DNA of 64,000 nt, taken from assembly GCA_040390045.1 (NCBI GenBank), contig JAZJZC010000001.1, positions 36,345-100,344 of the forward strand. The letters run 5' to 3'. Shown here in pieces: positions 1 through 64,000 of this stretch. Within the stretch, counting starts at the first letter, position 1. Each line of letters begins with the position of its first letter. This DNA comes from Patescibacteria group bacterium (GTDB lineage: Bacteria > Patescibacteriota > Minisyncoccia > Phycocordibacterales > SIBU01). The translations under genes were made by a program, and so were the position numbers. The notes under the pieces are model-generated. The model was not told the DNA's origin. It made no database searches and saw only the letters and a list, made by a program, of their open reading frames with translations.

Positions 1-1722
1 TCGCGCAACGCGAGCCAACTCTGCTAAATCACTGTTTGACTTTGCTTCCTTGATCATCAGAGCGTTTTGAATATTTAAGGCGATGGATTTTTCATCCTTG
101 GTTTGAATTTCTTCTTGAAAAAACAAACTCTTACCTTTTCGAGCGCCCAAAGAGGCCGAAAGATGTGCGACCGTATTTAATTGCTGCCACGGCGCTAGTC
201 CAGCGGATTTATTAATAACTGCCACCCCAATTTTTCGCTCTTTTTTACCACCACCTTCTTCTTTCGGCTTTAACGTTGGGAACAAAATCACTTCCTTCAC
301 GTTTTTAACATCGGAAAATAACATCGCCAGTCGATCAATGCCAATGCCAATGCCACCGTTCGGCGGCATTCCATACTCCATAGCCTCCAAATATTCCTTA
401 TCAGATGGTGAAATATCTTTATCGCCTTTCCTACTTTTTTTATCTTGTTCCAAATATCTCTCGGCTTGATCAATCGGATTATTCAATTCTGAAAATGCGT
501 TTACGAGCTCAATACCGCCAGCAACAAGCTGGAAGCGATCAATCAATTCCGGTGTGTCCTCCTTTCTCTTGGCAAACGGATTAAAACTTAAAGGATAATC
601 AATAATGAACGTTGGCTGAACCAGTTTTGGGCGACAGGTTTTCTTATAAATAGCGTCCAGAATTTTTTCCATTGGCTCAACCCTATCAACATCCACTCCA
701 AGCTGATTGGCCTTAAGCAAAAGTTGTTCTCGAGTGATAGATTCCGGATTTTCGATCAAGGCAAAACGTCTGAGCAAATCATAAAAGGTAATCACGGCGA
801 AATCATTACCAAATTCTATTTTATTGCCATCATACAAAAACGAATCTGTATTAAAAAGTTTTTTAACTAAATATTTAAATAATTTTTCAATGAATTGCCT
901 TTGAGACAGCGCGTCCGCATAGGATTCCTGTGATTCAAGCATCGTAAATTCAGGATTATGCGTCGCGTCAATCCCTTCATTTCGAAATTTCCTACCAATT
1001 TCATAGACTTTATTAAAACCACCGACTACGAGCTTTTTAAGATAGAGCTCCTGAGCAATAGTGAGGTTGAAATCGATACCAAGCGCGTTGTGATGCGTCA
1101 CGAAAGGCCGTGCGGTTGCGCCACCAGCTAAGGTCTGCAAGCGTGGAGTTTCTACTTCAATATAGCCATCGGCATTGTAGAATGAGCGAATTTCAGTAAC
1201 CAGTTTTGATCGCAACACAAAGCGATCTTTCACTTCAGACGACATCAGCAGATCGAGATATCGGCGGCGAAATCTCTCTTCGACATCCTGCAATCCATGC
1301 CATTTTTCTGGAAGCGGACGGAGGCTTTTAGCAAGCATCGTCCAACTTTTTACTTCAACCGTTTTTTCGTTTCTTTTAGTAAGAAACAACGATCCAGAAA
1401 CCGCAACAAAATCCCCGATATCAACAGTCGAGGAAAAAAGATCGAATACGTCAGAATTTACTAAGTCTTTTTTGATCAGTGCCTGAAAATGGGCAGTACC
1501 GTCATCGAGCGTAATAAACACCAACCCGCCCTGTGGACGCAGTGAAATAATTCTACCGACGACAGAGACGTCGTCTTTGCCCTCTAACTTTTCGAATTTT
1601 TCTGCAACTTCCGCGAGACTATAATCTCTTTTGGTTTTAATAGGATAGGCATTGATCCCCTTCTCATTTAAAATTTTGAGCTTTTCTAATCGGGTATTTC
1701 GAATTTCTTCAATGGAGGCCAT
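1..1722 (-). CDS. lysS: Lysyl-tRNA synthetase (class II), 5' end complete, C-terminus runs off the window start. It carries a C-terminal extension beyond the canonical LysS end of >100 aa
   Basis: Start codon is the RC ATG at 1720-1722 (MASIEEIRNTRLEKL...). Class II LysS core motifs are present. After ...EVILFPTLKP the frame stays open for more than 100 codons to position 1 (KERKIGVAVINKSAGLAPWQQLNTVAHLSASLG...), translated by hand. Confidence 0.85.
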   Translation of the reverse strand, partial: MASIEEIRNTRLEKLKILNEKGINAYPIKTKRDYSLAEVAEKFEKLEGKDDVSVVGRIISLRPQGGLVFITLDDGTAHFQALIKKDLVNSDVFDLFSSTVDIGDFVAVSGSLFLTKRNEKTVEVKSWTMLAKSLRPLPEKWHGLQDVEERFRRRYLDLLMSSEVKDRFVLRSKLVTEIRSFYNADGYIEVETPRLQTLAGGATARPFVTHHNALGIDFNLTIAQELYLKKLVVGGFNKVYEIGRKFRNEGIDATHNPEFTMLESQESYADALSQRQFIEKLFKYLVKKLFNTDSFLYDGNKIEFGNDFAVITFYDLLRRFALIENPESITREQLLLKANQLGVDVDRVEPMEKILDAIYKKTCRPKLVQPTFIIDYPLSFNPFAKRKEDTPELIDRFQLVAGGIELVNAFSELNNPIDQAERYLEQDKKSRKGDKDISPSDKEYLEAMEYGMPPNGGIGIGIDRLAMLFSDVKNVKEVILFPTLKPKEEGGGKKERKIGVAVINKSAGLAPWQQLNTVAHLSASLGARKGKSLFFQEEIQTKDEKSIALNIQNALMIKEAKSNSDLAELARVAR

Positions 1723-1844
1723 GTGTTTAAATTCGAAATCCGAATATCGAAATCCGAAACAATCCCTAAATCCAAAATTTCAATATTTAAAATTTTGTGC
1801 TTTTAATTTGTTTCGAATTTCGCGCTTCGAATTTCGTGCTTTGT

Positions 1845-2312
1845 CTATTCGAGTTCAGTTATTTTATATTCAACAACGCCAACCGGAGTGGTAACTTTAA
1901 ATTGATCCGACTTCTTTTTTCCGATCATGGCTGAACCGAGCGGAGAATGAATCGAGAGTTTTGATTCGGCCAAGTTGGCTTCCTCGGAACCAACAATTTT
2001 AAATTTTGATTTTGATTTGTCTTTCAATTTTTCAATGTGAACCACAGATCCAATGCCCACCACTTCACTGTGATGAATCGACATGATTTCGGCAGACTTC
2101 AACATCGCTTCCAAACGAAGAATTTGATCTTCAATGTTTGCCTGATTTTCGCGAGCTTCGTGGTACTCGGCGTTTTCAGAAAGATCTCCGAGAGATTTGG
2201 CGTATTCGAGACTTTCAGCGACTTCTTTTCTTTTTACCGTTTTGAGTTCTTCAAGTTTTTTGGTCAATTCTTCAAACTTCTCCTTGGTCAGATATTCTTT
2301 TTTGTCATCCAT
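1845..2312 (-). CDS. greA: Transcription elongation factor GreA
   Basis: MDDKKEYLTKEKFEELTKKLEEL...SENAEYHEARENQ...PLGSAMIGKK motif set typical of GreA. Start is placed at internal M27 of the track ORF. Confidence 0.85.
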   Translation of the reverse strand: MDDKKEYLTKEKFEELTKKLEELKTVKRKEVAESLEYAKSLGDLSENAEYHEARENQANIEDQILRLEAMLKSAEIMSIHHSEVVGIGSVVHIEKLKDKSKSKFKIVGSEEANLAESKLSIHSPLGSAMIGKKKSDQFKVTTPVGVVEYKITELE

Positions 2313-2390
2313 ACGTGTAAATTTTAATTGCAATAATAAAAAATTGTATACATTGTGACCCCCAAAGTCAATGCTGTTCGCAGTCTTCAA

Positions 2391-2530
2391 TACGAAAATA
2401 GGAAAGTGAGTACGAACATACGAAAAAATACAAAAACTTTTGCCTGCTCTCTACAATTTTCGTATCATTTCGTATTTTCGTTAGTCCGCGTTTCGTATGG
2501 AAGGGCGGAAAGCGAGGTATTTTCGTATGA
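2391..2530. repeat. Array of ATACGAA / TTCGTAT heptamer repeats with overall dyad symmetry (copy A), in the greA promoter region
   Basis: Seen directly: tacgaaaata...tacgaacatacgaaaaaatac on the left, ttttcgtatcatttcgtattttcg...tttcgtatgg...ttttcgtatg on the right. Same motif family as 30778-30835 and 39756-39862. Confidence 0.7.
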
Positions 2531-2540
2531 CAACTCAACA

Positions 2541-3572
2541 CTACGCAATAGAATAGACTCCATCCTTGGTCTTCTTGAAAAATTTAGGATTTTGCAAATT
2601 GACAATGATGGTGTTCTCTTTGACATACCTCTCCTTCATCACCTTATCGATAATTTGTTCTCGGTTGAGCGGTCCATTGCTCTCTAAAACCTTCCTGATG
2701 ACATCTTTGACAACTCCTGACATGTATCCCCATTCGGCGAGCGCGTAGAGGCCTCGGCCAACGAGTACAAATCGAGGATCTTTGATGAGTTCGTTGTGGG
2801 TAGTGGCAATATGAGCTTTCTTACCGAAAAGTTTTTCAATCGACTTTGCGACTTCTCTAAAGTGAATTGGAGAACCGTGTCGGCGAATGACCAAAAAGGC
2901 GTAATCGCGCATGCCTTTGGCGTGAATATTTGGAGAAGATTTAAGTCCCCATTCACCAAGCGGATTTTTACCAATAGTTTTTGAAAGTTCAAGCCAGCGC
3001 TTGATCACGTCATTCTTAGATTTATAGTCATCAGAAATATCTTCAACATGCGTGAGAAAGTGCGCAATAATATCGAGTTCAGAAACCAAATCTTTGTCAG
3101 AAAGATTTTTATAAAGTTTTTTCAAAGCGTCGTGAACTTTTTTGGCTAGTGAATCACTGACATGCCAGCGGTGTTTGAAATTTTCATCTTCTTTTTCGCG
3201 TTTAAATGGATCACCCAAAACCAAAAGCAACTGAATGTGATTTTGAGTGCTCTTGTCTTTGGCGACGTACTCAAGAAAATTTTCCTCGCTAATAATGCCA
3301 CCAAGCTTATGAAAAAGTGCTTCCAACTCGGAAAAAACGCCTTTTTCTTTTGCGTAGGACTCAGCTCGCTTGATGCTGTGAACGGCATAATTTTCAATCT
3401 GTCTGACTCGTTCGCGGGTGATACCATATTTCTTGCCGATGGCTTCTAGGGTCATCTTTTTGGAATCTTTGTCGAGTCCATAGCGACTGACAATCACATC
3501 CCGCGCGCGATCAGGCAAGATGGCGAGAAGCCTCTTGACCACTTGTTTTGGATTGAAAGTAATGACGTTCAT
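2541..3572 (-). CDS. Sigma-70 region-4 (HTH) domain protein with a C-terminal winged-helix-like domain, putative transcription factor
   Basis: N-terminal VIVSRYGLDKDSKKMTLEAIGKKYGITRERVRQIENYAV matches sigma-70 region 4. No sigma region 2 is present. Confidence 0.6.
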   Translation of the reverse strand: MNVITFNPKQVVKRLLAILPDRARDVIVSRYGLDKDSKKMTLEAIGKKYGITRERVRQIENYAVHSIKRAESYAKEKGVFSELEALFHKLGGIISEENFLEYVAKDKSTQNHIQLLLVLGDPFKREKEDENFKHRWHVSDSLAKKVHDALKKLYKNLSDKDLVSELDIIAHFLTHVEDISDDYKSKNDVIKRWLELSKTIGKNPLGEWGLKSSPNIHAKGMRDYAFLVIRRHGSPIHFREVAKSIEKLFGKKAHIATTHNELIKDPRFVLVGRGLYALAEWGYMSGVVKDVIRKVLESNGPLNREQIIDKVMKERYVKENTIIVNLQNPKFFKKTKDGVYSIA

Positions 3573-3669
3573 TGGTCTTCTGATTAATCTCTAAAAACCT
3601 AGTAATAAGTTCACTTTTTAATGATTCGCTTCAGTGTAAGTCATGTTTACCGTTTTGTCAAACATTAGG

Positions 3670-6600
3670 TTATACAACAACATTAAGTAACCTGCCTTTG
3701 ACGTAAATTAATTTTTTTATCGGCAATTCAGCAATCCATTTTTTAATTTCTGGTAAATTGAGCGCCAGCTCTTTCGCTTCTGCTTCAGTCAACTCAGTTT
3801 CGGTATTCAAGGTGGAACGCATTTTACCGTTAACCTGAATCACCAAAACTCCCCCACTTTTTGAGGCTAATTTGGAATCATACACAGGCCAGGAACTCAG
3901 GTGAATAGATTTTTTATTGCCCAACAGAGACCATAATTCATCAGTAATGTGCGGCGCAAACGGAGCCAAAAGTTGCAACAAAATTTCGTACTCTTTCCGG
4001 GAAACAGTTTCCGCTTTTTCAAATTCATTGAGCAAGACCATCATGGCGCTCACTGCGGTATTAAATCGCATCGCCTCGATGTCTTCGGAAACTTTTTTGA
4101 TAGTCTTATGCAACAGAGTAGATTCATGATTCACGATTTTAGATTCAGGATTTTCTTGATTCCTATTCTTGAATCGTGATTCTTGAATCGTGATTCTTTC
4201 CTTGAGCTTCCAGACTCGCTCAAGGAATCTCCTTGGTCCCACCATGCTTTCTGTAGACCACGCAATATGCTGATCGAAAGGTCCCATAAACATTTCGTAG
4301 AGACGCAAGGTGTCAGCGCCGAATGTTTTAATAAGCGTGTCAGGGTTAACAACGTTTCCCAACGATTTAGACATTTTTACTCCACCTTCACCCAAAATTA
4401 ATCCGTGTGATGTACGTTTCAAATACGGCTCACTTGTGGGAACCAGACCTAAGTCAAAAAGAAATTTATGCCAAAAACGTGAGTACAAAAGGTGCAAGGT
4501 TGTGTGTTCCATGCCACCGTTGTACCAATCAACCGGTGTCCAGTAATCAAGTGCGCTCTTATTTTTTAAATCAAAACTTTTACCTTTTTTTACGACGTAC
4601 GCGAGATAATACCAAGAAGATCCAGCCCAATTTGGCATGGTGTCTGTTTCGCGACGAGCTGGGCCTTTGCAAACCGGACACTTCACGTTGACCCACTTTG
4701 AAATACTAGCAAGTGGCGATTCGCCGGTATCAGTTGGCTTGTAATTTTTCACGTTCGGAAGTTTCAGCGGCAGATCTTTTTCAGCGAGTGGCACAATGCC
4801 ACATTTTTCACAATGAATGACAGGAATCGGTTCCCCCCAATATCGCTGTCTCGAAAATACCCAGTCACGGATTTTGTACTTTACAATTTTTTCAGCAAAA
4901 CCTTTTTCCTTGAGCCATTCGACAATTTTAGGACGCGCTTCTTTTGAAGTTAAGCCGTCAAAAGTTCCTGAGTTAAAAAGAATTCCCTCTCCCTCGTAGC
5001 AGGTCTCAAGAGTTTTAACTTTTTCAAACAAAACAGGATCACTTGGTTTAATGGAAACCTTGAGCGGGATTCCATATTTTTTTGCCATATCAAAATCTCG
5101 CTTATCATGGGCATCTGCAAATACCGCTCCGGTGCCATATTCTCCAAGCACAAAATCTGAAACCCAGACTGCCATACTTTCTAGGGTTGCGGGATTTATG
5201 GCTTCAATACCCTTCAATTGCACTCCTGTTTTATTTTCTTTATCAGTTCTCTCAATGTCGGTCTTTTTCTTTGAATTGGAAATAAATCGTTCGATTTCTT
5301 CGAGATTTTCGAAGCTCTTCGCTAACTTTTTAATAATCGGATGTTCTGGGGCAACAACAAGAAAAGTACCGGAAAAAATGGTATCGATGCGCGTTGTGAA
5401 AACATCAACCTCTGAAATTTCATTCTTGAATCCTGATTCTTGAATCTTGAATCGAATTTGAGCTCCTTCAGATTTTCCAATCCAATTCTTCTGTTGTAAT
5501 TTTATTTTTTCCAAATACTCGATCGGAGTGTGGCCAGCAAGCATCCTTGATACAAACTTTTCATGGAAAAGTGAGATCACTTTTTTGTAACGCACCTCGT
5601 CCGACTGATCAGACTTGAAAACGCCAGTCTGCGCATCTTTCAGAAAAGCTTCAGTAGGATAGCCGGGCCAATAATTTTTGGTCTGTTCGTCCTGCAAAAT
5701 ATAGTCACTCGGCACAACCTCCTCCACCATACTTCCCGCCTCATCGGTAAATGAAGTGGCATAGTGAAAATTAGCGGGAGAGCTTCCGCCGACTGTTTTT
5801 AAGAAATTCTTGAGAAATTCTATGACCTCTTCATCAGTGGCACGTTCACTGTTTGGATTAGCATGCTTTCGCATGTGGACCATAACACCGTTATTCTCTG
5901 GCCATTTTTCAATCCAGAAAATATTATCGGTGGCAATAGTGGGAAAGCCAGTTTTTTTGAAATAAAACTCAGACTTCATTCTGGCATTTTCCTTGAAATC
6001 ATCGCCCTCTATTAAACTAGAGTCGTCAACCGGTGGCACGTCATCGAGCGAAAGCAGTTCAATGCCGGCAACACCTGCGAGGCAGGTTTTTATCATTTTC
6101 ACCTTGGCCGGATTTCTGGTGCCAATCAAAATCTTTTTATTATCCAAGTCGCGATCAAGTCGGTCAGCGTACTTCGTAATGGCCAACATCCACTGTTCTT
6201 TTTCGCGTTTCTCAACGGGTGTGCCACAACGCTCACAACAACCGTCCACCACTTCCTCATTAGCAAGACCAATCTTGTCTTTCGGACACCAATTGATCGC
6301 CATCTTTTTTTTGTAGGCCAAACCCTTCTCGAGAAATTTCAAAAAAATCCATTGCGTCCATTTGTAATATTCCGGATCGGTGGTGTTGATTTCCCGCGAC
6401 CAATCAAAACTAAACCCCAACTCTTTAAGCTGACGTTGGAAATTTTCGGTGTTTTTTTTGGTCACAATCGCCGGATGAATCCCGGTTTTGATGGCGTAAT
6501 TTTCCGTCGGCAATCCGAACGCATCCCAACCGATTGGGTACAACACTTCAAAACCTTCCGCTCGACGCTTGCGAGCGATTACATCCATAGCAGTATTCGA

Positions 6601-6816
6601 GCGAATATGCCCGACATGCAAACCATCTCCAGACGGATAGGGAAATTCGATTAGACCGTAAAATTTCTTGGGCGCAGAACTTCGCGGAACAGACGCGGAA
6701 CCACGCGGAAATTTCTGATCCTTAGCTTGGTTGAGTTTATTTTTCTCCCAAATCTTTTGCCATTTTTTTTCAATTTTTAGATGGTTGTAGTCGTTCATTA
6801 CAGAAAATAATGCCAC
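3670..6816 (-). CDS. leuS: Leucyl-tRNA synthetase with an ~200-aa Ham1/ITPase-like domain inserted ahead of the NWIG/CP1 editing region
   Basis: HVGH-type HIGH motif (GLHVGHIRS), KMSKS, CP1 editing domain, anticodon-binding and C-terminal domains all present. The insertion is residues ~228-426, between ...ADRLDRDLDNK and ...QQKNWIGKSEG. E. coli LeuS has only ~13 aa there. Confidence 0.9.
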   Translation of the reverse strand: MALFSVMNDYNHLKIEKKWQKIWEKNKLNQAKDQKFPRGSASVPRSSAPKKFYGLIEFPYPSGDGLHVGHIRSNTAMDVIARKRRAEGFEVLYPIGWDAFGLPTENYAIKTGIHPAIVTKKNTENFQRQLKELGFSFDWSREINTTDPEYYKWTQWIFLKFLEKGLAYKKKMAINWCPKDKIGLANEEVVDGCCERCGTPVEKREKEQWMLAITKYADRLDRDLDNKKILIGTRNPAKVKMIKTCLAGVAGIELLSLDDVPPVDDSSLIEGDDFKENARMKSEFYFKKTGFPTIATDNIFWIEKWPENNGVMVHMRKHANPNSERATDEEVIEFLKNFLKTVGGSSPANFHYATSFTDEAGSMVEEVVPSDYILQDEQTKNYWPGYPTEAFLKDAQTGVFKSDQSDEVRYKKVISLFHEKFVSRMLAGHTPIEYLEKIKLQQKNWIGKSEGAQIRFKIQESGFKNEISEVDVFTTRIDTIFSGTFLVVAPEHPIIKKLAKSFENLEEIERFISNSKKKTDIERTDKENKTGVQLKGIEAINPATLESMAVWVSDFVLGEYGTGAVFADAHDKRDFDMAKKYGIPLKVSIKPSDPVLFEKVKTLETCYEGEGILFNSGTFDGLTSKEARPKIVEWLKEKGFAEKIVKYKIRDWVFSRQRYWGEPIPVIHCEKCGIVPLAEKDLPLKLPNVKNYKPTDTGESPLASISKWVNVKCPVCKGPARRETDTMPNWAGSSWYYLAYVVKKGKSFDLKNKSALDYWTPVDWYNGGMEHTTLHLLYSRFWHKFLFDLGLVPTSEPYLKRTSHGLILGEGGVKMSKSLGNVVNPDTLIKTFGADTLRLYEMFMGPFDQHIAWSTESMVGPRRFLERVWKLKERITIQESRFKNRNQENPESKIVNHESTLLHKTIKKVSEDIEAMRFNTAVSAMMVLLNEFEKAETVSRKEYEILLQLLAPFAPHITDELWSLLGNKKSIHLSSWPVYDSKLASKSGGVLVIQVNGKMRSTLNTETELTEAEAKELALNLPEIKKWIAELPIKKLIYVKGRLLNVVV
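5539..6135 (-). other. Ham1/RdgB (ITPase-fold)-like domain inserted in LeuS
   Basis: KILIGTRNPAKVK...GIELLSLDDV...DFKENARMKS...FPTIATDNIF aligns with the Ham1 motifs (ATGNxGK, FxENAxxKA, ADDSGL). The C-terminal half is divergent (NYWPGYP in place of GFGYDP). Confidence 0.5.
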
Positions 6817-6850
6817 AGATCAAAGCTTTTTACCATATTAACGCAATCTA

Positions 6851-6880
6851 TTGACAAACTCAGTATATGTGTGATATTCT
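6851..6880 (+). promoter_or_regulatory. Sigma-70-like promoter candidate (TTGACA-N18-TATTCT) upstream of the GC-rich gene at 7011
   Basis: -35 TTGACA at 6851-6856, -10 TATTCT at 6875-6880. Confidence 0.35.
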
Positions 6881-7010
6881 GCATCGCAGATACCTTGTTG
6901 TTTGTCATCTTAACCCTGGCAAAAACACTAAATCGCTCACGCGTTTAGTCCGTAGCAACAAAGACGCAAATGCATCTGAAATTGCTGGTGGGTATTGAAC
7001 ACTCGTTACA

Positions 7011-7457
7011 ATGAAAACACTCAAATCACTGCTGGTCTGGTCCGCCCTCATCACCACTCTTATGACCTTGCTCGGCCTGTTCTTCGTCGCTAGCAATGGT
7101 GACTACGAGCTCCGGGACGCGAACAACGCGCTTCTGGATTGGAAGGAGGTCGTCACCGGCGAGAGCCACTTTCGTGGCTACGAGATGCCGATCGGCATCG
7201 GCTCCGTCGCGGTAGACCAACTCGCTGGCGAGGCCTATCAGGCCAGTGCCTATGGTGCCAGTCGCGCCGGCAATGCCCTCGCGATCTACATCACCCCGGA
7301 CTTTGTCCCATTCACTTGTGGACTCGCGTGGCTTTGGACGGCATTTCTGGTCGTGGCCTACGTCGTCTGCTTATTCTGGCGAACATTTGGGATTGATTGC
7401 CTTGCCAAAATCAAATACTGGCAAATTGAAAGGATTCGCAAGGCCTCCGAACAGTAA
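7011..7457 (+). CDS. Hypothetical membrane protein, GC-rich (~60%) relative to the flanks
   Basis: Signal/TM-like N-terminus, second hydrophobic segment near the C-terminus. Strong compositional contrast with neighbours. Its own terminator follows. Confidence 0.6.
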   Translation: MKTLKSLLVWSALITTLMTLLGLFFVASNGDYELRDANNALLDWKEVVTGESHFRGYEMPIGIGSVAVDQLAGEAYQASAYGASRAGNALAIYITPDFVPFTCGLAWLWTAFLVVAYVVCLFWRTFGIDCLAKIKYWQIERIRKASEQ

Positions 7458-7472
7458 ATTCGGCAAAACCAC

Positions 7473-7516
7473 AGCGCTTCATTCGATCAAAATTCGGATG
7501 AAGCGCTTTTCTTTTT
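7473..7516 (+). terminator. Intrinsic terminator for the 7011-7457 gene
   Basis: agcgcttcat-[loop]-atgaagcgct hairpin followed by tttcttttt. Confidence 0.7.
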
Positions 7517-7530
7517 ACCTGAAAAAAGGA

Positions 7531-7558
7531 AAAAGGCTGTCACAAATTGACAGCCTTT
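7531..7558 (-). terminator. Intrinsic terminator (minus strand) for the 7741-8679 gene. Convergent with the preceding terminator
   Basis: aaggctgtc / gacagcctt hairpin. On the minus strand it is followed by tcctttttt. Confidence 0.6.
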
Positions 7559-7740
7559 GGAAAATAAAATTATTGGATGTACATCATGGCATAGGCCACA
7601 ACACAAACTAGCAGAGCCACTCCGACAGCCTTTGAGCTAAATCGGACTGACCTACACCTGCCAACTCTCGATCTTCTACTCATACCAGCCGACACAATAC
7701 CATATTTCGACTTGATTAGCAAACCGCCTGATCCCGCTCA

Positions 7741-8679
7741 CTAATAGACAGGTTTTGGTGTCGAATACGCCCTTGGATCAATCGTTCTTTCGAAACAGTA
7801 CTTGCCCACAGGATGAGTCCAGGTAGCGCCTCCGTATGGATATGGAGCGGCAACACTGGCATTTTTAGCATCGTTTGAGGCGTAATTGAAATCGGCGCAA
7901 AGGTTGTACGTCGTAGCGTTTTTCTTTTGATACTCGTAGGATTTGCCCGATTGCTGATCAACAGGCGGAGTGAAATAATTACCGGAAGTAGTGAGATCAG
8001 AAAATGAAGCTGGTAAAACTCCTTTCACTTGGTAGAAATACGTTACTTGAGAATCGATATTTTGCAGATCGCTGATTTTTGCGCTGTCATATTTGTAAAG
8101 TTTCTGCGTGCGTGGTGAACCTAAAACAGCAAATCCCCAAACGATTGAACCGATTACTAACACAGCTGCAATACCCAACCAAACTTTTTGAGACATAGGA
8201 TTCAACTTTCCGCGCAAATCTGAAATGTAATAGAAAAAGACTGCAAACGTGACTACGAGCACCGCCAAAACTTTGAGTACAAATCCAGTATTCAACTCCT
8301 GTCCGTCAATAAAGTAGTACAAAATGGTTACCAAATCCCCCGCCATCGCAATCCCTGCAACGAAAAGCGTAATGTAGGTAAGCCACTTGCGAAGGCCGAA
8401 AATTTTCCTATCTGGCTCAGTGGCGTAATCTTTCTCCAAAAACCACATCAGGAAAACGTAGAGCGGAAAGAAAATAACTAAGATTGAAACAGGCCAACTG
8501 ATTGATTGGCTACCGAAATAATAATAGCCGTAGGTAATTTGCGGATAGGCGGCGTTAATCACCGAAAACAAAAGGTTGAGAAGACTGATGACTACGGTAT
8601 AAAGCGCAACGATAGCTCCCAAATTGAGAAATAGATCTTTGGGACTGGTTCTAGGTTTAGTTTGTTGAATAGTGTCCAT
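7741..8679 (-). CDS. Polytopic membrane protein with a C-terminal extracytoplasmic domain (hypothetical)
   Basis: 312 aa with 5-6 hydrophobic helices, then a Tyr/Asn/Ser-rich C-terminal tail. Confidence 0.7.
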   Translation of the reverse strand: MDTIQQTKPRTSPKDLFLNLGAIVALYTVVISLLNLLFSVINAAYPQITYGYYYFGSQSISWPVSILVIFFPLYVFLMWFLEKDYATEPDRKIFGLRKWLTYITLFVAGIAMAGDLVTILYYFIDGQELNTGFVLKVLAVLVVTFAVFFYYISDLRGKLNPMSQKVWLGIAAVLVIGSIVWGFAVLGSPRTQKLYKYDSAKISDLQNIDSQVTYFYQVKGVLPASFSDLTTSGNYFTPPVDQQSGKSYEYQKKNATTYNLCADFNYASNDAKNASVAAPYPYGGATWTHPVGKYCFERTIDPRAYSTPKPVY

Positions 8680-9226
8680 AAAATTTGGTTAATTGATATA
8701 AGAACATTGTATCCCAAACCCGGCAAATACTCTAATATATTCCATCAATGAAAAACCACCGCGGGAAGGGGTGGTTTGAGAGACTTAAGGGTTTAAATGT
8801 ACCCACAAGGTACAGAAAAAGAAAAGGAGAGAAAGTACTACGGCCACTGCTACTACCAACCCCTCCGGAGAAGCCTTCGATTGGTGTATAGGCGGTGGTT
8901 TGTTTTTCCCGTGCGGGAACAAGGATGGGATGGAACTACTACTGTGCCATTCCCTTTGGACTCGATGGACCACAAGGTTATCCTTTCACATTTACTATCG
9001 CGAACAATAGCACGTAATTAAAAATAACAAAACAACTTGCATTTAAGTAATCTTTTGGTGTATTATCTAATCATCACCAACGGAAAAGATCACCCCACAA
9101 GGTTTCGTCCTTATGGGGCCTTTTCTTTTCTATTTTTCAAAATTAGATTTTAAACTCTACGACCCTACGATTCGCTTGGCTGGCTCATCTCAGGATCTTC
9201 GAGTTTAAATTTAACCTCTAACGAGA

Positions 9227-10324
9227 TTAAATCTTAAACTCTACGACTTCTCCATCTTTGACCACGTACTCCTTACCTTCAGTGCGAATCAAACCTTTTT
9301 CGCGCGCGGCGGCGTAGGAACCAACTGCCAAAAGCTTGTCCCATTCGATCACCTCAGCTCGAACAAATTTATCTTTAAAATCTCCGTGGATTGCAGTTCC
9401 GGCCTCAGGAGCAGTCCAACCTTTTTTTATTGTCCATGCGCGAGTTTCATCTTCCCCAGTTGTAAAATACATAATGAGCTCAAGCGTCTCGTAACCTTTT
9501 TTGATGAGTCGGTCAATGCCGTCATCGAGCACGCCGAAATCCGTCCGCATTTGTTTTTTTTCTGCGTCTTTCATATCTTTCAAATCATGTTCTATGCCCG
9601 CGTCAACAATAACCCACGGGGCTTTTTCTTTCGCTAAAAAATCCATTAATTTTTGAAATCGTTCGTCTTTCAATTCATCTAAATTTTTACCGCCAGCTTT
9701 TTTATTGAGTACATATAAAATTTTCTTTACCGTAAGCAAGTGTAATCCTTTAAGAACTGGAATTTCTTTAGAATCCACAGCAACAGTTGAGGCCAATTTG
9801 CCCGCATCCAACGCAATTTTTATCCGCTCGAGCAAACCTCCTTCAAGCATTGCATCTTTATCTCCACGCTTGACGTCGCGCGCCAAATTAGAAAGTCGCT
9901 TCGTAACTGTTTGTAAATCAGCCAAAATAAGTTCGAGATTGATCACTTCAATATCTCGCACCGGATCAATTCCACCTGAAACATGAATGACTTTTTCATC
10001 GTCGAAAATCCGCACCACTTGCGCAATGGCGTCGGTCTCACGAATGTTGGAAAGAAATTGATTACCCAGCCCCTCGCCTTCCGAAGCTCCTTTGACGAGG
10101 CCCGCGATATCAACAAATTCCACCGCCGCAGGAACAGTTTTTTTTGAATGACTGAATTCAGAAAGTTTCCAAAGTCTATCATCGGGTACAGCAACCACGC
10201 CGACCGATGGATCGATGGTGCAAAAAGGATAATTTTCACAAGCCACTGATTTTTTAGTCAGGGCGTTAAAAAGAGTTGATTTTCCTACGTTTGGCAAGCC
10301 GACAATTCCAATTGAAAGTGACAT
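9227..10324 (-). CDS. ychF: Ribosome-binding ATPase YchF (Obg-family GTPase)
   Basis: GIVGLPNVGKSTLFNALT P-loop, DIAGLVKGASEGEGLGNQFL, TGS-like C-terminus. Start is placed at MSLSIGIVG. Confidence 0.85.
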   Translation of the reverse strand: MSLSIGIVGLPNVGKSTLFNALTKKSVACENYPFCTIDPSVGVVAVPDDRLWKLSEFSHSKKTVPAAVEFVDIAGLVKGASEGEGLGNQFLSNIRETDAIAQVVRIFDDEKVIHVSGGIDPVRDIEVINLELILADLQTVTKRLSNLARDVKRGDKDAMLEGGLLERIKIALDAGKLASTVAVDSKEIPVLKGLHLLTVKKILYVLNKKAGGKNLDELKDERFQKLMDFLAKEKAPWVIVDAGIEHDLKDMKDAEKKQMRTDFGVLDDGIDRLIKKGYETLELIMYFTTGEDETRAWTIKKGWTAPEAGTAIHGDFKDKFVRAEVIEWDKLLAVGSYAAAREKGLIRTEGKEYVVKDGEVVEFKI

Positions 10325-10408
10325 AGGAAAGAGTATATAGCACTGGTACGTAATATCCAAGAAACAGAAAATTAATTTTCTGCCCGGAAAAAATTACGAG
10401 AGACGCAC

Positions 10409-13400
10409 CTACTGAGTCGTGCTTGTTGCCGTGGTAGTCGAAACGTCAGCGTGCGAAAACAAACTCACAATCCAACGCCAAGGTTTGAGAATAATTGAAC
10501 CGGCAAAGTTTCTGAGGCCTTCGAAGATATTCTTAGGTGATGTTGTACTTGCTGTATCATCTGCAACCGTAGAAGAAGAATTTGAACTATCGTCACTAAC
10601 GGTGGTCGCTGGTACCGTTCCTGTAGTGTTGGCGGAAAAAATATTGGTTTTTCCTGCATCAACTGTTTTTGTTGGATTGTAGGCGTTTCCCCAAAGGGTA
10701 CTCAACATCATCGCTCTGAAATCATTGATTTCAATTTGTTCCGCAACCGTAACAGGAAATGGTCGCTGACAGTAAATTTCGTTTACTTTTTTCTTGGTTG
10801 TGATGTAAGTAAATTCAGTTGGTCCAGGAAGCGCCCATGGTGCCAAGATATCATCCCAATATTTTACTTGGAAGGCATCCACACCAACAATAGTTGGATC
10901 ATCGTAGATTCCAGTGATTTGTAGATCCTTCATGCCTTCAAAATCTCGAAGGAAGACCTGCAATTTTCGGACTTCAACTGGATTATTGTTCCAGCCTTTT
11001 TTCAAGTGATCGTACAAGTAGTAACATACGCCTGGTGTAACGGGAGTCGATGAAGCAAAGGCTCCTAATACAACGCCGTTTACAGGTCCTACGTTAATTG
11101 GAACCGGTGGGCCGTTGCTACCTCCTCCGCCCCCACCACCTCCCCCTCCTCCACCGCCACCTCCACTTGTGCCTCCACAATTAGTACATGGAGCTGGATT
11201 TACTGTGAATGAAACACTTGAACCGTTGTTTGTTGAATCGGTATCAGTTTGAGATGAACTTGCGTTTGCAGAGTTAGTAATAGTTGTACTTTCGGTGCCG
11301 AGTTTAACTTTGGCTTTCAAAGTAAGGCTCGTACTTGAACCGTTAGCCAAGTTTCCAACCGTCCACAGGCCAGTGGTTGTACTGTAGCTACCAATAGAAG
11401 TACTTGCGGAAATAAATTCCAATCCTGCAGGTAACACGTCAGTGACTGAAACTCCTGTCGAAGAAAGTGTTCCGAGGTTCGTTAATACGAGAGTGTAAAT
11501 AATTTCATCGCCAACGCTCGCTGTGGTTTTGTTAGAAGTTTTGGTAATACTCAAGTTGACACCTCCACCTCCACCACCGCAGTTCGAAGTACAACCAGGT
11601 GTGTTTACAGTAAATGATACGGCTCCAGTATTGTTTGTCGAATCAGTATCAGTTTGTGTTGAACTGGCGATAGCGGTGTTGGTAATAGTTGAACCTTCGG
11701 TTCCCGCTTTTACCTTAGCTTTCAAAACTAAAGTTGTAGTTGAGCCATTCGTCAAATTTCCGATAGTCCAAAGACTGGTTGTGGTGCTGTAACTACCGAG
11801 CGATGTGCTGGCGGAAATAAATTCCACACCGGTTGGCAGAATATCGCTCAAAGAAACTCCTGTTGAAGAAAGTGTTCCGAGGTTTGTCAGTACAATGGTG
11901 TAGATAACTTCATCACCGACATTTGCCGTAGTTTTATTGGCAGTTTTTGTGACACTCAAGTTAACGCCACTGGTTCCTCCGCCACCACAGTTTGAAGTAC
12001 AGACGACTGGATTTACGATGACGTTCACTGTCGCGGTGTTGTTTGAAGAATCGGTATCAATTTGAGTTGAAGTCGCCGCTGCAATGTTGCCAATAGTGAG
12101 GCCTTCGTTCCCTGCCTTTATTGTAGCTTTCAAAATAAGGGTCGTGGTTGCATTTTTCGCCAAATTTCCAATGGTCCAGAGTGAAGTTGAGGTGCTGTAA
12201 CTACCAATACTCGTGCTCGCTGAAACAAATTGCAACTGCGATGACAAAACATCAGTGACAGAAACTCCGGTTGCGGCATCTGGCCCAGCGTTTGAAACAG
12301 AGATCGTGTAGGTGACTTGATCGCCGACATTAGCGTTTGTTTTATCAGCAATTTTGGTAAGACCGAGGTTAACACCAGAAATTGGAACTGGAACAACGAT
12401 AACATTTCGCGTAACTGAAGCACTCAAACCTCCCGAGTCAGTGACCGTGTAGGTGAGTGTGTACGTGCCAAGCGTGCTCGTGCTGACAGTTCCGGTAACC
12501 ACAATTTGTGATGTGAGATTGCCATCTTCGAGGTCAGTGGCAGTAGCTCCGGGATCGGTAAAGACATGACCCAAGATAACAGTGATTGGATTGGCACCGA
12601 CAAGCGTAATAACCGGCGCGGTGTTTGTTGGTGGATTAACTGGACCATTAGGACAGGTAGAAGCGGTTGTGGTGTACGAATAGGTTACCGCAACGGAACT
12701 TGAAGCGGTAAGCAAAGGGAAATAACTGTAGGGGCCGGTAGTAAAATCTCCTATCAAATTGAGAGTTGAGAAAGATTGTCCTGAAACATCTTCGGTAACA
12801 TTTACACCACCGGTTGTCGTGCTAACGAAACTTAAAAGTTCTGTTGGGTCAGTAATCGTCAACAAGGCATCACTTTGAGAATATGTGCTTGTGCCAGTAC
12901 CGTATGAACTTGCGCCAGCATAATCGAGCGCGCCATCGGCGGCATTAACTGTAACTGGACCGAAGTAACTGGTGAAATATAATTTTGATAGATGTCCCGG
13001 CACACTAAACGTGCTGGTCGCCAAAAGACCGCCAGAAATTGAAATCGGGTGGGTAGCAATGTTCTCTACCTTTTGATTGATATTTGCCTCAGCGTAGTGC
13101 TTGAGAGAAAGAGAAGTCAGAGTTCCAAGAGCAGGATCGAAATATTTAATTTTTCCTTGCTTGGTAAAATCAGCCTTAGTTGTTGGGAAAATTAAAGTGT
13201 CAGAGTATTGGCAGGAAATTGGAGCAGGAGGTGGAGGCGGCAAAGGATTACAAACAGCGTTAATCTCCGCATCTCCATCGTTTAACATACTACCTCCACC
13301 TAAAGCAGAAATATATCGGAAGGCCTGTGGAAACAACCAAATGGTTGTGTCGTTGTCAGAAATCCAGTTTGTTGGGCCATCAGGGTAGGTTCCAATTTCT

Positions 13401-14449
13401 ATACCAGAAGTCCAAGGACCAGCTGGACTATCGGAACCAAAAAGGGCACCCTCGTGAGCTTCGTTTGGAGTTTCTCCGTGGTCAATAGATGGAACAAGAT
13501 AGACCATGTTGCTACTGGTTGCAGTAGTAGTTCCCATATCCCAAACTCCCCTTCCTGGATAACCACTAAATCCTGCAGGATTGCTAAACACCTGAACCCA
13601 TTTATGATCGATAAAATCTCCGGAATGTGGATCGCTGTTGTATACCCAATCATAAGCAGTAGGACTGGTTTCCTCACCAGTTACCATTCCCGTAGTGAGA
13701 AGAACTCCACAAGAACCGATATTCAAGGTTGTTGGTGCGGTTGGGCAAGGAGCAGTGCTGGTGAAAGAATAAGTTACTACAACAGAATTCGAAGCATAGA
13801 TCAAAGGAAAATAACTCCATGGTCCTGAAGGAGTGCTTGAAGCGATGTTGAGGAATGAGAACGACTGACCGGAAACATTTTCGGTAATATCAACGCCACC
13901 AGCACCAGAATTAACATAATTTAAAAGTTCAGCAGGATCGTTGATTGCAATCGAGGTATCGTTTTGAGAAAAAGTTGTGGTACCAGTGTCGTACGAACTT
14001 GAACCAGCATAATCGAGAGCTCCATCGTACGCGGTTATGTCGACTGGACCGAAATTACTAGAAAAAAGCAAATTTGAAGTATGTCCTGGAAGACTCAATG
14101 TGCTGGTTGCACTGAGGCCACCACCACTTGAAATTGTATGATCAGAGACGTTTTCTGCCTTCTGGCTTACATCAACGATAGAAATGTGCTTGATAGAAAG
14201 ACTTGTGAGAGTACCGAAGGCGGGATTAAAGTACTTGATTTTTGCCTGCTGTGTAAAATCAGCCTTCGCAACGCCGAAAACAATGGTGTCAGAAAGCTGA
14301 CAGGAATTGCTTGTTGTCGTTGCCGCACGTACAAGGAGGTTTGAAGATGGCACAGCCAAAATCATTAGGGACAAAAACATGACGAAAAGCGATGTGGTGA
14401 TTTTTTTCTTGAGATTGCTGATCTTGCTCGTTGATAAATATTTTTTCAT
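10409..14449 (-). CDS. Giant secreted cell-surface protein: signal peptide, two duplicated ~190-aa N-terminal domains, an Ig-like domain, three tandem DUF11 repeats, a poly-Gly linker, and a C-terminal PG_binding_1-like domain
   Basis: N-terminal hydrophobic signal. GVNLGLTKIADKTNANVGDQVTYTISVSNAGPDAATGVSVTDVL... repeated three times (DUF11). GGGGGGGGGGGGGGGG linker. C-terminal VRKLQVFLRDFEGMKDLQITGIYDDPTIVGVDAFQVKY resembles a peptidoglycan-binding domain. Confidence 0.85.
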   Translation of the reverse strand: MKKYLSTSKISNLKKKITTSLFVMFLSLMILAVPSSNLLVRAATTTSNSCQLSDTIVFGVAKADFTQQAKIKYFNPAFGTLTSLSIKHISIVDVSQKAENVSDHTISSGGGLSATSTLSLPGHTSNLLFSSNFGPVDITAYDGALDYAGSSSYDTGTTTFSQNDTSIAINDPAELLNYVNSGAGGVDITENVSGQSFSFLNIASSTPSGPWSYFPLIYASNSVVVTYSFTSTAPCPTAPTTLNIGSCGVLLTTGMVTGEETSPTAYDWVYNSDPHSGDFIDHKWVQVFSNPAGFSGYPGRGVWDMGTTTATSSNMVYLVPSIDHGETPNEAHEGALFGSDSPAGPWTSGIEIGTYPDGPTNWISDNDTTIWLFPQAFRYISALGGGSMLNDGDAEINAVCNPLPPPPPAPISCQYSDTLIFPTTKADFTKQGKIKYFDPALGTLTSLSLKHYAEANINQKVENIATHPISISGGLLATSTFSVPGHLSKLYFTSYFGPVTVNAADGALDYAGASSYGTGTSTYSQSDALLTITDPTELLSFVSTTTGGVNVTEDVSGQSFSTLNLIGDFTTGPYSYFPLLTASSSVAVTYSYTTTASTCPNGPVNPPTNTAPVITLVGANPITVILGHVFTDPGATATDLEDGNLTSQIVVTGTVSTSTLGTYTLTYTVTDSGGLSASVTRNVIVVPVPISGVNLGLTKIADKTNANVGDQVTYTISVSNAGPDAATGVSVTDVLSSQLQFVSASTSIGSYSTSTSLWTIGNLAKNATTTLILKATIKAGNEGLTIGNIAAATSTQIDTDSSNNTATVNVIVNPVVCTSNCGGGGTSGVNLSVTKTANKTTANVGDEVIYTIVLTNLGTLSSTGVSLSDILPTGVEFISASTSLGSYSTTTSLWTIGNLTNGSTTTLVLKAKVKAGTEGSTITNTAIASSTQTDTDSTNNTGAVSFTVNTPGCTSNCGGGGGGVNLSITKTSNKTTASVGDEIIYTLVLTNLGTLSSTGVSVTDVLPAGLEFISASTSIGSYSTTTGLWTVGNLANGSSTSLTLKAKVKLGTESTTITNSANASSSQTDTDSTNNGSSVSFTVNPAPCTNCGGTSGGGGGGGGGGGGGGGSNGPPVPINVGPVNGVVLGAFASSTPVTPGVCYYLYDHLKKGWNNNPVEVRKLQVFLRDFEGMKDLQITGIYDDPTIVGVDAFQVKYWDDILAPWALPGPTEFTYITTKKKVNEIYCQRPFPVTVAEQIEINDFRAMMLSTLWGNAYNPTKTVDAGKTNIFSANTTGTVPATTVSDDSSNSSSTVADDTASTTSPKNIFEGLRNFAGSIILKPWRWIVSLFSHADVSTTTATSTTQ
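11270..12385 (-). repeat. Three ~360-bp nucleotide-level tandem repeats encoding the DUF11 modules of the surface protein
   Basis: Near-identical stretches (e.g. ccaatagaagtacttgcggaaataaattccaa / ccgagcgatgtgctggcggaaataaattccac) recur at ~360-bp spacing. Coding, not CRISPR. Confidence 0.7.
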
Positions 14450-14559
14450 AAATTTTTCAGGTGAGATTATTAAATTAGACTAGTGCAATTAAAAAAAATG
14501 TCAATTGTTTTTGATCAAATAAAGATAGAAATAGCTTTGAGATTAGGCCTATAATCACG

Positions 14560-14680
14560 ATTGTCCTTTAAAATAGAGATTGGTGTCCTTTATAGAACTC
14601 CTTCCGATGTGTATGCCGTTCGATCATATAAAATATTACATAAAGGACATTTCAGTTTGTCTAGTGTCCTTTATAAATTT
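14560..14680. promoter_or_regulatory. Four GTCCTTTA(TA) boxes (one inverted) 110-230 bp upstream of the giant surface-protein gene
   Basis: ttgtcctttaaaat, gtgtcctttataga, taaaggacat (inverted), gtgtcctttataaa. Candidate operator array. Confidence 0.45.
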
Positions 14681-14770
14681 ACTGAAAGTGTATGGAACAC
14701 ATTTATAAATTTTGTCAATCATCTCAGAAATTGCTACAACTAGTTTTTTGGTCAAAAGTTACAATGTGCA

Positions 14771-14805
14771 ACAAAAAATGCCACAGATGTGGCATTTTTC
14801 TTTTC
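14771..14805 (-). terminator. Bidirectional intrinsic terminator downstream of the 14832-15422 gene
   Basis: aaaatgccac-agat-gtggcatttt, flanked by an A-run and a T-run. Confidence 0.75.
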
Positions 14806-14831
14806 TTTGGGAGTTCGACTTCCAAGCAGCG

Positions 14832-15422
14832 CTAGTACGCTCTTCTTCCCCACTTTTCAAATCTTTCTTTCCATCGTTTGACACCGTCTTCTTTTATAAA
14901 TTTAAGCGGTCCGACTTTCTTCACGTGGACCTTAAATCCAGCGAACCAAAGAATGCACTTCTTAATTTCATTCGTAGTGTCACCGAACAAAATACGAGCT
15001 AAGAATGGATTTGAATCTGAAGTGACAAAAACTCGGGCGGTCTTTTTTTTCATGAGCTTACTCCAAAAGTAGCCCGCTCCCATGCCGCTTGATTTGAACT
15101 GAAAAGCAAAATGGGGTAACCAGATTCGATCAAAAAATCCCTTGAGAAGTGCTGGCATGGTTGACCACCAACTTGGGTAAAAAATAACAAAATGCTCTGC
15201 CCATTTTATATCTTCTTCTGCTTTGATTAAATCTGGTTCAAGCGCTTGAATCTCCCGATAACCCTTGTGGAGAATTGGATCGAACTTAATATCACCGAGG
15301 TTAGTCCTTCGTACCTCGTGACCCGCCTCTTTTGCCGCCTTTTCGTATGTATCAGCAAACGATCCGCACAGCATCTCCTTGTCAGGATGACCGAGCAGTA
15401 TAAAAATCTTTTTGGATTTCAT
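14832..15422 (-). CDS. NAD(P)H-dependent quinone oxidoreductase, flavodoxin-like fold (Flavodoxin_2 / NQO-KefF-MdaB type)
   Basis: KIFILLGHPDKEMLCGSFADTYEKAAKEAGHEVRRTNL...FDRIW pattern of the flavodoxin_2 family. Confidence 0.7.
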   Translation of the reverse strand: MKSKKIFILLGHPDKEMLCGSFADTYEKAAKEAGHEVRRTNLGDIKFDPILHKGYREIQALEPDLIKAEEDIKWAEHFVIFYPSWWSTMPALLKGFFDRIWLPHFAFQFKSSGMGAGYFWSKLMKKKTARVFVTSDSNPFLARILFGDTTNEIKKCILWFAGFKVHVKKVGPLKFIKEDGVKRWKERFEKWGRRAY

Positions 15423-15433
15423 AATTTATAAGG

Positions 15434-15658
15434 TTATTTTTGCAAATTCTCGAGCTCTGCTTTGTGGTTTGTCATTACTTCCATCGCCGCATCCATCTCA
15501 CTTTTGCCGGTTTTAATTTTTTCTTTAATTTCCTCGGCCACTTTCATAAAAAAATCAGGGTTTTTCTCAACCATAAGTAACAACTTCTCCTGGGTTTCTT
15601 TCGGAACATCCTTGAGCTTCGACTGAAGCATCTTTTTCATTAAAAATTCTTTAAGCAT
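15434..15658 (-). CDS. Small hypothetical protein (74 aa), lysine/glutamate-rich helical
   Basis: ORF only. Sits inside a same-strand cluster between two redox genes. Confidence 0.4.
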   Translation of the reverse strand: MLKEFLMKKMLQSKLKDVPKETQEKLLLMVEKNPDFFMKVAEEIKEKIKTGKSEMDAAMEVMTNHKAELENLQK

Positions 15659-15716
15659 AGTTCAATGTGAATTACTAATACCTTAAGTTTAACAAAAGCT
15701 AGCCTGTTGCGCGACC

Positions 15717-16433
15717 TTACTCTGAGTAGCCAGTGAATTCATCGGTTCTGATATTTTCATCAGATATGTTGAGCTCCAACAAAATTTCTCGAATTCGAAC
15801 AATAAAAGGGATCGGACCTGAGATGTAAAACGACTGTTCACCTGGGTTTTTGATAAAGGACATTAGAAACTTCTTATCCAGCCGGGGCTTGATTGTTTTT
15901 TTTGTAGAACTTTTTGCAGTTTGTAGGGCTGTGAATGAAAAATTTTTATGCTGCTTAGCGTAGGATAAGAAATCATCTAAAAAAACTGCCGATGTATCGT
16001 GCCTGTAGGAATACATAAAGATAATATTCCGATCCTCATTCTTAAAAAAGGCTTCCTTCAAAATACTGGCAAAAGGCGTGACACCGATCCCTGCCCCAAT
16101 AAAAACTAAGGGCTTTGAAAGAGTTTCTCTCAGAAAAAAGGTACCGAACGGTCCCTCTAGTTTCACTCGCTGACCAACTCGAAAAGAGAAAAGCAGCTTT
16201 TTAAAATCACTTTGAGTATTTTTGGTAACAATATAGATTGTCTTTTCGTGAGGAGCTGAAGAGAGTGTAAATGTTCTTGTGAGATTCTGACTCTCTAAAC
16301 CTTTTGGCAGAGGAAGCGTGAAGTCTGCACACTGACCGGCTTTGTACTTGAAACCCTTTGGCTTTTCAAAAACAAAACAGGTCGCATCTTTTGCAATTTC
16401 TTTTTTTTCAATTAGTCGAATTCGGTAGGACAT
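15717..16433 (-). CDS. Ferredoxin-NADP reductase-superfamily oxidoreductase (FAD-binding plus NAD(P)-binding domains)
   Basis: RTFTLSSAP (RxYS-like FAD motif), GPFGTF, VFIGAGIGVTPFASIL NAD(P)-binding glycine motif. Confidence 0.7.
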   Translation of the reverse strand: MSYRIRLIEKKEIAKDATCFVFEKPKGFKYKAGQCADFTLPLPKGLESQNLTRTFTLSSAPHEKTIYIVTKNTQSDFKKLLFSFRVGQRVKLEGPFGTFFLRETLSKPLVFIGAGIGVTPFASILKEAFFKNEDRNIIFMYSYRHDTSAVFLDDFLSYAKQHKNFSFTALQTAKSSTKKTIKPRLDKKFLMSFIKNPGEQSFYISGPIPFIVRIREILLELNISDENIRTDEFTGYSE

Positions 16434-16466
16434 AACTTTAGAGTAAATAAAATCTAACCTGCTGGA

Positions 16467-16600
16467 TGCAATTCGAGGCGCAAACGATTTTGCGACTAAA
16501 ACGTAGGTCGCGCTTCAATGGACGTTGCGCGACACGATTCCGACTGAATCGACATTGCGGAAGCAAACGGAGCTGGCGACAATGAAATGCGCCAAAGGCG
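16467..16600 (+). ncRNA. Candidate structured RNA element, copy X1 (paralog of 36519-36670 and 49132-49283)
   Basis: ~85-90% identical to the X3 core over the first 100 nt. Conserved hairpins gtcgcgc-ttcaatggacgtt-gcgcgac and cgattc-cgact-gaatcg. It lies between two minus-strand genes and abuts the ABC transporter stop codon. Confidence 0.45.
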
Positions 16601-16606
16601 GATGTT

Positions 16607-18412
16607 CTACTCTTGGATGAAACCACCAGCTTGAAGATTCCACAACTTAGTATACAAACTCGCGCTGTTCTTCAGTAAATCATCATGACTTCCCTCCTCA
16701 ATCACCTTTCCTTTCTCAAGCACAATAATTCTATCCATTTTTCGAATGGTTGAAAGTCGGTGAGCAATGACAATAACTGTCTTACCTTTCATCAGTTTAT
16801 CGAGCGCATCTTGAATAAGAGACTCGGAGTGAGAATCGAGACTTGAGGTGGCTTCATCAAGAACTAAAATCGGTGCGTTTTTAAGGATAGCTCGAGCAAT
16901 TGCCACGCGTTGACGTTCCCCACCAGAAAGCTTAATGCCACGCTCTCCGACATACGTGTCGTATTTTTGCGGCAACCCAAGCGCAAACTCATCACAATGC
17001 GCCAATCGTGCCGCTTCGTACACTTCAGCCTCGCTCGCCTCTCTTCGTCCGTAGCGGATATTTTCAAGAAGGGTTCTGTGAAAAAGAATCGGATCTTGTG
17101 GCACCAAACTGACATTTTTTCGTAAACTTTCCTGCGTAACATTTCGAATCTCCTGCCCATCAATTGAAATTCCCCCAGCGGATACATCGTACAGACGGAG
17201 TAACAATTTTACGAATGTTGATTTACCCGCGCCAGACGGGCCGATCAAAGCCACCTTCTCCCCTGCGGCAATTTTTAGATTTAAACCTTGGAGAACAATC
17301 TGTTCGCCGCCGAAAGAAAAATCAACATTATGAAAGTCGACTGAACCTGAGGGAACAGAAAGTATGCTGGCATCTGCCGCATCCAAAATGTCCTGCGGCA
17401 ACTTCAAAATATCAACCATTTCCTTGGCATCGGCAATCGATTCGTACATACTGCGAATAATTCTACTGATGCCCCAGAGCTTACCGTTGAGTCCTAACAA
17501 ATAGACTTGGATCAAGACAAACGAGCCGACAGTTATGGCTCCGGTCTGCCAATATTTGATGGCAAAATAGAATAACAAAAATTCAATGAAAATAAGTAGA
17601 AGTGCTTGCCCTGTTTCCACGCCATTTTGCAGGTTCCAGGCAAATCGTGTCAATCGAGCTTGCTCATTGGTCACTTCGCGAAAATATTTTGATTCGGATT
17701 TCACACCCGTAAAAAGATGAATGGTGTTTTGATTTGTGATGGCGTCAGCCAAAACACCTGTCGTAAAGGAGTCCATAGCGGCACGTTTGACATCATATTT
17801 TAATTTCCAACGGGAAAAAAGATAATTAAAAAGCAAAAATACAAAAACCCAAGCGAGCAAAACTTCAGTAATGATGTGGCTGGTAAACCAAAGTACGAAA
17901 CAGATGCCGATCACCTGCACCACGAGTGGCAAAATTTCATAGACAATTCTATCCTGAAAAACCTCGAAGGCCCGGGCAAAACGGTTGACGCGCTGAACCA
18001 AAGAGCCGGTAAAGTTGTTGGCATAAAAAGAGTAGGAATGATTGATCATGTACTCAAAAGCTTGCTGACGCAGTCGGGCAATGACTCTCGAATCGCAATA
18101 GGAGGAGGAGAATGTGGCAATGCGCCACCCTACCCACTGGATGATATTTAAAACCAAGATAAGAAAGATGATACTAAATAATTGTGGACTTTTATCGGAA
18201 ACGGAGAGAGTGCCGAGATTTAGAACATCGAAGAAATTCTTATAATAAATAGGAATGACAACTGACACAGCGTTGGCAAAAATCGCGCTCGAAAAAATTA
18301 TGAAAAGCGAAAGTTTGTTTGGCCGAAGACCACGCCAAAAAGCCTTGAGTACATCGAAGGTTGTAGCAATCCCGGTGCCCTTATGTTTAGGTTTCGTGTC
18401 GAAGGCTAGCAT
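16607..18412 (-). CDS. ABC exporter, fused permease/ATPase (MsbA/ABCB-type)
   Basis: Six-TM N-terminal domain, GPSGAGKST Walker A, LSGGERQRVAIARAIL signature, ILVLDEATSSLD Walker B. Confidence 0.9.
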   Translation of the reverse strand: MLAFDTKPKHKGTGIATTFDVLKAFWRGLRPNKLSLFIIFSSAIFANAVSVVIPIYYKNFFDVLNLGTLSVSDKSPQLFSIIFLILVLNIIQWVGWRIATFSSSYCDSRVIARLRQQAFEYMINHSYSFYANNFTGSLVQRVNRFARAFEVFQDRIVYEILPLVVQVIGICFVLWFTSHIITEVLLAWVFVFLLFNYLFSRWKLKYDVKRAAMDSFTTGVLADAITNQNTIHLFTGVKSESKYFREVTNEQARLTRFAWNLQNGVETGQALLLIFIEFLLFYFAIKYWQTGAITVGSFVLIQVYLLGLNGKLWGISRIIRSMYESIADAKEMVDILKLPQDILDAADASILSVPSGSVDFHNVDFSFGGEQIVLQGLNLKIAAGEKVALIGPSGAGKSTFVKLLLRLYDVSAGGISIDGQEIRNVTQESLRKNVSLVPQDPILFHRTLLENIRYGRREASEAEVYEAARLAHCDEFALGLPQKYDTYVGERGIKLSGGERQRVAIARAILKNAPILVLDEATSSLDSHSESLIQDALDKLMKGKTVIVIAHRLSTIRKMDRIIVLEKGKVIEEGSHDDLLKNSASLYTKLWNLQAGGFIQE

Positions 18413-18492
18413 AGAATCACTATTTTACTTCGTTTTTAAGGAAAAGACAAAAGAAAAACCGCGCGGTATGTCGAGCGGCTACAGAAAAGTAA

Positions 18493-18846
18493 TTACGTCT
18501 TGCAACGTAGACGACTCAAGGTTTCAAGGACTTCTTCCCGCAGATAACGCTCTTCCCAATCTTGATAAAAATGAGTGCCTGTTACAACCGTAACACCGAG
18601 ACTTAGGATGACACCGGAAAGTTCAGCAAAATCGGAAAGGTTTTGAAACCGCAACTTCATTAGTTCCGACACCAGAAAAAACATTGAGGTGCACAGGAGC
18701 GAAAAGAATCCCGCAGTTAGAACAATCTCTGCCCACCAGTCCTTTTCAGCCTTTTTACGCTTGGCGAGCCGATAATCGAAATAGCCCCAAACGTAACAGT
18801 ACGCAAGCACTAGACCACATGCCAAAGAAAGTTTTAAAAGAAGCAT
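18493..18846 (-). CDS. Small membrane protein (hypothetical, 117 aa)
   Basis: Three hydrophobic helices. ORF only. Confidence 0.45.
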   Translation of the reverse strand: MLLLKLSLACGLVLAYCYVWGYFDYRLAKRKKAEKDWWAEIVLTAGFFSLLCTSMFFLVSELMKLRFQNLSDFAELSGVILSLGVTVVTGTHFYQDWEERYLREEVLETLSRLRCKT

Positions 18847-18958
18847 AACGAAAATCTGTGTACTTCTGTCACACTACAAGAAAATTGATCTGGGTGCAAC
18901 AACTCCGACTTGCACAGATACGAAGAAGCCTGCCACTGGGCAGGTTTCTTCTGTTCAG

Positions 18959-19029
18959 TGGACCTAGGGGGAATCGCACCCCCGCCTCGTCAATGCGAAT
19001 GACGCGTCGTACTACTAGACTATAGGCCC
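18959..19029 (-). tRNA. tRNA-Ala (anticodon CGC)
   Basis: RC reads GGGCCTATAGTCTAGTAGTACGACGCGTCATTCGCATTGACGAGGCGGGGGTGCGATTCCCCCTAGGTCCA. Anticodon loop TTCGCAT, G3:U70 Ala identity pair, T-loop GTGCGATTC. CCA is not encoded. Confidence 0.85.
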
Positions 19030-19045
19030 AAATTGGACATAGGAA

Positions 19046-19074
19046 ATAGTAACAATTTCTTGTTGACGTATCAA
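19046..19074 (-). promoter_or_regulatory. Sigma-70-like promoter candidate for tRNA-Ala(CGC): TTGATA-N17-TACTAT, 16 nt ahead of the tRNA 5' end
   Basis: Read on the minus strand: ttgatacgtcaacaagaaattgttactat. Confidence 0.4.
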
Positions 19075-19089
19075 ATTGAGAAATTTTAT

Positions 19090-19300
19090 TATTTGTGTAT
19101 CACAAATATTTTGCTTGCCGTCGCAAGCAAAATTTCGCGACCCCCGGCTCGCCATCGCTCAAAGGTTTTTTGCATGTGTATCACAAGTATTTTTCCTGAC
19201 GGAAAAATCTCGCGATCTTTTTTCAACATCGTGTATCACGAATCACTAAGTAAATCGCTTCGCAAGGCCTCGCAATTTACGTAAGTGTTCGCGAAGTCTC
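19090..19300. repeat. Three tandem repeat units in the spacer between the two tRNA-Ala genes. Each unit is a TGTGTATCAC box, a small hairpin, then a TCGCGA box
   Basis: tgtgtatcacaa at 19094, 19175 and 19231. Hairpins gcttgccgtcgcaagc and tcctgacgga. TCGCGA(c/t) at 19133, 19210, 19277 and 19288. Position is reminiscent of upstream activator sites ahead of stable-RNA promoters. Confidence 0.5.
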
Positions 19301-19364
19301 GCGACACTCGTTGCTACTCGCCCGCTCGACATTTCGTCTGCTGACAAAATATTTCTGCGGCTTC

Positions 19365-19412
19365 CACTGATAGCAAAAAACCTCCAGCAGTGGAGGTTTT
19401 TTGCTATCAGTG
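19365..19412. terminator. 48-bp perfect palindrome (22-bp arms) acting as a bidirectional terminator just 3' of tRNA-Ala(TGC)
   Basis: cactgatagcaaaaaacctcca-gcag-tggaggttttttgctatcagtg. GC core cctcca/tggagg, with a U-run on either strand. Confidence 0.7.
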
Positions 19413-19483
19413 GACCCAAGCGGGCTCGAACCGCTTACCTCCTCATTGCAAATGAGGCGCTCTACCAGATGAGCTATGGGCCC
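19411..19483 (-). tRNA. tRNA-Ala (anticodon TGC)
   Basis: RC reads GGGCCCATAGCTCATCTGGTAGAGCGCCTCATTTGCAATGAGGAGGTAAGCGGTTCGAGCCCGCTTGGGTCCA. Anticodon loop TTTGCAA, G3:U70, T-loop GGTTCGAGC. Confidence 0.9.
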
Positions 19484-19529
19484 AATTTAAACAAAAGTAC
19501 AAATTCGACTAAAACCTAACTCCAAGATA

Positions 19530-20486
19530 TTACCCTCTACGCGAGCTAAGCGCAAGTTTGATTGAATGGTCAAGAAAACCCTCGAGAGAGAGCCCTACGG
19601 AATCTATTGATTTCCCAAATGCTGAATCGGGCGATAGGCTTGGCAAAGTATCTACACCCAAAAAATAAATTCCACGAGTTGGAGATACGACAAAGTGCGA
19701 CTGTGAGTAATGCCGGAGACCTAGTACCTCGTGAATTTTTTTTGCCATATCCTTAATTTTCATTTTTTCAATTTCAGAAAATCGACCGGGGCTAAAAATG
19801 TTTTCTACACTTCGATCGGTATCTTTACTAAAAACTAACTCCGCGGGCAACAAAGAATACAAAGCGTCCCCACGATACTGTTCCAGTATTCCGCATGCCG
19901 CTTCCCTACCAGCAACAGATTCTTCGATAATAATTTCTGGAGAAAATTCGAAAGCTTTAGAAAGCGCAGACTTCAAATCGGAAAAAATTCTTACGATAGA
20001 AACTCCGGCTGTGTTTGACACTGCAGGTCGTATCAGCGATGGATTGGTAATACTTTTCCAGATATCGAGAAGACTCATCGTATCAATGATCTCTTTTTTA
20101 AAAATCTTATACACCGGCATTCGGATTCCCTGACTCTTTAAAATATTTTTTTCATGACCTTGGTGGTTTGAAAATAATGCGGCGAGATGACCAGAGCCAG
20201 TATACGGAATATTAAAAATATCGAGGGCTCGTTGTAACTTCAAATCTTCTCCTGACTCACCATGGGTTGCGTTGAAAATAACATCGATTTTTTTGAAAGC
20301 ATTTACTGGATCTATTGCCACACCATGAATATGCCAAACCCCGGCCTGATCAATAAAAACATCAACAGGAGCGTAATTTTCAGGCAAACTCTTTAAAACC
20401 TGTGAGCCGGTTTTTAACGAATGGTGGTGTCTCTTGGATTTACCTCCGCGAACAACCCCAACTCGGATTTTTGATCGAGATGCCAT
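19530..20486 (-). CDS. ddl: D-alanine--D-alanine ligase
   Basis: KIRVGVVRGGKSKRHHHSLKTGSQV... N-terminal Ddl pattern, ATP-grasp core, C-terminal catalytic region. Confidence 0.75.
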   Translation of the reverse strand: MASRSKIRVGVVRGGKSKRHHHSLKTGSQVLKSLPENYAPVDVFIDQAGVWHIHGVAIDPVNAFKKIDVIFNATHGESGEDLKLQRALDIFNIPYTGSGHLAALFSNHQGHEKNILKSQGIRMPVYKIFKKEIIDTMSLLDIWKSITNPSLIRPAVSNTAGVSIVRIFSDLKSALSKAFEFSPEIIIEESVAGREAACGILEQYRGDALYSLLPAELVFSKDTDRSVENIFSPGRFSEIEKMKIKDMAKKIHEVLGLRHYSQSHFVVSPTRGIYFLGVDTLPSLSPDSAFGKSIDSVGLSLEGFLDHSIKLALSSRRG

Positions 20487-20516
20487 TGCTAAATTATATC
20501 ACGCATACATGGAGCA

Positions 20517-20575
20517 CGTAACATGCCCGCCCGAACGGAACGAGTCCGCTCGGTACGGGCGGGGAACATGAAGCA
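20517..20575. repeat. GC-rich REP-like two-tier hairpin element (copy 1). Inverted copy at 33483-33535
   Basis: catgcccgcccgaacggaacgagtccgctcggtacgggcggggaacatg. Outer stem cccgcccg/cgggcggg, inner stem cgag-tccg-ctcg. Its RC is nearly identical to 33483-33535. Confidence 0.65.
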
Positions 20576-20597
20576 TGGGGAAAAAACAGTTAAATCT

Positions 20598-21809
20598 TTA
20601 CTTCCAAGAACTTGTTCTTCGTTTACGATGAAAAGCTAGGGTAAATCGGTGAGCTTCAGCATTCGCAAGCAAAATAGATTTTTCGTGAGCTTTTATCAAA
20701 ACAGGATCCCCAAGTATTTTTTCCGGACGATGTTTTTCATTTTTAGTGACCGCTACAACATCCTTCGACAAATTTCGGGTTCGTAACACACCTTCTATAA
20801 CTGATTTCTGCGCCACACCTCCGTCTGCCACAAAAAGAGTCGGCAACGGCCACTCGGGATGATTCAACCGTCTTTCCAAAACTTCTTTCAAACTGGCCAC
20901 ATCATTATTGCCAAACCCGCCGCGGATTTTAAATTTTCGATAATCCTGCTTTTTCGGCTCACCATTTTCAACCACCACCATAACGCCGACAACATCCGTT
21001 CCAGAAATATGTGCCACGTCGTACGCTTCAATTCTCACGAAACTTTGTGTATCGAGATTTTTTGAGGAAGTTTTTATTAAACTGACATCCTGGATATGTC
21101 TTAGTGCAAAAACCGTTTTCTTAATTTCGTGGGCGTGTTCAAACTGTAATTTCTTGGCGGCCAAAGCCATCTCTCTCTCGAGTTTTTTTAATATCTGATT
21201 TTTCTTCCCCGTAAAAAATAACTTAATGTTAGTAATGATTTTTCCATAATCAGCTTTGGAAATTTCTCCCGTACAAACCCCGGGGCACAAACCAATTTGC
21301 CTGTTAAAACATGGACGTCCCTGATTGGGAAAACATTTTGCATCGCGAAACGTAAAAATCCTACGGACAATCTTTAGGGCATCTCGCAACTGTCCCCCAC
21401 TCGGAAAAGGACCGTACCAAACCGAAACTGACGCGGGGTCAATATCCTTTTTTCGAACTACAAGAATCTGTGGAAAATCTTCCTTTGTAACTACTACACA
21501 ATTAAAACTTTTATCATCCTTCTCCCTGGTGTTGTAATACGGTTGAAATTTTTTGATTAGGTCAGCTTCAAGAATAATCGCTTCGAGCACTGAATCAGTC
21601 TTTTTGAAATCAAGCTGGGAGGCTTTCGAAACCATTTCAATAATCTGCGGACCTCGAGTGTCAAACAAATCAGCGCTGAAATAGCTTCTTACTCGTTCCT
21701 TGAGAGATGTCGCTCGCCCAATGTAGAGAATTTTCCGATTTTTACCCAGGAAAAAATAAACACCCGGGGTGTCTGGTAAATTTTTTTTCTGGTAGTGTTG
21801 ACGGAGCAT
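20598..21809 (-). CDS. uvrC: Excinuclease ABC subunit C, short form (403 aa) lacking the C-terminal HhH domain
   Basis: GIY-YIG N-terminus (GVYFFLGKNRKILYIGRATSLKERV), UvrBC-interaction region, C-terminal endonuclease region (FVADGGVAQKSVI...EAHRFTLAFHRKRR). Confidence 0.85.
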   Translation of the reverse strand: MLRQHYQKKNLPDTPGVYFFLGKNRKILYIGRATSLKERVRSYFSADLFDTRGPQIIEMVSKASQLDFKKTDSVLEAIILEADLIKKFQPYYNTREKDDKSFNCVVVTKEDFPQILVVRKKDIDPASVSVWYGPFPSGGQLRDALKIVRRIFTFRDAKCFPNQGRPCFNRQIGLCPGVCTGEISKADYGKIITNIKLFFTGKKNQILKKLEREMALAAKKLQFEHAHEIKKTVFALRHIQDVSLIKTSSKNLDTQSFVRIEAYDVAHISGTDVVGVMVVVENGEPKKQDYRKFKIRGGFGNNDVASLKEVLERRLNHPEWPLPTLFVADGGVAQKSVIEGVLRTRNLSKDVVAVTKNEKHRPEKILGDPVLIKAHEKSILLANAEAHRFTLAFHRKRRTSSWK

Positions 21810-22169
21810 GCTATGAATGCTATATTATTTTTCAGATATCGGCAAATTTTTATGAATCCAACCGTCGCAGACGTGGTCCGCTTCATTGCAGAAAACGCAA
21901 TCCGATCCCAAATTGGGAACTGGAGGGACTTTTTCCACAAAACGCTCCTGCTATTTGATCAAATACATCTCGAAGCGAACCTCGACACCCGAACGGATCT
22001 ACCACATGAATTGGTCATTGGGGAAGTCTCTGCAAGAATGTTTGAGAACATGAAAAGCTTTGCAGCAGGGCAAAGATGTCGTGAAATTTTTGACTTCTCT
22101 CTCCTTGGTGGCAGTTCTCGCATCCACCCAAGTCTTTCGGGTCCTTATCGGTCAAGACATGCCAGCTAA
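21795..22169 (+). CDS. Possible small protein (124 aa) in the uvrC-uvrA gap. Uncertain
   Basis: ORF-only call (the ORF track's Met is at 21795). The ORF end is embedded in the plus-strand hairpin at 22159-22190 (atgccagct-aactc-agctggcat followed by tttttaattt). No recognisable family. Confidence 0.25.
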   Translation: MLTEHAMNAILFFRYRQIFMNPTVADVVRFIAENAIRSQIGNWRDFFHKTLLLFDQIHLEANLDTRTDLPHELVIGEVSARMFENMKSFAAGQRCREIFDFSLLGGSSRIHPSLSGPYRSRHAS

Positions 22170-22190
22170 CTCAGCTGGCATTTTTAATTT
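22159..22190 (+). terminator. Intrinsic terminator (plus strand) in the uvrC-uvrA gap
   Basis: atgccagct-aactc-agctggcat followed by tttttaattt. Confidence 0.55.
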
Positions 22191-22199
22191 CCAAAATAA

Positions 22200-24794
22200 T
22201 TACAGAATCTTCTTTAGATACTCTCCGGTGAACGACCCTTTGGTTCTCGCCACTTCTTCCGGTGTGCCTTTGGCAATAATTTTTCCTCCTCCCTCTCCGC
22301 CGAGTGGCCCACAATCAATCAGATAATCGGCGCACTTAACAACATCGAGGTTATGCTCAATCACAATTACAGTATTGCCGTGATCTACCAGTTTTTGCAA
22401 AATTTCCACGAGCTTCCTGACGTCTTCATAATGAAGTCCCACCGTTGGCTCATCCAAAATATAAATAGTTTTCTCAACGTGTTGTCGGTAGAGCTCGGAA
22501 GAAATTTTGACACGCTGAGCCTCGCCGCCCGAAAGCGTTGTAGCTGACTGGCCAAGTTCCAAGTATCCGAGCCCGACCTCTTCAAGTGATTTAAGTCGAT
22601 CATAGATGGCCGGAATATCTTCGAAAAATTTCAAAGCCTGTTCGATGTTCATGCCGAGCACCTGATAAATATTTTTTTTCTTGTAAGTCACCTCGAGTGT
22701 TTCCTTCATGAAGCGTTTACCTTCGCACACTTCGCAGGGCACATACACCGTGGGTAAAAAGTGCATTTCGACAGCGATTTCTCCGTTACCTTGGCAAGCC
22801 TCACATCGTCCCCCCTTCACGTTGAAGGAAAAACGATTGGCCTTCCAGCCTCGCACCTTTGCTTCGGGTGATTCCGCAAACAGTTCGCGAATAAACGTAA
22901 ACGCGCCTGTATAGGTTGCTGGATTTGATCGCGGTGTACGGCCAATGGGACTTTGGTCGATCAAAATTGTGCGAGAAAGATATTCTGTACCAGTAAAACT
23001 CGAGCAATTAAAAATTTCGGCGGTTCGATAGCGTCGTTCGAGCCTCGCTTGTAAATTTTTAAACAAAATTTCGTAGACAAAGGAAGATTTTCCAGAACCA
23101 GAAACTCCAGTCACCGCTACAAGTCGGCCAAGTGGAATGTCGGCGTTGAGACCTTTAATGTTAAAAATATTGCCATTGCGAATACGCAAAGTTCCGGCTT
23201 CGTTATCACGCCTTTTTTCAGGAACAGGAATTTTTTTATCTCCACGCAAATAATCCAAGGTTAAAGATTTCGAATCGTTTTTCTTAGCGCCAAGCAAGTC
23301 TTCAATGTAACCGGAAACAACAACTTTTCCACCGTGAACGCCAGCGCCCGGGCCAATATCTATTAAATAGTCAGACGAAAGAATAGTTTCTTCGTCGTGT
23401 TCAACAACAAGAATAGTATTCCCGATATCGCGCAGGTGAAGCAAAGTTTTAATAAGTTTGTCGTTATCCTTTGAGTGAAGTCCAATGGTTGGTTCATCCA
23501 AAACATACAAAGCACCAACCAAACCAGAACCGAGCTGTGAGGCCAGTCTGATACGTTGCGCTTCACCACCCGAAAGCGTATGTGCACGACGATCAAGCGA
23601 CATGTATTCGATCCCAACATTGATCATGAAATCCAAGCGTGACTCGATTTCTTTCAACAGCACTTTGGCGATTTCCTTATCTTTCGCTGAGAGTTTTAAT
23701 TTTTCAAAAAATTCTCGGGCGTTTTTGATGGAGAGTGCTACAAGTTCAACGATATTGAGGCCACCATTTTTATGAGAACCACCGAAATAGACATGGAGTG
23801 CTTCTTCACGTAATCTCGCCCCATTACATTTCGGACAAACTTCATCGCCAAAAAAATGTCGCGTACCCAAACCGTTACATTCAGGACAGGCTCCGTATGG
23901 TGAATTAAAAGAGAAAAGGCGAGGTTCAATTTCTGGATAGGAAAAACCATCGTACGGACACATAAATTTAGCAGAAATCAATCTCTCCTCTGTTGGAGTT
24001 TGAATTTTAAGTAAGCCTTTAGATTCTTGTAACGCTCGTTCAACTGACTCGCTCAATCTTTCAGGGACGCCATTTTTCTTATCGGTGAGTTCAGTAACAA
24101 AAAACTCATCGACTAACACATCGATGTCGTGTTTTTTATTTTTTGAAATAATTATTTGTTCGCGCAGTTTCTTAATTTCGCCGTCAACTTTTACCGTGCT
24201 GTAGCCTTTGCCTAGTAAATCGTACAACAGCTGGTAGTACTCGCCTTTTCGGCCTACCACGAGCGGAGCAAAAATTTTCACCTTCAGAGTGTTTATTGGA
24301 ACACCCATAACAACTTTTTCGGAACCTTTGCTGTTTAAATCTCTCACGGTGTCCAAAATAGTTTCAATAATTTCTTCGTGAGAAAGTTTTTTGATTGGTC
24401 GATCACACAAAAGACAGTGCGGCACGCCGGTGCGAGCAAATAGAATTCTTAAATAGTCGTAAATTTCAGTAATGGTCGCCACGGTTGAACGCGGATTGTT
24501 TGACCGAGATTTTTGATCAATGGAAATAGCTGGCGAAAGTCCCTGGATCTCATCGACATCAGGCTTTTGCATTTGGCGCAAAAATTGGCGGGCGTAAGAG
24601 GAAAGAGATTCAACGTATCGCCTTTGACCTTCGGCAAAAATGGTATCAAACGCCAAGGATGATTTTCCTGAGCCTGAAAGACCGGTAAAAACCACCATCT
24701 TATTACGAGGCATTTCAACCGTAATGTTTTTGAGGTTGTGCGTCCGCGCTCCTTTTACAATTATTTTTTCTAATTCGCTGGAGTTTTTATTCAT
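22200..24794 (-). CDS. uvrA: Excinuclease ABC subunit A
   Basis: Two ABC ATPase modules ([45 protein letters not shown]). Zn-finger cysteines [22 protein letters not shown]. Confidence 0.95.
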
Positions 24795-24888
24795 ATGTTT
24801 TTACGAATACAGACCCCACGGCAGGCCGTAGGGTGAGTGACTAAATTACTATACCAGAAAAGTTTGGAAAAAAGAAATGGGGGGCAAT

Positions 24889-25659
24889 TTACAAAGCGAG
24901 TTGGATTTTTTTGCCCTTCAAAAAATACGTAGCGATTACACCAATCAGAAAGACAATAGCATACACAGGGTAAATTCCAATGTAACTTTCGATAGGCAGC
25001 AACGTACAACTTGCGAACAGAAGTAAAATCGCAGCTTTGTAATATTTTTTAAAATTTTCATCGAGCGCAAGATACACCCCAATTAAAGTAAAAACTGACG
25101 CTGACATCCCCATGATTGGTTCAGTGCTCGTGGGAGAAAGAAAATAATATAATAACGAACCACCAATACCAGCGAAAATATAGATGAGAAATAAACGTAG
25201 ACCTCCAAATTTCTTTTCAATGAATGCCCCTACCAAGAAAAAACAAATGAGATTAAAAAGTAAGCGTAAGAAGTTTCTTTCTAAAAAGAGTGCGGTAATA
25301 AAGGGAAAGATTGTGCCCTTCTCCTTAAACAGAGCGGGTGTAAAACCAAGATTTAAATAAAATCTATCTTCTTTGGAGTGACAGCGGTTAATGACATCAC
25401 TTGAAAACAAACATGTGTCATCAACAATCCTCACATTGTGGCAGAAAAAAGTGCTGTCTGGGGCGCACACTTTCCCTAAAAAATAAGGAACATAAGACAC
25501 GCATTGTGGAAATTCGTCATCAAGACATTGGTTAAAATCTACAGGTTTGGCTGCTCTATCAAGAGGTTGATACTGCGTAAGAGCGAAAGAAGCGATCATA
25601 ACTAAGCTAATAGCTATGGTCGCTTTGGGAACTGGATTTATTTTAAAATCTATACTCAT
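24889..25659 (-). CDS. Rhomboid-family intramembrane serine protease with a Cys-rich N-terminal extracytoplasmic insert
   Basis: GMSASVF (GxSG-type catalytic serine motif) in a TM helix, followed by TM helices with a His. N-terminal segment has 8 Cys. Confidence 0.65.
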   Translation of the reverse strand: MSIDFKINPVPKATIAISLVMIASFALTQYQPLDRAAKPVDFNQCLDDEFPQCVSYVPYFLGKVCAPDSTFFCHNVRIVDDTCLFSSDVINRCHSKEDRFYLNLGFTPALFKEKGTIFPFITALFLERNFLRLLFNLICFFLVGAFIEKKFGGLRLFLIYIFAGIGGSLLYYFLSPTSTEPIMGMSASVFTLIGVYLALDENFKKYYKAAILLLFASCTLLPIESYIGIYPVYAIVFLIGVIATYFLKGKKIQLAL

Positions 25660-25711
25660 TTTTCAGAAACGCACACTAGCAATAATACTAATTTCAATGA
25701 TAATTCTACCA

Positions 25712-25756
25712 CAAAGCCGCCGCGCCGAGTCGGAGAGGCGCGGCGGCTTTTCTTAA
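25712..25756. terminator. Bidirectional intrinsic terminator (12-bp GC stem) downstream of uvrB
   Basis: agccgccgcgcc-gagtcggagag-ggcgcggcggct followed by tttct. Confidence 0.75.
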
Positions 25757-25757
25757 A

Positions 25758-27878
25758 CTATTTTTTATTTTTTCTATTCATTTTCGGAAGTGCCTTTGCA
25801 GAAATCTCTTTTTTAAATTCCGGTTCCGGTTTTCCCTCAAGCGCAATCAACCTCTGAAGTTCGGCAATCTCATCTCGAAGCAGCGCTGCGGTTTCAAAGT
25901 CCAAAATTTTTACTGCCGAATTCATCTGACGATCTTTTTCTTTTATGAGTTTCTCACGATTTTTTGGGGCCACGGCCATATCCATCGCCACCAACATCCG
26001 AACCGTTTTCTTATGCAAATCAAGTTCTTCCGTAATGTCGTGAATTTTTTTGGTAATAGTCTTTGGAGTAATGCCGTGCTTGGTGTTGTACGCAACCTGA
26101 AGAGTACGACGGCGATTAGTTTCTCCGATGGCTCGCTCCATAGAACCGGTCAGCCGATCCGCGTACAAAATCACTCGCCCTCTGATATTTCGAGCGGCGC
26201 GACCGATAGTTTGAATGAGCGCGGTTTCGGATCGCAAAAATCCCTCCTTGTCCGCATCAAGAATTCCAATGAAAGCCAGCTCAGGCAAGTCCAGTCCTTC
26301 ACGCAGGAGGTTAATACCAACTAAACAATCAAATTCACCTTTTCTAAACCGAGTCAAAATTTCTATTCGTTCAATGGTTTTAATATCACTATGAAGATAC
26401 TCCGACTTAATTCCCTTCTCCTTCAAAAACACACTCAAATCCTCCGCCATTTTTTTGGTCAGCGTGGTCGCAATGACTCGTTCACCGCTTTTGATTACTT
26501 TTTCCGCTTCAGCAATAAAATCGTAGATCTGACCCTTGTAATTGGCTTTCTCAAGAATTGGTCGAATAATAATTTCAGGATCAATAAGTCCCGTGGGTCG
26601 AATAACTTGCTCGACTACCTGACCAAGTTTTTCCGAACCGTTAGTCAAATTACTTTTTTCAATTTCATACTTGCCCGGAGTGGCCGACGTATACAAAACC
26701 TGCCCCACACGTTTTTCAAATTCCTCAAACTTCAGTGGACGATTGTCTCGCGCGCTTGGTAATCTAAAACCATGCTCCACCAAAGTATCCTTGCGAGATT
26801 TGTCTCCCGCGTACATTCCACCAATTTGTGACACCGTAATATGTGACTCGTCGATAATCGTCAAAAAATCTGCCGTGCCGTCGGGTTTTTTAGGAAAATA
26901 TGAAAGTAAGGTATCGGGCGCTTCACCCGGGAGTTTGCCAGAAAAATGTCTTGAATAATTTTCGATTCCGTTGCAATACCCGACTTCTTTAATCATGGCT
27001 AAATCATACTTCGTTCGACGTTTGATTCTCTCGGCTTCCAAAAGTTTTTTCTCTTTTTCGAATTTTTTCAACTGATCCTTGAGCTCGCTCTGAATGGTCT
27101 GTATGGCCTTAGCGCGATCTTCTTCAGCAGAAATAAAGTGTTTGGCTGGAAAAATAAAAACCGATTCGGGCTCACTGCGAATCTGCCGAGTGGTTGCATC
27201 TACCTCAACAATTCGAGCAATAATTCCATCTTCAAATTCAATCCGGTAAATTACTCGTTCACTTACGGGCATTACCTCTACCACATCGCCAAGTGCGCGA
27301 AATTGTCCAGGAGAAAGATCAAGCGTCGTGCGTTCGTAATGAACTTTAATCAAGGCGCGCATCAAGTCACCTCGAACAAGCTCCTGACCTTTCGACAATT
27401 TCATATTCACTTTTTGATATTCTTCTGGTGAACCCAATCCGTAAATACAGGAAACCGAAGCCACAATAATGACATCTCGGCGGCTCAGGAGTGCTTGAGT
27501 TGAAGCGTGTCGCAGACGATCAATCTCCTCGTTGATCACCGCTTCTTTTTCAATATAGGTATCAGTCACCGGCATGTACGCTTCCGGCTGGTAGTAATCG
27601 TAATAAGAAACGAAATAGTGAACGGCGTTGTCGGGAAAAAATTCTCGATATTCTTGAGCAAGCTGGGCGGCGAGAGTTTTATTGTGAGCAATGACTAACG
27701 TAGGTTTTTGAACCGCCTGTATAACATTGGCGGCGGTAAAAGTTTTTCCAGAACCGGTCACACCAAGTAGCGTTTGGTGCTGATACCCTTTTTTCATGCC
27801 ATCTACTAATGCGGAAATAGCTTTTGGCTGATCGCCCGCAGGTTCAAATTGACTTTTTATTTTGAATCTGCCCTCCAT
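25758..27878 (-). CDS. uvrB: Excinuclease ABC subunit B
   Basis: MEGRFKIKSQFEPAGDQPKAI matches the canonical UvrB N-terminus. GVTGSGKT helicase motif I, DESH, C-terminal UvrB/UvrC interaction coiled coil. The upstream in-frame extension to 28142 is rejected because it translates the terminator hairpin. Confidence 0.95.
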   Translation of the reverse strand: MEGRFKIKSQFEPAGDQPKAISALVDGMKKGYQHQTLLGVTGSGKTFTAANVIQAVQKPTLVIAHNKTLAAQLAQEYREFFPDNAVHYFVSYYDYYQPEAYMPVTDTYIEKEAVINEEIDRLRHASTQALLSRRDVIIVASVSCIYGLGSPEEYQKVNMKLSKGQELVRGDLMRALIKVHYERTTLDLSPGQFRALGDVVEVMPVSERVIYRIEFEDGIIARIVEVDATTRQIRSEPESVFIFPAKHFISAEEDRAKAIQTIQSELKDQLKKFEKEKKLLEAERIKRRTKYDLAMIKEVGYCNGIENYSRHFSGKLPGEAPDTLLSYFPKKPDGTADFLTIIDESHITVSQIGGMYAGDKSRKDTLVEHGFRLPSARDNRPLKFEEFEKRVGQVLYTSATPGKYEIEKSNLTNGSEKLGQVVEQVIRPTGLIDPEIIIRPILEKANYKGQIYDFIAEAEKVIKSGERVIATTLTKKMAEDLSVFLKEKGIKSEYLHSDIKTIERIEILTRFRKGEFDCLVGINLLREGLDLPELAFIGILDADKEGFLRSETALIQTIGRAARNIRGRVILYADRLTGSMERAIGETNRRRTLQVAYNTKHGITPKTITKKIHDITEELDLHKKTVRMLVAMDMAVAPKNREKLIKEKDRQMNSAVKILDFETAALLRDEIAELQRLIALEGKPEPEFKKEISAKALPKMNRKNKK

Positions 27879-27939
27879 GATCAACACTATATCGCGAGAG
27901 ACAAGTTTAGACAATAAAGTTTGTCCTCGTCCTATCCCC

Positions 27940-28085
27940 GCCGCAAGCGGTTCCCTCGGAAGACCTCGGCGGGGTATTAGGCGAGGCAACGGGGCAAACT
28001 TTGTTGTAGAAGAGTCGGCTCCGCCGACGCTCAATTCTCGTTGCGGATTCCTCCCCGCCCCAGAGCGGGCGGGGTATTCTCCGCA
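27940..28085 (-). promoter_or_regulatory. GC-rich structured leader of uvrB with REP-like ccccgcc(c)/gggcgggg hairpins and a repeated GCGGGGTATT motif
   Basis: tccccgccg...cggcgggg and ctccccgccc-cagag-cgggcgggg stems. gcggggtatt occurs twice. GC is far above the local background. Confidence 0.45.
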
Positions 28086-28090
28086 GTTAC

Positions 28091-28128
28091 AATAAAAAAC
28101 CGCAGAAAATTTGTAAAATTTTCTGCGG
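28091..28128 (-). terminator. Intrinsic terminator (minus) separating the 28146-28562 ORF from uvrB
   Basis: ccgcagaaaatt-tgtaa-aattttctgcgg. On the minus strand it is followed by ttttttatt. Confidence 0.7.
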
Positions 28129-28145
28129 TAACGAACTCCCACCCA

Positions 28146-28562
28146 TCAATCAGGTGACACTGAAGCGCCACAGATTTCACGAACCCTTGGGTCCGGTTCA
28201 CGCATGTGTTCCCAAAATGTACGAGGCGAAACCCACCCAAGAATGTAGTGGTACATAACCCGTTGCCGAATCGTTCCCACCCCGCCCCTTTTCCAGCCAA
28301 AATTTCCATGTACCTTCTGCGCAAAAAGATACGACCGGCGCGAGACAAACGCCTCACCATCTGCAATGTGAGGGCGAGAATTTCGTTCGTCTTTCGTTAC
28401 CAGCGCGACCCATCCGTGTCCTATGTAAAACACTTTTGCGTGTCCCCCCGACCAGCCGTTTGTCCCATGCTCCTCGCGCGCGGGCCGACTCGAACCAAAC
28501 TTCTTGGCAAGAACTGCGTGACCATTCGTCGATTGATGATCTGACATAACCAAAATTTCCAA
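28146..28562 (-). CDS. Hypothetical protein in a GC-rich (~55%) segment. Call uncertain
   Basis: Longest ORF among several overlapping frames in a GC-rich patch. Trp/His/Gly/Arg-rich, no recognised family. It is delimited by terminators on both sides. Confidence 0.3.
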   Translation of the reverse strand: MEILVMSDHQSTNGHAVLAKKFGSSRPAREEHGTNGWSGGHAKVFYIGHGWVALVTKDERNSRPHIADGEAFVSRRSYLFAQKVHGNFGWKRGGVGTIRQRVMYHYILGWVSPRTFWEHMREPDPRVREICGASVSPD

Positions 28563-28607
28563 AGTTCAAACTTCGTTTTTCGTCCTCAACACGGAAGTGG
28601 TAAGGTA

Positions 28608-28642
28608 AAAACGAAAGAGTCCCCTTTCGAGGACTCTTTTTT
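28608..28642. terminator. Bidirectional intrinsic terminator downstream of tgt
   Basis: agagtcc-cctttcg-aggactct followed by tttttt. Confidence 0.7.
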
Positions 28643-28815
28643 GTGATTTATGATTTGAGATTTTGGCTTTTCCTACATCACACAAAAGAGACCTCGAAGT
28701 TTTTCGAGATTTGACTTGGTGACGTCGACGCAGAATTGCCTATGTGACATATTTTTATTGTACACGAGCCTGTACGCTCGTCAAATGACCTGGGGATAAC
28801 CAAAGTGGTCTGAAA

Positions 28816-30039
28816 TTATTTGTATTTGAGAAAAAAATCGTCTCTGTTTTTTTCAAAAGTATTATCGAGAATAGATTGCCGGATAGTATCAACCAAATGA
28901 ATTATAAAATACAGATTGTGGATTGAAGCAAGGGTATAGGCTAAAAATTCTCGAGCGCGGAAAAGATAGCCAAGATAGGCTTTTGTAAAATTTTTGCAGG
29001 TGTAACAACCGCACCCTTCGACAACCGGAGAAAAATCATTTCGGTACGATCCGCCAGTAATATGCAACAAACCATTTGGAGTGTAGAGCGTGCCATGTCT
29101 GGCAATACGTGTCGGCGCCACACAATCAAATAAATCACAACCCTCTTCCACCGCATCAAAAAGATCGAGCGGATCACCGATTCCTAAAAGGTGTCGTGGT
29201 TTATTTTCTGGCAGAAGCGCGTTGACCCAGCCCACGGCAGTATTCATATCTTTTTTCTCAAATGATCCACCGATACCAAATCCGTCAAAATCCATCTCCC
29301 CAATTATCTTGGCACTTTCCTTTCTCAAATCCTCAAAACGCCCACCCTGCACGATGCCAAACAATGCCTGGTTTTCTACTTTTAACTTTTCACTTTCAAC
29401 TTGCAACTCTCGATGCCTTCTGAGGCTTCGAGTCGCCCACCGATGTGTCCGCGCCATGGCCTCCTTCTGATATTCATATGGCGCAATCGGCGACGTGCAC
29501 TCATCAAAAGCAAAAATCATATCAGCGCCAATGGCATGCTGAATTTCCATTGAACGTTCTGGTGTAAAAAAATGGGTACTGCCATCGAGTACGGATTTAA
29601 ATTCCACACCATCTTCAGTAATTTTGGCAAAAGCGCCCAATTCGTCTCGCTCATCAATGTCTTTGTTTGGTCTCGCCCCCTGTGTCACTTCCGCGAGCTT
29701 GTTAATTTTTTTACCAAAAGCAGCGCCGAGAGAAAAAGCTTGAAAGCCACCAGAGTCGGTCATGGTAGGACCCGACCAATTCATAAACGTATTTAAACCG
29801 CCAGCTTTTTTCATGGTTTCTTCGCCGGGTTGGAGATACAAATGGTAGGTGTTTGCCAAAACCACTTGCGCGCCTAGATCTTTTACTTGTTCGGGCGTCA
29901 AAGACTTGACCGTGCCCTTAGTTCCAACCGTAACAAAAGCCGGAGTTTGAATTTCGCCGTGAGGAGTTGTGAGAATTCCCGCGCGGCCAAGTCGACCGCG
30001 CGGGAATTTCTGTTCAATTTTAAAATTAATCGCTCCCAT
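28816..30039 (-). CDS. tgt: Queuine tRNA-ribosyltransferase
   Basis: TPAFVTVGTKGTVK, DSGGFQ, zinc-site cysteines CGCYTCKNF, C-terminal helical domain. Confidence 0.9.
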   Translation of the reverse strand: MGAINFKIEQKFPRGRLGRAGILTTPHGEIQTPAFVTVGTKGTVKSLTPEQVKDLGAQVVLANTYHLYLQPGEETMKKAGGLNTFMNWSGPTMTDSGGFQAFSLGAAFGKKINKLAEVTQGARPNKDIDERDELGAFAKITEDGVEFKSVLDGSTHFFTPERSMEIQHAIGADMIFAFDECTSPIAPYEYQKEAMARTHRWATRSLRRHRELQVESEKLKVENQALFGIVQGGRFEDLRKESAKIIGEMDFDGFGIGGSFEKKDMNTAVGWVNALLPENKPRHLLGIGDPLDLFDAVEEGCDLFDCVAPTRIARHGTLYTPNGLLHITGGSYRNDFSPVVEGCGCYTCKNFTKAYLGYLFRAREFLAYTLASIHNLYFIIHLVDTIRQSILDNTFEKNRDDFFLKYK

Positions 30040-30118
30040 TTCCTGTCAGCATAGCAGAAAGAAAGGTTTTATCAAAAATGCCAGCGACAAACCGATGCAG
30101 CGTGCATCGGTTTCAAAA

Positions 30119-30313
30119 CTAATTATGAGGAGGATCAAATGGCAGAAGCGGATAGGTTCCACTTTTAACCGCGCCACTTGAAACGCTCATAATGACTTGT
30201 GCAGTTTGGAAGGTTGTCACAACCACGTCCTCGAAACTGCTAAACATGCGAGGAACTAAAAGTTGGAGAATGATGATGAGGAACCCAAATCCCACTGCCC
30301 GTAATATTTTCAT
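30119..30313 (-). CDS. Possible small membrane protein (64 aa). Uncertain
   Basis: Hydrophobic N-terminal helix. ORF only. Confidence 0.25.
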   Translation of the reverse strand: MKILRAVGFGFLIIILQLLVPRMFSSFEDVVVTTFQTAQVIMSVSSGAVKSGTYPLLPFDPPHN

Positions 30314-30495
30314 GGGAAAAATTTAAGTCGGGGATATGTTGTGCGGACAAGCACAAACACTGTTGGTAATCCAACAACCCTCCTCTTCGCTTGAAACGAT
30401 GTCCGCACCGAGAGAAAAAAAGACTTGTGAATCTCATTTCAAAGTCCTTACCTTGAAAGATAACCATTGAAAGGTGCAAAATGTTTCAAAGAAAA

Positions 30496-30535
30496 TAACA
30501 GAAAAACCCGCCGCGCCTTGCGCGGCGGGTTTTTC
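30496..30535. terminator. Bidirectional intrinsic terminator
   Basis: aaaacccgccgcgc-cttg-gcgcggcgggtttt, a perfect 14-bp stem. Confidence 0.8.
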
Positions 30536-30540
30536 TGTGT

Positions 30541-30713
30541 CTTAAATCTGAACCGTATTAGTTGTATCAACAGAAACTTGAGGAATTTCTGCTGGTGTGG
30601 GCGTCTGTGTTGCCGGCTGAAAAACAATATTGCCAAAAAACAACATGCCAAACGTGACCACTAAAGCGATTATAACTCCAATCCACTCTGTCCTCGATAA
30701 TTTTTTCATTTTG
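30541..30713 (-). CDS. Small secreted/membrane protein (56 aa), below the ORF-track size cutoff
   Basis: Hand translation: MKKLSRTEWIGVIIALVVTFGMLFFGNIVFQPATQTPTPAEIPQVSVDTTNTVQI. One TM helix. The terminator at 30496-30535 follows. Confidence 0.5.
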
Positions 30714-30777
30714 GAATTAGATAAATTACTAAGTACTTCACTATTGTATCAGAAGATTAAAAATTACATATTCACAT

Positions 30778-30835
30778 AAATACGAAATACAAATCAATAC
30801 AAAAGTACAAATAGTGAGATTCGTATATTCGTACC
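30778..30835. repeat. ATACGAA/TTCGTAT repeat element (copy C) in the divergent promoter region
   Basis: aatacgaaatac...attcgtatattcgtacc. Confidence 0.55.
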
Positions 30836-30861
30836 AAATTTGTATTTTGTATTTATAAGCT

Positions 30862-30889
30862 TTGCAAAAAACCAACCATACCGTAAAAT
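30862..30889 (+). promoter_or_regulatory. Sigma-70-like promoter TTGCAA-N16-TAAAAT for the LOG-family gene
   Basis: -35 at 30862-30867, -10 at 30884-30889, about 20 nt ahead of the ATG. Confidence 0.55.
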
Positions 30890-30909
30890 GAAGCCAATCG
30901 ATACATATT

Positions 30910-31626
30910 ATGGAAAACAACAACCCCAACGAAACTGTCCCAGAAGAGCTTGATTCAGAAAAAATTCATCGGATCATAAAAGAAAAGGTTCACAGAATTG
31001 ATCACGAATTTACGCACGGTTTTGAATTTATTAAAAATTACAATAAGTCAGTAACTTTTTTCGGTTCGGCGCGTTTTACTGATAACAATCCTCACTATGA
31101 GCAAGCAAGAAACTTGGCGCGAAAAATTTCTGAACTCGGCTATACGATTTTGACCGGTGGCGGAGGTGGTATCATGGAAGCGGCCAATCGTGGTGCGTTT
31201 GAAATCGGCAACCCTTCAGTGGGCCTCAACATCAGACTTCAAAAACGACAGGGAACAAATCACTACACTACCGACGCTATCGAGTTTGATTACTTCTTCG
31301 CCAGAAAGGTTGCCCTTTCCTTCGCCGCCGAAGCCTATTTATTTTTCCCCGGAGGCTTTGGCACGTTGGACGAAATGTTTGAAATCCTCACACTCATTCA
31401 AACGCGAAAAATTAGAAAAATTCCAATCATTTTAGTTGGGCACGACTTTTGGGATGACCTACAGGTATTTATTAAAAACGTCATGCTCGGGAGACACAAG
31501 ACTATCAACGCCGAGGACATGAACCTCTACACTATTACTGACGACGACGATGAAATTTTGGAAATTATTAAAAAAGTACCGATCAAACCAATGGTACGTA
31601 GCACTGGCGATCCAGCGCACTATTAA
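30910..31626 (+). CDS. LOG-family (TIGR00730) Rossmann-fold nucleotide-binding / phosphoribohydrolase protein
   Basis: FFGSARFTDNNPHYEQARNLARKISELGYTILTGGGGGIMEAANRGA...PGGFGTLDEMFE, the family's signature motifs. Confidence 0.85.
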   Translation: MENNNPNETVPEELDSEKIHRIIKEKVHRIDHEFTHGFEFIKNYNKSVTFFGSARFTDNNPHYEQARNLARKISELGYTILTGGGGGIMEAANRGAFEIGNPSVGLNIRLQKRQGTNHYTTDAIEFDYFFARKVALSFAAEAYLFFPGGFGTLDEMFEILTLIQTRKIRKIPIILVGHDFWDDLQVFIKNVMLGRHKTINAEDMNLYTITDDDDEILEIIKKVPIKPMVRSTGDPAHY

Positions 31627-32102
31627 TTATCCAATTTTTGGACGTTCTCAATCGCGTGAGATAACAGTTTCGACCCATCGGCAGTGAAATGAAATTCTGC
31701 TTTCAGTGCTTGCCCAGCCAAGACTTTTGGCAACCACAGTGGGTCGTCGATCCACATTTTTTCAAATGGTAATTGAGCAACAGGAAACCACTCCGGCTTC
31801 ATTTCTTCAGTTTCAACAGGTTCGCCTTCCCATTTTTTGGCAACAAAGACGTGACACACTTGATCCCACTCAGGCCTGCCGTCAAAATAAAATTGAAGAT
31901 GTGCCCGAGGCGTAAGTGTGCCCTTATTAATTTCAACCCCAATCTCTTCCTGTGCTTCTCGAACGCAGGCATCAACGATTGATTCGACCCTCTCAACTTT
32001 TCCACCCACCCCGTTAAATTTTCCCATTCCAAATCCGCGCTTTTTCATTGCGAGAAGCACCTTGTTACCTTTGACCAAAAAGCAAAGTGTTGTTGATTTC
32101 AT
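31623..32102 (-). CDS. NUDIX hydrolase
   Basis: Nudix box GKFNGVGGKVERVESIVDACVREAQEEIGVEI. Start is placed at the internal MKSTTLCFLV. Confidence 0.8.
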   Translation of the reverse strand: MKSTTLCFLVKGNKVLLAMKKRGFGMGKFNGVGGKVERVESIVDACVREAQEEIGVEINKGTLTPRAHLQFYFDGRPEWDQVCHVFVAKKWEGEPVETEEMKPEWFPVAQLPFEKMWIDDPLWLPKVLAGQALKAEFHFTADGSKLLSHAIENVQKLDN

Positions 32103-32145
32103 TACTGTATGATAACTTTTCATTAGAAAACAGGAAAGGAGGTTT

Positions 32146-32409
32146 ATGATTGTAACCATTCTGCGTTGGACTCTACCCGTCGTACTTTTTGTAGTTTTCG
32201 TCTCCTTCATTTACACGTGGAAATTTGTTCTCCAGTACAACATCGCTGTTGGAATCGAAAGAAGGTGCCCGAAAAAAAGAGCCGCGGCGAAAGAGTATAT
32301 TGAAAAACGAGGAGGCTTCAATCCCCATGCCTACGCCGGGGCAATCATCTGGATGATAGCGAGCGCAGTGATTGTTTTCTCGGGCACCATGTGGATGATC
32401 ATTTCTTGA
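32146..32409 (+). CDS. Small two-TM membrane protein (87 aa) with a strong SD (aggagg)
   Basis: ggaaaggaggtttATG. Two hydrophobic helices. Its own terminator follows. Confidence 0.6.
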   Translation: MIVTILRWTLPVVLFVVFVSFIYTWKFVLQYNIAVGIERRCPKKRAAAKEYIEKRGGFNPHAYAGAIIWMIASAVIVFSGTMWMIIS

Positions 32410-32417
32410 GTGCTCTC

Positions 32418-32450
32418 GCCCCGATTCGCTTCGCGAATCGGGGCTTTTTT
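32418..32450 (+). terminator. Intrinsic terminator
   Basis: gccccgattcgc-ttc-gcgaatcggggc followed by tttttt. Confidence 0.8.
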
Positions 32451-32514
32451 AAAAGTTTTGCTGATTTGGCACCGCGCTGATATACTTTTTCCTAGAGACA
32501 GCGAAAGGAAATGT

Positions 32515-32790
32515 ATGAACTTGAACTTTGAATTCTGGTGGCAGTATGTCGCCTACCATGGCTACGTCGCAGCTTCTATCATCATGGGTCTGGCAGCATG
32601 GTACGGATTTATAATAATGCCACCAAAGCCCTACAACATAGCCGCTGGAGTCGGGACGCTGACACGGTTGTTTCTCCACTGGTCATATGACCTCGACAGG
32701 CGCTACTACAATCCGAAACTCAGTAAGGTTGCCAAGTGTGTTGCACTACTGATGTTTGTCATTTTAGTCTCTCCGCTCTGGCTTTTCTAA
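32515..32790 (+). CDS. Small two-TM membrane protein (91 aa), possible paralog of the preceding one
   Basis: RBS aaaggaa ahead of ATG at 32515. Shares a YNIA(A/V)G motif with the upstream protein. Confidence 0.5.
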   Translation: MNLNFEFWWQYVAYHGYVAASIIMGLAAWYGFIIMPPKPYNIAAGVGTLTRLFLHWSYDLDRRYYNPKLSKVAKCVALLMFVILVSPLWLF

Positions 32791-32821
32791 GCCGACGGAA
32801 AACATCGCAACCAGTACAGCT

Positions 32822-32857
32822 CCGATCCGTCATGGTGGATCGGGGCTTTTTTCTTTT
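32822..32857 (+). terminator. Intrinsic terminator
   Basis: ccgatcc-gtcatggtg-gatcgg ggc followed by ttttttctttt. Confidence 0.7.
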
Positions 32858-33338
32858 AAAACGAAAAAATAATAAAGAGTACAAAAAAAGTAACCGCCAA
32901 AATTAGATTGATGGCGACACCGGAGAGCGCACCGACTAAAGATCCCGCGGCCGCCTTCCAGGCGGCCGCGTTGCTTTTATTGAGCAAAAGTTCCGAAATA
33001 AACACCGCCAAGAAAAGTCCGGGAATTCCCCCGAATGGTGGAAACAAAATACTACCGAAAAGTATTCCAAGACATCCCCACAAAATAGATTTTTTTGAGG
33101 CACCGAAATATTTCGCACCTAAAACTCCCGCAAACCAATCGACAATGAGTGATATGCAAAAAATTCCAGCGAGCACCGCCAACTCGCCGAGTTGCAAATG
33201 TTCAAATCGATCAACGAGCCCGTACACCGCAGCCATCCCAAACAAATAGGTCATGGCTGGCATCATGGGAATAAGCACCATAAAAATGGCTGGGAAAAGT
33301 AAAATCGTAAAAACAACCGTTAAGACAAGATGAGACAT
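32856..33338 (-). CDS. Small polytopic membrane protein (DUF456-like, 160 aa)
   Basis: Four hydrophobic segments and glycine-rich GxxxG packing motifs. Family assignment is tentative. Confidence 0.5.
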   Translation of the reverse strand: MSHLVLTVVFTILLFPAIFMVLIPMMPAMTYLFGMAAVYGLVDRFEHLQLGELAVLAGIFCISLIVDWFAGVLGAKYFGASKKSILWGCLGILFGSILFPPFGGIPGLFLAVFISELLLNKSNAAAWKAAAGSLVGALSGVAINLILAVTFFVLFIIFSF

Positions 33339-33392
33339 TGTTCAGTAATGCTACCATTTCCACTCAAGAAAAACACTCAACATTGCCCCTAT

Positions 33393-33432
33393 TATCATTC
33401 ACACATTCGTGCGAATGTGTGAATGATAATGC
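33393..33432. promoter_or_regulatory. 40-bp perfect palindrome (18-bp arms), candidate operator with Fur-box-like AATGATAAT/ATTATCATT half-sites
   Basis: ttatcattcacacattcg-tgcg-cgaatgtgtgaatgataa. No flanking T-run, so it is not a typical terminator. It lies upstream of the minus-strand DUF456-like gene. Confidence 0.5.
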
Positions 33433-33482
33433 AATTCAAATTATCAGGGTTCTTTTCTCTTATGTTCCGTGTTCCATGTTTC

Positions 33483-33535
33483 CTGTTCCCCGCCCGTACC
33501 GAGCGGACTCTTGTACGTTCGGGCGGGCATGTTCT
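33483..33535. repeat. GC-rich REP-like hairpin element (copy 2, inverted relative to 20517-20575)
   Basis: ttccccgcccgtaccgagcggactcttgtacgttcgggcgggcatg. Near-identical to the RC of 20517-20575. Confidence 0.65.
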
Positions 33536-35177
33536 ATGACCTGTCCAAGTGCTCCCATGCGTATTCCCTATCAGCTATTACTTTCTTACCTGGGTTGAAA
33601 ATACCGAGCGGGTCAAAAATAGTTTTAGTTTCTTCGAAAAGTTTGATAATTTCCGGCGAGTACATCATCGGAAGATACGAAGTTCGGATCAAACCATCAT
33701 TGTGTTCCCCAGTAATACTGCCGTGAAAATCCGTCACCAATTTGTACACCTTGTCGGACAGTTCTTTAATAATTTCAACGCTTCTTGGTTTCTTAAGGTC
33801 CATCAGAGGAATAATGTGGAAGTTGCCATCACCAACATGTCCCGCCACCGTGTAGGTAATTTTGTAACTTGAAAGAATTTCCTCGAGCTTAGGAAGAAAG
33901 GCTGGTAAAAATTCTGGACGCACCGCAAAGTCATCGATAAACGGAGCTGTGCGTAAATTTTTCATATGCTGGCGCAACAAATTGAAACTCTCGCGTCTGA
34001 AGGTCCAATATTTTTTTGTCTCGGCTTCATCTTTAGCAATCTTAGTTTTCAATCCTAAATGACTGACCGCAATCTGGGCTTGTCGCGCAAGACGTGACGC
34101 TTGGTCTCTCGTATCTGCAGTAAATTCCGCAATCAAAATTAGTTTCGGCACACCACCCGTGACCACCATCCAAAATTCTGGGAAAAATTGAAACGCTAGT
34201 TTTATCAAATTACTATTGAGTTTTTTCACGATCGCAGGAAAAAACTTCATCGCCACCTTAAATGTATGGTCGTCAAATGATTCAAAACTTTCTGGTTTGA
34301 ACTTTAAAATTTTCTGAGTAATTTCGGCTAAGGGATCGAGACTTGGCAGAAAAATGATCAGCATCGAACTGAAAGGCTTCGGCTTGACCAATGAAAGTGT
34401 GGCTTCAGTAATAAGCCCAAGTGTTCCTTGAGAGCCGACAAAAAGTTTCGTAAGATCAAAAACCCCTTTCACCTTGTCGTACACATTCCAAAGATAATAT
34501 CCGGCGGAATTTTTGGAAACAGAAGGTTTGGCAGAGGCAATCACGTCATAATTTGAGTCGATCAAGGTGAACATCTTTCTGTAGACGTAGCCAAGAAAAT
34601 CCTTACGTGCCTTTGCCACTTCAAGCTCAGCATTATTCAAAGGTTTTATTTCGTATTCGTTGCCGTCAGCAAGTACCACTTTTAAACCCTGAACATACTT
34701 TTCTGTCTTGCCGTAGATTAAAGTTTTCTCTCCACCGGAATTGTTGGCCACAATTCCCCCAATGGTACAAAGGTCACGCGACGCTGGATACGACGGAAGC
34801 AACACCCCTTTTTTCAAAGTTTCCTTTTCAAAATTGCGATAATACACTCCGGGCTGTGCAGTTGCGGAGGTTTCGCTTGTGGAAATTATTTTATCAAAGT
34901 GTGGCAAGAAATTGACCACGATCGATTCGGAAAGTGGACCGCCAGACATATCTGTGCCAGCGGAACGCGCCGTTAGCGAAACTTTTTCCCCATCCCCCGC
35001 TTTTTCGCTGACGAATACAACAAGCTTTTTTAAATCTTCAACATCAACTGGCGCAACGACAAGAGACGGCTTCACCTTAAAAATACTGGCGTCCACGCTC
35101 ATAGCGCCCAGCATTTTGCCATCGGAAAAAACTTCTCCTTTAAAAAACTTTTTGATTTCAGCGGAATAATTCATCAC
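33534..35177 (-). CDS. FAD-linked oxidase (PCMH-type FAD-binding domain plus FAD-oxidase C-terminal domain; GlcD / D-lactate dehydrogenase-like)
   Basis: GGGTSL-type FAD-binding region (SAGTDMSGGPL), GIVANNSGGEKT, C-terminal domain with GHVGDGNFH and GEHNDG motifs. Confidence 0.8.
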   Translation of the reverse strand: MMNYSAEIKKFFKGEVFSDGKMLGAMSVDASIFKVKPSLVVAPVDVEDLKKLVVFVSEKAGDGEKVSLTARSAGTDMSGGPLSESIVVNFLPHFDKIISTSETSATAQPGVYYRNFEKETLKKGVLLPSYPASRDLCTIGGIVANNSGGEKTLIYGKTEKYVQGLKVVLADGNEYEIKPLNNAELEVAKARKDFLGYVYRKMFTLIDSNYDVIASAKPSVSKNSAGYYLWNVYDKVKGVFDLTKLFVGSQGTLGLITEATLSLVKPKPFSSMLIIFLPSLDPLAEITQKILKFKPESFESFDDHTFKVAMKFFPAIVKKLNSNLIKLAFQFFPEFWMVVTGGVPKLILIAEFTADTRDQASRLARQAQIAVSHLGLKTKIAKDEAETKKYWTFRRESFNLLRQHMKNLRTAPFIDDFAVRPEFLPAFLPKLEEILSSYKITYTVAGHVGDGNFHIIPLMDLKKPRSVEIIKELSDKVYKLVTDFHGSITGEHNDGLIRTSYLPMMYSPEIIKLFEETKTIFDPLGIFNPGKKVIADREYAWEHLDRS

Positions 35178-35183
35178 TGTATT

Positions 35184-35933
35184 TTAAATCATTTTCTGAA
35201 TTGCTGCGAGGGTCTGCTCGGGACCTTGAACCTGTAATGTATCGCACACTCCGATGACCGTATCATCATTACCTCCTGGAAATAGTGCGTCACCAATGTA
35301 CAAACACTCCTCGGGTTTCCAGCCAAACAATTCCATCAGTTTTTTTATATTTGACCCCTTATTTTTACCACGCGCAAAATAATCGAAGGAAGTTGTCCCA
35401 CCAACTTTTACTTCAAGTGTGGGAGCTACAAACGGAACCTCTTTTAAAATCTTGTTACGTAAATCTCCCGTAGGGTCAAACTTTTCCTTTCGGGTTAATT
35501 CGGCATTATGTCCGACAAAACTAAACGTAATCTGACAACCTCGATCTTGAATCAAATCGTTTTCATCAACGTCGACAAACAAATTTTTAAATTCCTGACG
35601 CACCAAATTAATATGATCCATAATCTGGCGTTTTTCCTCAGCCGACAAGATATTTTTCCACAAATCTTTCCGATCAACGGACAGAGCAAAATTACCGTTC
35701 TGGGCCAAAATAAAAACTTTCCCTATAAAATCATTACTGATCTGTTTCCAAATTTGTTCTTCTTTTGCGCCCGATACAATCGTCACATCAGCAACCGTAC
35801 ACAGAGACATCAAAGCTGATTTCATCGCATCCTCAATGAGAGAGCGACTGCGGGTTAAAGTTTTGTCGACATCAAAAAAGACGTGCTTGTATACTTTACC
35901 ATTTAGATCCAGCGTACCATTAAAATTTTTCAT
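35184..35933 (-). CDS. HAD-IIB hydrolase of the eukaryotic-type phosphomannomutase (PMM) family
   Basis: FFDVDKTLT (DxDxT), C-terminal YIGDALFPGGNDD matching the PMM FFGDKTxPGGND motif. Confidence 0.7.
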   Translation of the reverse strand: MKNFNGTLDLNGKVYKHVFFDVDKTLTRSRSLIEDAMKSALMSLCTVADVTIVSGAKEEQIWKQISNDFIGKVFILAQNGNFALSVDRKDLWKNILSAEEKRQIMDHINLVRQEFKNLFVDVDENDLIQDRGCQITFSFVGHNAELTRKEKFDPTGDLRNKILKEVPFVAPTLEVKVGGTTSFDYFARGKNKGSNIKKLMELFGWKPEECLYIGDALFPGGNDDTVIGVCDTLQVQGPEQTLAAIQKMI

Positions 35934-36004
35934 AATTTAGTTGGTGATATATGTTCGATTTGCCCGCCTAGTATAACAAAGTTTTAGAGGAAAACTATAC
36001 AAGG

Positions 36005-36032
36005 TTGACACCTTTCAAAAATTTACTATAGT
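36005..36032 (+). promoter_or_regulatory. Sigma-70 consensus-like promoter TTGACA-N16-TATAGT
   Basis: -35 at 36005-36010, -10 at 36027-36032. Confidence 0.65.
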
Positions 36033-36060
36033 GAGCCCAGAAAAAGCGGAATGCAAACTC

Positions 36061-36390
36061 ATGAATCCTAAAAAACGTTGGTATATTCTCGAAGGTGTCA
36101 GTGATGGCGAAATATTTGCACACCAGCTCATGGACGGTCTACCTGTCGGTATGGGAATCAGCGAAAAAACCTCACTCGCTAAGGAGATAGGGGCCGAACA
36201 AACAGTCATAGTCTTAGTGGTTTGTACCCCCATTCAGGAAAAGCTCCTCGATGCCCTTCTTGCCATTGATCGTTTCGGGGGTGATGGAAGTGAATCCTTC
36301 CTTTTCGAATTGGTGGGTCTTATCCGGGCTGCAAGGAAGCGCCCCAGAGTTTACCCTGTTCGTGCTGACCTGTCTACCATCAGCGAATGA
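36061..36390 (+). CDS. Hypothetical protein (109 aa)
   Basis: ATG 29 nt after the -10 box. Its own terminator follows. No recognised family. Confidence 0.5.
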   Translation: MNPKKRWYILEGVSDGEIFAHQLMDGLPVGMGISEKTSLAKEIGAEQTVIVLVVCTPIQEKLLDALLAIDRFGGDGSESFLFELVGLIRAARKRPRVYPVRADLSTISE

Positions 36391-36395
36391 TCTGT

Positions 36396-36432
36396 AATCA
36401 CCCAAAATCTCGGGTGATTTTTTTATTCTTTT
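36396..36432 (+). terminator. Intrinsic terminator
   Basis: aatcaccc-aaaatctc-gggtgatt followed by tttttattctttttt. Confidence 0.8.
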
Positions 36433-36460
36433 TTGACTCTCAAATCCAGTAGCGTATAAT
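36433..36460 (+). promoter_or_regulatory. Sigma-70 consensus promoter TTGACT-N16-TATAAT driving the X2 leader and the glutaredoxin-like gene
   Basis: -35 at 36433-36438, -10 at 36455-36460. Confidence 0.7.
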
Positions 36461-36518
36461 GAATCAACTAGGTCGCAAAAAAGTTTTTCAAAAATAAATT
36501 TAACCACAGAGCTAAAAA

Positions 36519-36670
36519 CTTCCAGATTTGAGTGCAGTTTGAGGCGACCGCGAGTACGTGACTAAGCTGTGCGTCGCGTCTCAATTGACGTTACGCGACG
36601 CGATTCCGTCGGAATCGACTGCGCAGGAGCGCACGGAGCGGGCAACGAAGAAATGCACCAAATATGGAAG
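36519..36670 (+). ncRNA. Candidate structured RNA element, copy X2, in the 5' leader of the glutaredoxin-like gene
   Basis: 152 nt enclosed by closing stem cttccagatttg / caaatatggaag. Internal hairpins cgtcgcgt-ctcaattgacgtt-acgcgacg, cgattc-cgtcg-gaatcg and tgcgc-agga-gcgca covary with X1/X3. Confidence 0.5.
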
Positions 36671-36683
36671 TTATATCAACAAA

Positions 36684-36920
36684 ATGAAAAAAGTTACGAT
36701 TTATAGTACACCTACCTGTCACTTCTGCCACATGGCAAAAGACATGTTCAATGCCAACGGCATACAGTTTACGGATAAAAACGCCGCAGCTGATCCTGTT
36801 GCCCGCAAAGAAGCAATCGAAAAGTCAGGACAACTCGGCGTGCCGGTCATCGATATTGATGGAGAAATCATTGTGGGATTTAATGAGCCTAAACTTAAAA
36901 AATTGCTGGGTATAAAATAA
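36684..36920 (+). CDS. Glutaredoxin / NrdH-like redoxin (78 aa)
   Basis: MKKVTIYSTPTCHFCHMAKD (CxxC), GVPVIDIDGEIIVGF thioredoxin-fold tail. Start is placed at the internal ATG 36684. Confidence 0.8.
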   Translation: MKKVTIYSTPTCHFCHMAKDMFNANGIQFTDKNAAADPVARKEAIEKSGQLGVPVIDIDGEIIVGFNEPKLKKLLGIK

Positions 36921-36928
36921 GGCATCAG

Positions 36929-36970
36929 AAAATGCCCCCGCGCCTACGGCGCGGGGGCATTTTCTTTTTT
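36929..36970. terminator. Strong bidirectional terminator shared by the glutaredoxin gene (+) and gdh (-)
   Basis: aaaatgcccccgcgcc-tacg-ggcgcgggggcatttt followed by ctttttt. Confidence 0.85.
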
Positions 36971-36989
36971 AAAGCTTTCAGCTACCAGC

Positions 36990-38240
36990 TTACAGCTTCA
37001 AGCTTCTCTCCCCCATTGCTTCCGTAATCCTTCCAATGCCGATCGCAAACGCCGCATCACGAAGCGAAATTTTCTTAGCACAAGCCATCTGCCAAACCGC
37101 CTTAAAACTATTGACCATAATTGGCTCGAGTCGCGCCCGCACTTCTTCTGCCGTCCAATAATAATTTTGAACATTTTGCACCCATTCAAAGTAACTCACC
37201 GTCACGCCGCCAGCGTTTGCCAACACATCTGGAATTAAAAATACCTTTTTTCGACTCAAAATTTCGTCAGCCTCTGGAGTAGTTGGGCCATTCGCTAGTT
37301 CTACAATAATTTTTGCCTTAATCTCTCCTGCGTTTCCAACATGGATCACCCCGTCAAGCGCCGCCGGAATAAGCACATCACAATCCGAGACAAGCAATTC
37401 TTCATTTGAAATATTTTTTGCTCCCTTAATTGCAACATCTTTAAACGAACCTTTATCGTGCTTTACTCTCTCAAGTTGTTCAACATCAAATCCCACAGAA
37501 TTATATATTCCGCCGTGACTATCAGAAATCCCAACAATGACATACCCAGCTTTTTGTAAAATTTTCGCCATCGTTCCACCCGCATTACCAAAACCTTGAA
37601 CGATCACCCGCAAACCTCTCTCCTTCATGCCAAGGGCTTTCACCAACTCGCGTAACACAAATGCTCCGCCGTCTGCCGTTGCGGTATCCCTTCCCAAACT
37701 TCCACCGAGCGAAAGTGGTTTGCCTGTGATTAATCCCGGTTCACTTTTACCGGTATTTTTTTCAAACTCATCTAAAATAAATGCCATAATCTGACCGTTG
37801 GTATAGACGTCTGGCGCAGGAATATCCTTGTTAGCGCCAATGTATGGAGTCATCACTTTTGCCCAAGCTCGAGAAATTTTTTCGATTTCATTTGGGCTCA
37901 ATTTTTTAGGGTCACAGACCACACCTCCCTTCCCGCCTCCGAGCGGAATCCCAACCACTGCGCATTTGACCGCCATAGCCGCCGCCAAAGCTTTCACTTC
38001 ATCGAGGTCAGCATCAGGATGAAATCGAATTCCCCCTTTGTACGGCCCGCGAGCATTATTAAACTGCACACGATAGGCTTGAAAGGTTTGTTTCTTGCCA
38101 CTGTCCATCGTTATTGAAATCTTTTTATCCAGAATTCGATTTGGGGTGGTTAATTTTTTAATAAATTCTTTCGGCAACCCGAGCAACTTTACCGATTTCT
38201 CCACATTGACCGAATAATTCTTAAACGGAGTTTTTTTCAT
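36990..38240 (-). CDS. gdhA: Glutamate dehydrogenase (Glu/Leu/Phe/Val dehydrogenase family)
   Basis: GGGKGG catalytic glycine-rich motif (PLGGGKGGVVCDP), NAD(P)-binding GFGNAGG. Confidence 0.9.
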   Translation of the reverse strand: MKKTPFKNYSVNVEKSVKLLGLPKEFIKKLTTPNRILDKKISITMDSGKKQTFQAYRVQFNNARGPYKGGIRFHPDADLDEVKALAAAMAVKCAVVGIPLGGGKGGVVCDPKKLSPNEIEKISRAWAKVMTPYIGANKDIPAPDVYTNGQIMAFILDEFEKNTGKSEPGLITGKPLSLGGSLGRDTATADGGAFVLRELVKALGMKERGLRVIVQGFGNAGGTMAKILQKAGYVIVGISDSHGGIYNSVGFDVEQLERVKHDKGSFKDVAIKGAKNISNEELLVSDCDVLIPAALDGVIHVGNAGEIKAKIIVELANGPTTPEADEILSRKKVFLIPDVLANAGGVTVSYFEWVQNVQNYYWTAEEVRARLEPIMVNSFKAVWQMACAKKISLRDAAFAIGIGRITEAMGERSLKL

Positions 38241-38340
38241 GGTTTTTAGTTTGTAGTTCTTAGTTTTTAATTTTTAGTTTTAAACTTTAAATTTTCCTGC
38301 CACACAGTATAGAACAAATCTTCTTTGCAATCTATTACAA

Positions 38341-38372
38341 ATAAAAAACCGCCCTGGATAAATCCAAGACGG
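38341..38372 (-). terminator. Intrinsic terminator (minus) downstream of the DAHP synthase gene
   Basis: ccgtcttgg-atttat-ccagggcgg (two G-U pairs) followed by tttttt. Confidence 0.55.
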
Positions 38373-38385
38373 CTATGCAAAAAGA

Positions 38386-39465
38386 TCAACGATTACCTAA
38401 TGCGTCGAAAAGCTCCTTAATCAAATCGTGAGACCTTCCCAGACCGTCACAACTATCGGTGATGGAAACCCCGCTCTCAATAGTTGGCTTCTGTCCCGAA
38501 CGAATGACAATTTTCTGGCTACCGTCGAGCAGATTACTCTCGTATAGCCCGCCAAAAATTGGCACACCCGAAGCTACTTGATTTGCTACTGACCGGCAAA
38601 CTTCAATCTGCGCCTTGTGATCTTTACCTGAATTGGCGTGACTAAAATCAACCACCAAACGAGGGGACAAACCTTGCGCAGTTAGGGCGTGCTGAGCTTC
38701 AGCCACCTGCTCCGGACAGTAGTTCGGACCATGATGTGTGCCTCGAAGGATCAGGAATCCGTCGGGATTACCTGTGGTTTCAAACTTGGCCATAATGCCG
38801 GAATCAGACACGGCAGGCAATGAGTGCGAGGTCTTTGCAAACGCCAAGGAATCAAGCGCCGGCTGCAACGGTCCGCTAATGGGGTTTTTGAATCCCACGG
38901 GGCACGAAAGCGCACTGGCCACCTGTCGCAATTGCTGATTGGTCACCTCTCGGGCGCCAATCCAGTACAGCGAGTAGAGATCATCAAACCTCTGCTGACC
39001 CGGGATATCGTTGTATTCCGTGGCGATCGGAATTCCCAACTCAGACAAGTCCAGTGCAAGCCGACGCCCCTCTCGCCAACCTTTCTCAATATCATAACTA
39101 CCGTCAAGATCAGGATCGGACCAAAACCCAGTCCAATCTGGCTTGGTGCGCGGCTTACTGAAACAGAGCCGCATCATGAAGAAAATCCTCGAACCAAATT
39201 TCTTCTGCAGCACGGAGAGCCATCGGCCATACTCCAGGCAATCCTCAGTGGAGTGTACAGAACACGGCCCGAGAACAAGCATGAAGCGCGGATCAACTCC
39301 ACGCAGGATTCTTTGCCCGATTTTCCTGGCGGTGCCGATTGTTTTCCAAGCCTTTTCAGTCATCGGCAAGTCAGCTTTGAGCTGCGCCGGCGAAGGTAGG
39401 GGGTGCTCACTGCGGATACGGATGTTGGTCATTCGAGCAACACGGTGACGTAATTGAGTACTCAT
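38386..39465 (-). CDS. 3-deoxy-7-phosphoheptulonate (DAHP) synthase, class I alpha (AroG/F/H type), GC-rich relative to the background
   Basis: Aligns along its whole length with E. coli AroG (LVLGPCSVHS, KPRT, SCPVGFKN, IDFSHANS). GC ~53-55% against ~38% in the flanks. Confidence 0.85.
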   Translation of the reverse strand: MSTQLRHRVARMTNIRIRSEHPLPSPAQLKADLPMTEKAWKTIGTARKIGQRILRGVDPRFMLVLGPCSVHSTEDCLEYGRWLSVLQKKFGSRIFFMMRLCFSKPRTKPDWTGFWSDPDLDGSYDIEKGWREGRRLALDLSELGIPIATEYNDIPGQQRFDDLYSLYWIGAREVTNQQLRQVASALSCPVGFKNPISGPLQPALDSLAFAKTSHSLPAVSDSGIMAKFETTGNPDGFLILRGTHHGPNYCPEQVAEAQHALTAQGLSPRLVVDFSHANSGKDHKAQIEVCRSVANQVASGVPIFGGLYESNLLDGSQKIVIRSGQKPTIESGVSITDSCDGLGRSHDLIKELFDALGNR

Positions 39466-39755
39466 AATTTGTTAGTTATTCAGTTGTCAAAAATCTGCTT
39501 TTGTTTTCGGAAACTTCAGATTTGAGCGAATTGCGCCAAACATGAAGTTACCTAAAACAAAACGAGTCTGGGTTACATTCCAGAGCTCGTTTCTAATATC
39601 GTTGGAGAGAAGCTTTAACGATAGCAGGAATCAGCTCTGGACGCAGTGCCCCAGAAGCCAAAGAAAAAGAAGTTGCTATAGTTATTGCCCGATTTCATAT
39701 TCGCCATATTACACAACGGTTTACAAAATGTCAACAAAGGTTCTGACTCCCCTCC

Positions 39756-39862
39756 GATACGAAATGCGGGCCAACGAAAATACGAAATTATACGAAAACC
39801 GTAGCGACGGTAAAAAGTTTTCGTATTTTTTCGTATTTTCGTACCCTTTCGTATGTTCGTAT
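39756..39862. repeat. ATACGAA/TTCGTAT repeat element (copy B), an ~90-bp imperfect palindrome centred on ccgtagcgacgg, in the DAHP synthase promoter region
   Basis: gatacgaaatgcgg...cgaaaatacgaaattatacgaaaacc | ttttcgtattttttcgtattttcgtaccctttcgtatgttcgtattt. Confidence 0.7.
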
Positions 39863-40684
39863 TTACCTCTCCTTGTAATAGACCTTATTCCCAAACCTCA
39901 AATCAACATATTCAACGTTTTTAAAAACTTTGCCATCGCTAAATTCACTACTTACCAAAAGTGTTTGAAAGTTTTTCAAAACTAAAGAAAAATCAGCGTC
40001 GCGGGCAAAAATAATTTTCTGACCTCCGGAAAAATCAGCCTCAAAATCTAAATCAGGGCGTTCTCGAAAAGCTGTCACCTTAAACCCTGCGCTTGAAAGT
40101 TGTTCAGCAAAATCTAACAGTTTTTTAAAATAATCAGGCGAAACATATTGCAATTTCATCGGTTCCGCTTTTTCTTCGGCAGAATAGAATGTAATAAATT
40201 CGAGTGACGTATCTTCCATTTGGTAAAACGGACTAAAAATTAAACCGGTGTCATCCAAAAAGTAACACTGTTCCGGTTTTCCCTGACACCACAAAGCTTT
40301 GGGGCTTCGCTCGATGACACTGACCGTAATGGCGTGAGAATTTTTATAGCTAACCCCAACATGAGCGACCTGAGAATACGAATCAAGAATAGTTGATTCT
40401 ATTTTTTTGGCCGGATAGAAAAAAATATTTGATTTCGGAATCGTGAAAAAATATCGTCCCTGTAAAAATCCTTCCGTCGTTGACGCAATGTCTGCAGTTG
40501 CGAGGGACGTGGCTCCGACCACTTCAACATCAGAAATGGTAATAAAATTAAGACCTGATAGATAATAGACTGAGCCCCACAAGCCACCGAAAAAAAAGAC
40601 CGCGAGAATTATTCTACCGATAATCACCTTGCGGCGTTTCGCTTTTAGACGCGCGGATTTTAGATTGTATGTTCTGCCATTCAT
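39863..40684 (-). CDS. Cell-division protein FtsQ/DivIB-like (N-terminal TM plus POTRA)
   Basis: Basic N-terminus, one TM, then ISDVEVVGATSLATADI...GRYFFTIPKSNIFFYPAKKIES resembling a POTRA domain. Confidence 0.5.
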   Translation of the reverse strand: MNGRTYNLKSARLKAKRRKVIIGRIILAVFFFGGLWGSVYYLSGLNFITISDVEVVGATSLATADIASTTEGFLQGRYFFTIPKSNIFFYPAKKIESTILDSYSQVAHVGVSYKNSHAITVSVIERSPKALWCQGKPEQCYFLDDTGLIFSPFYQMEDTSLEFITFYSAEEKAEPMKLQYVSPDYFKKLLDFAEQLSSAGFKVTAFRERPDLDFEADFSGGQKIIFARDADFSLVLKNFQTLLVSSEFSDGKVFKNVEYVDLRFGNKVYYKER

Positions 40685-40706
40685 ACGGCGTCTACGCCTT
40701 AAAACT

Positions 40707-41975
40707 TTAGTTTTTAGAAATCACCACCTTGCCAAAATATTTTTGAAGAGCTTCTGGGATTTTTATAGAACCGTCAGCTTGCTGATTATTTTCAATAAGT
40801 GAAACTAGAATTCGAGGTGACGGAACCGCTGTTGAATTGAGAGAATGTGCATAGCGCAACTTCCCCTCTGCATCCTTATAGCGAATATTAAAACGTCGAC
40901 ATTGAAAATCGTGGAAATATGAAGCAGAAGAAATTTCCCTGTATTTATTTTCTTGCGGTACCCACAATTCGATATCGTACTTTTTCACTTGGCCAAGACC
41001 TAAATCCCCGCCACAATTGACCACTGTATGATACGGAATACCTAAAGATTCCATAAATTCTTCCGTGTTTCGATTGATTTCCTCATGAAGCTTGACCGAT
41101 GTTTCGTGATTGGCTTCGCAGAGCACTACTTGCTCTAGTTTGTAAAATTCATGAACGCGAATCAAGCCCTTTACATCTTTACTGTAACTGCCCACCTCAC
41201 GCCGAAAACAAGGAGAAAAACCAAGATATTTTATCGGAAACTGTGATGACGAGAGCACTTCTTCAGAGTGGTAACCCATTATTGGAACTTCAGAAGTTCC
41301 AGCTAAATACTCCCCGTCTTGAGTTTTGTACAAGTCCTCCTCACCTTGAGGAATAAACCCAGTACCTAAAAACATTTCTCTGCGGTCAATAACAGGTGGC
41401 ATCACAGGCATAAAACCTTTCTTTGAAAAAAAATCCAACCCGTAACTCCAAATGGCAAAACACAAACGAACACTTTCACCTGTCAGAAAGTAGCCACGAA
41501 AGCCATGGACTTTTGCGCCACGTTCAAAATCAACCATCCCAAGTGCCGTCATGAGTTCAAGATGATCTTTTGGTTGAAAATCAAACTTTGGCTTCTCGCC
41601 CCAAACTTTTATTTCTTTATTATCTGCATCACTGTCCCCATCTGGTACAGACATGTCGGGAACATTTGGCACTGTGAGCATAAGTGCGTGCCACTCTTTC
41701 ATGATTGGTTTCAATTTTTCTTCTTCATTCTCAATCAGCCCCTTCAAAAGTTTCATCTGGGTAATGAATGCGTTGCGTTCGTCAGAAGTTGCAGCCTTGG
41801 AAATCCGGTCGTTGAAAGAATTTTGCTCAGCTCGCTTCTTTTCAATTGAACCCATGAGTTCGCGGCGATTATCATCAAGTGCAACAAGCGCATCGATATC
41901 AACGCTGACATGTTTTTTCTTGGCGCCAAGGGCGACAATTTCTTTATTTTCTCGAATGAATTTTATATCAAGCAT
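40707..41975 (-). CDS. serS: Seryl-tRNA synthetase
   Basis: N-terminal coiled-coil arm. Class II motifs (FRRE, GxGxGxxR-like GGDLGLGQ), MLDIKFIRENKE start. Confidence 0.9.
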   Translation of the reverse strand: MLDIKFIRENKEIVALGAKKKHVSVDIDALVALDDNRRELMGSIEKKRAEQNSFNDRISKAATSDERNAFITQMKLLKGLIENEEEKLKPIMKEWHALMLTVPNVPDMSVPDGDSDADNKEIKVWGEKPKFDFQPKDHLELMTALGMVDFERGAKVHGFRGYFLTGESVRLCFAIWSYGLDFFSKKGFMPVMPPVIDRREMFLGTGFIPQGEEDLYKTQDGEYLAGTSEVPIMGYHSEEVLSSSQFPIKYLGFSPCFRREVGSYSKDVKGLIRVHEFYKLEQVVLCEANHETSVKLHEEINRNTEEFMESLGIPYHTVVNCGGDLGLGQVKKYDIELWVPQENKYREISSASYFHDFQCRRFNIRYKDAEGKLRYAHSLNSTAVPSPRILVSLIENNQQADGSIKIPEALQKYFGKVVISKN

Positions 41976-42060
41976 ATTGCGGAAGCTTAAAGCTTTAAGC
42001 TAATAGCTGTTAGCTTCCAAAAAAGATTATACCACAGCAAGAAAAGAAAAAAGCAGTGGG

Positions 42061-42387
42061 TTAGACTGCTTCGGAACTTGCGTGAACGGACTGCTCATCA
42101 TGAACGATGATGACGCACTCATGATGAACCGTTGAAATAGGAAATTTCTCACCAAAAGCCCTACTTCCACGGAGCATCAACGAATTGGAAACCGTACTTA
42201 TATCTCCACCATTTTGGCGCAAGGCCTCTAAAAGTTTGCGCCGAAAAACTCTCTCCGCGGCTGCCAACATCCCCACTTCTACCATCACCCGAAGGTATTT
42301 TTCAAGCTCATCAAGTTGCTCAGTAGTAGTAGCCGGGCGTTGGACAAAGGTGAGTAAGCCGCATTGTTGGCGATTCATATGTATCAA
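42061..42387 (-). CDS. Hypothetical protein (108 aa), moderately GC-rich
   Basis: ORF only, GC ~48%. Confidence 0.35.
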   Translation of the reverse strand: MIHMNRQQCGLLTFVQRPATTTEQLDELEKYLRVMVEVGMLAAAERVFRRKLLEALRQNGGDISTVSNSLMLRGSRAFGEKFPISTVHHECVIIVHDEQSVHASSEAV

Positions 42388-42431
42388 AGAAAAGGTGAAC
42401 TTACTAACAACATACTATAGAATATAGAGAC

Positions 42432-43313
42432 ATGATGCAAAGTGGAGAAACACACACAATTCGTGAGCTCAGCAAAAAGGATTTTCCCAAGCGTCTTTTA
42501 GAAATTCCTGATTGCCCAAAAAAATTATATATCCGCGGCCAATTCCCGCCCGAGGAAAGTAAATTTCTCTGCGTTGTTGGTTCCAGAAAATATTCCGAGT
42601 ATGGAAGACAGGCTGTGGAAAAGTTAATTGCTGGTTTGCGCGGTTATCCTGTCGTTATCATTTCTGGTTTAGCGCTTGGCATCGATTCCCTCGCCCACCA
42701 CGCGGCACTCGACGCGGGCCTCACCACACTCGCCGTGCCTGGATCAGGCCTCGATCCAAAAGTTTTGTATCCGAAAAGTCACGAACAACTCGCCGAAAAA
42801 ATTGTAGCAAAAGGCGGCGCGTTGATTTCAGAATTCGAGCCGATGTTTAAAGCGACGACCTACAGCTTCCCGCAACGAAATAGAATTATGGCGGGACTTT
42901 CGGACGCGGTGCTCGTCGTTGAGGCTGAACTAAAATCCGGTACTCTCATCACTTCAAAATACGCGACTGAATACAATCGAGACGTCTTCACCATCCCCGG
43001 CTCAATTTTTTCTAGCACTTCTTCTGGACCGCACATGCTCATTCGCCTCGGCGCAACGCCAATCACCTCTTCATCCGAACTTCTCGACTCTCTTGGTTTT
43101 TCTTCCGCTATACCCTCTACCCTAAACCCTAGAACCTACTCCGATTGCTCCCCCGAAGAACTCCACATTATTAATCTATTGAACACGCCGACCCCGCGCG
43201 ACGAACTCATCCGCACCCTCGGCATGTCTACCCGAGAAGCTAATGCACTACTGTCTATTATGGAGATAAAAGGATTGATTGTGGAAAGTTTAGGAGAAAT
43301 TCGGTTGAGTTGA
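42432..43313 (+). CDS. dprA: DNA processing protein DprA (Smf)
   Basis: Rossmann-like DprA core (VVGSRKYSEYG, IISGLALGIDSLAH, FPQRNRIMAGLSDAVLVVEA). C-terminal winged-helix domain. Confidence 0.9.
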   Translation: MMQSGETHTIRELSKKDFPKRLLEIPDCPKKLYIRGQFPPEESKFLCVVGSRKYSEYGRQAVEKLIAGLRGYPVVIISGLALGIDSLAHHAALDAGLTTLAVPGSGLDPKVLYPKSHEQLAEKIVAKGGALISEFEPMFKATTYSFPQRNRIMAGLSDAVLVVEAELKSGTLITSKYATEYNRDVFTIPGSIFSSTSSGPHMLIRLGATPITSSSELLDSLGFSSAIPSTLNPRTYSDCSPEELHIINLLNTPTPRDELIRTLGMSTREANALLSIMEIKGLIVESLGEIRLS

Positions 43314-43505
43314 ATGAGCTGGAAAAGTGTCAGTTGCTCACACCTCCGGTTCCTCCTTTCCTAAAGGAGGTGGCCGAGTCTTCGAGGTCGGAAGATTTTA
43401 AATCCCTCGTCGCATAAGAATGCGCCACTCCCTTTAAAAAAGGGAGAATTTGCTTTCCTGAAATTTGCCTATTTTTTATTTTCCATGTAATACTTACGAA
43501 CACAT

Positions 43506-45710
43506 ATGAAATTACTTATCGTCGAATCACCAGCAAAAGCGAAAACCATTTCAAAATATTTGGATGGGAAATATACCGTCAAAGCATCCGTCGGACATGT
43601 TCGCGACTTGCCAAAAAGTAATAAAAAAGCCATCGACATCGAAGGTGGTTTTATTCCGCATTACGAAATCTCCAAAGGTAAAGAAAAAGTAGTTGCTGAA
43701 CTCGAGGCCCTCGCCAAAAAAGCTGATGAAATTTTGCTCGCAACCGACCCCGATCGAGAAGGTGAAGCTATTGCATGGCACATAGCCGAGCTCATAAAAG
43801 GCGAGCTCGGAAATTCGAAATCAAAAGCACGAAATACGAAACCCGAAATAAAACGCGTAACGTATCATGAAATTACTAAAGAGGCCATTGAGGAAGCACT
43901 GAAACACCCCCGAGAAATTGACCAAAATCTCCGGCGCGCCCAGGAGGCGCGCCGGGTGCTCGACCGCCTTGTCGGATACGACCTCTCCGGCATCATTTGG
44001 AAAAAAGTTCGGTACGGACTTTCTGCTGGCCGCGTGCAATCCCCCGCTCTGCGAATTCTCGTCGAACGCGAACGTGAAATCCGCGCTTTCATTCCAGAAA
44101 AATTCTGGGTAATTTCCGCTGATGTTGAAAGTAAAAGTGGCGGGAAATTCCTTTTGCTTTGCGTCGAAGAACCGCGTGATTTCAAACTGGTAGAAAAAAT
44201 TTTGGAAATCGGCAAACGTGACGATTGGATTGTGCAAGATATTTCTGAAACTGAAGCCAAGCGAAGTCCGAAAGCTCCATTCATTACTTCAACACTCCAA
44301 CAAGCAGCAAGTTCACGCCTCGGCTTTGCTCCTTCACGAACCATGGGCATCGCCCAAAAACTCTACGAAGCCGGACTCATCACCTACATGCGTACCGACA
44401 GTACCAATCTCAGTGTTACCGCTCTAACTCAAATGACTGGTGTAATTGAAAAAAAGTTTGGGCAAGGTTTCTCTGAATCGCGCACCTACACCAAGAAAAG
44501 TAAAAACGCTCAGGAAGCGCACGAAGCTATTCGACCCACGGATCTTTCAAAAGATTCTGAAGGAGCAACGGACGAAGCCAAGAAACTCTACCAGCTCATC
44601 TGGCAAAGAACAGTCGCCAGCCAAATGGTAGATGCCAAAATTTTGCGCAGTAAAATTACGGTGCAAATTGGTACGGGTGAAATCCCTAACTTTGCCATCA
44701 ACGGCACCCGTGTCATTTTCCCCGGCTGGCTCTTGGCTGATCCCGACGCGCGAGGTGATGATGTTGAACTTCCAAAAGTAACGCTCAACGAAAAATTGAA
44801 CCTGCTTGATTTGCGCACCGAGGAAAAAGCCACCGAACCACCCCCACGCTACAGTGAGGCTGGACTTATTAAGGAACTGGAAAAACGCGGCATCGGTCGT
44901 CCGTCAACCTATGCTTCGATTTTAAAAACCATCGAGGATCGCGGCTACGTTACCAAAGAAACCAAAGCACTCAAGCCGACAGATACCGGCGAAGTAGTCA
45001 GCGGTTTTCTTGAAGAAAATTTCGCCAATTACATTAGCGACACCTTCACCGCGGAAATGGAAGACAAGCTCGACGATATTGCAAACGGCGATCGAGAATA
45101 TTTAAAAACCTTAAGCGAATTTTACAAACCATTCCTCAAAGAAGTAAAATCCAAAGAAAAATTAGAAAAAGCCACCAACCTCGGCGACGGTCCGAAAGAA
45201 TTCCCCTGCCCTCTCTGTAAAAGTCCAATGATTATCAAACTCGGAAAGACCGGCAGATTTTTAAGTTGTTCCAAATTTCCAGATTGTCTTGGCGCACGCA
45301 CAATCGCGGGCATTGAGCTCGAAGGACCTAAAGAAACTGGAGAGATGTGTCCGGAATGTAAGACTGGTAAACTCATCGAGCGCGACGGAAAATTCGGCCG
45401 CTTCATCGCCTGCAACAATTATCCTAAATGTAAATTTATTAAAAAAGATGCGGAGCTCGAAAAGAAAAATTCAACCGGTGTGGTCTGCCCTGTCTGTAAA
45501 GACGGCATGATGACTGAACGTCGCGGACGCTTTGGAATTTTTTACAGTTGTTCCAATTATCCAAAATGTAAAAACGCCATTAAAGCCAAACCAACGGGGA
45601 ACCTCTGTCCGATGTGTGGAGCGCTTATGATGCTGGGCACGAAGACTATACCCGAACGTTGTAGTAATAAACTCTGTCCCAATCATAGACCGGATAAACT
45701 TGTAAAGTAG
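43506..45710 (+). CDS. topA: DNA topoisomerase I with C-terminal zinc-ribbon repeats
   Basis: TOPRIM (LLIVESPAKAKTI, ATDPDREGE), catalytic GLITYMRTDS tyrosine region, four C4 zinc ribbons (CPLCKSP...C..C etc.). Confidence 0.95.
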   Translation: MKLLIVESPAKAKTISKYLDGKYTVKASVGHVRDLPKSNKKAIDIEGGFIPHYEISKGKEKVVAELEALAKKADEILLATDPDREGEAIAWHIAELIKGELGNSKSKARNTKPEIKRVTYHEITKEAIEEALKHPREIDQNLRRAQEARRVLDRLVGYDLSGIIWKKVRYGLSAGRVQSPALRILVEREREIRAFIPEKFWVISADVESKSGGKFLLLCVEEPRDFKLVEKILEIGKRDDWIVQDISETEAKRSPKAPFITSTLQQAASSRLGFAPSRTMGIAQKLYEAGLITYMRTDSTNLSVTALTQMTGVIEKKFGQGFSESRTYTKKSKNAQEAHEAIRPTDLSKDSEGATDEAKKLYQLIWQRTVASQMVDAKILRSKITVQIGTGEIPNFAINGTRVIFPGWLLADPDARGDDVELPKVTLNEKLNLLDLRTEEKATEPPPRYSEAGLIKELEKRGIGRPSTYASILKTIEDRGYVTKETKALKPTDTGEVVSGFLEENFANYISDTFTAEMEDKLDDIANGDREYLKTLSEFYKPFLKEVKSKEKLEKATNLGDGPKEFPCPLCKSPMIIKLGKTGRFLSCSKFPDCLGARTIAGIELEGPKETGEMCPECKTGKLIERDGKFGRFIACNNYPKCKFIKKDAELEKKNSTGVVCPVCKDGMMTERRGRFGIFYSCSNYPKCKNAIKAKPTGNLCPMCGALMMLGTKTIPERCSNKLCPNHRPDKLVK

Positions 45711-45828
45711 ATTCAGGATTTAAGATTTAAGATTCAAGAATAAGAAACTAATGCCACCCTATCTGTAATCCTAGCAACAGCAGGAATAACAGTCGGTTAT
45801 AAATTTTCGTGCAACTTAAAAATCGAGG

Positions 45829-45857
45829 CAAAGAAAAAACTCGCACCGTAATGCGAG
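45829..45857 (-). terminator. Intrinsic terminator (minus) for the 45868-46209 gene
   Basis: ctcgca-ccgtaa-tgcgag. On the minus strand it is followed by ttttttctt. Confidence 0.65.
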
Positions 45858-45867
45858 CTTTGAAACA

Positions 45868-46209
45868 TTAATCGAGCCTCGGAACCCAGACACGCTCTCG
45901 CACCACCTCCCGTTCAGTCCAAACGATTTCTCCAAAGGCCCTCTCGAGATTAAGCGCGCTCTCCGGTACTATAAAATCGCAAGTGCTCTTCGCGCGCCCA
46001 TTTTCAACAATGGCACTAAACAGCAACCCTTCGGTGGAAAGAATTTTTCCTGATTCAAATCTGGTCGTTACTGTCACACGGCCATTTCGCGTACTTATTT
46101 CAGCAGCGTTGGCACTGTCCATCCACATCCTGCTCGCAGTTTCGAGCAATGAACGGCGAGTAGAATCATCGAGTGCATCGCCCGCGACCCTGAATACACA
46201 TTCTGACAT
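45868..46209 (-). CDS. Hypothetical protein (113 aa), GC-rich (~50%)
   Basis: ORF with a terminator. Compositional outlier. Confidence 0.4.
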   Translation of the reverse strand: MSECVFRVAGDALDDSTRRSLLETASRMWMDSANAAEISTRNGRVTVTTRFESGKILSTEGLLFSAIVENGRAKSTCDFIVPESALNLERAFGEIVWTEREVVRERVWVPRLD

Positions 46210-46335
46210 AGAATTTAAAGTTTGGTTTAACGATCAACGAAACTCAAAACAAAGTACCATGTAAAAAGTCGTTGAGCAAGGAACAACGTAACAAAAGAAA
46301 AAGCGCCCCGAAAAATCGGAACGCTTGCTTAAAAT

Positions 46336-46737
46336 CTACTCTCCCGGCCCAGTCCACGAGCAACACGAATGTCCTCCGCGTGGCTCCTCGTTGAGCTCGG
46401 CCCGTCTCCACCGTATGGCCTTCATGTTGGGCAAGTTCTGCTCCAACTCAAAGGTCGCGGGGTCACTTGGCCAACACGGAACGCCTGTATCGACACCCTC
46501 AACCACCCATTTTTTTCCGGAGCGAGTTGCCCAATCCTTGACCTGGGTTTTCAGAGCGTGAACCAATTCGAAAAGATTTTGGTTCGTGAACGTCGCCACA
46601 AACAACACAGAGTCTGGCGATGCATTAATTTTTTCAGGCAGAGGCCCCTCCCAAAGAAATGCTCTTAAGGATTGATCGGGACCTAGGCGGTGCACACTGA
46701 CGCTAATAATGTACCTCATAAGTAGTAGGTTTCTCAA
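46336..46737 (-). CDS. Hypothetical protein (133 aa), GC-rich
   Basis: ORF only. Compositional outlier adjacent to the previous one. Confidence 0.4.
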   Translation of the reverse strand: MRNLLLMRYIISVSVHRLGPDQSLRAFLWEGPLPEKINASPDSVLFVATFTNQNLFELVHALKTQVKDWATRSGKKWVVEGVDTGVPCWPSDPATFELEQNLPNMKAIRWRRAELNEEPRGGHSCCSWTGPGE

Positions 46738-46786
46738 AGTTCAAAATTGTTGTTTCCCTCCTCCCACCACTCGGTGTTTGGTAAAA

Positions 46787-46820
46787 CAAAAAGTAGCCCT
46801 CACGAGCTACTTTTTGTTAT
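46787..46820. other. Palindromic terminator-like hairpin in a gene-free 340-bp region
   Basis: caaaaagtagc-cctcacga-gctactttttg. No obvious upstream gene on either strand. Confidence 0.4.
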
Positions 46821-47076
46821 CGATTCTGAGAAGTGTAGTTAGAAGTCAATCGCAAAAAGAAGCCCTCGAAGGAAGGTCTTAGTCTTAGTGCTTGTCATTG
46901 ACATCGAAACTATCATAAATTGAGTGTACCAAGAGTATTAAAAAAAGCAATTGAGGTGTGGATATCTCAAAAATTTGACTAAACTTTCAAAAGTGGTATT
47001 TTAGTTTGAGCTAGAACAAGACCAACTAAACTTTTGCGACATCATTCGTTCGAGTTGCGTAGGTCGGAAGGAAAAA

Positions 47077-47508
47077 ATGAATCAGCCATTAATCGTCCGC
47101 GAAGAAAGACGCCGGGTGCTCCTTGCAGAGCAACATGTCAGTAACCATGGCGAAATGTTGAACAGGCTTTCAAGTATGTTTACACTCCAATGTGCCCCAA
47201 CCGCAATTGCAGTGCTCGTCCATCTACAGCAAGAACAGCCTGACCTTCTTATCGTGAGCGCCGCAATTCCAAATGCGCACGCCTTTCCAGAAGGAGAAAC
47301 GGCAGACGGATCGAAGACGGTGATTCTGTTGATAAAAGAAATTCGGAGAAAACACCCAGGGTTACCTGTTCTCGTTTACAACGTCGAAGCTGGTCCGCCT
47401 CGCGGTTTTAAACAAGATGCAAAAACCTTCTTTTTCCCTCTCTACCCGACCACAACGAGAGGGCTCTGCGAACGAGCGGCGGAGCTGGCAAGAAACGGCA
47501 AAAATTGA
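47077..47508 (+). CDS. Receiver (REC)-like domain protein lacking the phospho-acceptor Asp (pseudo-receiver), GC-rich
   Basis: Alternating beta/alpha pattern, ...PDLLIVSAAIPNAH... where canonical REC has DLxLxDxxMP. KEIRRKHPGLPVLVY resembles the REC alpha4-beta5 region. Confidence 0.45.
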   Translation: MNQPLIVREERRRVLLAEQHVSNHGEMLNRLSSMFTLQCAPTAIAVLVHLQQEQPDLLIVSAAIPNAHAFPEGETADGSKTVILLIKEIRRKHPGLPVLVYNVEAGPPRGFKQDAKTFFFPLYPTTTRGLCERAAELARNGKN

Positions 47509-47515
47509 AGGTGTT

Positions 47516-47556
47516 GTGGCATTTCGATTCTCATCGAAATGCCACTTTTCTTTTTC
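47516..47556 (+). terminator. Intrinsic terminator
   Basis: gtggcatttcgat-tctc-atcgaaatgccac followed by ttttctttttc. Confidence 0.8.
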
Positions 47557-47596
47557 AAAAGTTGCTAGACCCTACGTATTGGAGTAGCATAAAATC

Positions 47597-49111
47597 ATGG
47601 CAACTATTAAGGAAATAACCAGCTTAATGCAAAACCCCGCCCCTGCTGATATTGCGCTCATTACTAAAGCGTATGTTTTTGCTGAAACGGTTCATGCAAG
47701 CCAAAGACGCATCACCGGCGAACCCTATTTTGACCATCTTTTTGAAACCGCGAAAACACTTGCTGAGCTCGGCATGGGAGCCATTACGATTTCTGCGGGA
47801 CTGCTCCATGATTCTATTGAAGACGTTAATGTCACACCGGAAACAATTGAAGAAAAATTTGGAAAAGAAATTCGATTTTTAGTTGAAGGCGTCACCAAAC
47901 TTGGAAAACTCCATTACAGCGGTAGCGAACGTTACATTGAAAGTTTGAGAAAACTTTGCGTCGCCATGTCGAAAGATGTTCGTGTGCTCATCATCAAACT
48001 TGCCGATCGACTGCATAACATGAAATCGATTGAGGTACTTCCAAAGGAAAAACGTGATCGCATCTCACTCGAAACTCTCGAAATCTACGCTCCACTTGCC
48101 TACCGCATCGGCATCAGAAAAATCAACCGAGAATTGGAAGATTTGGCATTTCCGCATGTTAAACCGGAAGAATATGAAAAGGTAAAAAAATTATTGAAAA
48201 CCAAAAGCCACGAAAAAGTGCGCCACTTGGAAAAATTTCATAAATCGATAATGAGTCAACTTGCCTTGGCGGGAATGCGAAACGTCAAAACCAGTTACCG
48301 ACTGAAGGGTCTCTACAGTCTCTACCGAAAATTACTTCGCAAAGAATGGGACATAGAAAAAATTTACGACATTTCAGCACTAAGAATTATCGTGCCGACC
48401 GTGAGCGATTGTTATGCCGTTCTCGGTCTCATCCATAGCATTTGGAGACCGCTACCCGGGCGTATCAAGGATTACATCGCTCTGCCAAAATCAAACAATT
48501 ATCGAGGCATTCACACCACCATCTTCACCGGCGACGGTGGCATTCTTGAAGTGCAGATCCGAACTGAAGAAATGCACCGCAAAACTGAATACGGTATGCA
48601 CTTTGAATACAAAGAAATTATCAACAACCCAAAACCAAACTTCGGCAGTATTTCCTGGGTTAAGAAATTTTTCCCTTCGTTTATTTTAACCAACAACGAA
48701 ATCAAAAATGAACAGCAAAATCCGGAAAAAATCGTTCCGTCATGGATTCGAGAATTGGGAGAATACAATAAAGAAGTAGCGGGCACAGACAATCTCGTAG
48801 AAGATTTAAAAACTGACTTTTTCGGCGATCGCGTATTCACCTTCACACCAAAAGGTGACGTGATCGACTTGCCACTTGATTCGAGCACTATCGATTTTGC
48901 CTACGCTGTCCATTCCGACATCGGTGATCACATTTCGGGAGCCAAGGTCAATGGAAAATTGGTCTCGATAGAAACCATATTGAAAAATGGCGATATTGTG
49001 GAAGTTGTTACAAAACAAAGTTCTCGCCCAAGTCTCAAGTGGCTTGAGGTGGCGAAAACTGCGCTAGCAAAAAAGAAAATAAAGGACTATCTTGAGTCGG
49101 AGAAGAAGTAA
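47597..49111 (+). CDS. rel: Short bifunctional RelA/SpoT-homolog (HD hydrolase, (p)ppGpp synthetase, TGS; no ACT domain)
   Basis: HD motif (HASQRRITGEPYFDHLF...LLHDSIED). Synthetase (RIIVPTVSDCYAVLGLIHSIWRPLPGRIKDYIALPKSNNYRGIHTTI). TGS (FTFTPKGDVIDLP...DFAYAVHSDIG). Confidence 0.9.
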   Translation: MATIKEITSLMQNPAPADIALITKAYVFAETVHASQRRITGEPYFDHLFETAKTLAELGMGAITISAGLLHDSIEDVNVTPETIEEKFGKEIRFLVEGVTKLGKLHYSGSERYIESLRKLCVAMSKDVRVLIIKLADRLHNMKSIEVLPKEKRDRISLETLEIYAPLAYRIGIRKINRELEDLAFPHVKPEEYEKVKKLLKTKSHEKVRHLEKFHKSIMSQLALAGMRNVKTSYRLKGLYSLYRKLLRKEWDIEKIYDISALRIIVPTVSDCYAVLGLIHSIWRPLPGRIKDYIALPKSNNYRGIHTTIFTGDGGILEVQIRTEEMHRKTEYGMHFEYKEIINNPKPNFGSISWVKKFFPSFILTNNEIKNEQQNPEKIVPSWIRELGEYNKEVAGTDNLVEDLKTDFFGDRVFTFTPKGDVIDLPLDSSTIDFAYAVHSDIGDHISGAKVNGKLVSIETILKNGDIVEVVTKQSSRPSLKWLEVAKTALAKKKIKDYLESEKK

Positions 49112-49131
49112 ATACTATCAATCCAGAAAAA

Positions 49132-49283
49132 CCTCGGGAATCAGATGCAATTCGAGGCGCGAGCGATTTTGCGACTAAAACGTAGGTCGCGTTTCAATGG
49201 ACGGTACGCGACATGATTCCGACAGAATCAACGTTGCAGGAGCAAAATTGTGAAGCAACGAAGAAGTGCGCTGATTCCCGAGG
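49132..49283 (+). ncRNA. Candidate structured RNA element, copy X3, filling the rel-parB convergent intergenic region
   Basis: 152 nt enclosed by a perfect 13-bp closing stem cctcgggaatcag / ctgattcccgagg followed by tttt. The core is ~85-90% identical to X1 over the first ~100 nt. Confidence 0.5.
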
Positions 49284-49285
49284 TT

Positions 49286-50266
49286 TTAGAGGCTAAAGTT
49301 TTTGAGGGAATATAGACTTTCATCTTCCTCCTCCGCTTTAATTTCCTCCTTACTTCTATCGTCAAGTGGAATTTCCGAGTTTGGCGGAACCGCTTCAGAA
49401 CCATCAGGAGATGCCAACAAAGCCTTGACCGCAAGATTTTTAGAATTCATCAAGTCAACAATAACATTGAGGTCTTCGTCGGAAAAGAAATCAATAGTGA
49501 TCTTGCCGCCAACTTCTTTTTTTTCAATCCTCACTCGAGTTCCCAACGACTCCTTCAATTTAGCTTCAAGCGCCAAAAGTTCAGGATCAACATCGGCATT
49601 GTGTTTGCGAACTTTATCGAGCGCGATTTTGCGAGCAATTTGTTCGGCCTCTCGAACCGTTATTTTTTTGATTAAGACTTCCTTAAAAAGAGTGAGTTGT
49701 TCTTCCGGCCGGCCTTCAAGCATAAGGAGTGGTCGCGTATGTCCTTCAGAAATTTTACCTTCGGAAAGCGCATTGAGCATCTCTTCTGGTAGCGCCAGAA
49801 TTCTCAAAGTATTTGAAACATAGACACGGCTCTTCCCTACCTTGTCACCAATTTCGTTGTGCTTAAATTTAAATTCAGTAGCCAATCTCTGAAAAGCCCG
49901 TGCCCGATCAACAGCATTTAAGTCTTCACGTTGTAAATTTTCAATGATGGCAAGCTCCAACTTCTCACGGTCTGTCTGTTCACTCGAACGAATAATAACT
50001 GGGACCTGATCAAGCCCCGCTAACTTCGACGCACGTAATCTTCGCTCACCTGAAATCAATTCGTACTCAACCAAAAGCCCTCCTTCCTCTTTCATTTTTT
50101 CATGCCGAGTAACCACAAGCGGTTGAAGTACGCCATACATTTTTATCGAATCAGCTAAATCGCGAAGTTTGGCTTCATCGAATTCATGTCGCGGCTGATA
50201 TGGATTTGGATAAATTTTAGTGACGTCTATCCAGAAAATTGAATCGCTAAAAAATTGTGAAGGCAT
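49286..50266 (-). CDS. parB: Chromosome partitioning protein ParB
   Basis: ParB box (VLQPLVVTRHE...ELISGERRLRASKLAGL), HTH, C-terminal dimerisation region. Confidence 0.9.
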   Translation of the reverse strand: MPSQFFSDSIFWIDVTKIYPNPYQPRHEFDEAKLRDLADSIKMYGVLQPLVVTRHEKMKEEGGLLVEYELISGERRLRASKLAGLDQVPVIIRSSEQTDREKLELAIIENLQREDLNAVDRARAFQRLATEFKFKHNEIGDKVGKSRVYVSNTLRILALPEEMLNALSEGKISEGHTRPLLMLEGRPEEQLTLFKEVLIKKITVREAEQIARKIALDKVRKHNADVDPELLALEAKLKESLGTRVRIEKKEVGGKITIDFFSDEDLNVIVDLMNSKNLAVKALLASPDGSEAVPPNSEIPLDDRSKEEIKAEEEDESLYSLKNFSL

Positions 50267-50378
50267 TGAAAATGTAAATATTAAAAGGAAAACTTAAAAA
50301 GTCTTACGGATATAATAACACACAACGTTGGGCCCTAAAATTGATTTTTGTGCATAATTTTATTAGACTGTAGGTTCA

Positions 50379-50460
50379 TGCCGGAGTGGCGGAATTGGTA
50401 TACGCATACGACTCAAAATCGTACGGGGAAACCCATGAGAGTTCAAGTCTCTCCTCCGGC
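50379..50460 (+). tRNA. tRNA-Leu (anticodon CAA), class II with long variable arm
   Basis: GCCGGAGTGGCGGAATTGGTATACGCATACGACTCAAAATCGTACGGGGAAACCCATGAGAGTTCAAGTCTCTCCTCCGGCA. Anticodon loop CTCAAAA, T-loop GAGAGTTCAAGTCTCTC. Confidence 0.85.
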
Positions 50461-50667
50461 ACAATTTCTTGGAAATTGTGTGGAGAGGAAGTGTGGGACA
50501 CTTCCGTGAGAGACTTGAAGCCCGATTGCGCTTTTTATGGAGCGTCTGCGCGAACAGAAAAACCAATCGGGGTACTGTTCCTGTAAGGAAAAAGTCTCTC
50601 CTCGAATGCGAGAACTAATCGTTAAATTTCGTTTGTAATATCGTGCCCACCGTGTTAATTTCTTGCC

Positions 50668-51582
50668 ATGAACCCCAAACTCATCGTGATTCTCGGCCCA
50701 ACCGCTACAGGTAAAAGTGCGTTGGCTGTCAGTATAGCTAAAAAAAATCATGGCGAAATAATTTCCGCCGACTCGCGACAAGTCTACACGGGGTTAAATA
50801 TCGGCACCGGAAAAATCACAAAAAAAGAAATGGACGGAGTGCCACATCACCTCATTGATGTGGTGACACCTGATACACGATTTAGTGTAGAAGAGTTTGG
50901 AAAGCTGGCCCGGGAAAAAATTTCAGAAATTTTTTCCCGGGGAAACCTCCCCATCCTCTGCGGAGGCACTGGCTTTTATATTGAAGCCATAACCGAAAAC
51001 ATCAGCCTGCCAAGAGTTTCACCCAATGAAGTCTTGCGAGAAAAGTTAAAAACCGAAACCGCTGAAACCCTGTTTGCACAGCTTCTGAAACTCGATCCGG
51101 CCCGCGCCAAATCAATCGACCCTAAAAATTCCCGCCGAATTATCCGAGCTATCGAAATTGCTACTGCAATCGGAAAAGTTCCACCATTAAATCTTAACCG
51201 TTCAGACACAAAGGTCGAACCTTTGTACGAAACTCTCAAAATCGGTTTGACACTGCCCCCAGAAAAATTGAGAAAGAAAATTACCATTCGCCTATTCGCA
51301 CGAATGGACGAAGGAATGATTGGGGAAGCAAAATCCTTGCATCAGCAAGGCATCTCGTGGGAAAGAATGGATGAGCTGGGTCTTGAATATCGCTATCTCG
51401 CAAAATATCTCAAGGGTGATATGACTGAACCTGAAATGTTAAAAAAACTGGAAACTGAAATCTGGCGTTACGCCAAGCGTCAGATGACGTGGTTTAAACG
51501 AGACAAATCAATTCAATGGTTTAAGCCGAACGACGAACGTAAAATAGAAAGCGTAGTTAAAAATTTCCTAATCAACAAATAA
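50668..51582 (+). CDS. miaA: tRNA dimethylallyltransferase
   Basis: ILGPTATGKSALAV P-loop, ISADSRQVYTGLNIGTGK, LIDVV. Confidence 0.9.
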   Translation: MNPKLIVILGPTATGKSALAVSIAKKNHGEIISADSRQVYTGLNIGTGKITKKEMDGVPHHLIDVVTPDTRFSVEEFGKLAREKISEIFSRGNLPILCGGTGFYIEAITENISLPRVSPNEVLREKLKTETAETLFAQLLKLDPARAKSIDPKNSRRIIRAIEIATAIGKVPPLNLNRSDTKVEPLYETLKIGLTLPPEKLRKKITIRLFARMDEGMIGEAKSLHQQGISWERMDELGLEYRYLAKYLKGDMTEPEMLKKLETEIWRYAKRQMTWFKRDKSIQWFKPNDERKIESVVKNFLINK

Positions 51583-51610
51583 AATAAATCTCCTTCTCAG
51601 TATCCAGATA

Positions 51611-51644
51611 CTATTCTCTAATTCGCGCGAATTAGAGAATAGAA
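51611..51644. promoter_or_regulatory. 34-bp perfect palindrome containing the 18-bp core CTAATTCGCGCGAATTAG (second copy at 51904-51921)
   Basis: ctattctctaattcgcg|cgcgaattagagaatag. It overlaps the last codons of the ArsR-like gene. No T-run follows. Confidence 0.6.
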
Positions 51645-51892
51645 ATAAGATATTTAATAATTGGTGGTAGTGGGTTAGAAATTTTGTAAAACATTTGCAA
51701 ACGAACCTGCTCTTTTTCAAGAATCTCTGACGCGTACAAGATCTGTAAATGTTTAGAGGTAGACGTAAAGGATAGTTTGATATTTTCTGAAATCTCACCC
51801 ACTGAAGCTGCTTTTTTCTTCTTAAGAAAAACTAAAATCGCGAGCCTTCGTTTATTTGCAACTGCCTTAAGTTGTTTTTCAAGTTTATACAT
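51632..51892 (-). CDS. ArsR/SmtB-family winged-helix transcriptional regulator (86 aa)
   Basis: LKAVANKRRLAILVFLKKKKAASVGEISENIKLSFTSTSKHLQILYASEIL matches the ArsR HTH pattern. Confidence 0.7.
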   Translation of the reverse strand: MYKLEKQLKAVANKRRLAILVFLKKKKAASVGEISENIKLSFTSTSKHLQILYASEILEKEQVRLQMFYKISNPLPPIIKYLISIL

Positions 51893-51903
51893 TTTACTAT
51901 TTT

Positions 51904-51921
51904 CTAATTCGCGCGAATTAG
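51904..51921. promoter_or_regulatory. Operator palindrome CTAATTCGCGCGAATTAG overlapping the ArsR-like gene promoter
   Basis: Perfect 18-bp palindrome 12 bp upstream of the start codon. Identical core to 51618-51635. Confidence 0.6.
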
Positions 51922-52080
51922 CAAGTAAACAGCTCTTTGGTATAGATGCGGGAGATGGAGGAATCGGACCTCCGACCAGCGTTTTGGAGACGCTTATTAT
52001 GCCACTTAACTAATCTCCCGTGAAAGAAATATAGCACAAAAGTGACGAGTCGCCAAAATGAGCAGACTATTCTAAATTTT

Positions 52081-52112
52081 TAAAAATAAAAATCCGCGTT
52101 TAGGCGGATTTC
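52081..52112 (-). terminator. Intrinsic terminator for rpmG
   Basis: aaatccgcg-tttag-gcggattt. On the minus strand it is followed by ttatttttA. Confidence 0.7.
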
Positions 52113-52121
52113 TATTTTGAA

Positions 52122-52280
52122 TTATTTCTTTGCCTCTTTATGAGGAAGATGTTTCTTACACCACTTACACCACTTCTTGAGCTCAATTTTACGCTCAACA
52201 AGCTTCTTATTTTTTTCAGACCAATAGTTGGTGCGTTTGCACTTGGAACAATTCAGTTTAATTAAGCGTTCTTGGGACAT
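52122..52280 (-). CDS. rpmG: 50S ribosomal protein L33 (52 aa), below the ORF-track cutoff
   Basis: Hand translation: MSQERLIKLNCSKCKRTNYWSEKNKKLVERKIELKKWCKWCKKHLPHKEAKK. The C4 zinc-ribbon spacing is typical of L33. Confidence 0.8.
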   Translation of the reverse strand: MSQERLIKLNCSKCKRTNYWSEKNKKLVERKIELKKWCKWCKKHLPHKEAKK

Positions 52281-52393
52281 AAATGGTTTTTAGCACTAAA
52301 AATATGAATAGGAGAAGGATACCAGAAATAGAAAAAAAGGCAACTTTTCTGTGACAATCTGTCCGCCGCGGCGGATTCCGCTTGGTTTTCCAT

Positions 52394-52428
52394 ACAAGAA
52401 AAAACCGCTCCGATTTGCATCGGAGCGG
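52394..52428 (-). terminator. Intrinsic terminator for the 52455-53348 gene
   Basis: ccgctccgat-ttgc-atcggagcgg. On the minus strand it is followed by ttttttcttg. Confidence 0.7.
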
Positions 52429-52454
52429 GGTGTAAACTTTGGTACGCGTCTCCT

Positions 52455-53348
52455 TTAAAGGCCCACACGCTTAAACTTCGGGAAAGTCCCCTCCGGCCAC
52501 CCAAAGGTGACGTAGTAGTTCCCTTGTGGAAAACTAAAAACCTCTTGTGCCGGGTCTGGCGGTCCGAGAGGAATCGAGCCTGACCACTTTTTTCCCACTC
52601 CCGCCACCCGCCACTGGAAACTTGTGGCAACGGCCACGATTTCACCTTGCCGATTGAGCATTGTTGCCCGAAGCACAAGTGTTCGTTCCTGCGACAGTGC
52701 GAGTGTGAGAAGCGGCGAATTTTCTTCGCCTTGCCAGACCGACGCCCCGAACCCAGCGATATCGCCAGTTGGAATACCTTCGTCCGAACTTACAACAACG
52801 CCGCGAATGTGAGAGGGGAAGTTTTGCTTTACGAGCATCACCTGCCCTCGCCGTTCAGGGGGATTAATTGGAAAACCATTTCCCCCTCCTCCCCCACCGC
52901 CATCGAAATTTGGCACGAGGGATCGGAAGCTAGAGAGCCGGAGCTCTCCCTGTTGCATCGGCATTTGCCAACCCGACCACGGATTGAACTCGGGACGGTA
53001 GGTATGATTGCCGTCAAAGACTGCGCGCCCGAAGCAGTCCCGAAGAGCGGTGTCGATAGTGACGCCGTTGTCCGCAGGTTTGATAATCAGGAAGTTTAAA
53101 ATTTGGATGTTAAGGTGATTTAAAACCTCAACACCACCCTGATTACCGCTGACGTGCGCGAATGTCCCACCACCCCGGAAGGGTTTGACCGCCGGCCCGT
53201 AGGCTTGGATGCTTCCGGAGACGACAGTGTCCAGAGCGGCGGCCGCGGCCTCCGCATACAGCATCTGCCTAGTGGGCAGACCAACGATTTGGGCCGTGGC
53301 GGTGGCGGTGAAGGCGAGCAAGCTCGCAACGAAACAGAGTATTTTCAT
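52455..53348 (-). CDS. Secreted hypothetical protein (signal peptide, Gly-rich linker), moderately GC-rich
   Basis: MKILCFVASLLAFTATATAQ signal. FDGGGGGGGNGFP linker. Confidence 0.55.
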   Translation of the reverse strand: MKILCFVASLLAFTATATAQIVGLPTRQMLYAEAAAAALDTVVSGSIQAYGPAVKPFRGGGTFAHVSGNQGGVEVLNHLNIQILNFLIIKPADNGVTIDTALRDCFGRAVFDGNHTYRPEFNPWSGWQMPMQQGELRLSSFRSLVPNFDGGGGGGGNGFPINPPERRGQVMLVKQNFPSHIRGVVVSSDEGIPTGDIAGFGASVWQGEENSPLLTLALSQERTLVLRATMLNRQGEIVAVATSFQWRVAGVGKKWSGSIPLGPPDPAQEVFSFPQGNYYVTFGWPEGTFPKFKRVGL

Positions 53349-53483
53349 AACTGAGTAAACTGACTAACTGATTGAATGTCGAAGGCCAATCAAAAACGCT
53401 CGAACAGCAAGCGTTTATCAGACCAAGCCATACTATACACTAATTTGACAAGATGTCAAATATATTCTATGGCTAAATAAAAG

Positions 53484-54731
53484 TTACTGACCTAGTTCTT
53501 TAACAAAATTTTGGAATAATTCCCCTTTCTCCTCAAAGTTCCTCCACAAACTATAGCTTGGTGAGGCGGTCGAGAGCAGGCAGATAGTGCCTTTGGGAGT
53601 ATTATCATACGCAAAAACCAACGCCATTTTCATGTCGTCAGTGGCAAAAATTTTCGGCACACTCAAACCCATTTCAGTTGAAACTTTTTTAAGCGCCTTT
53701 AGTATTCGTGCCCCGCTTTCTGGAAACAAAACTACCGCGCCGATTCCCTTTTCAAAAATTTTCTGCGCTAGCAAATCAAAATTGTATCCCCTATCCGTTC
53801 CGCCAAGAAAAATAGTACCTACGTGTGACAAGGCTTCGATACCGGCGATGGTTGATTCAGGCGTCGTCGAAATAGCATCATCATAAAACGTAATACCTTT
53901 GAAAGTTCCAACTTTTTCAAGTCGGTGTGGAAGAGGTTTAAATTCACGAACAGCTTTTTCAATAACTGCGTCATTAACGCCGAGAATCCGCGCGGCCGCG
54001 GCGGCCGCGCGGACATTATCCACATTATGCTTCCCCAAAAGCGGAATTATTTCTGAAACAAAGGGCAACTTTTCCATGAAAGGCACCGCCACACCTCGCC
54101 CTTCTTTTGCCAACTTCTTTAGCTCTTCAAAATCTGAGTTGTAGACAAAATAATCTTTTTCCGTTTGAAAAGAAATAATATTTTTCTTAGCACTCCAATA
54201 ATTTTCAAGCCCACCATGGTAATCCAAATGATCTGGGAAAAAGTTAATGAAAACCGCAACATGGGGTGAGAGCCGCAAATCTTCGAGTTGATAACTCGAC
54301 AATTCACAAACATAGATTCTGTCTTTAGGCTCTTCAATCAAAAGTTCATTGAGCATTGGTATCCCAATATTGCCCACGAGCCTCACATCTTTGCCATCAA
54401 CCTTCAGCATTTCGAAAATAAGAGAAGTCGTTGTACTTTTACCTTTAGTCCCGGTGACGCCAACAACTTTGCATTTCGTATTGGCGAAAAAAATATTAGT
54501 GGCCGTAGTATATTTCTGCGAAACTTTTCCTCCAGGAATTCCCGCGGTTTTTACAACCAGATCGTAGTCTTTCAATTTTTCAAGATAGTCTGGCCCATCT
54601 TTCTGATCAACAATGCCGATTTCTTTTTCAGGAAAAAAATGCTTTAGAAAACGAAGTGTCGCCTGCCCTTCGACTCCAAAACCTAAAATAGCTATTTTTT
54701 TATCTCTCAGTTCTGAAATTTTCATAGGCAA
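53484..54731 (-). CDS. murD: UDP-N-acetylmuramoyl-L-alanine--D-glutamate ligase (Mur ligase, MurD-type)
   Basis: KIAILGFGVEGQA Rossmann N-domain, GVTGTKGKSTTT P-loop, DDAISTTPESTIAGIEAL C-terminal domain. Confidence 0.8.
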   Translation of the reverse strand: MPMKISELRDKKIAILGFGVEGQATLRFLKHFFPEKEIGIVDQKDGPDYLEKLKDYDLVVKTAGIPGGKVSQKYTTATNIFFANTKCKVVGVTGTKGKSTTTSLIFEMLKVDGKDVRLVGNIGIPMLNELLIEEPKDRIYVCELSSYQLEDLRLSPHVAVFINFFPDHLDYHGGLENYWSAKKNIISFQTEKDYFVYNSDFEELKKLAKEGRGVAVPFMEKLPFVSEIIPLLGKHNVDNVRAAAAAARILGVNDAVIEKAVREFKPLPHRLEKVGTFKGITFYDDAISTTPESTIAGIEALSHVGTIFLGGTDRGYNFDLLAQKIFEKGIGAVVLFPESGARILKALKKVSTEMGLSVPKIFATDDMKMALVFAYDNTPKGTICLLSTASPSYSLWRNFEEKGELFQNFVKELGQ

Positions 54732-56038
54732 TGGTTAAAATCCGCAGGAAGTAATGAAGTAGCGTTTTTTTCGAGCAACGTTTCGCGACTCATTTTAATT
54801 TCTGGAAAAACTTTTTCAAAATGTGCAACAAACTCATGCATAATCACATCCCCCTCATAGCCACCTTTTTGTCGAGCTAAATAAAAGGCCAATTGGGTTT
54901 CTTCAGGTGTTCCAACGCAATCAAAAGGTTTAATCTCCTCGAGCCCCAAAAGTTCTCGATAGGTTTTCTGTAAAGACTTTTCGGCGAAAAGATTTTTTCC
55001 GAAAATCTTTAGAACTTCTGCCTTCGGCACAAACGCTGAGAGCAAAGCAAAAACAAACGCGCACTTTGGACACTCGCCACACCAGAGCCCGTGTTCTGTT
55101 TTCTCAATTTTAAAATTCTTATTACAACTGGAAAAACTTTCAAAATAGTGTGGATACTTTGAAAAAAATTCAACAATTTTTATTTCATGAAATGCGCGGA
55201 TAAAAGAAAAATAGATAATAGACGGCGTTACAAAATTCGCCAAATATTGCTGAAGCATTTTTTCAAACTCATGTGATTTACTCCACTGGTGATTGATGTA
55301 TTCGCCCAAATATTCCATGTTGCCATAGTTGGCACTCTCTTCATTTGAAATTAACACAGAATCGTAGCCATATAGGAGTGCAGCCAAAACAGCCGTCGTT
55401 GAATAGATACAGGAAATTGGTACATGGCCGTTGTAAACATCTGTACGCTGGTTAAGTTCAAACAATTGCGGATCAATCTCACGCCTTACAATCAAAAGAC
55501 TTTTTCCTGCAATCCCTGCAACTTTTTTCTGAATCTCATATTCATTTAGTGAAAACAGGTCAAATTCTTTCCCACAACTTTTTAATAACTCAGTCGTCAC
55601 AATTGAATCCTTACCGCCGCCCCAGAGCACAAGAGATTTCCCCACTTTTGGCAAAACCTCTACCTTTTGTTTTTGTACGTCACTAACTGGAAAATTAACC
55701 AGACCTCGAAAATCAATGTTGTTTTTATAAAAAAATTCGCCCAACCCCTTCGTATAGACTGTGTTCCAAAACTTGGCCTGTTCAGGAGAAAGTTTGATGG
55801 TTTCTAACTTTATTTCCTTCGAACAAAAAAGTTTCCAGTAACTGATACCTAAAATCAAGAACAGCGTGTCAAAAGCGGCTGTCAAAACGGCTTCAGGTGC
55901 TCGTGTGAAATCCGCACGAGCTGGATCGAAAGATATTTTTTCCACAAAAGAAAACTGCTCGTCATCGTGAACGAGTTCATACGTAAAATGCACGGTCGCC
56001 GCCTCCCTATTGATTTTGTAGCTTTTGAAGGTAAACAT
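54722..56038 (-). CDS. murD-adjacent conserved unknown (438 aa) with a PP-loop-like LVLWGGGKDS motif and C-terminal CGECPKC. Candidate MurL-type epimerase (inference)
   Basis: Overlaps the murD start by 10 nt, which suggests an operon. No confident family recognised from sequence. Confidence 0.45.
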   Translation of the reverse strand: MFTFKSYKINREAATVHFTYELVHDDEQFSFVEKISFDPARADFTRAPEAVLTAAFDTLFLILGISYWKLFCSKEIKLETIKLSPEQAKFWNTVYTKGLGEFFYKNNIDFRGLVNFPVSDVQKQKVEVLPKVGKSLVLWGGGKDSIVTTELLKSCGKEFDLFSLNEYEIQKKVAGIAGKSLLIVRREIDPQLFELNQRTDVYNGHVPISCIYSTTAVLAALLYGYDSVLISNEESANYGNMEYLGEYINHQWSKSHEFEKMLQQYLANFVTPSIIYFSFIRAFHEIKIVEFFSKYPHYFESFSSCNKNFKIEKTEHGLWCGECPKCAFVFALLSAFVPKAEVLKIFGKNLFAEKSLQKTYRELLGLEEIKPFDCVGTPEETQLAFYLARQKGGYEGDVIMHEFVAHFEKVFPEIKMSRETLLEKNATSLLPADFNHCL

Positions 56039-56147
56039 GCCTTGAGTAAACGTTATGGTATCATATTATTCAATGTTAAAAAGTCTGTTTCAAAAATGGC
56101 GTCACTGGCGTTTTCCCTACATTCCACTTGTCGAAATTACGATAAAC

Positions 56148-57215
56148 ATGAGTCGGCTGTTGGGAAATTTACAAACCTTTCAAAAAATTGACCCACGTGT
56201 AGCCATCGCTCCGGTACTGAAAAGTAACGCGTACGGACACGGACTCGCCCTCGTTGCCAAAATTTTAGACACCCAAAATTTGCCGTTTTTAATTGTGGAT
56301 TCCTACTACGAAGCGGTGATATTACGAAATGAGAAAATTCGAACACCTATTCTTATTATCGGCTATACGCTCATTGAAAATATTTTAAAAAATAAACTTA
56401 AAAACGTTGCCTTTACAATCGTGAGTATCGAGCAACTCGAAGAAATTTCCAAAAATTTGAAGACACCGACAGATTTTCATCTCAAAATTGATACCAACAT
56501 GCACCGCCACGGCATACCACCTGAGCAGTGCCAAAAAGCGATGTCGCTCATTCGTGCGAATGGTTCTTTACACCTTTCCGGAATTTGTTCGCACTTAGCT
56601 GATTCTGATAGCACCACAAAAGAGTTTACGGAAAACCAAATTAAAATTTGGAACAGCCTAACTGAGGATTGGAAAAAGGAATTTCCAAATATCAAATACT
56701 TTCATCTCTCAAACACCGCAGGATTTTCCTATTCAAAAAATATTCATGCGAACATGGCTCGTCTTGGCATTGGATTGTACGGCATTGATCCAAGTGCCGA
56801 TCAGCGTTTCAGCGACTTACAGCCAGTGCTTGAAATGAAAACTTTGATTAGCGGCGCCAAGGATTTAAAAAGGGGAGAAAAAGTCGGTTACGGAGCAACG
56901 TTTGAAGCGACGAAAAATATGCGCATCGCTACCATTCCCGCAGGATATTACGAAGGTATTGATCGCCAACTTTCAAATTGCGGTTTTGTTAAAATAGAAA
57001 ATACCTTTTGTCCGATTGTGGGCCGAGTGAGCATGAACATTGCCACCATTGATGTGACAAATGTTCCACACGCTACCATTAATACATCCGTCACCGTTAT
57101 TAGCAAAATACCTTCTGACAAAAACTCGATTCAAAATAACGCAAAACTAGTCGAAAAAATCCCATACGATTTAATGGTTCATATCCCGCAAACATTGAGA
57201 AGACGAGTGGTCTAG
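56148..57215 (+). CDS. alr: Alanine racemase (PLP-dependent)
   Basis: AIAPVLKSNAYGHG (PLP-lysine motif), C-terminal beta domain. Start could alternatively be the upstream codon at 56055. Confidence 0.8.
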   Translation: MSRLLGNLQTFQKIDPRVAIAPVLKSNAYGHGLALVAKILDTQNLPFLIVDSYYEAVILRNEKIRTPILIIGYTLIENILKNKLKNVAFTIVSIEQLEEISKNLKTPTDFHLKIDTNMHRHGIPPEQCQKAMSLIRANGSLHLSGICSHLADSDSTTKEFTENQIKIWNSLTEDWKKEFPNIKYFHLSNTAGFSYSKNIHANMARLGIGLYGIDPSADQRFSDLQPVLEMKTLISGAKDLKRGEKVGYGATFEATKNMRIATIPAGYYEGIDRQLSNCGFVKIENTFCPIVGRVSMNIATIDVTNVPHATINTSVTVISKIPSDKNSIQNNAKLVEKIPYDLMVHIPQTLRRRVV

Positions 57216-57221
57216 CTTCTT

Positions 57222-57650
57222 TTACAAAAGCTTTTTCTTATAAATTGCAAAGAAATTTGGAAGTTGTGAGTGAACATTCTCAGGAATATTTTTAAATGTA
57301 AACCAATTCAGATCATCAAACTTGTGTGGCTCGCCAATTTTGACTTTTTCCCGATCAACTAAAACCTTAAAATCAAGCGCGATCCAATGTGTCTTTTTAC
57401 CGTCGTGCACTCGGTGAACATCTCTGAACCCGAGAAATTCCGAACGCAAAACATCAGTGCAATATTCTTCTGCAATCTCTTTTTTTAGAGCATGTTCAAC
57501 GGTTTCCCCAAATTCAAGTGCGCCGCCTCCAATATCCCATACGCCTTTTTCATCTCGCGCGTTTTGATTTCGTTTAGCCATCACAAATTCACCCTTGCCA
57601 TCGTGACAAAAGTAGACAACGCTAACGCCGGTGAAGTCGAGGCCTTTCAT
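57222..57650 (-). CDS. NUDIX hydrolase
   Basis: Nudix box GGGALEFGETVEHALKKEIAEEY. Confidence 0.8.
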   Translation of the reverse strand: MKGLDFTGVSVVYFCHDGKGEFVMAKRNQNARDEKGVWDIGGGALEFGETVEHALKKEIAEEYCTDVLRSEFLGFRDVHRVHDGKKTHWIALDFKVLVDREKVKIGEPHKFDDLNWFTFKNIPENVHSQLPNFFAIYKKKLL

Positions 57651-57878
57651 AAGAAAAGGATACAGGGAAATTAGGAAAAGTGGAAGTTAGGTAAAAATTT
57701 ACCCGCGATTCAAGATACGGGAAGGAATTTCTCCCTCGACTCAACAACATGCAAGGAAGGAGTTTCTCCCCTTACAGGGGCAGTACAGGTTTCCCATTTT
57801 CTCACGATAAGAATCGCTCGAAAATATGGGAGAACCTTTTCGAATCCTTCACGTCCGCCGTTTAGGCGGACTCCTGCG

Positions 57879-57904
57879 TAGCAAAAAATTCCCTTTCGGG
57901 AATT
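57879..57904 (-). terminator. Intrinsic terminator 3' of tRNA-Tyr
   Basis: aattccc-tttc-gggaatt. On the minus strand it is followed by ttttttgc. Confidence 0.7.
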
Positions 57905-57910
57905 ATTTTG

Positions 57911-57994
57911 TGCGCAGGGAAGGATTCGAACCTTCGTAGCCCATAGGGCGACAGATTTACAGTCTGTTGCGATTGACCGCTCCGCCACCTGCGC
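57911..57994 (-). tRNA. tRNA-Tyr (anticodon GTA), class II with long variable arm
   Basis: RC reads GCGCAGGTGGCGGAGCGGTCAATCGCAACAGACTGTAAATCTGTCGCCCTATGGGCTACGAAGGTTCGAATCCTTCCCTGCGCA. Anticodon loop CTGTAAA, T-loop AAGGTTCGAATCCTT. Confidence 0.9.
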
Positions 57995-58045
57995 ATATCC
58001 ACAAAATTCTTACTCGGGCATTGTAGCAAATTTTACCTAAACGGC

Positions 58046-58095
58046 AATCAGGCCGGCGCGCTGTGCGCGCCGGCCTGATTTTCTTCGTTTTTCTT
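58046..58095. terminator. Bidirectional terminator with a perfect 16-bp GC-rich stem between clpB and tRNA-Tyr
   Basis: aatcaggccggcgcgc-tgt-gcgcgccggcctgatt followed by ttcttcgtttttc. Confidence 0.8.
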
Positions 58096-60786
58096 TTACT
58101 TCACCACCTCCTCAACTTCATCCTTAACAAGATCAATCTTTACCGGCTTTGTGGACTTTGGCTTCTCAACATCAAACGTAAACACGCCATCTTTGATATC
58201 AACTTTCACCACAGAGCCGTCCCCTACCGTTCGGGCGATAATCTGCGACGCCACAGGGGTTAGAATTTTATTTTGAATGATTCTCTTTAATGGTCGCGCA
58301 CCGTACTGCGGGTTGTATCCCTCTTTCGCCAAGTGCTCGAGCACTGCAGGCGTGACCTCAAGTCCAATATTTTTAGCAGCCAGTCGCTCACGGACATGTC
58401 CCACCTGAATTTCCACAATCTTGTTGATCGCTTCCTGACTCAAAATATCAAAGACGATAATATCGTCGAGTCGGTTGAGAAATTCCGGTCGGAAATAATC
58501 TTTGAGGCTTGCCATGACTTTTGACTTGGCGCTTTCATAGTCAGCTTTTTTATTTTCGCCTGAAGCAAAACCAATTCGCTCCATTTTGTCGATGTACTGA
58601 GCGCCGATGTTCGACGTCAAAATAATAATGGTATTGCGGAAGTTCACCGAACGTCCCTTTGCATCCGTCAGCTTACCGTTGTCGAAAATTTGCAGAAGAA
58701 TGTTAAACACTTCCGGATGAGCTTTTTCAATTTCGTCGAACAGAATCACCGCATACGGCCGATGTCGTACAAGCTCCGTCAAATTTCCACCTTCTTCATG
58801 TCCGACATAACCCGGTGGCGCGCCAATAAGTTTACTGACCGAATGTCTCTCCATAAATTCCGACATGTCAATTCGAATGAGCGCCTTGTCATCATTGAAC
58901 ATAAATTCAGCCAAGGCCTTAGTGAGCTCGGTTTTTCCAACGCCCGTAGGACCCAAGAAAATAAATGAGCCAATTGGTCTGTTGGGGTCCGCCACACCAG
59001 CACGCGAACGTTTGATGGTATCTGAGATTTTCGCCACCGCTTCATCCTGTCCGACAATTCTTTTTTTAACTTCCTCTTCCATTCGAGAAAGTTTTGAAGC
59101 TTCCTCTTCGAGCATGCGCATAACAGGAATCCCCGTCCACTTGGCCACAATTTCGGCAATATCCGACTCCATAATTTCCTCCTTGAGAATTCTTCGCGAT
59201 GTCTGCAACTTCTTCAATCTTTTTATTTTGATATCCAAATCTTTTTGCAGTTCTGGAATTTTTCCATAGCGAATTTCCGCTGCCTTCGACAGGTCAGCTC
59301 GCGCCTCAGCACCCTCAGCCTCGAGACGCATTGACTCCAAACTTTTCTTAATTACTTTAATTTGCTGTAACGTTTCCTTCTCATTCTTCCACTTCAATTC
59401 AATTTCTGAAGTTTTTTCTTTCAAATCAGCAATTTCTTTTTCAATTTTCTTGGTTCGAGTTTTCGCTTTCTTTGAAGTTAGCGCCTCTTTCTTTAGCGCC
59501 TCTCGTTCAATTTCGAGTCGCATCACTTTTCGATGCGTCTCCTCGAGAACCGGCGGCATGTTTTCCAATGAAATTTTCAACGATGAAGCAGACTCATCAA
59601 TCAAGTCCACAGCTTTGTCAGGTAAATATCGATCAGTAATATAGCGCGCCGATAATGTAACCGCCGCCACAATAGCGTCGTCAGTAATGTGCACACCGTG
59701 ATACAACTCATACTTTTCTTTGAGACCTCGCAAGATAGCAATAGCATCTTCGAGCGATGGTTCGGACACATACACCGGCTGGAAGCGTCTCGTGAGTGCT
59801 GGATCTTTTTCAATATGTTTTTGGTACTCCTTCAAAGTTGTCGCTCCGATCGCGCGAAGTTCCCCGCGAGCCAAGGCAGGTTTTAACATGTTTGACGCGT
59901 CCATCGAACCTTCCGCTGCTCCCGCTCCGACAATTGTGTGAATCTCATCAATGAAAAGAATAATCTTGCCGTCAGACTTTTCAATCTCCTTCATAATATT
60001 TTTCAATCGCTCTTCAAACTCTCCGCGATATTTTGTTCCGGCGATCAATAGTCCAAGGTCAAGAGAAACCAACTCTTTATCTTTCAAAGACTCTGGAACA
60101 TCTCCCGATGCCATCCGCAGAGCTAGACCTTCCGCAATCGCAGTTTTTCCTACGCCGGCTTCACCGATCAAGATCGGATTATTTTTGGTGCGCCTCGAAA
60201 GAATTTGAATAATTCTCGAGGTTTCATTATCTCTACCAATGACTGGATCAAGTTTATTTTCTCGCGCGAGCCCAGTCAGGTTTCTGGTATATTTTAGAAT
60301 TGATTTCAAACGTTTTGGCGCAACAGTGTCAGCCGGTCGAGTATTTTTTAAATCTTCAAACACGCGAATGACATCCGCTTTATCAATCCTAAAACGTGAC
60401 AACAATTCTCGTGCCGCGCCGGGAATATCGAGCATGGCGATAAAAAGATGTTCGGTAGAAACAAATTCATCTTTAAGAGACGCCGCCACCTTCTGAGAAT
60501 TTTCCAAAGTCTGCGCCAACTCGGGGGTCAAATAAATTTGGTACGACGGTGAAAGTGTAGCCGAAGCTTCAGCACCCTCAATCGCTTCCAAAATTGAATC
60601 GGTCATGAGCACCGTATCAACTTCCAATTTTTCCAAAATGGAATTGACCATGCTTTCTTCTTGCAAAATCAGCGCCGCTAAAAGATGCACAGGGTTGACG
60701 TGATTTTGTCCGCGTTCAATAGCAAGCTCATGCGCTCGCCTGATGGCTTCTTTGGCTTTAGTTGTGAAATGGTTAAATGGGGGCAT
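58096..60786 (-). CDS. clpB: Chaperone ClpB (AAA+ disaggregase)
   Basis: N-domain, NBD1 ([15 protein letters not shown]), long coiled-coil middle domain, NBD2 ([15 protein letters not shown]), sensor-2. Confidence 0.95.
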
Positions 60787-61146
60787 AAATAAGTTATAAA
60801 GTTAAAAGTTTTAAAGTTAGAAAGTAAAAATCGGAGAAGAAAACCAGCGATTGTGACATCTAGAACACTTCATATTGTAAAGAGATTATACTATAAATTT
60901 AAATGTCACTCAACTTAGGAAAATATGGCTCAAAACCTCGTATTTCTTAAAATTGCACCGTTTTGCAGGCATACGTCAAGATAAAACTTGACGTGACCAT
61001 AAAATCATGCTATTCTTCTGTTCAGAAAAAAGGTACCTACTGGCGATTGCCAAATAGGAATTTCTACCTTTGATATTTGAACCTCGACATTACAGAGGCA
61101 CAAATCCACTGCACCGGAGCCTTGCTCCACTTCCGTACCTCCTAAC

Positions 61147-62322
61147 ATGAACACTGCAAATCTGTCTGAGCTCGAAACCGCACTGCAACCGAAGCCTGTT
61201 ACTGAAACGCTTCGGGTAAAGACCAACCAGGAACTCCGCGCCCTAAAGGCCAGCGGAGTTCGTCACCCGGGACTCGCTGACGAATGCGTCACCGACACCG
61301 TCGCCGACCTCTTCGAGGCCGCCGAGGCAGATCACGCCGCTGAGCCGGAAGAAATCCGTAGCTGGACCACGAGCCGTACTCAGATTGAGTACCGGCATCC
61401 GCTGTTCGGCAAACTCCTCATCGGCGTCAAGAATTGCTCATTGGGCGAACCACAACACGAAGGGCCCGACTCTTGGGCTCGCGTCTACAGTCCTACTCCC
61501 CGGCCCAATTGGTTGGAGATCGAGATGTCGGTCACAACCATTCATCGCGATATTAAGGTGATTGAATTCGCCGCCGATCCCGATTCTCACTCGGACGATC
61601 AATTCGCGAATGAGGTGATATGCAAGATTGCGCCGTTCCCCGTGAAGGTTCAGTGGCAAAAGAACCGCGAGAACGGAGACTGGGTGCCCTTCACCCGCGT
61701 GAAGCATCGCGACAACCTCGACCTCATCATACTGAATCCCGAAAGCGGGCAGTTCATCCAACTCGAGATCTCCATCACCACGCGCAACGGCTTTTGCTGG
61801 TTACTGGTGGAGGAACAGTACTCCGGGCAGTGGGTGCGCACCACAAAAACCCGCGCCGAAACGCTCGGCGTAAAAAACATCGCCCATGGGCAATACCCCT
61901 TGCTGGTGATGCCACTGTACGCCGCGAATGCGTACCCGACTGCGGATTACGTGAGGACGTTTCCGGAGCTGGCTGAGCAGATGTCGCAGTTCGTGATTCG
62001 TTGGGGCGCGCTGGTCCCCTTCGGCAAATGCGTCAAGGCCACGTGGGCCCCCGAAACGCGCGAGCTCACCGAGGAGATGGTCGCCAAAAGTTGGAAGAAG
62101 GCAACGCCGCTCTTTTTCAACGGCGTCATCGGCCACGGCCCAGCACTTTGTGAGGATGGAAAAATCTGTTTTTTGCACTTTTCCAAAATCATGGGTGCCG
62201 ACGGCAGTCCGGTCGGGTGCCGGGGTCAGTTCCCCATCATCCCGCCGATGCGCGAGGTCGCCGTCAAGTGGATGGACCAACCGGACGGCAAGCGGGCGGC
62301 CACAGCCATCCGCGTCATCTAG
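61147..62322 (+). CDS. Hypothetical protein (391 aa), strongly GC-rich (~57%) orphan with its own promoter-like region and terminator
   Basis: Long ORF with high GC3 in an AT-rich genome. No recognised domain. The terminator at 62355-62387 follows. Confidence 0.55.
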   Translation: MNTANLSELETALQPKPVTETLRVKTNQELRALKASGVRHPGLADECVTDTVADLFEAAEADHAAEPEEIRSWTTSRTQIEYRHPLFGKLLIGVKNCSLGEPQHEGPDSWARVYSPTPRPNWLEIEMSVTTIHRDIKVIEFAADPDSHSDDQFANEVICKIAPFPVKVQWQKNRENGDWVPFTRVKHRDNLDLIILNPESGQFIQLEISITTRNGFCWLLVEEQYSGQWVRTTKTRAETLGVKNIAHGQYPLLVMPLYAANAYPTADYVRTFPELAEQMSQFVIRWGALVPFGKCVKATWAPETRELTEEMVAKSWKKATPLFFNGVIGHGPALCEDGKICFLHFSKIMGADGSPVGCRGQFPIIPPMREVAVKWMDQPDGKRAATAIRVI

Positions 62323-62354
62323 TCGAAAGTTTCGGCAAGATGTAAATCAAAACT

Positions 62355-62387
62355 GAGCGAGTACCCCGGTACTCGCTCTTTTCTTTT
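62355..62387. terminator. Intrinsic terminator shared by the GC-rich gene (+) and valS (-)
   Basis: gagcgagtac-cccg-gtactcgctc followed by ttttctttt. Confidence 0.8.
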
Positions 62388-62394
62388 GTAAAAC

Positions 62395-64000
62395 TTATAC
62401 TCGCTCACCTTTTGATTCTGGTTTTGGCCAAGGAGAAATCGCGAGTGGTGAGGTCGGATTATATAAACTCATATACAATTCTTCAGTCATGAACGGCATG
62501 AACGGATGCAAGATGACGAGATACTCGGCATAAACATGCTGTAATACTGATAGAGAAACTTCAACTTCAGCTTTCTCTTGAATGCCCTGTGCGTATCTTT
62601 CCAAATCTGAAAAAAAGCTACGAATCTTTTCTTGAGCTAAGGCAAAAGAAAATGCGTCAATATGTAAGGCGACGACAGAAGCAAGCCTTTCGACGGCCAA
62701 CAAAATATTTTTATCTTCAGCTGATAACTCCAGCTGTTCAGAAAATTTTAATGAATATTGTCTCGCTAAAGAAACAATCGAACCAACGTTCCACAATCTT
62801 TGAGAAAATTCCTGAAAAGAAACCAGCTGCTCTTCGGAAAAAATAAAATCTTCCTGCATTGTGGTGTAGGACACGAGCGCCATCCTCGTCACATCCGCTC
62901 CAAATTTTTCTAAATAATATTCAAGAGAAACGGCATTGCCAAGACTTTTGCTCATTTTTTGTCCGTCCAAACCTTTCAAAAGCCGGTGAAGATAGACTGT
63001 TTTAAAAGGCAATTTTCCACTTATGTATCGACTCAACAATAATTTTCTCGAAACTGACAATCGAAGCAAGTCGTGACCGATCACAATTGAATAGCTTGGG
63101 TAAAAATAAGAAAAATCGTCTGAGTCCAAATCTCCGAAAACAATTTCACTCCATTGTCCCGAGGAAAACCACGTATCAAACGTGTCAGTTTCAGGTAAAT
63201 ACAATTTCCCGTTCTCCTTTTCTAAAACCCAACTTGATCCTTCCGAAGCATAAATTCTTTCTAATCCTTGTGAAATTTCTTCGAGAGACACCCCCTGATC
63301 TAAAAATTGTTTTAAGTTTCCGTACTGTTTTTCGCCTGTGTCCGTATTAAACCAAACCGTAAATTTTGACGGATCAGAAACATCGTACCAAATAGGAATT
63401 TTAATCCCCCAAACATTCTGGCGCGCGATAGGCCAATCGTGCATTTTCCCCATCCACTCGATTAAGCCTTTCTCTCTCCATCTTGGAAGCACAACGAGAC
63501 CTTCCTTTTTAATAGCTTCAGTGGCAGGTTTTCTGAGCGGAGTTTTTTGATCATCCAACTTTAAAAACCATGTGAGCATAATCATGGTCTCAACAACGTG
63601 GCCACGTTTACATAGAAAAGTAGAATCCGTATAAGAATCATCAACTTTTTCAATCAAACCTCGTTCATTCAAAAAAAGTACTTCTCTATCTCGAGCCTCA
63701 AGTGGTTTCAAGCCAGGATACCGCTCGATCATATTTCCGTCCCAATCTAATAAATTTTGTGACGGAATAGAGTTACGCAAAGTATATTCGTAATCATATT
63801 TTTTATATGACGGAGAAAAAGGTGAAAGAAACTGATCGAGTTGTTCGGGATCAAACTTCCTCTTACTTGCTACAACACTGACCAACGCACCTGTGATCGG
63901 ATTTTTTAAAATTTTTCCAATATGACTTGCGTACCGTTTGTCTTCGGGATGAATCAAAACATGGGTGACTGCAAAAAGAAACTCTGGACGTGTCGTTGCT
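62395..64000 (-). CDS. valS: Valyl-tRNA synthetase, C-terminal ~535 aa. The N-terminus runs off the window end
   Basis: HPEDKRY (ValS signature), KMSKS, anticodon-binding and C-terminal coiled-coil. The frame is open upstream to position 64000 (...RPEFLFAVTHVLIHPEDKRY). Confidence 0.85.
   Translation of the reverse strand, partial: ATTRPEFLFAVTHVLIHPEDKRYASHIGKILKNPITGALVSVVASKRKFDPEQLDQFLSPFSPSYKKYDYEYTLRNSIPSQNLLDWDGNMIERYPGLKPLEARDREVLFLNERGLIEKVDDSYTDSTFLCKRGHVVETMIMLTWFLKLDDQKTPLRKPATEAIKKEGLVVLPRWREKGLIEWMGKMHDWPIARQNVWGIKIPIWYDVSDPSKFTVWFNTDTGEKQYGNLKQFLDQGVSLEEISQGLERIYASEGSSWVLEKENGKLYLPETDTFDTWFSSGQWSEIVFGDLDSDDFSYFYPSYSIVIGHDLLRLSVSRKLLLSRYISGKLPFKTVYLHRLLKGLDGQKMSKSLGNAVSLEYYLEKFGADVTRMALVSYTTMQEDFIFSEEQLVSFQEFSQRLWNVGSIVSLARQYSLKFSEQLELSAEDKNILLAVERLASVVALHIDAFSFALAQEKIRSFFSDLERYAQGIQEKAEVEVSLSVLQHVYAEYLVILHPFMPFMTEELYMSLYNPTSPLAISPWPKPESKGERV

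Follow-up and report, generated by a model that had tools for sequence, protein, structure and literature searches.

Analysis of a 64,000-nt stretch of DNA (the window) from a Candidatus Taylorbacteria-like Patescibacteria genome revealed a gene encoding a type I-alpha DAHP synthase, located in a slot that is conserved among related genomes and preceded by a predicted leader-peptide attenuator. Taken together, the observations most probably reflect the swapping of the DAHP synthase within this conserved slot, behind an aromatic leader-peptide attenuator. As judged from sequence comparisons, this conserved switch appears to sense a shortage of Phe, Tyr and Trp.

The DAHP synthase and its slot

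The DAHP synthase gene (38386..39465, minus strand), the presumed swapped cargo of the slot, encodes a protein of 359 aa and has a GC content of 52.4% and a GC3 of 54.7%. The protein matched PF00793 (E=2e-52, 178 bits; cut-off 25.5) and the aroFGH model TIGR00034 (305 bits; cut-off 173), and did not reach the AroG and AroH equivalog cut-offs. The initial annotation, which described the protein as full-length and alignable to E. coli AroG, was borne out in this respect: it aligns with AroF and AroG and its catalytic motifs are intact. Alignment with E. coli AroF showed conservation of GPCS, KPRT, GAR, GFKN, LRG, SHxNS, ESN and TDxC; thus all the metal ligands (Cys, His, Glu and Asp) and the PEP/E4P-binding motifs (KPRT, GAR, GFKN and LRG) are kept. 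The structures of E. coli AroF, AroG and AroH (PDB 6agm, 1kfl and 1qr7) were matched with E=1e-69 to 1e-73, and AroF, which has an equal length and architecture, is ~39% identical over the aligned columns. Judged by these features, the protein is a type I-alpha DAHP synthase with an intact catalytic apparatus, which would be predicted to convert PEP and erythrose 4-phosphate into DAHP, the first step towards the aromatic amino acids.

Unlike its E. coli counterparts, the window enzyme is a member of a Patescibacterial clade marked by the motifs 'WIGAR' and 'DxCDGxxRS' and by an insertion of 3 residues ahead of GVSxTD. The proline of the feedback-inhibition site was not found, as SPQY of AroF is replaced by GQQR. 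This allosteric-site proline, whose mutation confers feedback resistance in E. coli, is absent from the whole Patescibacterial clade, in which the serine of LSxPVGFKN is kept. Its loss concerns regulation and not catalysis.

The slot lies between an FtsQ-like gene and a glutamate dehydrogenase gene, and this position is fixed among the relatives. The left boundary is formed by an FtsQ/DivIB-like backbone gene (39863..40684, minus strand) with weak Pfam matches to FtsQ_DivIB_C and POTRA_1, which is present in 64–67 of 80 related loci. At the right boundary, the glutamate dehydrogenase gene (36990..38240, minus strand; NCBIfam GdhA, E=3.5e-147) has a normal GC content (44.4%). We considered whether its product might be a Phe/Leu dehydrogenase that acts together with the DAHP synthase, and rejected this: glutamate dehydrogenases make up all of the best PDB matches (E=3e-125), KGGIRFHP and GGGKGG are conserved, and this true glutamate dehydrogenase gene has its own upstream region. 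It is separated from the DAHP synthase gene by a terminator-like hairpin with a T-run (38347..38374, minus strand; a 12-pair stem followed by TTTTATTT), placed right after the stop codon of the latter.

Comparison of the relatives revealed that the slot carries DAHP synthases of at least five unrelated lineages, including type I-beta, or is empty. A further I-alpha type was found in locus L094 and type I-beta enzymes in L126 and L137, and the slot of L012 is empty. DAHP synthases of type I-alpha or I-beta were detected in 3 of the 80 species-representative loci. The same neighbourhood occurs in relatives whose DAHP synthases are 66–73% identical among themselves and 46–49% identical to that of the window. 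The description of the gene as a free-standing cassette between housekeeping genes is therefore not upheld, since it fills a lineage-conserved slot that bears a DAHP synthase in many relatives.

The leader-peptide attenuator

The predicted attenuator is located directly upstream of the DAHP synthase gene (39554..39698, minus strand, as are all its parts) and was identified by RNAalifold, covariation and a covariance model (118.9 bits). It comprises a leader ORF, MKSGNNYSNFFFFGFWGTASRADSCYR (39698-39615), containing a Phe/Trp codon run (39671-39651), followed by the elements recognized from alignments and RNAalifold: region 2 (39641-39619), region 3 (39601-39579), the terminator arms (39592-39580 and 39571-39560) and a T-run (39562-39554). 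A consensus scan also detected a promoter-like site, TTGACA-17-TAATAT (39706..39734; 10 of 12 matches), and the alignment contains similar -35 and -10 hexamers upstream of the L002 and L015 leaders. From this predicted promoter, transcription would begin at the leader ATG or slightly upstream of it, and the transcript may thus be leaderless.

The ATG and stop codons of the leader ORF are conserved throughout the alignment, in which the gaps are solely multiples of three. The 15 leaders contain 6–7 Phe, Tyr or Trp residues per 9-residue segment, against a background of 9.4%, and their length is 24–29 codons (17 in L074). The antiterminator consists of 19 pairs (97.4% paired), 9 of them with compensatory changes, and none of 500 shuffles reached its score. 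The terminator has 11 pairs (96.8% paired; 3 with compensatory changes), a T-run in all sequences and, in the window, a folding energy of -14.8 kcal/mol. The two helices share alignment columns 129–139, the other arm of the antiterminator being located at the 3' end of the leader ORF, and single attenuator sequences fold into either form.

In the mechanism that we propose, the promoter would drive the 27-codon leader ORF which contains the stretch F-F-F-F-G-F-W. With an ample supply of charged Phe, Tyr and Trp tRNAs, the ribosome would reach the leader stop and cover region 2, so that regions 3 and 4 would form the terminator and transcription would halt before the DAHP synthase gene. When aromatic tRNAs are scarce, the ribosome would stall on the aromatic codons and region 2 would pair with region 3; the terminator would then not form and the DAHP synthase gene would be transcribed.

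The covariance model revealed further copies of the attenuator upstream of other DAHP synthase genes (L022 and L146), and aromatic leaders precede both I-alpha and I-beta enzymes. As a point that counts against the proposed link, the same aromatic attenuator was also found with cargo other than DAHP synthase: a 499-aa protein in L092, a 97-aa ORF in L012 and a small protein in L074. These comparisons suggest that the attenuator persists at its position as the cargo gene behind it is exchanged.

In its organization the element resembles E. coli pheL-pheA, pheM-pheST and trpL-trp, in all of which the regulatory codons are clustered in a short leader ORF. As in attenuators of the pheL-pheA and trpL-trp type, an intrinsic terminator precedes the structural gene and a mutually exclusive antiterminator shares one of its arms. 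A precedent with the same cargo comes from C. glutamicum, where aroF is preceded by the leader aroR (F-Y-F), as mentioned in PMC11802643 (citing Neshat et al. 2014); on that account a DAHP synthase gene lies behind a Phe/Tyr-rich leader. In E. coli, control of the DAHP synthase genes aroF, aroG and aroH is exerted by the repressors TyrR and TrpR (PMC11802643), whereas the window gene is under predicted attenuation.

The predicted window element differs from the known aromatic attenuators in its presence in Patescibacteria, in a type of leader that mixes Phe, Tyr and Trp codons, and in its membership of a paralogous family with a common scaffold (…SR-G/A…C… encoded by region 2). A further difference is that the Rfam leader families (Phe_leader, Trp_leader, His_leader and others) gave no match at 39440-39870 even at E<=10; the attenuator is a conserved element absent from Rfam. 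When the whole window was searched with Rfam at the gathering score, five tRNAs only and no leader family were detected. Our literature search found no report of attenuators in CPR/Patescibacteria.

Phylogenetic position of the DAHP synthase

The backbone proteins SerS, DprA and glutamate dehydrogenase are 68–74% identical between the window and L002, the closest relative with the slot. In the trees, all of which were constructed by neighbour-joining, the window DAHP synthase branches outside those of L002, L003 and L009, although L009 is the outgroup in terms of the backbone. The phylogeny of this enzyme, one of the checks proposed in the initial annotation, therefore conflicts with that of the backbone and supports a foreign replacement copy.

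A vertical ortholog of the L002, L003 and L009 enzymes that had evolved much faster in the window would also be found in the same slot and clade, and the window enzyme does have the 3-residue insertion and the motifs of its clade. We nevertheless consider this very unlikely, and in-place acceleration was rejected on the basis of a relative-rate test: the distances of the window protein to seven outgroups (1.03–1.15) are no larger than those of the clade members L002, L003 and L009 (0.98–1.30), and are smaller for the proteobacterial outgroups. Branching outside these three enzymes is also at odds with vertical descent, and a faster rate does not account for a GC content raised by 9 points or a synonymous GC3 z of +5.1. 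Since the enzyme tree conflicts with the backbone and the relative-rate test was passed, the window copy seems to have been replaced and not accelerated. The DAHP synthase would thus be a foreign replacement copy of an aromatic pathway enzyme in a conserved slot.

Clean breakpoints were observed in comparisons between relatives. At the DNA level, L003 and L094 are alike in hyp273 (72%), the attenuator (84–94%) and the glutamate dehydrogenase gene (78%), but there is no DNA match over the ~1.3 kb of the DAHP synthase, for which protein identity is 34%. The DAHP synthase of L013 is 61% identical to proteins from non-CPR contexts. For the window enzyme, the protein search identified no donor above 49% identity. 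We propose that recombination in the interval from the attenuator to the upstream region of the glutamate dehydrogenase gene has led to repeated exchange of the coding sequence that follows the attenuator. The window copy would be a deep-branching allele from a GC-richer donor, and this would be the reason for its distinct composition.

Xenologous, or non-orthologous, gene displacement in situ is an established concept: a foreign or analogous version takes the place of an operon gene without any change of position. The locus resembles such cases in that its position and regulatory setting persist, whereas the coding sequence gives way to distant versions (I-alpha A, B and C, and others) and even to a member of another subfamily (I-beta), with clean breakpoints. 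It differs in the unusual density of the replacements (at least five lineages among close relatives), in its occurrence in a reduced-genome, supposedly auxotrophic phylum, and in its left breakpoint, which is the end of the attenuator.

GC-rich genes and paralogous attenuators

The initial annotation listed nine GC-rich genes, the DAHP synthase gene among them, in a window of ~38–40% GC. Its coordinates and ORFs were confirmed, but the measured GC content is 43.3% and the compositional contrast is smaller than claimed; the backbone genes (n=36) have a median GC of 42.3% (robust SD 2.6). We calculated a synonymous z by comparing the GC3 of each gene with the expectation from its own amino acids and the synonymous codon preferences of the backbone; for the backbone genes it ranges from -4.1 to +3.0. 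Four of the nine genes are clear outliers: 61147..62322 (plus strand, 391 aa; GC 58.5%, GC3 72.7%, z=+12.6), 7011..7457 (plus strand, 148 aa; GC 55.9%, GC3 70%, z=+6.6), 52455..53348 (minus strand, 297 aa; GC 56.3%, z=+6.0) and the DAHP synthase gene (z=+5.1). ORF 46336-46737 is borderline (GC 52.5%, z=+3.2), and weak values were obtained for 28146-28562 (GC 52.5%, z=+1.7), 45868-46209 (GC 50.9%, z=+1.6) and 47077-47508 (GC 50.0%, z=+1.3). The ninth gene, 42061-42387 (GC 47.1%, z=+0.4), belongs to the ordinary backbone. The GC-richness previously assigned to the DAHP synthase gene, 7011-7457 and 61147-62322 stands, with the earlier figures being too high for the first two (~54% and ~60%) and slightly low for the third (~57%).

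The steps in the GC profile coincide with ORF boundaries, and the intergenic flanks have a GC content of 23–35%. As had been suggested, each of the four strong outliers carries its own promoter-like and terminator-like sites. ORFs without a homolog in other loci constitute 79% of the GC-outlier ORFs and 30% of the remainder (P=6e-17). Their patchy occurrence and atypical choice of synonymous codons, together with the disagreement with the backbone phylogeny and the clean recombination breakpoints, indicate that the strong outliers are accessory and that the DAHP synthase is foreign; the earlier view of individually acquired cassettes holds to this extent, and fails in that the DAHP synthase gene is not a free-standing cassette.

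The protein encoded by 7011-7457 has hydrophobic N- and C-terminal segments and is annotated as hypothetical protein MES2087411; its gene has a promoter-like site at 6851-6880 and a terminator at 7473-7507, and no match was found in Pfam, PHROGs or PADLOC. The product of 52455-53348 (promoter 53459-53432, terminator 52428-52405) has a signal-peptide-like N-terminus and a Gly-rich linker, and yielded only 6 weak matches among 1.84 billion representatives. It has a syntenic homolog in L016, which is 28% identical and has a GC content of 55.9%, compared with ~39–41% in its flanks. Conserved DNA beside tRNA-Trp, considered as a part of this 297-aa cassette, proved to be rpmG.

Only two homologs of the 61147-62322 product were found among 5.8 billion proteins. 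One, in L011, is syntenic and 40% identical (GC 61.4%, against 36–39% in its flanks); the other (L010) lies beside an IS481-type transposase, which is the sole link to mobility. The C-terminus of the protein is weakly cold-shock-domain-like (hhalign to CspA, probability 61%), and the predicted structure has a mean pLDDT of 50. A phage or defence origin of the orphans was rejected, as there was no match in PHROGs or PADLOC. Because of their syntenic homologs in relatives, 52455-53348 and 61147-62322 are not one-off insertions.

ORF 28146..28562 (minus strand; GC2 0.48) is doubtful as a gene: it lies in a ~950-bp GC-rich spacer between uvrB and tgt where three ORFs overlap on both strands, its z is weak and its exact protein is absent from the searched collection. 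The UvrB domains start at residue ~100 of the uvrB ORF, whose true start is near 27870. ORF 42061..42387 (minus strand) is a small backbone gene and not a cassette, being homologous to the 86-aa ORF that lies between dprA and serS in L002 (E=3.5e-6) and L003 (E=6.5e-4). The possibility that the GC patches are structured RNA genes was also rejected, as no credible match came from permissive Rfam scans of 27600-28900, 45650-47650 and 39440-39870.

We also considered assembly or binning artefacts, i.e. chimeric joins with DNA of GC-richer organisms, since the source is a metagenome-assembled genome. The probability of this is close to negligible. The same run has been assembled independently by Logan (L001), and the 100% identity of this assembly to the window over 9,020 nt, including both DAHP synthase junctions, rules out a chimera at this gene. 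In addition, the GC steps fall at ORF boundaries, the AT-rich flanks carry regulatory signals, and the slot architecture recurs in many independent assemblies.

Another explanation is that the GC-richness is maintained in place and not imported, in which case composition would be uninformative on origin. Candidate forces are selection on codon use for translation during amino-acid starvation and GC-biased gene conversion at recombination hot spots. Several observations agree with this: DAHP synthase genes, I-alpha and I-beta alike, have ~48–54% GC in host loci of 40–52%; in L013 the attenuator cargo is also elevated (aspartate kinase 52.3% and dapA 49.4%, against 46.7% for the locus); and the orphan homologs in L016 and L011 are GC-rich at 28–40% protein identity, which is hard to square with passive decay after a single old acquisition. 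The steady GC content of the DAHP synthases and the GC-rich orphan homologs could thus reflect a GC-maintaining force instead of recent transfer. On the other hand, in a 30%-GC Paceibacterota genome the DAHP synthase gene, which has no leader, has 34% GC, so a high GC content is not intrinsic to the gene, and the glutamate dehydrogenase gene, which is also patchy, has an ordinary GC content. Moreover, the phylogenetic conflict, relative-rate test and clean breakpoints show that replacements took place, irrespective of composition. Overall, we regard maintenance in place as rather unlikely.

Domain and profile searches detected no integrase or transposase among the window genes, and a non-exhaustive search of the borders found no att sites or direct repeats. 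The DAHP synthase gene combines atypical composition, patchy distribution and phylogenetic incongruence, while 7011-7457, 52455-53348 and 61147-62322 combine atypical composition with rarity. These genes are similar to known genomic islands and horizontally acquired ORFans in their atypical GC and codon use, patchiness, lack of homologs and, in one case, a homolog beside a transposase. They differ in being single-gene units that are GC-richer than the host, whereas foreign genes are more usually AT-richer; furthermore, the window contains no mobility genes, and the homologs keep both slot and GC-richness in the relatives. The genome would thus consist of a conserved, moderately AT-rich backbone and a few variable slots with GC-richer accessory genes, the three orphans probably being lineage-restricted, fast-diverging genes in slots comparable to that of the DAHP synthase.

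On a further reading, the GC-rich ORFs are recent acquisitions and the DAHP synthase, as had been suggested, might act on its own or as a moonlighting protein. Profile searches confirmed that no other shikimate-pathway gene is present in the window, and none was found within ~10 kb of any Patescibacterial DAHP synthase examined, which counts against a pathway role. The atypical GC and synonymous codon use of four genes, the promoter-like and terminator-like sites on each of them, and the patchy occurrence of the enzyme (the 3 of 80 loci given above) also fit individually and recently acquired cassettes with a pathway-less enzyme. We find this improbable, as the slot and attenuator are conserved in relatives and a DAHP synthase of some type refills the slot repeatedly, which argues for selection for its activity in that regulatory context; two of the other GC-rich genes, as noted, have syntenic homologs. 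Moonlighting is contradicted by the conserved aromatic-rich leader directly upstream, which would tie expression to the supply of aromatic aminoacyl-tRNAs, and hence of Phe, Tyr and Trp. A gene behind a conserved switch for aromatic shortage is most probably a regulated biosynthetic gene and not a stray one.

A second, paralogous attenuator-like element was detected in the topA-relA spacer (46783..46916, minus strand; covariance model 28 bits, E=0.11). Its leader ORF, MIVSMSMTSTKTKTFLRGLLFAIDF (46916-46839), and terminator (46815-46788, followed by a T-run) were read from the sequence, its orthologs in L013 and L014 score 49 bits with the covariance model, and its DNA is conserved with L016, L013 and L014. 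Downstream lie two small ORFs, 46336-46737 and 45868-46209 (45868..46737, minus strand; GC 51–52.5%), which have no family match in Pfam (including E<=5), PHROGs or PADLOC; the idea that they are remnants of an aspartate kinase was rejected, as there is no similarity. Between this attenuator and relA, a distance of 60–90 nt in L016 and L013 but 650 nt in the window, lies a window-specific ORF of 143 aa (47077..47508, plus strand; GC 50%). Its earlier designation as a pseudo-receiver could not be maintained, since there is no Response_reg match even at E<=5.

Further paralogous attenuators occur in L013, with a Thr/Lys/Ile-rich leader before the aspartate kinase gene and a Lys-rich leader before dapA. 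The leaders of this family match the pathway of their cargo: aromatic for DAHP synthase, Thr/Lys/Ile for aspartate kinase and Lys for dapA. Tentatively, the attenuators of Taylorbacteria-type Patescibacteria (aromatic, Thr/Lys and Lys) might be starvation-sensing, fixed docking sites on a common RNA scaffold, behind which the first committed enzymes of the aromatic and aspartate-family pathways, and other proteins without assigned function, are captured time and again from a GC-richer pool including other phyla. Regulation would then be vertical and the enzymes plug-and-play, with the persistent GC-richness reflecting either continual allele turnover or a slot-specific GC-maintaining force.

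For annotation, it follows that the GC-rich "hypothetical" genes here are mostly real, lineage-restricted accessory genes, and that small leader ORFs and attenuators are being overlooked in such genomes. The covariance model built in this study could help to detect amino-acid-responsive genes throughout the radiation. The DAHP synthase locus provides a clean natural example of a conserved regulatory RNA whose enzyme cargo appears to have been swapped many times, even across subfamilies.

CPR bacteria are generally regarded as amino-acid auxotrophs and have been described as minimal symbionts without amino-acid synthesis of their own; our literature search on DAHP synthase or the shikimate pathway in CPR returned nothing relevant. 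Here, a predicted sensor of aromatic tRNAs fronts the first shikimate enzyme. Together with the sister elements before aspartate kinase and dapA, this attenuator suggests that this lineage, at least, regulates biosynthetic entry points on starvation. This raises the testable question of whether these bacteria have complete pathways, or whether the intermediates are made for, or together with, a partner organism.

GC-rich genes in a Paceibacteria-type backbone

A TopA-anchored scan of species-representative genomes placed the window within Candidatus Taylorbacteria/Paceibacteria. Its housekeeping backbone, as annotated with Pfam and NCBIfam, comprises greA, leuS, ychF, ddl, uvrC/A/B, tgt, serS, dprA, topA, relA, parB, miaA, a Mur ligase gene, alr, clpB and a class I tRNA ligase gene, with a median GC content of 42.3% (robust SD 2.6). 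Several species-representative MAGs syntenic with this backbone (L013, L016, L027-L030 and others; L-numbers denote related loci from other genomes) are labelled 'uncultured Gammaproteobacteria' or 'Candidatus Saccharibacteria', and these labels look wrong.

The nine ORFs named as GC-rich in the initial annotation are all present at their assigned positions, and four of them are clear compositional outliers, although the contrast had been overstated (whole-window GC, 43.3%). When the GC3 of each gene was compared with an expectation set by its own amino acids and the backbone codon preferences (synonymous z), the unambiguous outliers were (i) 61147-62322 (z=+12.6), (ii) 7011-7457 (+6.6), (iii) 52455-53348 (+6.0) and (iv) the DAHP synthase gene, 38386-39465 on the minus strand (+5.1). 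The ORF 46336-46737 is borderline (z=+3.2), while 28146-28562, 45868-46209 and 47077-47508 derive their GC from codon positions 1 and 2 (z=+1.3 to +1.7). The ORF 42061-42387 is unremarkable (47% GC, z=+0.4) and homologous to a small backbone ORF. The GC steps coincide with ORF boundaries (flanks of 23-35% GC) and, as had been proposed, each of the four strong outliers has promoter-like and terminator-like sites of its own. An assembly chimera at the DAHP synthase was rejected, because a 9,020-nt stretch spanning the junctions of this gene matches an independently made assembly of the same run with 100% identity. A bias opposite to that of the GC-rich orphans was observed in 10409-14449 (-), whose composition is unusual (GC2 0.52) and whose GC3 is lower than expected (z=-4.1); its product has 1,346 aa, and the N-terminus resembles a signal peptide.

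Of the 1,315 ORFs with a length of 100 aa or more in 78 related loci, 80 exceed the median of their locus by at least 7 GC points. A homolog in any other locus was lacking for 79% of these outliers versus 30% of the remaining ORFs (P=6e-17). Among widely conserved genes the share of outliers was only 0.8%, and only about ten of the 68 outlier ORFs scanned matched a Pfam family. A search of 5.8 billion proteins gave two homologs of the 391-aa protein of 61147-62322. One, in L011, is syntenic (clpB, orphan, tRNA ligase), 40% identical and of 61.4% GC against flanks of 36-39%; the closest (54% identity) and an IS481-type (rve) transposase are neighbours on the 54.5% GC contig L010 (2-910 and 1125-2324), a hint that the family moves together with mobile DNA. 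Its members share conserved blocks and a weakly cold-shock-like C-terminus; the AlphaFold model of the 391-aa protein was of poor quality and unusable. The 297-aa secreted protein (52455-53348) gave six weak matches among 1.84 billion representatives, and its syntenic homolog in L016 is 28% identical, with 55.9% GC against flanks of ~40%. Nearby, a 52-aa zinc-ribbon ORF (52122-52280, -) is ribosomal protein L33 (rpmG); it lies beside tRNA-Trp, and its DNA is conserved in about 45 loci. It is adjoined by an 86-aa ArsR-like HTH ORF (51632-51892, -).

For 7011-7457 no family match was found in Pfam, PHROGs or PADLOC, and no match in any related locus retrieved, including L027, the only one with leuS and ychF homologs. 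The ORF 47077-47508 is an insertion specific to the window, and the absence of a receiver-domain signal speaks against its annotation as a pseudo-receiver. The ORF 28146-28562 lies within a ~950-bp spacer opening three overlapping ORFs, part of which matches L017 in several frames. Between uvrB and this doubtful ORF, the segment 27900-28130 is GC-rich and strongly structured (z=-7.2/-7.5 on the two strands), matches L017 15296-15571 in several frames and has no Rfam match; its minus strand starts with a 14-bp hairpin and U-run directly after the 28146 stop codon. A long near-perfect hairpin (28610-28725), situated upstream of 28146-28562, gave only weak microRNA-precursor and His_leader-like matches in Rfam. 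The uvrB ORF (25758-28142, -) is over-extended by ~90 codons at its 5' end, with its real start near 27870, since the UvrB domains begin at ORF residue ~100.

The DAHP synthase and its slot

The 359-aa DAHP synthase matches PF00793 (E=2e-52) and scores above the cut-off of the aroFGH equivalog TIGR00034. Its alignability to E. coli AroG was borne out by AroF/AroG structure matches (E=1e-69 to 1e-73) and by the retention of all catalytic motifs (GPCS, KPRT, GAR, GFKN, LRG, SHxNS, ESN, TDxC), whereas the allosteric-site proline (SPQY in E. coli AroF) is not conserved in this enzyme or its clade. The gene next to it, separated by a terminator, encodes a genuine glutamate dehydrogenase (GDH; 36990-38240, -), and a Phe/Leu dehydrogenase identity was rejected. 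As first noted, Pfam and NCBIfam annotation revealed no second shikimate-pathway gene in the window; no aro genes were found within about 10 kb of any Patescibacterial DAHP synthase examined.

The closest homologs of the enzyme are only 46-49% identical to it (66-73% to one another), yet occupy the same neighbourhood: dprA, small ORF, serS, FtsQ-like gene (39863-40684, -, in the window), DAHP synthase, GDH. Between the window and L002, the closest relative with this slot, serS, dprA and GDH are 68-74% identical. The window enzyme carries the 3-residue insertion and motifs of the clade, and branches at its base. Acceleration in place was rejected, because its Kimura distances to seven outgroups (1.03-1.15) are no greater than those of the other members (0.98-1.30). 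Judging from these comparisons, the resident DAHP synthase of the window was most probably replaced by a deep allele.

The slot content differs widely among loci. L013 carries an I-alpha enzyme that is 38% identical to that of the window and 61% to proteins from large-genome, non-CPR contexts; L094 carries a further I-alpha type (<=38% identical to anything else), L022 and L016 further DAHP synthase types, and L126 and L137 a divergent type I-beta enzyme, while in L012 the slot is empty of DAHP synthase. The L126/L137 family has ~50 members among 5.8 billion proteins, the sole named one from Candidatus Falkowbacteria. This I-beta-related, apparently CPR-specific family (L137 2955-4097, L126 1427-2638, L144, L146 10001-11200) has an N-terminal 'MIVIMEAG…' domain and 27-30% identity to canonical I-beta enzymes, all members falling below curated NCBIfam cut-offs. 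Between L003 and L094, DNA similarity is retained in the FtsQ-like gene (72%), in a predicted attenuator element (84-94%) and from ~70 nt upstream of GDH (78%), but lost over the ~1.3 kb with the DAHP synthase, whose proteins are 34% identical. The 81% DNA identity between the window and L016 is likewise limited to the attenuator element. The window has arrays of 'TTCGTAT'-type heptamer repeats at two intergenic sites (39746-39861 and 2391-2509; mutual nhmmer E=5.6e-15), and such repeats were also seen at L013 223-302.

The GC content of the DAHP synthase genes is 48-54% across hosts of 40-52% GC, and they are therefore compositional outliers only in AT-richer hosts. A one-off transfer does not fully explain this near-constancy, nor the persistence of high GC in diverged syntenic orphans; steady replacement of alleles from a GC-richer pool, GC-biased conversion or selection on codon use could each be the cause.

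A predicted aromatic leader-peptide attenuator

The DNA separating the slot from the FtsQ-like gene (39554-39698, -, in the window) is conserved even where the slot is empty. It starts with an ATG, immediately preceded in the window by a promoter-like site (TTGACA-17-TAATAT), and encodes a 24-27 codon peptide very rich in aromatics: MKSGNNYSNFFFFGFWGTASRADSCYR in the window, MKSVNYSKFFFYSFW… in L016, …FTFFFFGFW… in L015, …SFYFFSFW… in L126 and …AYFFSFFFN… in L094. Each leader has 6-7 aromatics per 9-residue window (background, 9.4%), and alignment gaps are multiples of three only. RNAalifold predicted a long helix in which the 3' end of the leader ORF pairs with a downstream segment. In the trimmed alignment this antiterminator has 19 pairs (97.4% of cells paired) with compensatory double changes at 9 pairs, a covariation score reached by 0 of 500 shuffles; the terminator hairpin has 11 pairs followed by a T-run (96.8% paired; double changes at three pairs). 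The two are mutually exclusive, because the right arm of the antiterminator is the left arm of the terminator, and one alignment column co-varies with both partners. Single sequences fold into either form (in the window, each alone, -24.2 kcal/mol for the antiterminator and -14.8 kcal/mol for the terminator).

This anatomy (leader ORF, exclusive helices, terminator) is that of a classical ribosome-mediated attenuator. A ribosome stalled at Phe/Tyr/Trp codons would leave region 2 unoccupied, so that it could pair with region 3 and allow read-through, while an unstalled ribosome at the leader stop codon would cover region 2 and let the terminator form. Functionally, the element comes closest to the aroR leader of C. 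glutamicum (Phe-Tyr-Phe), which precedes aroF (PMC11802643). No matching Rfam family was found, nor any report of such attenuators in the literature on CPR bacteria.

With a covariance model based on 12 copies, the element was also detected ahead of DAHP synthase genes that lie in other contexts, namely in L022 and, with an I-beta-like enzyme, in L146. Other aromatic-leader copies precede (i) a 499-aa protein (6295-7794) adjoining GDH in L092 (attenuator 6056-6194), with no Pfam or NCBIfam match, (ii) a small protein in L074 (attenuator 2725-2846), and (iii) a 97-aa ORF in L012 (5839-6132). The 85-97-aa cargo proteins of L012 and L074 have a '(S/T)YP.G.RG' motif in common.

The model also matched a second class with Thr/Lys(/Ile/Met)-rich leaders in the topA-relA spacer. 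In L013 (14634-14775) and L014 (5221-5362) the leader MRLALFVVKKIIKTRILTRGLFLAIV precedes a full-length 449-aa aspartate kinase, whose gene has 52.3% GC against 46.7% for the locus; L016 (~12633-12835) has the leader MSGMITKTSKKTKNSPRGLLFAIHF without cargo. The window copy (46916-46783, -; MIVSMSMTSTKTKTFLRGLLFAIDF) has a good terminator and a weak model score, and is followed by the GC-rich small ORFs 46336-46737 and 45868-46209, so that two more of the initially named ORFs sit behind such an element; on comparison, these proved not to be aspartate kinase remnants. In a third class, on the same scaffold, a Lys-rich leader (MNKKSKKIPTHRGLILVI) and terminator (L013 1537-1622) lie directly upstream of dapA (1673-2569; PF00701, E=9e-25). 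That the leader composition fits the pathway of the cargo in three classes strongly supports the predicted attenuator function.

Two more spacers of the window contain unannotated, mildly GC-elevated ORFs: 32211-32855 (ORF 32410-32790, 47.8% GC, synonymous z=+2.5) and 35934-36557 (ORF 36031-36390, 48.9% GC). Since the L013 counterpart of the latter spacer contains this Lys-leader-dapA unit, both could represent further variable slots.

Exchangeable cargo in a CPR genome

The initial finding is real but takes on a different meaning, and the variable slots of the window genome contain GC-rich accessory genes. The proposal of a lone moonlighting enzyme gives way to a DAHP synthase that can be exchanged as cargo behind a conserved leader-peptide attenuator, predicted from sequence to sense aromatic amino acids, an element for which no prior description was found in the Patescibacteria/CPR phylum. 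The attenuator argues that the cell would use the DAHP synthase to respond when aromatic amino acids run short. DAHP synthase, attenuation and gene displacement in situ are each of known kinds; the combination of the three and its occurrence in CPR bacteria are new, and testable.

Follow-up and report, generated by a model that had tools for sequence, protein, structure and literature searches.

Palindromic hexamer arrays between Patescibacteria genes are probably ORF-less copies of a compact selfish element that carries a GxxExxY gene

The described systems closest to the repeats analyzed here are MITEs, the REP/BIME (REPIN) sequences with their RAYT genes, and the intervening sequences of 23S rRNA genes. 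Like MITEs, the repeats are short (60–140 bp), gene-less, multi-copy intergenic arrays whose inverted arms are the very ones that border a gene-carrying form in the same genome; close relatives may have or lack a given copy, and short-read assemblies break at them. Unlike in MITEs, the parent gene encodes a ~131-aa protein with a PD-(D/E)XK nuclease fold and no known transposase, each arm is built from repeats of a hexamer in place of a unique terminal inverted repeat, and no target-site duplication was detected; a full hexamer-arm element also differs from MITE parents in measuring just ~470 bp. REP/BIME (REPIN)–RAYT systems similarly combine one small nuclease-type gene flanked by units with the scattering of those units as intergenic palindromic doublets, often just past stop codons and within operons, but RAYT is an HUH Y1 transposase (PF01797) and each REP is an imperfect palindrome, whereas the gene here belongs to PF13366 and its arms are direct hexamer arrays. 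The 23S intervening sequence of Coxiella burnetii spans 428 nt, carries an S23p ORF and is excised by RNase III (PMC4990558). The Coxiella sequence and the present element are alike in length (~430–470 nt), in a single small ORF, in a stem formed by flanking inverted repeats and in an apparently selfish, horizontally acquired character, and one ORF-less TACGAA copy likewise sits at a 23S helix tip; unlike the Coxiella sequence, nearly all hexamer-arm copies lie between protein-coding genes, and their ORF encodes GxxExxY and not the S23p four-helix-bundle protein. In protein, hexamer arms, lack of a target-site duplication and minute size, the family is distinct from all three systems, and a literature search of incomplete coverage, which may have missed an earlier description, returned no account of the arrays, of a link between GxxExxY proteins and such arrays, or of a matching REP or MITE in Patescibacteria.

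The heptads of the omega (ω) repressor of inc18 plasmids and the ends of Mu, Tn7 and Tn402 consist of several direct or inverted short sites, each for one protein unit, and the MuA end-site consensus RYRCGAAAR matches ATACGAAAA. Unlike in those systems, no RHH or DDE protein accompanies the arrays described here, and the likeness may offer, by analogy, a lead on how multi-site arms are read rather than evidence of kinship. From analysis of a 64,000-nucleotide stretch of Patescibacteria DNA (the window) and of related loci, we conclude that the three arrays in the window are probably ORF-less copies of a compact selfish element whose full form carries a GxxExxY gene.

Three intergenic arrays of ATACGAA/TTCGTAT heptamers had originally been predicted in the window, at 2391–2530, 30778–30835 and 39756–39862, and re-reading the sequence confirmed an array at each position, with the end of the second corrected to ~30856. 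ATACGAA occurs 23 times on the two strands of the window compared with 8.12 ± 2.71 expected from 100 dinucleotide-preserving shuffles, none of which reaches 23 (shuffle maximum 15), and 15 of the 23 matches fall inside the three array regions. Clusters defined by at least three TAC[GA]AA units within 40 bp number exactly three in the window, each intergenic and each running forward then reverse: 2391–2527 (++++----), 30781–30851 (++++----) and 39722–39861 (++++-----). The arrays and the adjacent promoters are resolved as follows.

2386–2530, no strand assigned: array 1, an ORF-less element copy (unit scan, and nhmmer match at 2387–2500)
2390, 2411, 2418 and 2428: array 1 forward units, the last of them TACAAA
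2435–2457: array 1 loop
2459, 2469 and 2492: array 1 reverse units, with a degenerate unit at 2476
2522: additional array 1 reverse unit, past a 23-nt interruption
30778–30856, no strand assigned: array 2, a degenerate 4+4 copy (unit scan; marginal match to the family HMM, E = 0.05)
Within array 2: forward units ATACGAA, ATACAAA, ATACAAA and GTACAAA, then the loop tagtgaga
Within array 2: reverse units TTCGTAT, TTCGTAC, TTTGTAT and TTTGTAT
39755–39865, no strand assigned: array 3, the best-preserved ORF-less copy (unit scan, and nhmmer match at 39755–39865)
39757, 39780 and 39790: array 3 forward units, with a partial ACGAAA at 39774
39800–39816: array 3 loop, holding the small hairpin CCGTagcgACGG
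39820, 39830, 39838, 39848 and 39856: array 3 reverse units
2343–2371, minus strand: greA sigma-70-type promoter TTGACT-17-TACAAT, outside array 1 and 19 nt beyond it
39706–39734, minus strand: sigma-70-type promoter TTGACA-17-TAATAT, which serves the unit downstream of array 3 and is separated from the array by 22 nt

The last two features are context and lie outside the element. Array 1 is located 10 nt past the stop codon (2541) of a gene for a 343-aa Sigma70_r4/HARE-HTH protein and 78 nt upstream of the greA start codon, array 2 lies between a divergent 55-aa ORF and LOG, and array 3 directly adjoins the stop codon of an FtsQ-like gene (39863–39865, a distance of 0 nt), 290 nt upstream of the DAHP synthase start codon. 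Pfam upheld the earlier GreA, LOG and DAHP synthase annotations, and the DAHP synthase gene is GC-rich as noted before (52% GC versus 43% for the window). The TACAAA/TTTGTA variant accounts for 5 of the 8 units of array 2. Gene content and the sources named for identical proteins place the window in a Patescibacteria MAG near ‘Taylorbacteria’.

The original prediction had offered, as one of two alternatives, that the arrays form a small dispersed repeat element family, and this alternative is borne out by membership in a shared family, by presence and absence between relatives and by a gene-carrying parent. A family HMM built solely from the copies of another genome, with no window copies, matches array 3 (E = 1.5e-23) and array 1 (E = 2.1e-19) over their full length and array 2 only marginally (E = 0.05), and finds no further match in the 64-kb window. 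At least 19 ORF-less copies from fetched loci of the related MAG CAYHDB01 and the 3 window copies could be aligned, and 22 copies from the two sources align as a single family with spacers in common. Within this alignment the hexamer columns are 94% conserved compared with 63% for the other interior columns (Mann–Whitney p = 4e-12), demonstrating preferential conservation of the hexamers.

We scanned one genome per GTDB species (596 Gb) with the strict three-unit DNA pattern ATACGAAA-N1-3-ATACGAAA-N10-40-TTTCGTAT and recovered 79 loci, compared with ~0.4 chance matches by a uniform-base estimate. Approximately two thirds of these loci are labeled Patescibacteria and represent many of its lineages, and the remaining minority are labeled Acidobacteriota, Bacteroidota, Planctomycetota and Clostridia; the matches in Acidobacteriota, Planctomycetes and Clostridia were not linked to GxxExxY genes. 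The 95 clusters in the pattern loci share one layout of ~4 forward and 4 reverse hexamers; unit spacing is mirror-symmetric between the two arms and specific to the lineage, and the loop varies over 3–30 nt. Viral contigs contained no match to the pattern, and Rfam searches at both gathering scores and permissive E-values returned generic hairpin noise only. As individual observations, a Ruminococcus pattern match resembles unrelated plasmid iterons, and in one Clostridia match (L016) a ATACGAAA pair adjoins a Y1_Tnp gene. A RAYT/Y1 link was considered and rejected for this family: the Patescibacteria Y1_Tnp gene, from a genome that also has arrays (L014), has unrelated hairpins on either side.

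The gene-carrying form has an arm–ORF–arm structure. One locus (L052) has the order rpsL, ORF-less array, rpsG, left arm, 142-aa ORF, right arm, fusA, and the arms around its ORF are identical to those of the ORF-less copy 500 bp away. In a second locus (L026), the family HMM matches on both sides of the ORF (E = 4.5e-20 and 2e-12) and the two innermost forward units recur past the ORF, so deletion between these direct repeats would give exactly an ORF-less array with a loop. Among the GTDB loci, solitary arms were found to bracket a gene only in L026, and L052 came from a tblastn search. A metagenome scan seeded with peptide patterns of GxxExxY proteins only and with no arm DNA recovered 80 loci encoding proteins of 43–68% identity. 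In 61 of the 75 loci with both flanks available, a hexamer is present two or more times upstream of the gene and its reverse complement two or more times downstream, compared with 0 of 69 control windows. ACGAA is correspondingly found 226 times upstream versus 29 times downstream of GxxExxY ORFs, and TTCGT 19 times upstream versus 220 times downstream. The modal element has 4+4 units around an ORF of ~131 aa, with the start codon a median of 5 nt past the last forward unit and the first reverse unit a median of 1 nt past the stop codon, and the spacers between hexamers in ORF-carrying copies are just 60% complementary. The ORF-carrying copies have eleven ORF-less arrays within 1.5 kb of them. 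A Bacteroidia MAG shows an identical layout of 4+4 TACGAA arms around its GxxExxY gene, an element that may account for part of the cross-phylum spread. The window itself holds no GxxExxY gene in its 64 kb, and its three copies are therefore ORF-less derivatives.

The protein encoded between the arms belongs to a recognized family. The L026 and L052 ORFs score 92.5 and 66 bits against TIGR04256 (cut-off 35), and the L026 ORF, the only one scanned against Pfam, scores 73 bits against PF13366 (PDDEXK_3). Residues E35 and Y38 of the GxxExxY motif and D74, E84 and K86 of a D...ExK motif are invariant in 94 homologues. An AlphaFold model (pLDDT 92) adopts a PD-(D/E)XK fold whose structural matches are generic members of that fold only, including Cas4, tRNA-splicing endonuclease, lambda exonuclease and an archaeal Holliday-junction resolvase, with a homing-endonuclease catalytic domain matched weakly; no sequence relative has a solved structure, and structural comparison found no close solved relative. 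A survey of PD-(D/E)XK proteins lists the GxxExxY family as ‘Unknown’ with multiple transfers (PMC3424549). The associated ORF has no DDE, HUH or recombinase domain and is not a recognized transposase. Conserved motifs and the predicted fold suggest that the GxxExxY protein is likely an active nuclease. Viral contigs contain almost no GxxExxY relatives, with only 3 distant matches; one such distant relative in a viral contig has flanking inverted repeats GGATT/AATCC, a single case.

About 45 of 64 arrays lie 0–14 nt past a stop codon, and their frequency is 17% in tandem, 12.5% in divergent and 4% in convergent gaps. Several interrupt units that are normally co-transcribed, as in groES–[array]–groEL and rplR–[array]–rpsE, where the next start codon is often only 8–12 nt away, and further arrays follow rpsO or lie between pilus genes. 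A search of the neighborhoods around arrays found no recurrent regulator, transposase or gene family, only diverse housekeeping genes and rRNA. In a Jorgensenbacteria contig (L064), a 23S rRNA gene that is 5.5 kb long with its insertions has one helix extended by 146 nt, with a canonical 4+4 array lacking an ORF at the tip of the extension; three related palindromes are found in other insertions of the same gene, and none of the 80 ORF-carrying loci is located in 23S.

Comparison with orthologous sites reveals that the arrays come and go between close relatives. At the site following the 343-aa gene, two independent contigs (L091 and L092) that encode a 93% identical protein in the same greA synteny lack the array and have a 131-nt spacer with a TTGACT-17-TAGAAT promoter. 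More distant relatives at this site carry canonical terminators with a GC hairpin and T-tract (L081, 87% identical; L083, 83%; L084, 80%), and of two relatives at 82% identity, one (L062) has an array and the other has three forward units with a canonical terminator after them. At the site following the FtsQ-like gene, L087 and L088 have 15–17 nt from the stop codon to a conserved TTGAC-type promoter and L089 holds a different palindromic insert; the promoter beyond array 3 is kept in all three, and all three are without a TACGAA array. At both sites the sigma-70-type promoters lie beyond the array and not within it. These comparisons show the window arrays to be insertions relative to close relatives. 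The loop of the L062 array resembles the L083 terminator (TTTGGGAGTTTTTT); an origin of the array by addition of arms around an existing terminator was considered on the strength of this likeness and set aside, the similarity being too short for proof.

We propose that the full element would consist of ~4 forward TAC(G/A/T)AA hexamers, the GxxExxY gene and ~4 reverse hexamers, and that it would settle in short gaps between housekeeping genes, usually right past a stop codon and occasionally at 23S helix tips. Loss of the ORF would leave two arms and a short loop as an imperfect palindrome of 60–140 bp, and one route to such loss may be deletion between directly repeated inner units as suggested by L026. 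The window copies would then be either non-autonomous copies or deletion scars of full elements, the latter analogous to solo LTRs, and most probably have no dedicated host function. A protein likely reads the hexamers, and the candidate suggested by the arm–gene association is the element's own nuclease rather than a host regulator: the hexamers are putative binding sites for several nuclease subunits per arm, and the arms may be used for spread or maintenance through excision and insertion or through homing. Side effects of the window copies could include a hairpin in read-through transcripts and displacement of the upstream flank of three promoters. To our knowledge, a lone PD-(D/E)XK nuclease cannot carry out strand transfer alone. 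No excision footprint was found, and the longest direct k-mer shared between the 14-nt flanks equals that of shuffled controls, filled and empty sites being too diverged to align. The lack of a target-site duplication, the lack of a strand-transfer domain and the variable fourth base of the hexamer count against a classical cut-and-paste transposon. A broader generalization, which we advance tentatively and hold at somewhat under even weight, is that GxxExxY proteins (PF13366/TIGR04256), a large family to which no function is assigned, are the nucleases of an unrecognized class of very small mobile elements that have hexamer-array ends recognized by the nuclease and spread without target-site duplication across Patescibacteria and into other phyla, leaving behind numerous ORF-less palindromes in rRNA and between housekeeping genes.

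Selection for a functional RNA hairpin, whether as a terminator, an mRNA 3′-end stabilizer or an RNase III site in which the repeats are incidental, is an unlikely account of the arrays, although the copies fold into long hairpins of −21 to −48 kcal/mol (z = −4.8 to −9.2), mostly lie just past stop codons, and occupy a spot where relatives hold canonical terminators. The L062 loop contains a terminator-like hairpin followed by a T-run, and the rRNA helix-tip site recalls the 23S intervening sequences of Coxiella that RNase III excises (PMC4990558). Against selection at the RNA level, the sense strand is the more stable in 19 and the antisense strand in 26 of 45 co-directional arrays (p = 0.32), G·U pairs show no excess in the sense strand (61 versus 86), and variant units are left uncompensated in the partner arm, with 1 double versus 14 single changes. 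Neither the strand-asymmetry test nor the compensatory-change test thus detected RNA-level selection, indicating that the constraint acts on the hexamers as DNA words and is symmetric for both strands. The arrays are moreover depleted between convergent genes, their stems are AT-rich, unlike the GC stems of the canonical terminators found elsewhere in this genome, and a hairpin requirement leaves the conservation of one hexamer across phyla unexplained. With AT-rich arms and no sense/antisense asymmetry, the arrays do not have the makeup of intrinsic terminators, some loops with a small hairpin and T-run aside, and a consensus scan of positions 1–20000, which covers array 1 only, did not place array 1 among terminator-like sites. 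Hairpin formation may nonetheless occur as a side effect of the copies.

A second rival inverts the order of events such that the ORF-less palindromes came first and GxxExxY is a free-standing homing endonuclease that inserts at the palindrome center. The ORF always lies exactly between the arms, copies with and without the ORF share their arms and occur side by side, recombination-based homing would be expected to leave no target-site duplication, and the predicted fold matches a homing-endonuclease catalytic domain, if weakly. This order does not account for how the palindromes arose and spread, an ORF-less copy in L052 has stayed intact at 500 bp from the ORF-carrying one, and the duplicated inner arm pair in L026 explains loss of the ORF by deletion. 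We consider homing into pre-existing palindromes quite improbable, and as a description of the window arrays pre-existing homing targets are less likely than the non-autonomous copies or deletion scars of a selfish element that we favor.

The other alternative of the original prediction was a multi-site operator for a global regulator, under which the arrays would be clustered sites through which one host transcription factor jointly controls greA, LOG, DAHP synthase and other genes, and lack of conservation of the arrays at orthologous promoters had been named as evidence that would count against it. The hexamers are indeed far more conserved than spacers and loop with some units ~10 bp apart, each of the three window copies has a sigma-70-like promoter just downstream, and arrays occur in 16% of gaps with a downstream gene start versus 4% of convergent gaps (three-way chi-square p = 0.05); but at both tested sites the closest relatives keep the promoter and lack the array, even beside a 93% identical neighboring protein, the neighbors are housekeeping genes of unrelated kinds among which no regulator recurs, arrays separate co-transcribed genes at 8–12 nt from the next start codon and occur within a 23S rRNA gene, and in 61 of 75 loci the same arm type flanks an ORF that looks selfish. 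Since promoters are conserved and arrays are not, the comparison of orthologous sequence largely refutes the operator, which we now regard as very improbable. Identities as a DNA-uptake sequence, an iteron or origin, or a parS-like site were dropped for want of the defining consensus or partner genes and because the motif occurs only in intergenic palindromes that are patchy among close relatives, and an integron attC identity was rejected on units of TACGAA/TTCGTA instead of GTTRRRY boxes, the lack of an integrase and the dispersal of copies without cassette arrays.

Recognizing the arrays as probable element remnants avoids a mis-annotation, as they mimic the signature of a regulon. The association provides a first concrete genomic-context clue to the role of the widespread GxxExxY/PDDEXK_3 proteins and, if the link between nuclease and arrays is true, would define a new minimal design of selfish element that might also supply small sequence-directed nucleases. 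In the ultra-small genomes of Patescibacteria, the repeat punctuates operons and even rRNA and breaks assemblies; a Logan contig with an identical FtsQ-like gene ends inside array 3.

The arms also vary in sequence between elements. The fourth base of the hexamer is G in 57 elements, A in 8 that belong to one protein clade and T in 7 of several independent origins, and mixtures occur within single elements. This base has switched several times independently of the protein tree, which weakens a simple model of base-by-base recognition. The TACAAA/TTTGTA variant that makes up most of array 2 is the arm motif of one ORF-carrying clade.

The intergenic region that separates the FtsQ-like gene from the gene following it contains a conserved stretch 3′ of the TTGACA-17-TAATAT promoter (…agcttctggg…gtccagagctgattcctgctatcgttaaa…), which has counterparts in related genomes:

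Window 39466-39700, minus strand, conserved stretch of the FtsQ-like intergenic region
L087 (relative), about 10860-11100, counterpart
L088 (relative), about 2570-2760, counterpart
L089 (relative), about 990-1130, counterpart

The stretch is followed by a terminator in the relatives and could be a small RNA or leader; Rfam returned no match at permissive thresholds. The site of the third TACGAA/TTCGTA array of the window contains another palindromic insert, about 115 nt long and bounded by GGACCTGTGAAAT…ATTTCACAGGCCC, in a relative whose FtsQ-like protein is 60% identical (L089 838-960; also L090); palindromic insertions seem to accumulate at this intergenic position. The neighboring DAHP synthase gene, with a GC content of 52% compared to 43% for the window, and an adjoining 416-aa gene (window 36990-39465) are both missing from L087 at the corresponding syntenic position; there, a 97-aa ORF and the genes for glutaredoxin and PMM come after the FtsQ-like gene. 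The two-gene region appears to have been acquired or lost in a lineage-specific manner.

Variants of the TACGAA arms occur as tandem right-arm copies in the Magasanikbacteria locus L056 and as a one-armed form in L094:

L056 3153-3466, right-arm amplification
L056 4033-4143, right-arm amplification, second locus
L094 9740-9793, one-armed variant immediately 3′ of a stop codon
L094 11305-11368, one-armed variant immediately 3′ of a stop codon
L094 14450-14502, one-armed variant immediately 3′ of a stop codon

The L056 amplification comprises at least seven tandem copies of a unit of about 41 nt (right arm plus 11-nt flank) beside an assembly gap, and the second locus has two right arms; the arms are therefore able to expand in tandem. 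In the L094 variant, forward TACGAA/TACAAA units, three or four in number and separated by 'atactaat' spacers, stand without a reverse arm; in one case a canonical GC-rich terminator comes next. Contigs end within or beside an array in several short-read assemblies (L001 3519-3603; also L008, L041, L046, L057 and L060), consistent with assembly breakage by the repeat. In a Jorgensenbacteria contig (L064 1070-6616), the 23S rRNA gene spans 5.5 kb compared to the 2.9-kb model, with large insertions in several helices, a LAGLIDADG-like ORF at 2949-3515, and three 'gatactaat…TACGAA' palindromes in insertions other than that of the canonical TACGAA array.

An IMG/VR viral contig (L177 860-1500) encodes a distant GxxExxY relative (31% identity) between inverted short repeats built on another word, with GGAT(T) units on the upstream side and AATCC/ATCC units on the downstream side, which hints that arm motifs vary from one GxxExxY clade to another.

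Ruminococcus MAGs carry gaTACGAAa units at a spacing of 9-11 bp as 3+3 arrays:

L040 2295-2614, Ruminococcus 3+3 array
L053 67-138, Ruminococcus 3+3 array
L045 1531-1602, Ruminococcus 3+3 array

A primase/helicase-like gene lies on one side of these arrays and a serine recombinase on the other, in DNA that resembles a plasmid or integrative element; the arrays probably represent iterons or a res-like site and have the motif in common by coincidence. Acidobacteriota (L003, L011, L012, L019, L046, L050 and L073) have a separate family of palindromic repeats, each about 75 bp long, in which (N)CGAAA units are spaced 9 bp apart; it occurs at unrelated intergenic sites and has the layout GCCTGCGAAAC-ATACGAAAG-ATACGAAAA…TTTTCGTAT-ATTTCGTAT-GTTTCGCAGGC. 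The array-bearing Parcubacteria MAG L014 additionally contains a RAYT-like Y1_Tnp gene of 222 aa (2700-3540) with the hairpin ACTTCCAAGGTTGAACCTTGGAAGT on either side, which looks like a REP/RAYT-type unit distinct from the TACGAA family.

Follow-up and report, generated by a model that had tools for sequence, protein, structure and literature searches.

The closest described systems are the MurL (XOO_1319) and MurD2 (XOO_1320) proteins of Xanthomonas oryzae, which constitute an alternative pathway to D-glutamate (Feng et al. 2017; reviewed in PMC5808125 and PMC8788868). Orthologues have been tested in Micromonospora and Salinispora. According to published biochemistry, MurL requires ATP and Mg, yields AMP and works in the L to D direction only. 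The published distribution of MurD2/MurL comprises Xanthomonadales (Gammaproteobacteria), a few Alphaproteobacteria and Micromonosporaceae, with Patescibacteria absent from it, and published accounts present the pair as a narrow-spectrum antibiotic target.

Here we analysed a stretch of 64 kb (the window) that is part of a contig of 323,682 bp in a Patescibacteria/CPR genome. Two overlapping genes in this window very probably form a murL-murD2 operon for cell-wall D-glutamate. [quoted passage not shown] Most likely, this is the known alternative pathway in an uncultured ultra-small bacterium. A preliminary description of the locus had proposed L-Glu ligation followed by epimerisation from synteny, and this scheme now gains support from MurL homology and from MurD2-type residues in the ligase. 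Our reading builds on homology and fold, on the signature residues, and on a conserved gene order with repeated fusion of the two genes. The epimerisation reaction itself is known from published work on the enzymes of Xanthomonas, Micromonospora and Salinispora; that the CPR pair carries out the same reaction, we infer. Unlike the published systems, this one is known from sequence, resides in a Patescibacteria/CPR host and has many relatives that are fused.

Organisation of the locus

The three open reading frames lie where the preliminary description had placed them:

53484-54731, minus strand: murD-like ORF, 415 aa from a TTG start
54722-56038, minus strand: 438-aa ORF, the murL homologue (NF041275 and Pfam MurL_N/MurL_epimerase_C)
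54722-54731, minus strand: overlap of the murL stop and the murD start, read straight off the sequence
56055-57215, plus strand: alr, alanine racemase (TIGR00492, 276.8 bits), divergent from murL

The murL stop codon is the TGA at 54724-54722. With a murD start at TTG 54731 the overlap measures 10 nt, as originally described; if murD starts at ATG 54725, which both NCBI and Logan call as the start (413 aa), it is instead a classic 4-nt ATGA. The overlap suggests translational coupling. NCBI labels the MurL homologue 'hypothetical protein', and both NCBI and JGI name the partner a D-glutamate ligase.

The arrangement recurs well beyond the window. We compared 80 related loci of 20 kb (81 with the window), and in 74 of the 80 murL lies directly upstream of murD on the same strand, overlapping or adjacent to it. 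In 18 of these 74 linked loci the two genes are joined in frame, without a linker, to a single murL-murD fusion. The 56 unfused pairs (55 related loci and the window) have a median offset of -10 nt, and 51 of them fall within +/-40 nt. The murL-murD arrangement is not due to chance, and the operon suspected earlier for the 438-aa gene and murD gains support from this conserved order and from the fusions. Moreover, linkage in an operon is nearly universal, which speaks for an obligatory MurL-MurD pair. In X. sacchari, murL likewise precedes and overlaps the ligase gene, and as in Xanthomonas the locus lies outside the division/cell-wall (dcw) gene cluster. This sets it apart from canonical murD and murI, as the ligase gene is coupled to murL and no murI is found nearby.

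The 438-aa protein is a homologue of MurL

Judged by its sequence, the homology of the 438-aa protein to MurL is clear. It matches NCBIfam NF041275 (MurL) over residues 2-435 with an E-value of 1.5e-107 and 359.9 bits, the alignment covering model positions 10-440 of 447. Precomputed matches for the identical product add Pfam PF26299 (MurL_N) and PF26298 (MurL_epimerase_C), two models that were not part of the local Pfam copy we scanned. Since all three models match, the original statement that the protein belongs to no known family was wrong. The MurL_N and MurL_epimerase_C architecture also occurs in all 120 homologues among those listed, and each of the 30 CPR homologues of our family alignment matches NF041275 and no other model.

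The relationship to MurL, for which the preliminary description had only synteny, extends over the full length of the protein. The protein is 34.8% identical to the MurL that PGAP annotates in X. sacchari (E 4e-70), and X. sacchari MurL keeps 58 of the 71 residues that are invariant in the CPR family, in all conserved blocks and over the whole length. The blocks common to both are GGGKDS, NGHxP, NHQWSK, SSCN, WCxxCxKC and KPxxCVG. The protein differs from Xanthomonas MurL in its moderate identity of about 32-35% and in a score far below the NF041275 equivalog cutoff of 700 bits, which accounts for the NCBI label 'hypothetical protein'; this cutoff was built for Xanthomonadales and is clade-specific, so that a score below it does not exclude MurL function. 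Across this degree of identity we infer orthology with the tested MurL enzymes.

A predicted PP-loop core and a predicted zinc site

Three sequence elements of the MurL homologue stand out:

55604-55621, minus strand: PP-loop motif GGGKDS, MurL residues 140-145, predicted ATP/pyrophosphate-binding loop
55061-55126, minus strand: four invariant cysteines, C305 and C320/C323/C326 (SSCN ... WCGECPKC), predicted QueC-type structural zinc site
54911-54931, minus strand: invariant KPFDCVG block, MurL residues 370-376, with C374 as candidate acid/base residue

Both motifs highlighted in the preliminary description, LVLWGGGKDS and CGECPKC, are present and fall into invariant blocks of the family. Within the GGGKDS part of the former, G140, G141, G142, K143 and S145 are invariant among the 30 homologues and D144 is nearly so; the motif is also kept in Xanthomonas MurL and aligns with the PP-loop of E. 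coli QueC. The latter is part of WCGECPKC (residues 319-326, 55061-55084), and the spacing C305-x14-C320-x2-C323-x2-C326 is invariant throughout the family and shared by Xanthomonas MurL. Compared as a sequence pattern, these cysteines resemble Cys332/352/355/358 of QatC. QatC and QueC have a zinc site of the C...CxxCxxC pattern (PMC13376578), and by analogy the four-cysteine motif of MurL probably holds a structural zinc ion. In the third block, K370, P371, C374, V375 and G376 are invariant in the 30 CPR homologues and are also found in Xanthomonas MurL and in a Pseudonocardia paralogue, which makes C374 a candidate for the acid/base residue.

The AF2 model of the MurL homologue (pLDDT 93.8, pTM 0.91) served as query for a Foldseek search of the PDB. 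The best matches were QatC (E 7e-6), QueC (E 2.5e-4 and 5e-4, TM 0.61-0.65 normalised to QueC), Cap9, TtuA and other PP-loop enzymes, in agreement with the PP-loop-like character surmised from the motif. Like QueC (2pg3/3bl5), QatC (9y01) and Cap9 (9nto), the protein has a predicted Rossmann-like PP-loop core with an SGGxDS-type loop, here GGGKDS, and a C...CxxCxxC pattern C-terminal to the core. It is nevertheless no member of the QueC family at the sequence level. The local Pfam scan gave no match at E<=0.1, and in an hhalign comparison with E. coli QueC just 17 columns of the PP-loop aligned (probability 4.6%). The link to QueC in sequence is thus confined to the PP-loop, and the link in fold derives from the predicted structure, with a TM score of about 0.6 on the QueC side. 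In addition, MurL is set apart from QueC-type enzymes by its MurL_N domain (residues 1-125, approximately), which is an extra N-terminal part, and by a helical region of its own at the C-terminus.

Enzymes of the PP-loop type transfer AMP to carboxyl or keto oxygens with release of PPi (PMC13376578). The predicted QueC-like core and the four-cysteine motif fit the published ATP-to-AMP chemistry of MurL. In the mechanism that we propose, the core would act as a QueC-like PP-loop ATP pyrophosphatase with the GGGKDS loop binding ATP, and MurL would most likely adenylate the alpha-carboxylate of the terminal glutamate. The adenylate would render the alpha-proton acidic enough for its removal and its return from the opposite face, and hydrolysis of the adenylate would release AMP and make the epimerisation one-way. 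As in QueC-type enzymes, a carboxylate would first be AMPylated and AMP would be released, yet the outcome would be stereoinversion and hydrolysis, with no attack by a second substrate.

This difference raises the question of whether the MurL-like protein is an epimerase at all. Its adenylation activity could serve another modification of the stem peptide, e.g. the formation of iso-glutamine by amidation at the alpha-carboxylate of glutamate, much as QueC converts an adenylated carboxylate to an amide. In the closest folds, QueC, QatC and Cap9, AMPylation is followed by attack of a second nucleophile and not by epimerisation, only about one residue in three is identical to the tested MurL lineages, and the Pseudonocardia plasmid paralogue (L084) has no murD next door in the surroundings read, which indicates that the family can have other roles. 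We nonetheless consider such a modification very unlikely, because X. sacchari MurL shares the CPR-invariant residues throughout, gene order and overlap are as in Xanthomonas, and the locus contains no amidotransferase or glutaminase partner. Furthermore, the L-Glu-type signature of the partner ligase makes sense only with an epimerase acting after it.

Signature residues of the partner ligase

The partner is a Mur ligase of three domains like canonical MurD (E. coli, PDB 1uag/2uag) and scores 268.7 bits against TIGR01087 (murD), for which the cutoff is 211.95. The equivalents of the catalytic residues, K115, N138, E157, H183, K198 (the position of the carbamylated lysine) and T321, are conserved. 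The glutamate/ATP pocket, in contrast, deviates from canonical MurD, in which Lys319, Lys348 and Ala414 correspond to Ile, Arg and Pro of the partner. The following positions were compared:

54231-54233, minus strand: MurD Asp167, position of E. coli Asp182; Glu197 in Xoo MurD2
53871-53873, minus strand: MurD Ile287 (415-aa numbering), position of E. coli Lys319; 'DDAISTTP' versus canonical 'NDSKATN'
53790-53792, minus strand: MurD Arg314, position of E. coli Lys348 and of Xoo MurD2 Arg358
53553-53561, minus strand: MurD Pro391-Ser392-Tyr393, positions of E. coli Ala414-Ser415-Leu416; Pro433 and Phe435 in Xoo MurD2

Four of the five positions that separate Xanthomonas MurD2 from canonical MurD are MurD2-like. 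The ligase agrees with Xanthomonas MurD2 in having Ile at E. coli position 319, Arg at 348, Pro at 414 and an aromatic residue (Tyr) at 416; only at position 182 does it depart from Xoo MurD2, with Asp in place of Glu197, so that Asp167 is its sole canonical-like signature position. X. sacchari MurD2 likewise has an isoleucine (Ile339, in 'NDSISTTP') at the position of Lys319. Lys319 and Ala414 are kept in E. coli MurD and in the three solved canonical MurDs that we aligned, whereas a lysine at position 319 occurs in none of 72 MurL-linked MurDs from the loci and in none of 120 database homologues. It is important to note that the loss of Lys319 ('DSKAT' to 'D[SA]ISTTP') as a criterion derives from our own alignment and the K319T result described below, and is not a published family definition. 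Arginine at position 348 is found in all 72 linked MurDs and in 119 of the 120 homologues, but it is not diagnostic alone because canonical streptococcal MurD has Arg as well. Position 414 is a proline in 68 of the 72 linked MurDs and in 119/119 homologues.

Mutational data on these positions are available. E. coli MurD gains acceptance of L-Glu through K319T, E197 and R358 of Xoo MurD2 control the choice between L- and D-Glu, and R358K moves MurD2 towards D-Glu (all PMC8788868). The single change E197D in X. oryzae MurD2 already shifted its stereospecificity towards D-Glu (PMC8788868), and in view of Asp167 the partner ligase might accept D-Glu as well or instead. Among MurL-linked MurDs, position 182 is occupied by Glu in 57 cases and by Asp in 17; Asp is found in 6 of the 18 MurL-MurD fusions, in most of the window's closest relatives, and in 35 of the 120 homologues.

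Taken at face value, Asp167 would suit an ordinary MurD that adds D-Glu, the latter being supplied by MurI or a D-amino-acid aminotransferase encoded elsewhere, and the MurL homologue would then be a back-up or proofreading enzyme that repairs mis-incorporated L-Glu. The score above the TIGR01087 cutoff and the name given by NCBI and JGI point in the same direction, although Xanthomonas MurD2 receives this very name from the same pipeline, so that the name carries no weight. No murI was detected in the 64-kb window or the 80 related 20-kb loci (phmmer with E. coli MurI; Pfam/NCBIfam scans), nor was a D-amino-acid aminotransferase in the same sequences (Pfam/NCBIfam scans); the window is a part of the genome, which leaves room for such a gene. 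Glutamate racemase activity is reported for a Saccharibacterium, at least one CPR bacterium, by which some members of the group do have MurI. Still, we regard a D-Glu-adding MurD as improbable. Lys319 and Ala414 are replaced exactly as in Xanthomonas MurD2, the operon linkage speaks for an obligatory pair, and Asp182 occurs in natural fusions, in which an epimerase joined to a D-Glu-specific ligase would have no purpose. From its residues, the annotated 'D-glutamate ligase' of the murL-murD2 operon is probably an L-glutamate ligase.

Distribution and implications

According to sequence searches, the MurL-MurD pair, often fused, is very widespread in Patescibacteria. For MurL-MurD2 the count is at least 588 species-level genomes and roughly 1,600-3,500 protein clusters at 50% identity; about 22 of the best 150 family representatives are 800-900 aa in length.

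For the window itself, the outcome is mainly a correction of the annotation, from 'hypothetical protein' to MurL and from 'D-glutamate ligase' to what is probably an L-glutamate ligase. A gene pair found throughout Patescibacteria, on the other hand, alters the view of cell-wall synthesis in these very small, host-dependent bacteria. As a tentative proposal, which we hold to be possible but short of probable, MurL-MurD2 could be the standard route to D-Glu across Patescibacteria/CPR, often as one fused polypeptide that could channel the L-Glu intermediate. In the same proposal, the Asp182/Ile319 ligase subtype would represent a separate solution to L-Glu recognition, and the QueC-like PP-loop/zinc architecture would provide the mechanistic basis of ATP-dependent epimerisation. 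If true, the MurL-MurD2 route would account for the 'missing' glutamate racemase in reduced CPR genomes and would be more than an oddity confined to Xanthomonas and some actinomycetes. For the mechanism of ATP-dependent epimerisation, the fusions that occur in nature and the fold of the QueC-like PP-loop type offer concrete, testable starting points.

The neighbouring alanine racemase gene

In the preliminary description alr was grouped with murD and the 438-aa gene. The divergent alr is real, its start being separated from murL by 16-34 nt on the opposite strand (the longer distance applies to the NCBI start at Met7, position 56073), but the pairing recurs in just 2 of the 80 other loci. It is conceivable that murL and alr form a dedicated operon for D-amino-acid supply, with Alr e.g. 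as a broad-spectrum racemase that also yields D-Glu, since the two genes lie so close together and both feed peptidoglycan synthesis. This is extremely unlikely, as the genes are transcribed divergently, Alr has the score of an ordinary alanine racemase, and the adjacency is found in 3 of 81 loci (the window, L004 and L013) and nowhere outside this small clade. The adjacency of alr is lineage-specific and adds little to the assignment of the murL-murD2 operon; alr belongs to the same pathway by function and not to the conserved murL-murD part. Together with ddl and gdhA, the latter for L-Glu supply, alr is encoded in the window, which shows that peptidoglycan precursor synthesis is encoded there.

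Gene organization around murL

The genes discussed here lie at the following positions of the window, the coordinates in our ORF listing being the same as those in the preliminary description:

53484-54731, minus strand: Mur ligase (murD) ORF, 415 aa (MES2087455.1, named 'UDP-N-acetylmuramoyl-L-alanine--D-glutamate ligase' by NCBI)
54722-56038, minus strand: murL ORF, 438 aa (MES2087456.1, NCBI name 'hypothetical protein')
56055-57215, plus strand: alanine racemase (alr) ORF, 386 aa (MES2087457.1, NCBI name 'alanine racemase')

The source contig measures 323,682 bp and belongs to a MAG labelled 'Patescibacteria group bacterium'. As read from the sequence, murL ends with TGA at 54724-54722. The reported 10-nt overlap with murD is present if the latter begins at TTG 54731; an alternative start at ATG 54725 gives a 4-nt overlap of the classic ATGA type, and the NCBI and Logan gene calls both begin murD at this ATG, with a product of 413 aa. 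The divergent start codons of murL and alr are 16 nt apart, or 34 nt if alr begins at Met7, as in the NCBI annotation. Because of this proximity, any promoters must sit within neighbouring coding sequence (56036-56150). A TTGAAA-17-AATAAT match for murL occurs within alr at 56093-56065; overall, scanning for promoters and terminators gave results on a par with shuffled sequence (15 sites versus 9.1 ± 3.1, and 6 versus 4.8 ± 2.0).

The 438-aa protein is a MurL homologue

Judged from its sequence, the 438-aa protein is a homologue of MurL, the epimerase that acts after L-Glu ligation by MurD2 in Xanthomonas oryzae (PMC5808125, PMC8788868). It matches the NCBIfam model NF041275 ('MurL_Xanthmoales, UDP-N-acetyl-alpha-D-muramoyl-L-alanyl-L-glutamate epimerase') with E 1.5e-107 and 359.9 bits, residues 2-435 aligning to positions 10-440 of the 447 in the model. 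The equivalog cutoff of this clade-specific model is 700 bits, and since the window MurL scores below it, NCBI retains the label 'hypothetical protein'. Our local Pfam copy gave no match because it has no MurL models. From a large protein database more than 3,000 homologues were retrieved; the top 120 are from Patescibacteria wherever a source is named, all carry precomputed matches to PF26298 and PF26299 (MurL_N and MurL_epimerase_C), and several are called MurL by JGI. The initial impression that the protein belongs to no known family can thus be set aside.

The suspected similarity to MurL was borne out by direct comparison as well. A tblastn search of a plasmid collection identified the PGAP-annotated murL on a 508-kb replicon of X. 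sacchari, with 34.8% identity over 85% of the length of the window protein (E 4e-70). NF041275 is the sole NCBIfam match for 30/30 members of an alignment of CPR homologues, and 58 of the 71 residues invariant among these are identical in Xanthomonas MurL when both are aligned jointly. The blocks common to CPR and Xanthomonas MurL include GGGKDS, NGHxP, E-S-A, NHQWSK, SSCN, WCxxCxKC and KPxxCVG.

Conserved linkage and natural fusion of murL and murD

A scan of species-representative genomes with two conserved MurL peptides as queries revealed at least 588 genome stretches encoding a MurL relative. We used the best 80 as loci for comparison (40-54% identity, nearly all with CPR lineage labels), a set that contains no proteobacterial MurL and lacks the genome of the window itself. 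The linkage between murL and murD is conserved and has often been turned into a fusion. In 74/80 loci murD lies downstream of murL on the same strand, immediately 3' of it in all but a few (gaps of 171 nt in L017, 516 nt in L032 and 1627 nt in L043); in the other six the contig stops at murL. For the 56 unfused pairs (55 from related loci plus the window), the median distance from the murL stop to the inferred murD start is -10 nt, with an offset within 40 nt in 51. X. sacchari likewise has murL followed by murD, with an overlap of 20 nt.

In 18 of the 80 loci MurL and MurD are encoded by a single stop-free in-frame ORF of about 820-1000 codons (L020, at 9953-12577, as well as L034, L035, L038, L042, L045, L051, L053, L055, L058, L059, L062, L064, L066, L067, L073, L077 and L079). 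At the junction the MurL C-terminus ('...IPxxF') passes directly, without a linker, into the GxGxxG strand of the MurD N-terminus. We found no description of natural MurL-MurD fusion enzymes in the literature searched. When 1.84 billion cluster representatives were searched exhaustively with a profile, 3,484 MurL-family clusters passed E<=1e-3 and 1,607 passed E<=1e-30; of the 150 top-ranking representatives, about 22 have a length of 800-900 aa.

The preliminary description had grouped alr with this pair. Among the 80 loci and the window, alr adjoins murL only in the window, L004 and L013, the latter two from Taylorbacteria. As this pairing is so rare, we rejected alr as a part of the murL-murD system and regard it as a lineage-specific neighbour.

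The window ligase resembles MurD2

Compared with E. coli MurD, X. oryzae MurD2 has the replacements Asp182→Glu197, Lys348→Arg358, Ala414→Pro433 and Leu416→Phe435; an E197D/R358K double mutant turns it into a D-Glu ligase, and the K319T mutant of E. coli MurD accepts L-Glu (PMC8788868). We aligned E. coli MurD, X. sacchari MurD2, the window MurD and 72-74 MurDs adjoining MurL in the related loci. In this alignment Lys319 of E. coli falls in the motif 'DSKAT' and Lys348 in 'GGDGKS'.

Residues at MurD2 signature positions (E. coli MurD; X. sacchari MurD2; window MurD, numbered by the 415-aa ORF)
Asp182; Glu; Asp167
Lys319; Ile; Ile287
Lys348; Arg; Arg314
Ala414; Pro; Pro391
Leu416; Phe; Tyr393

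The window motifs 'DDAISTTP', 'GGTDRG' and 'SPSY' are strikingly similar to 'NDSISTTP', 'GGHDRG' and 'APSF' of Xanthomonas MurD2, and differ from the E. coli counterparts 'NDSKATN', 'GGDGKS' and 'CASL'. Among the MurL-linked MurDs of the loci, position 319 is Ile in 62, Ala in five, Leu in four and Ser in one, and never Lys; Arg occupies position 348 in 72/72 and Pro position 414 in 68/72. The same pattern appears in the 120 closest database homologues of the window MurD, with Ile (117) or Leu (3) at 319, Arg at 348 in 119/120 and Pro at 414 in 119/119. Lys319 and Ala414 are both kept in E. coli MurD and in three solved canonical MurDs (S. agalactiae, T. maritima and P. aeruginosa).

Except at position 182, these residues indicate a ligase of the MurD2 type. 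The earlier proposal of a MurD2 thus holds at positions 319, 348, 414 and 416 (Ile, Arg, Pro and Tyr) and fails at 182, where Asp rather than Glu is found in the window MurD and the majority of its nearest relatives. This is the main caveat on its substrate choice, and the residue that would speak for the unlikely alternative of a canonical ligase with D-Glu supplied by a MurI encoded elsewhere. Asp182 is seen in a minority of MurL-linked MurDs (57 Glu versus 17 Asp in the loci) and in 6/18 of the natural fusions, and therefore fits a MurL-coupled ligase; the 120 homologues have 81 Glu, 35 Asp and four Gly at this position. X. sacchari MurD2 is itself annotated as a D-glutamate ligase.

With regard to the supply of D-Glu, no Asp/Glu racemase or class-IV aminotransferase was detected among the ORFs of the 64-kb window. 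A phmmer search with E. coli MurI gave no match in the window or the 80 loci, a result of little weight as each locus covers about 2% of a genome. A 2024 study reportedly found glutamate racemase activity in Ca. Saccharimonas aalborgensis, so at least some CPR bacteria would possess MurI; MurL or MurL-MurD fusions are nonetheless encoded in several loci with a Saccharibacteria label.

Predicted fold and possible mechanism of MurL

The biochemistry of MurL has been published for X. oryzae, and orthologues from Micromonospora and Salinispora were tested; the reaction uses one ATP, forms AMP and runs only from L to D, and the authors, who recognised no domain in the protein, called its mechanism unknown (PMC8788868). 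Neither a sequence search nor Foldseek revealed a solved MurL structure in the PDB; the only sequence match, ribosomal protein eL43, was discarded as a spurious zinc-ribbon similarity. An AlphaFold2 model of the window MurL, built from the 30-member alignment, is confident (mean pLDDT 93.8, pTM 0.91). Its best Foldseek matches in the PDB are QatC (9y01_B, E 7e-6), QueC (2pg3, E 2.5e-4; 3bl5, E 5e-4; TM 0.61-0.65 normalised to QueC), TtuA, Cap9 and a PP-loop protein from M. jannaschii, all of which are PP-loop ATP pyrophosphatases. Since hhalign of the MurL family against E. coli QueC aligned the PP-loop alone (probability 4.6%), the relationship is one at the level of the fold of a predicted model.

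PP-loop enzymes transfer AMP to a carboxyl or keto oxygen, freeing pyrophosphate, and QatC and QueC hold a structural zinc by a C...CxxCxxC motif (PMC13376578). The PP-loop-like motif noticed at the outset corresponds to an invariant GGGKDS loop (residues 140-145) in a model with the PP-loop pyrophosphatase fold, and the invariant C305, C320, C323 and C326, a predicted zinc site, form a pattern like that of QatC and QueC. From the fold, the loop, the cysteines and the published chemistry we infer an adenylation mechanism. MurL would adenylate the terminal L-Glu at its alpha-carboxylate; from this acyl-adenylate the alpha-proton would then be taken off and put back on the opposite face, possibly via an oxazolone-like intermediate of the kind that activated N-acyl amino acids form, and AMP would be set free by hydrolysis after the inversion. 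As to the acid/base residue, one may speculate on the invariant Cys374 (KPFDCVG), which is kept in Xanthomonas MurL, while Cys72 is not.

Distribution of MurL

MurL has been described from Gamma- and Alphaproteobacteria and from rare actinomycetes, in addition to matches of low similarity in a fungus, cyanobacteria and an amoeba (PMC8788868). In the literature searched we found no paper joining MurL with Patescibacteria/CPR or with PP-loop/QueC proteins. The window pair is a divergent Patescibacteria member of the known MurD2/MurL pathway, and its identification requires no new concept, CPR MurL proteins being already recognised by Pfam, NCBIfam and JGI annotation. Four points have a wider bearing: the murL-murD pair appears to be nearly ubiquitous in CPR, natural fusions are frequent, the ligase is of an Asp182/Ile319 subtype, and the predicted PP-loop/zinc architecture offers a lead on the MurL mechanism.

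CPR-type MurL proteins, 40-50% identical to that of the window, also occur in assemblies with non-CPR titles such as 'uncultured Gammaproteobacteria bacterium', 'Weeksellaceae bacterium' and 'Bacillota bacterium' (L001, L005, L007, L009, L011, L034 and others). Either these titles are placeholders or errors, or the family extends beyond Patescibacteria. In distant paralogues (26-28% identity) on three Pseudonocardia plasmids, PP-loop, NHQW block and cysteine cluster are all conserved. The one on Pseudonocardia sp. plasmid pLS1-1 (locus L084, 5959-7368) has as neighbours cell-wall hydrolases and a hypothetical protein of very large size; as no murD adjoins it, the MurL family may have a second role. 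The X. sacchari R1 replicon (NZ_CP010410.1, 'plasmid unnamed', 508,653 bp) carries the housekeeping genes murL, murD, aspartate kinase/lysA, ssb and polyprenyl synthetase, and looks like a chromosome piece or chromid rather than a plasmid.

Other genes of the window

The remaining genes are ordinary housekeeping genes, among them greA, leuS, ychF, uvrABC, tgt, serS, dprA, topA, relA/spoT, parB, miaA, clpB, valS, ddl (19530-20486) and gdhA (36990-38240), together with five tRNAs. Just 3' of murD, a 297-aa ORF (52455-53348, minus strand) begins with a signal-peptide-like stretch, contains a GGGGGGNG run and matches nothing in Pfam or NCBIfam. The valS-like ORF (62395-63957, minus strand, 520 aa) aligns to no more than positions 223-700 of the ValS model, which has 860, and an in-frame stop is found fewer than 45 nt from the edge of the window; valS may carry a frameshift or be split, or the part for its N-terminus may continue in a different frame past the window. 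The largest gene (10409-14449, minus strand) encodes a predicted surface protein of 1346 aa with three DUF11 repeats, a bacterial Ig-like domain and DUF7619. Two NUDIX hydrolase genes are present on the minus strand (57222-57650 and 31623-32210), one directly after alr, and in L072 a related NUDIX gene (12338-12925) abuts the end of murD; this placement near alr or murD may be coincidental.
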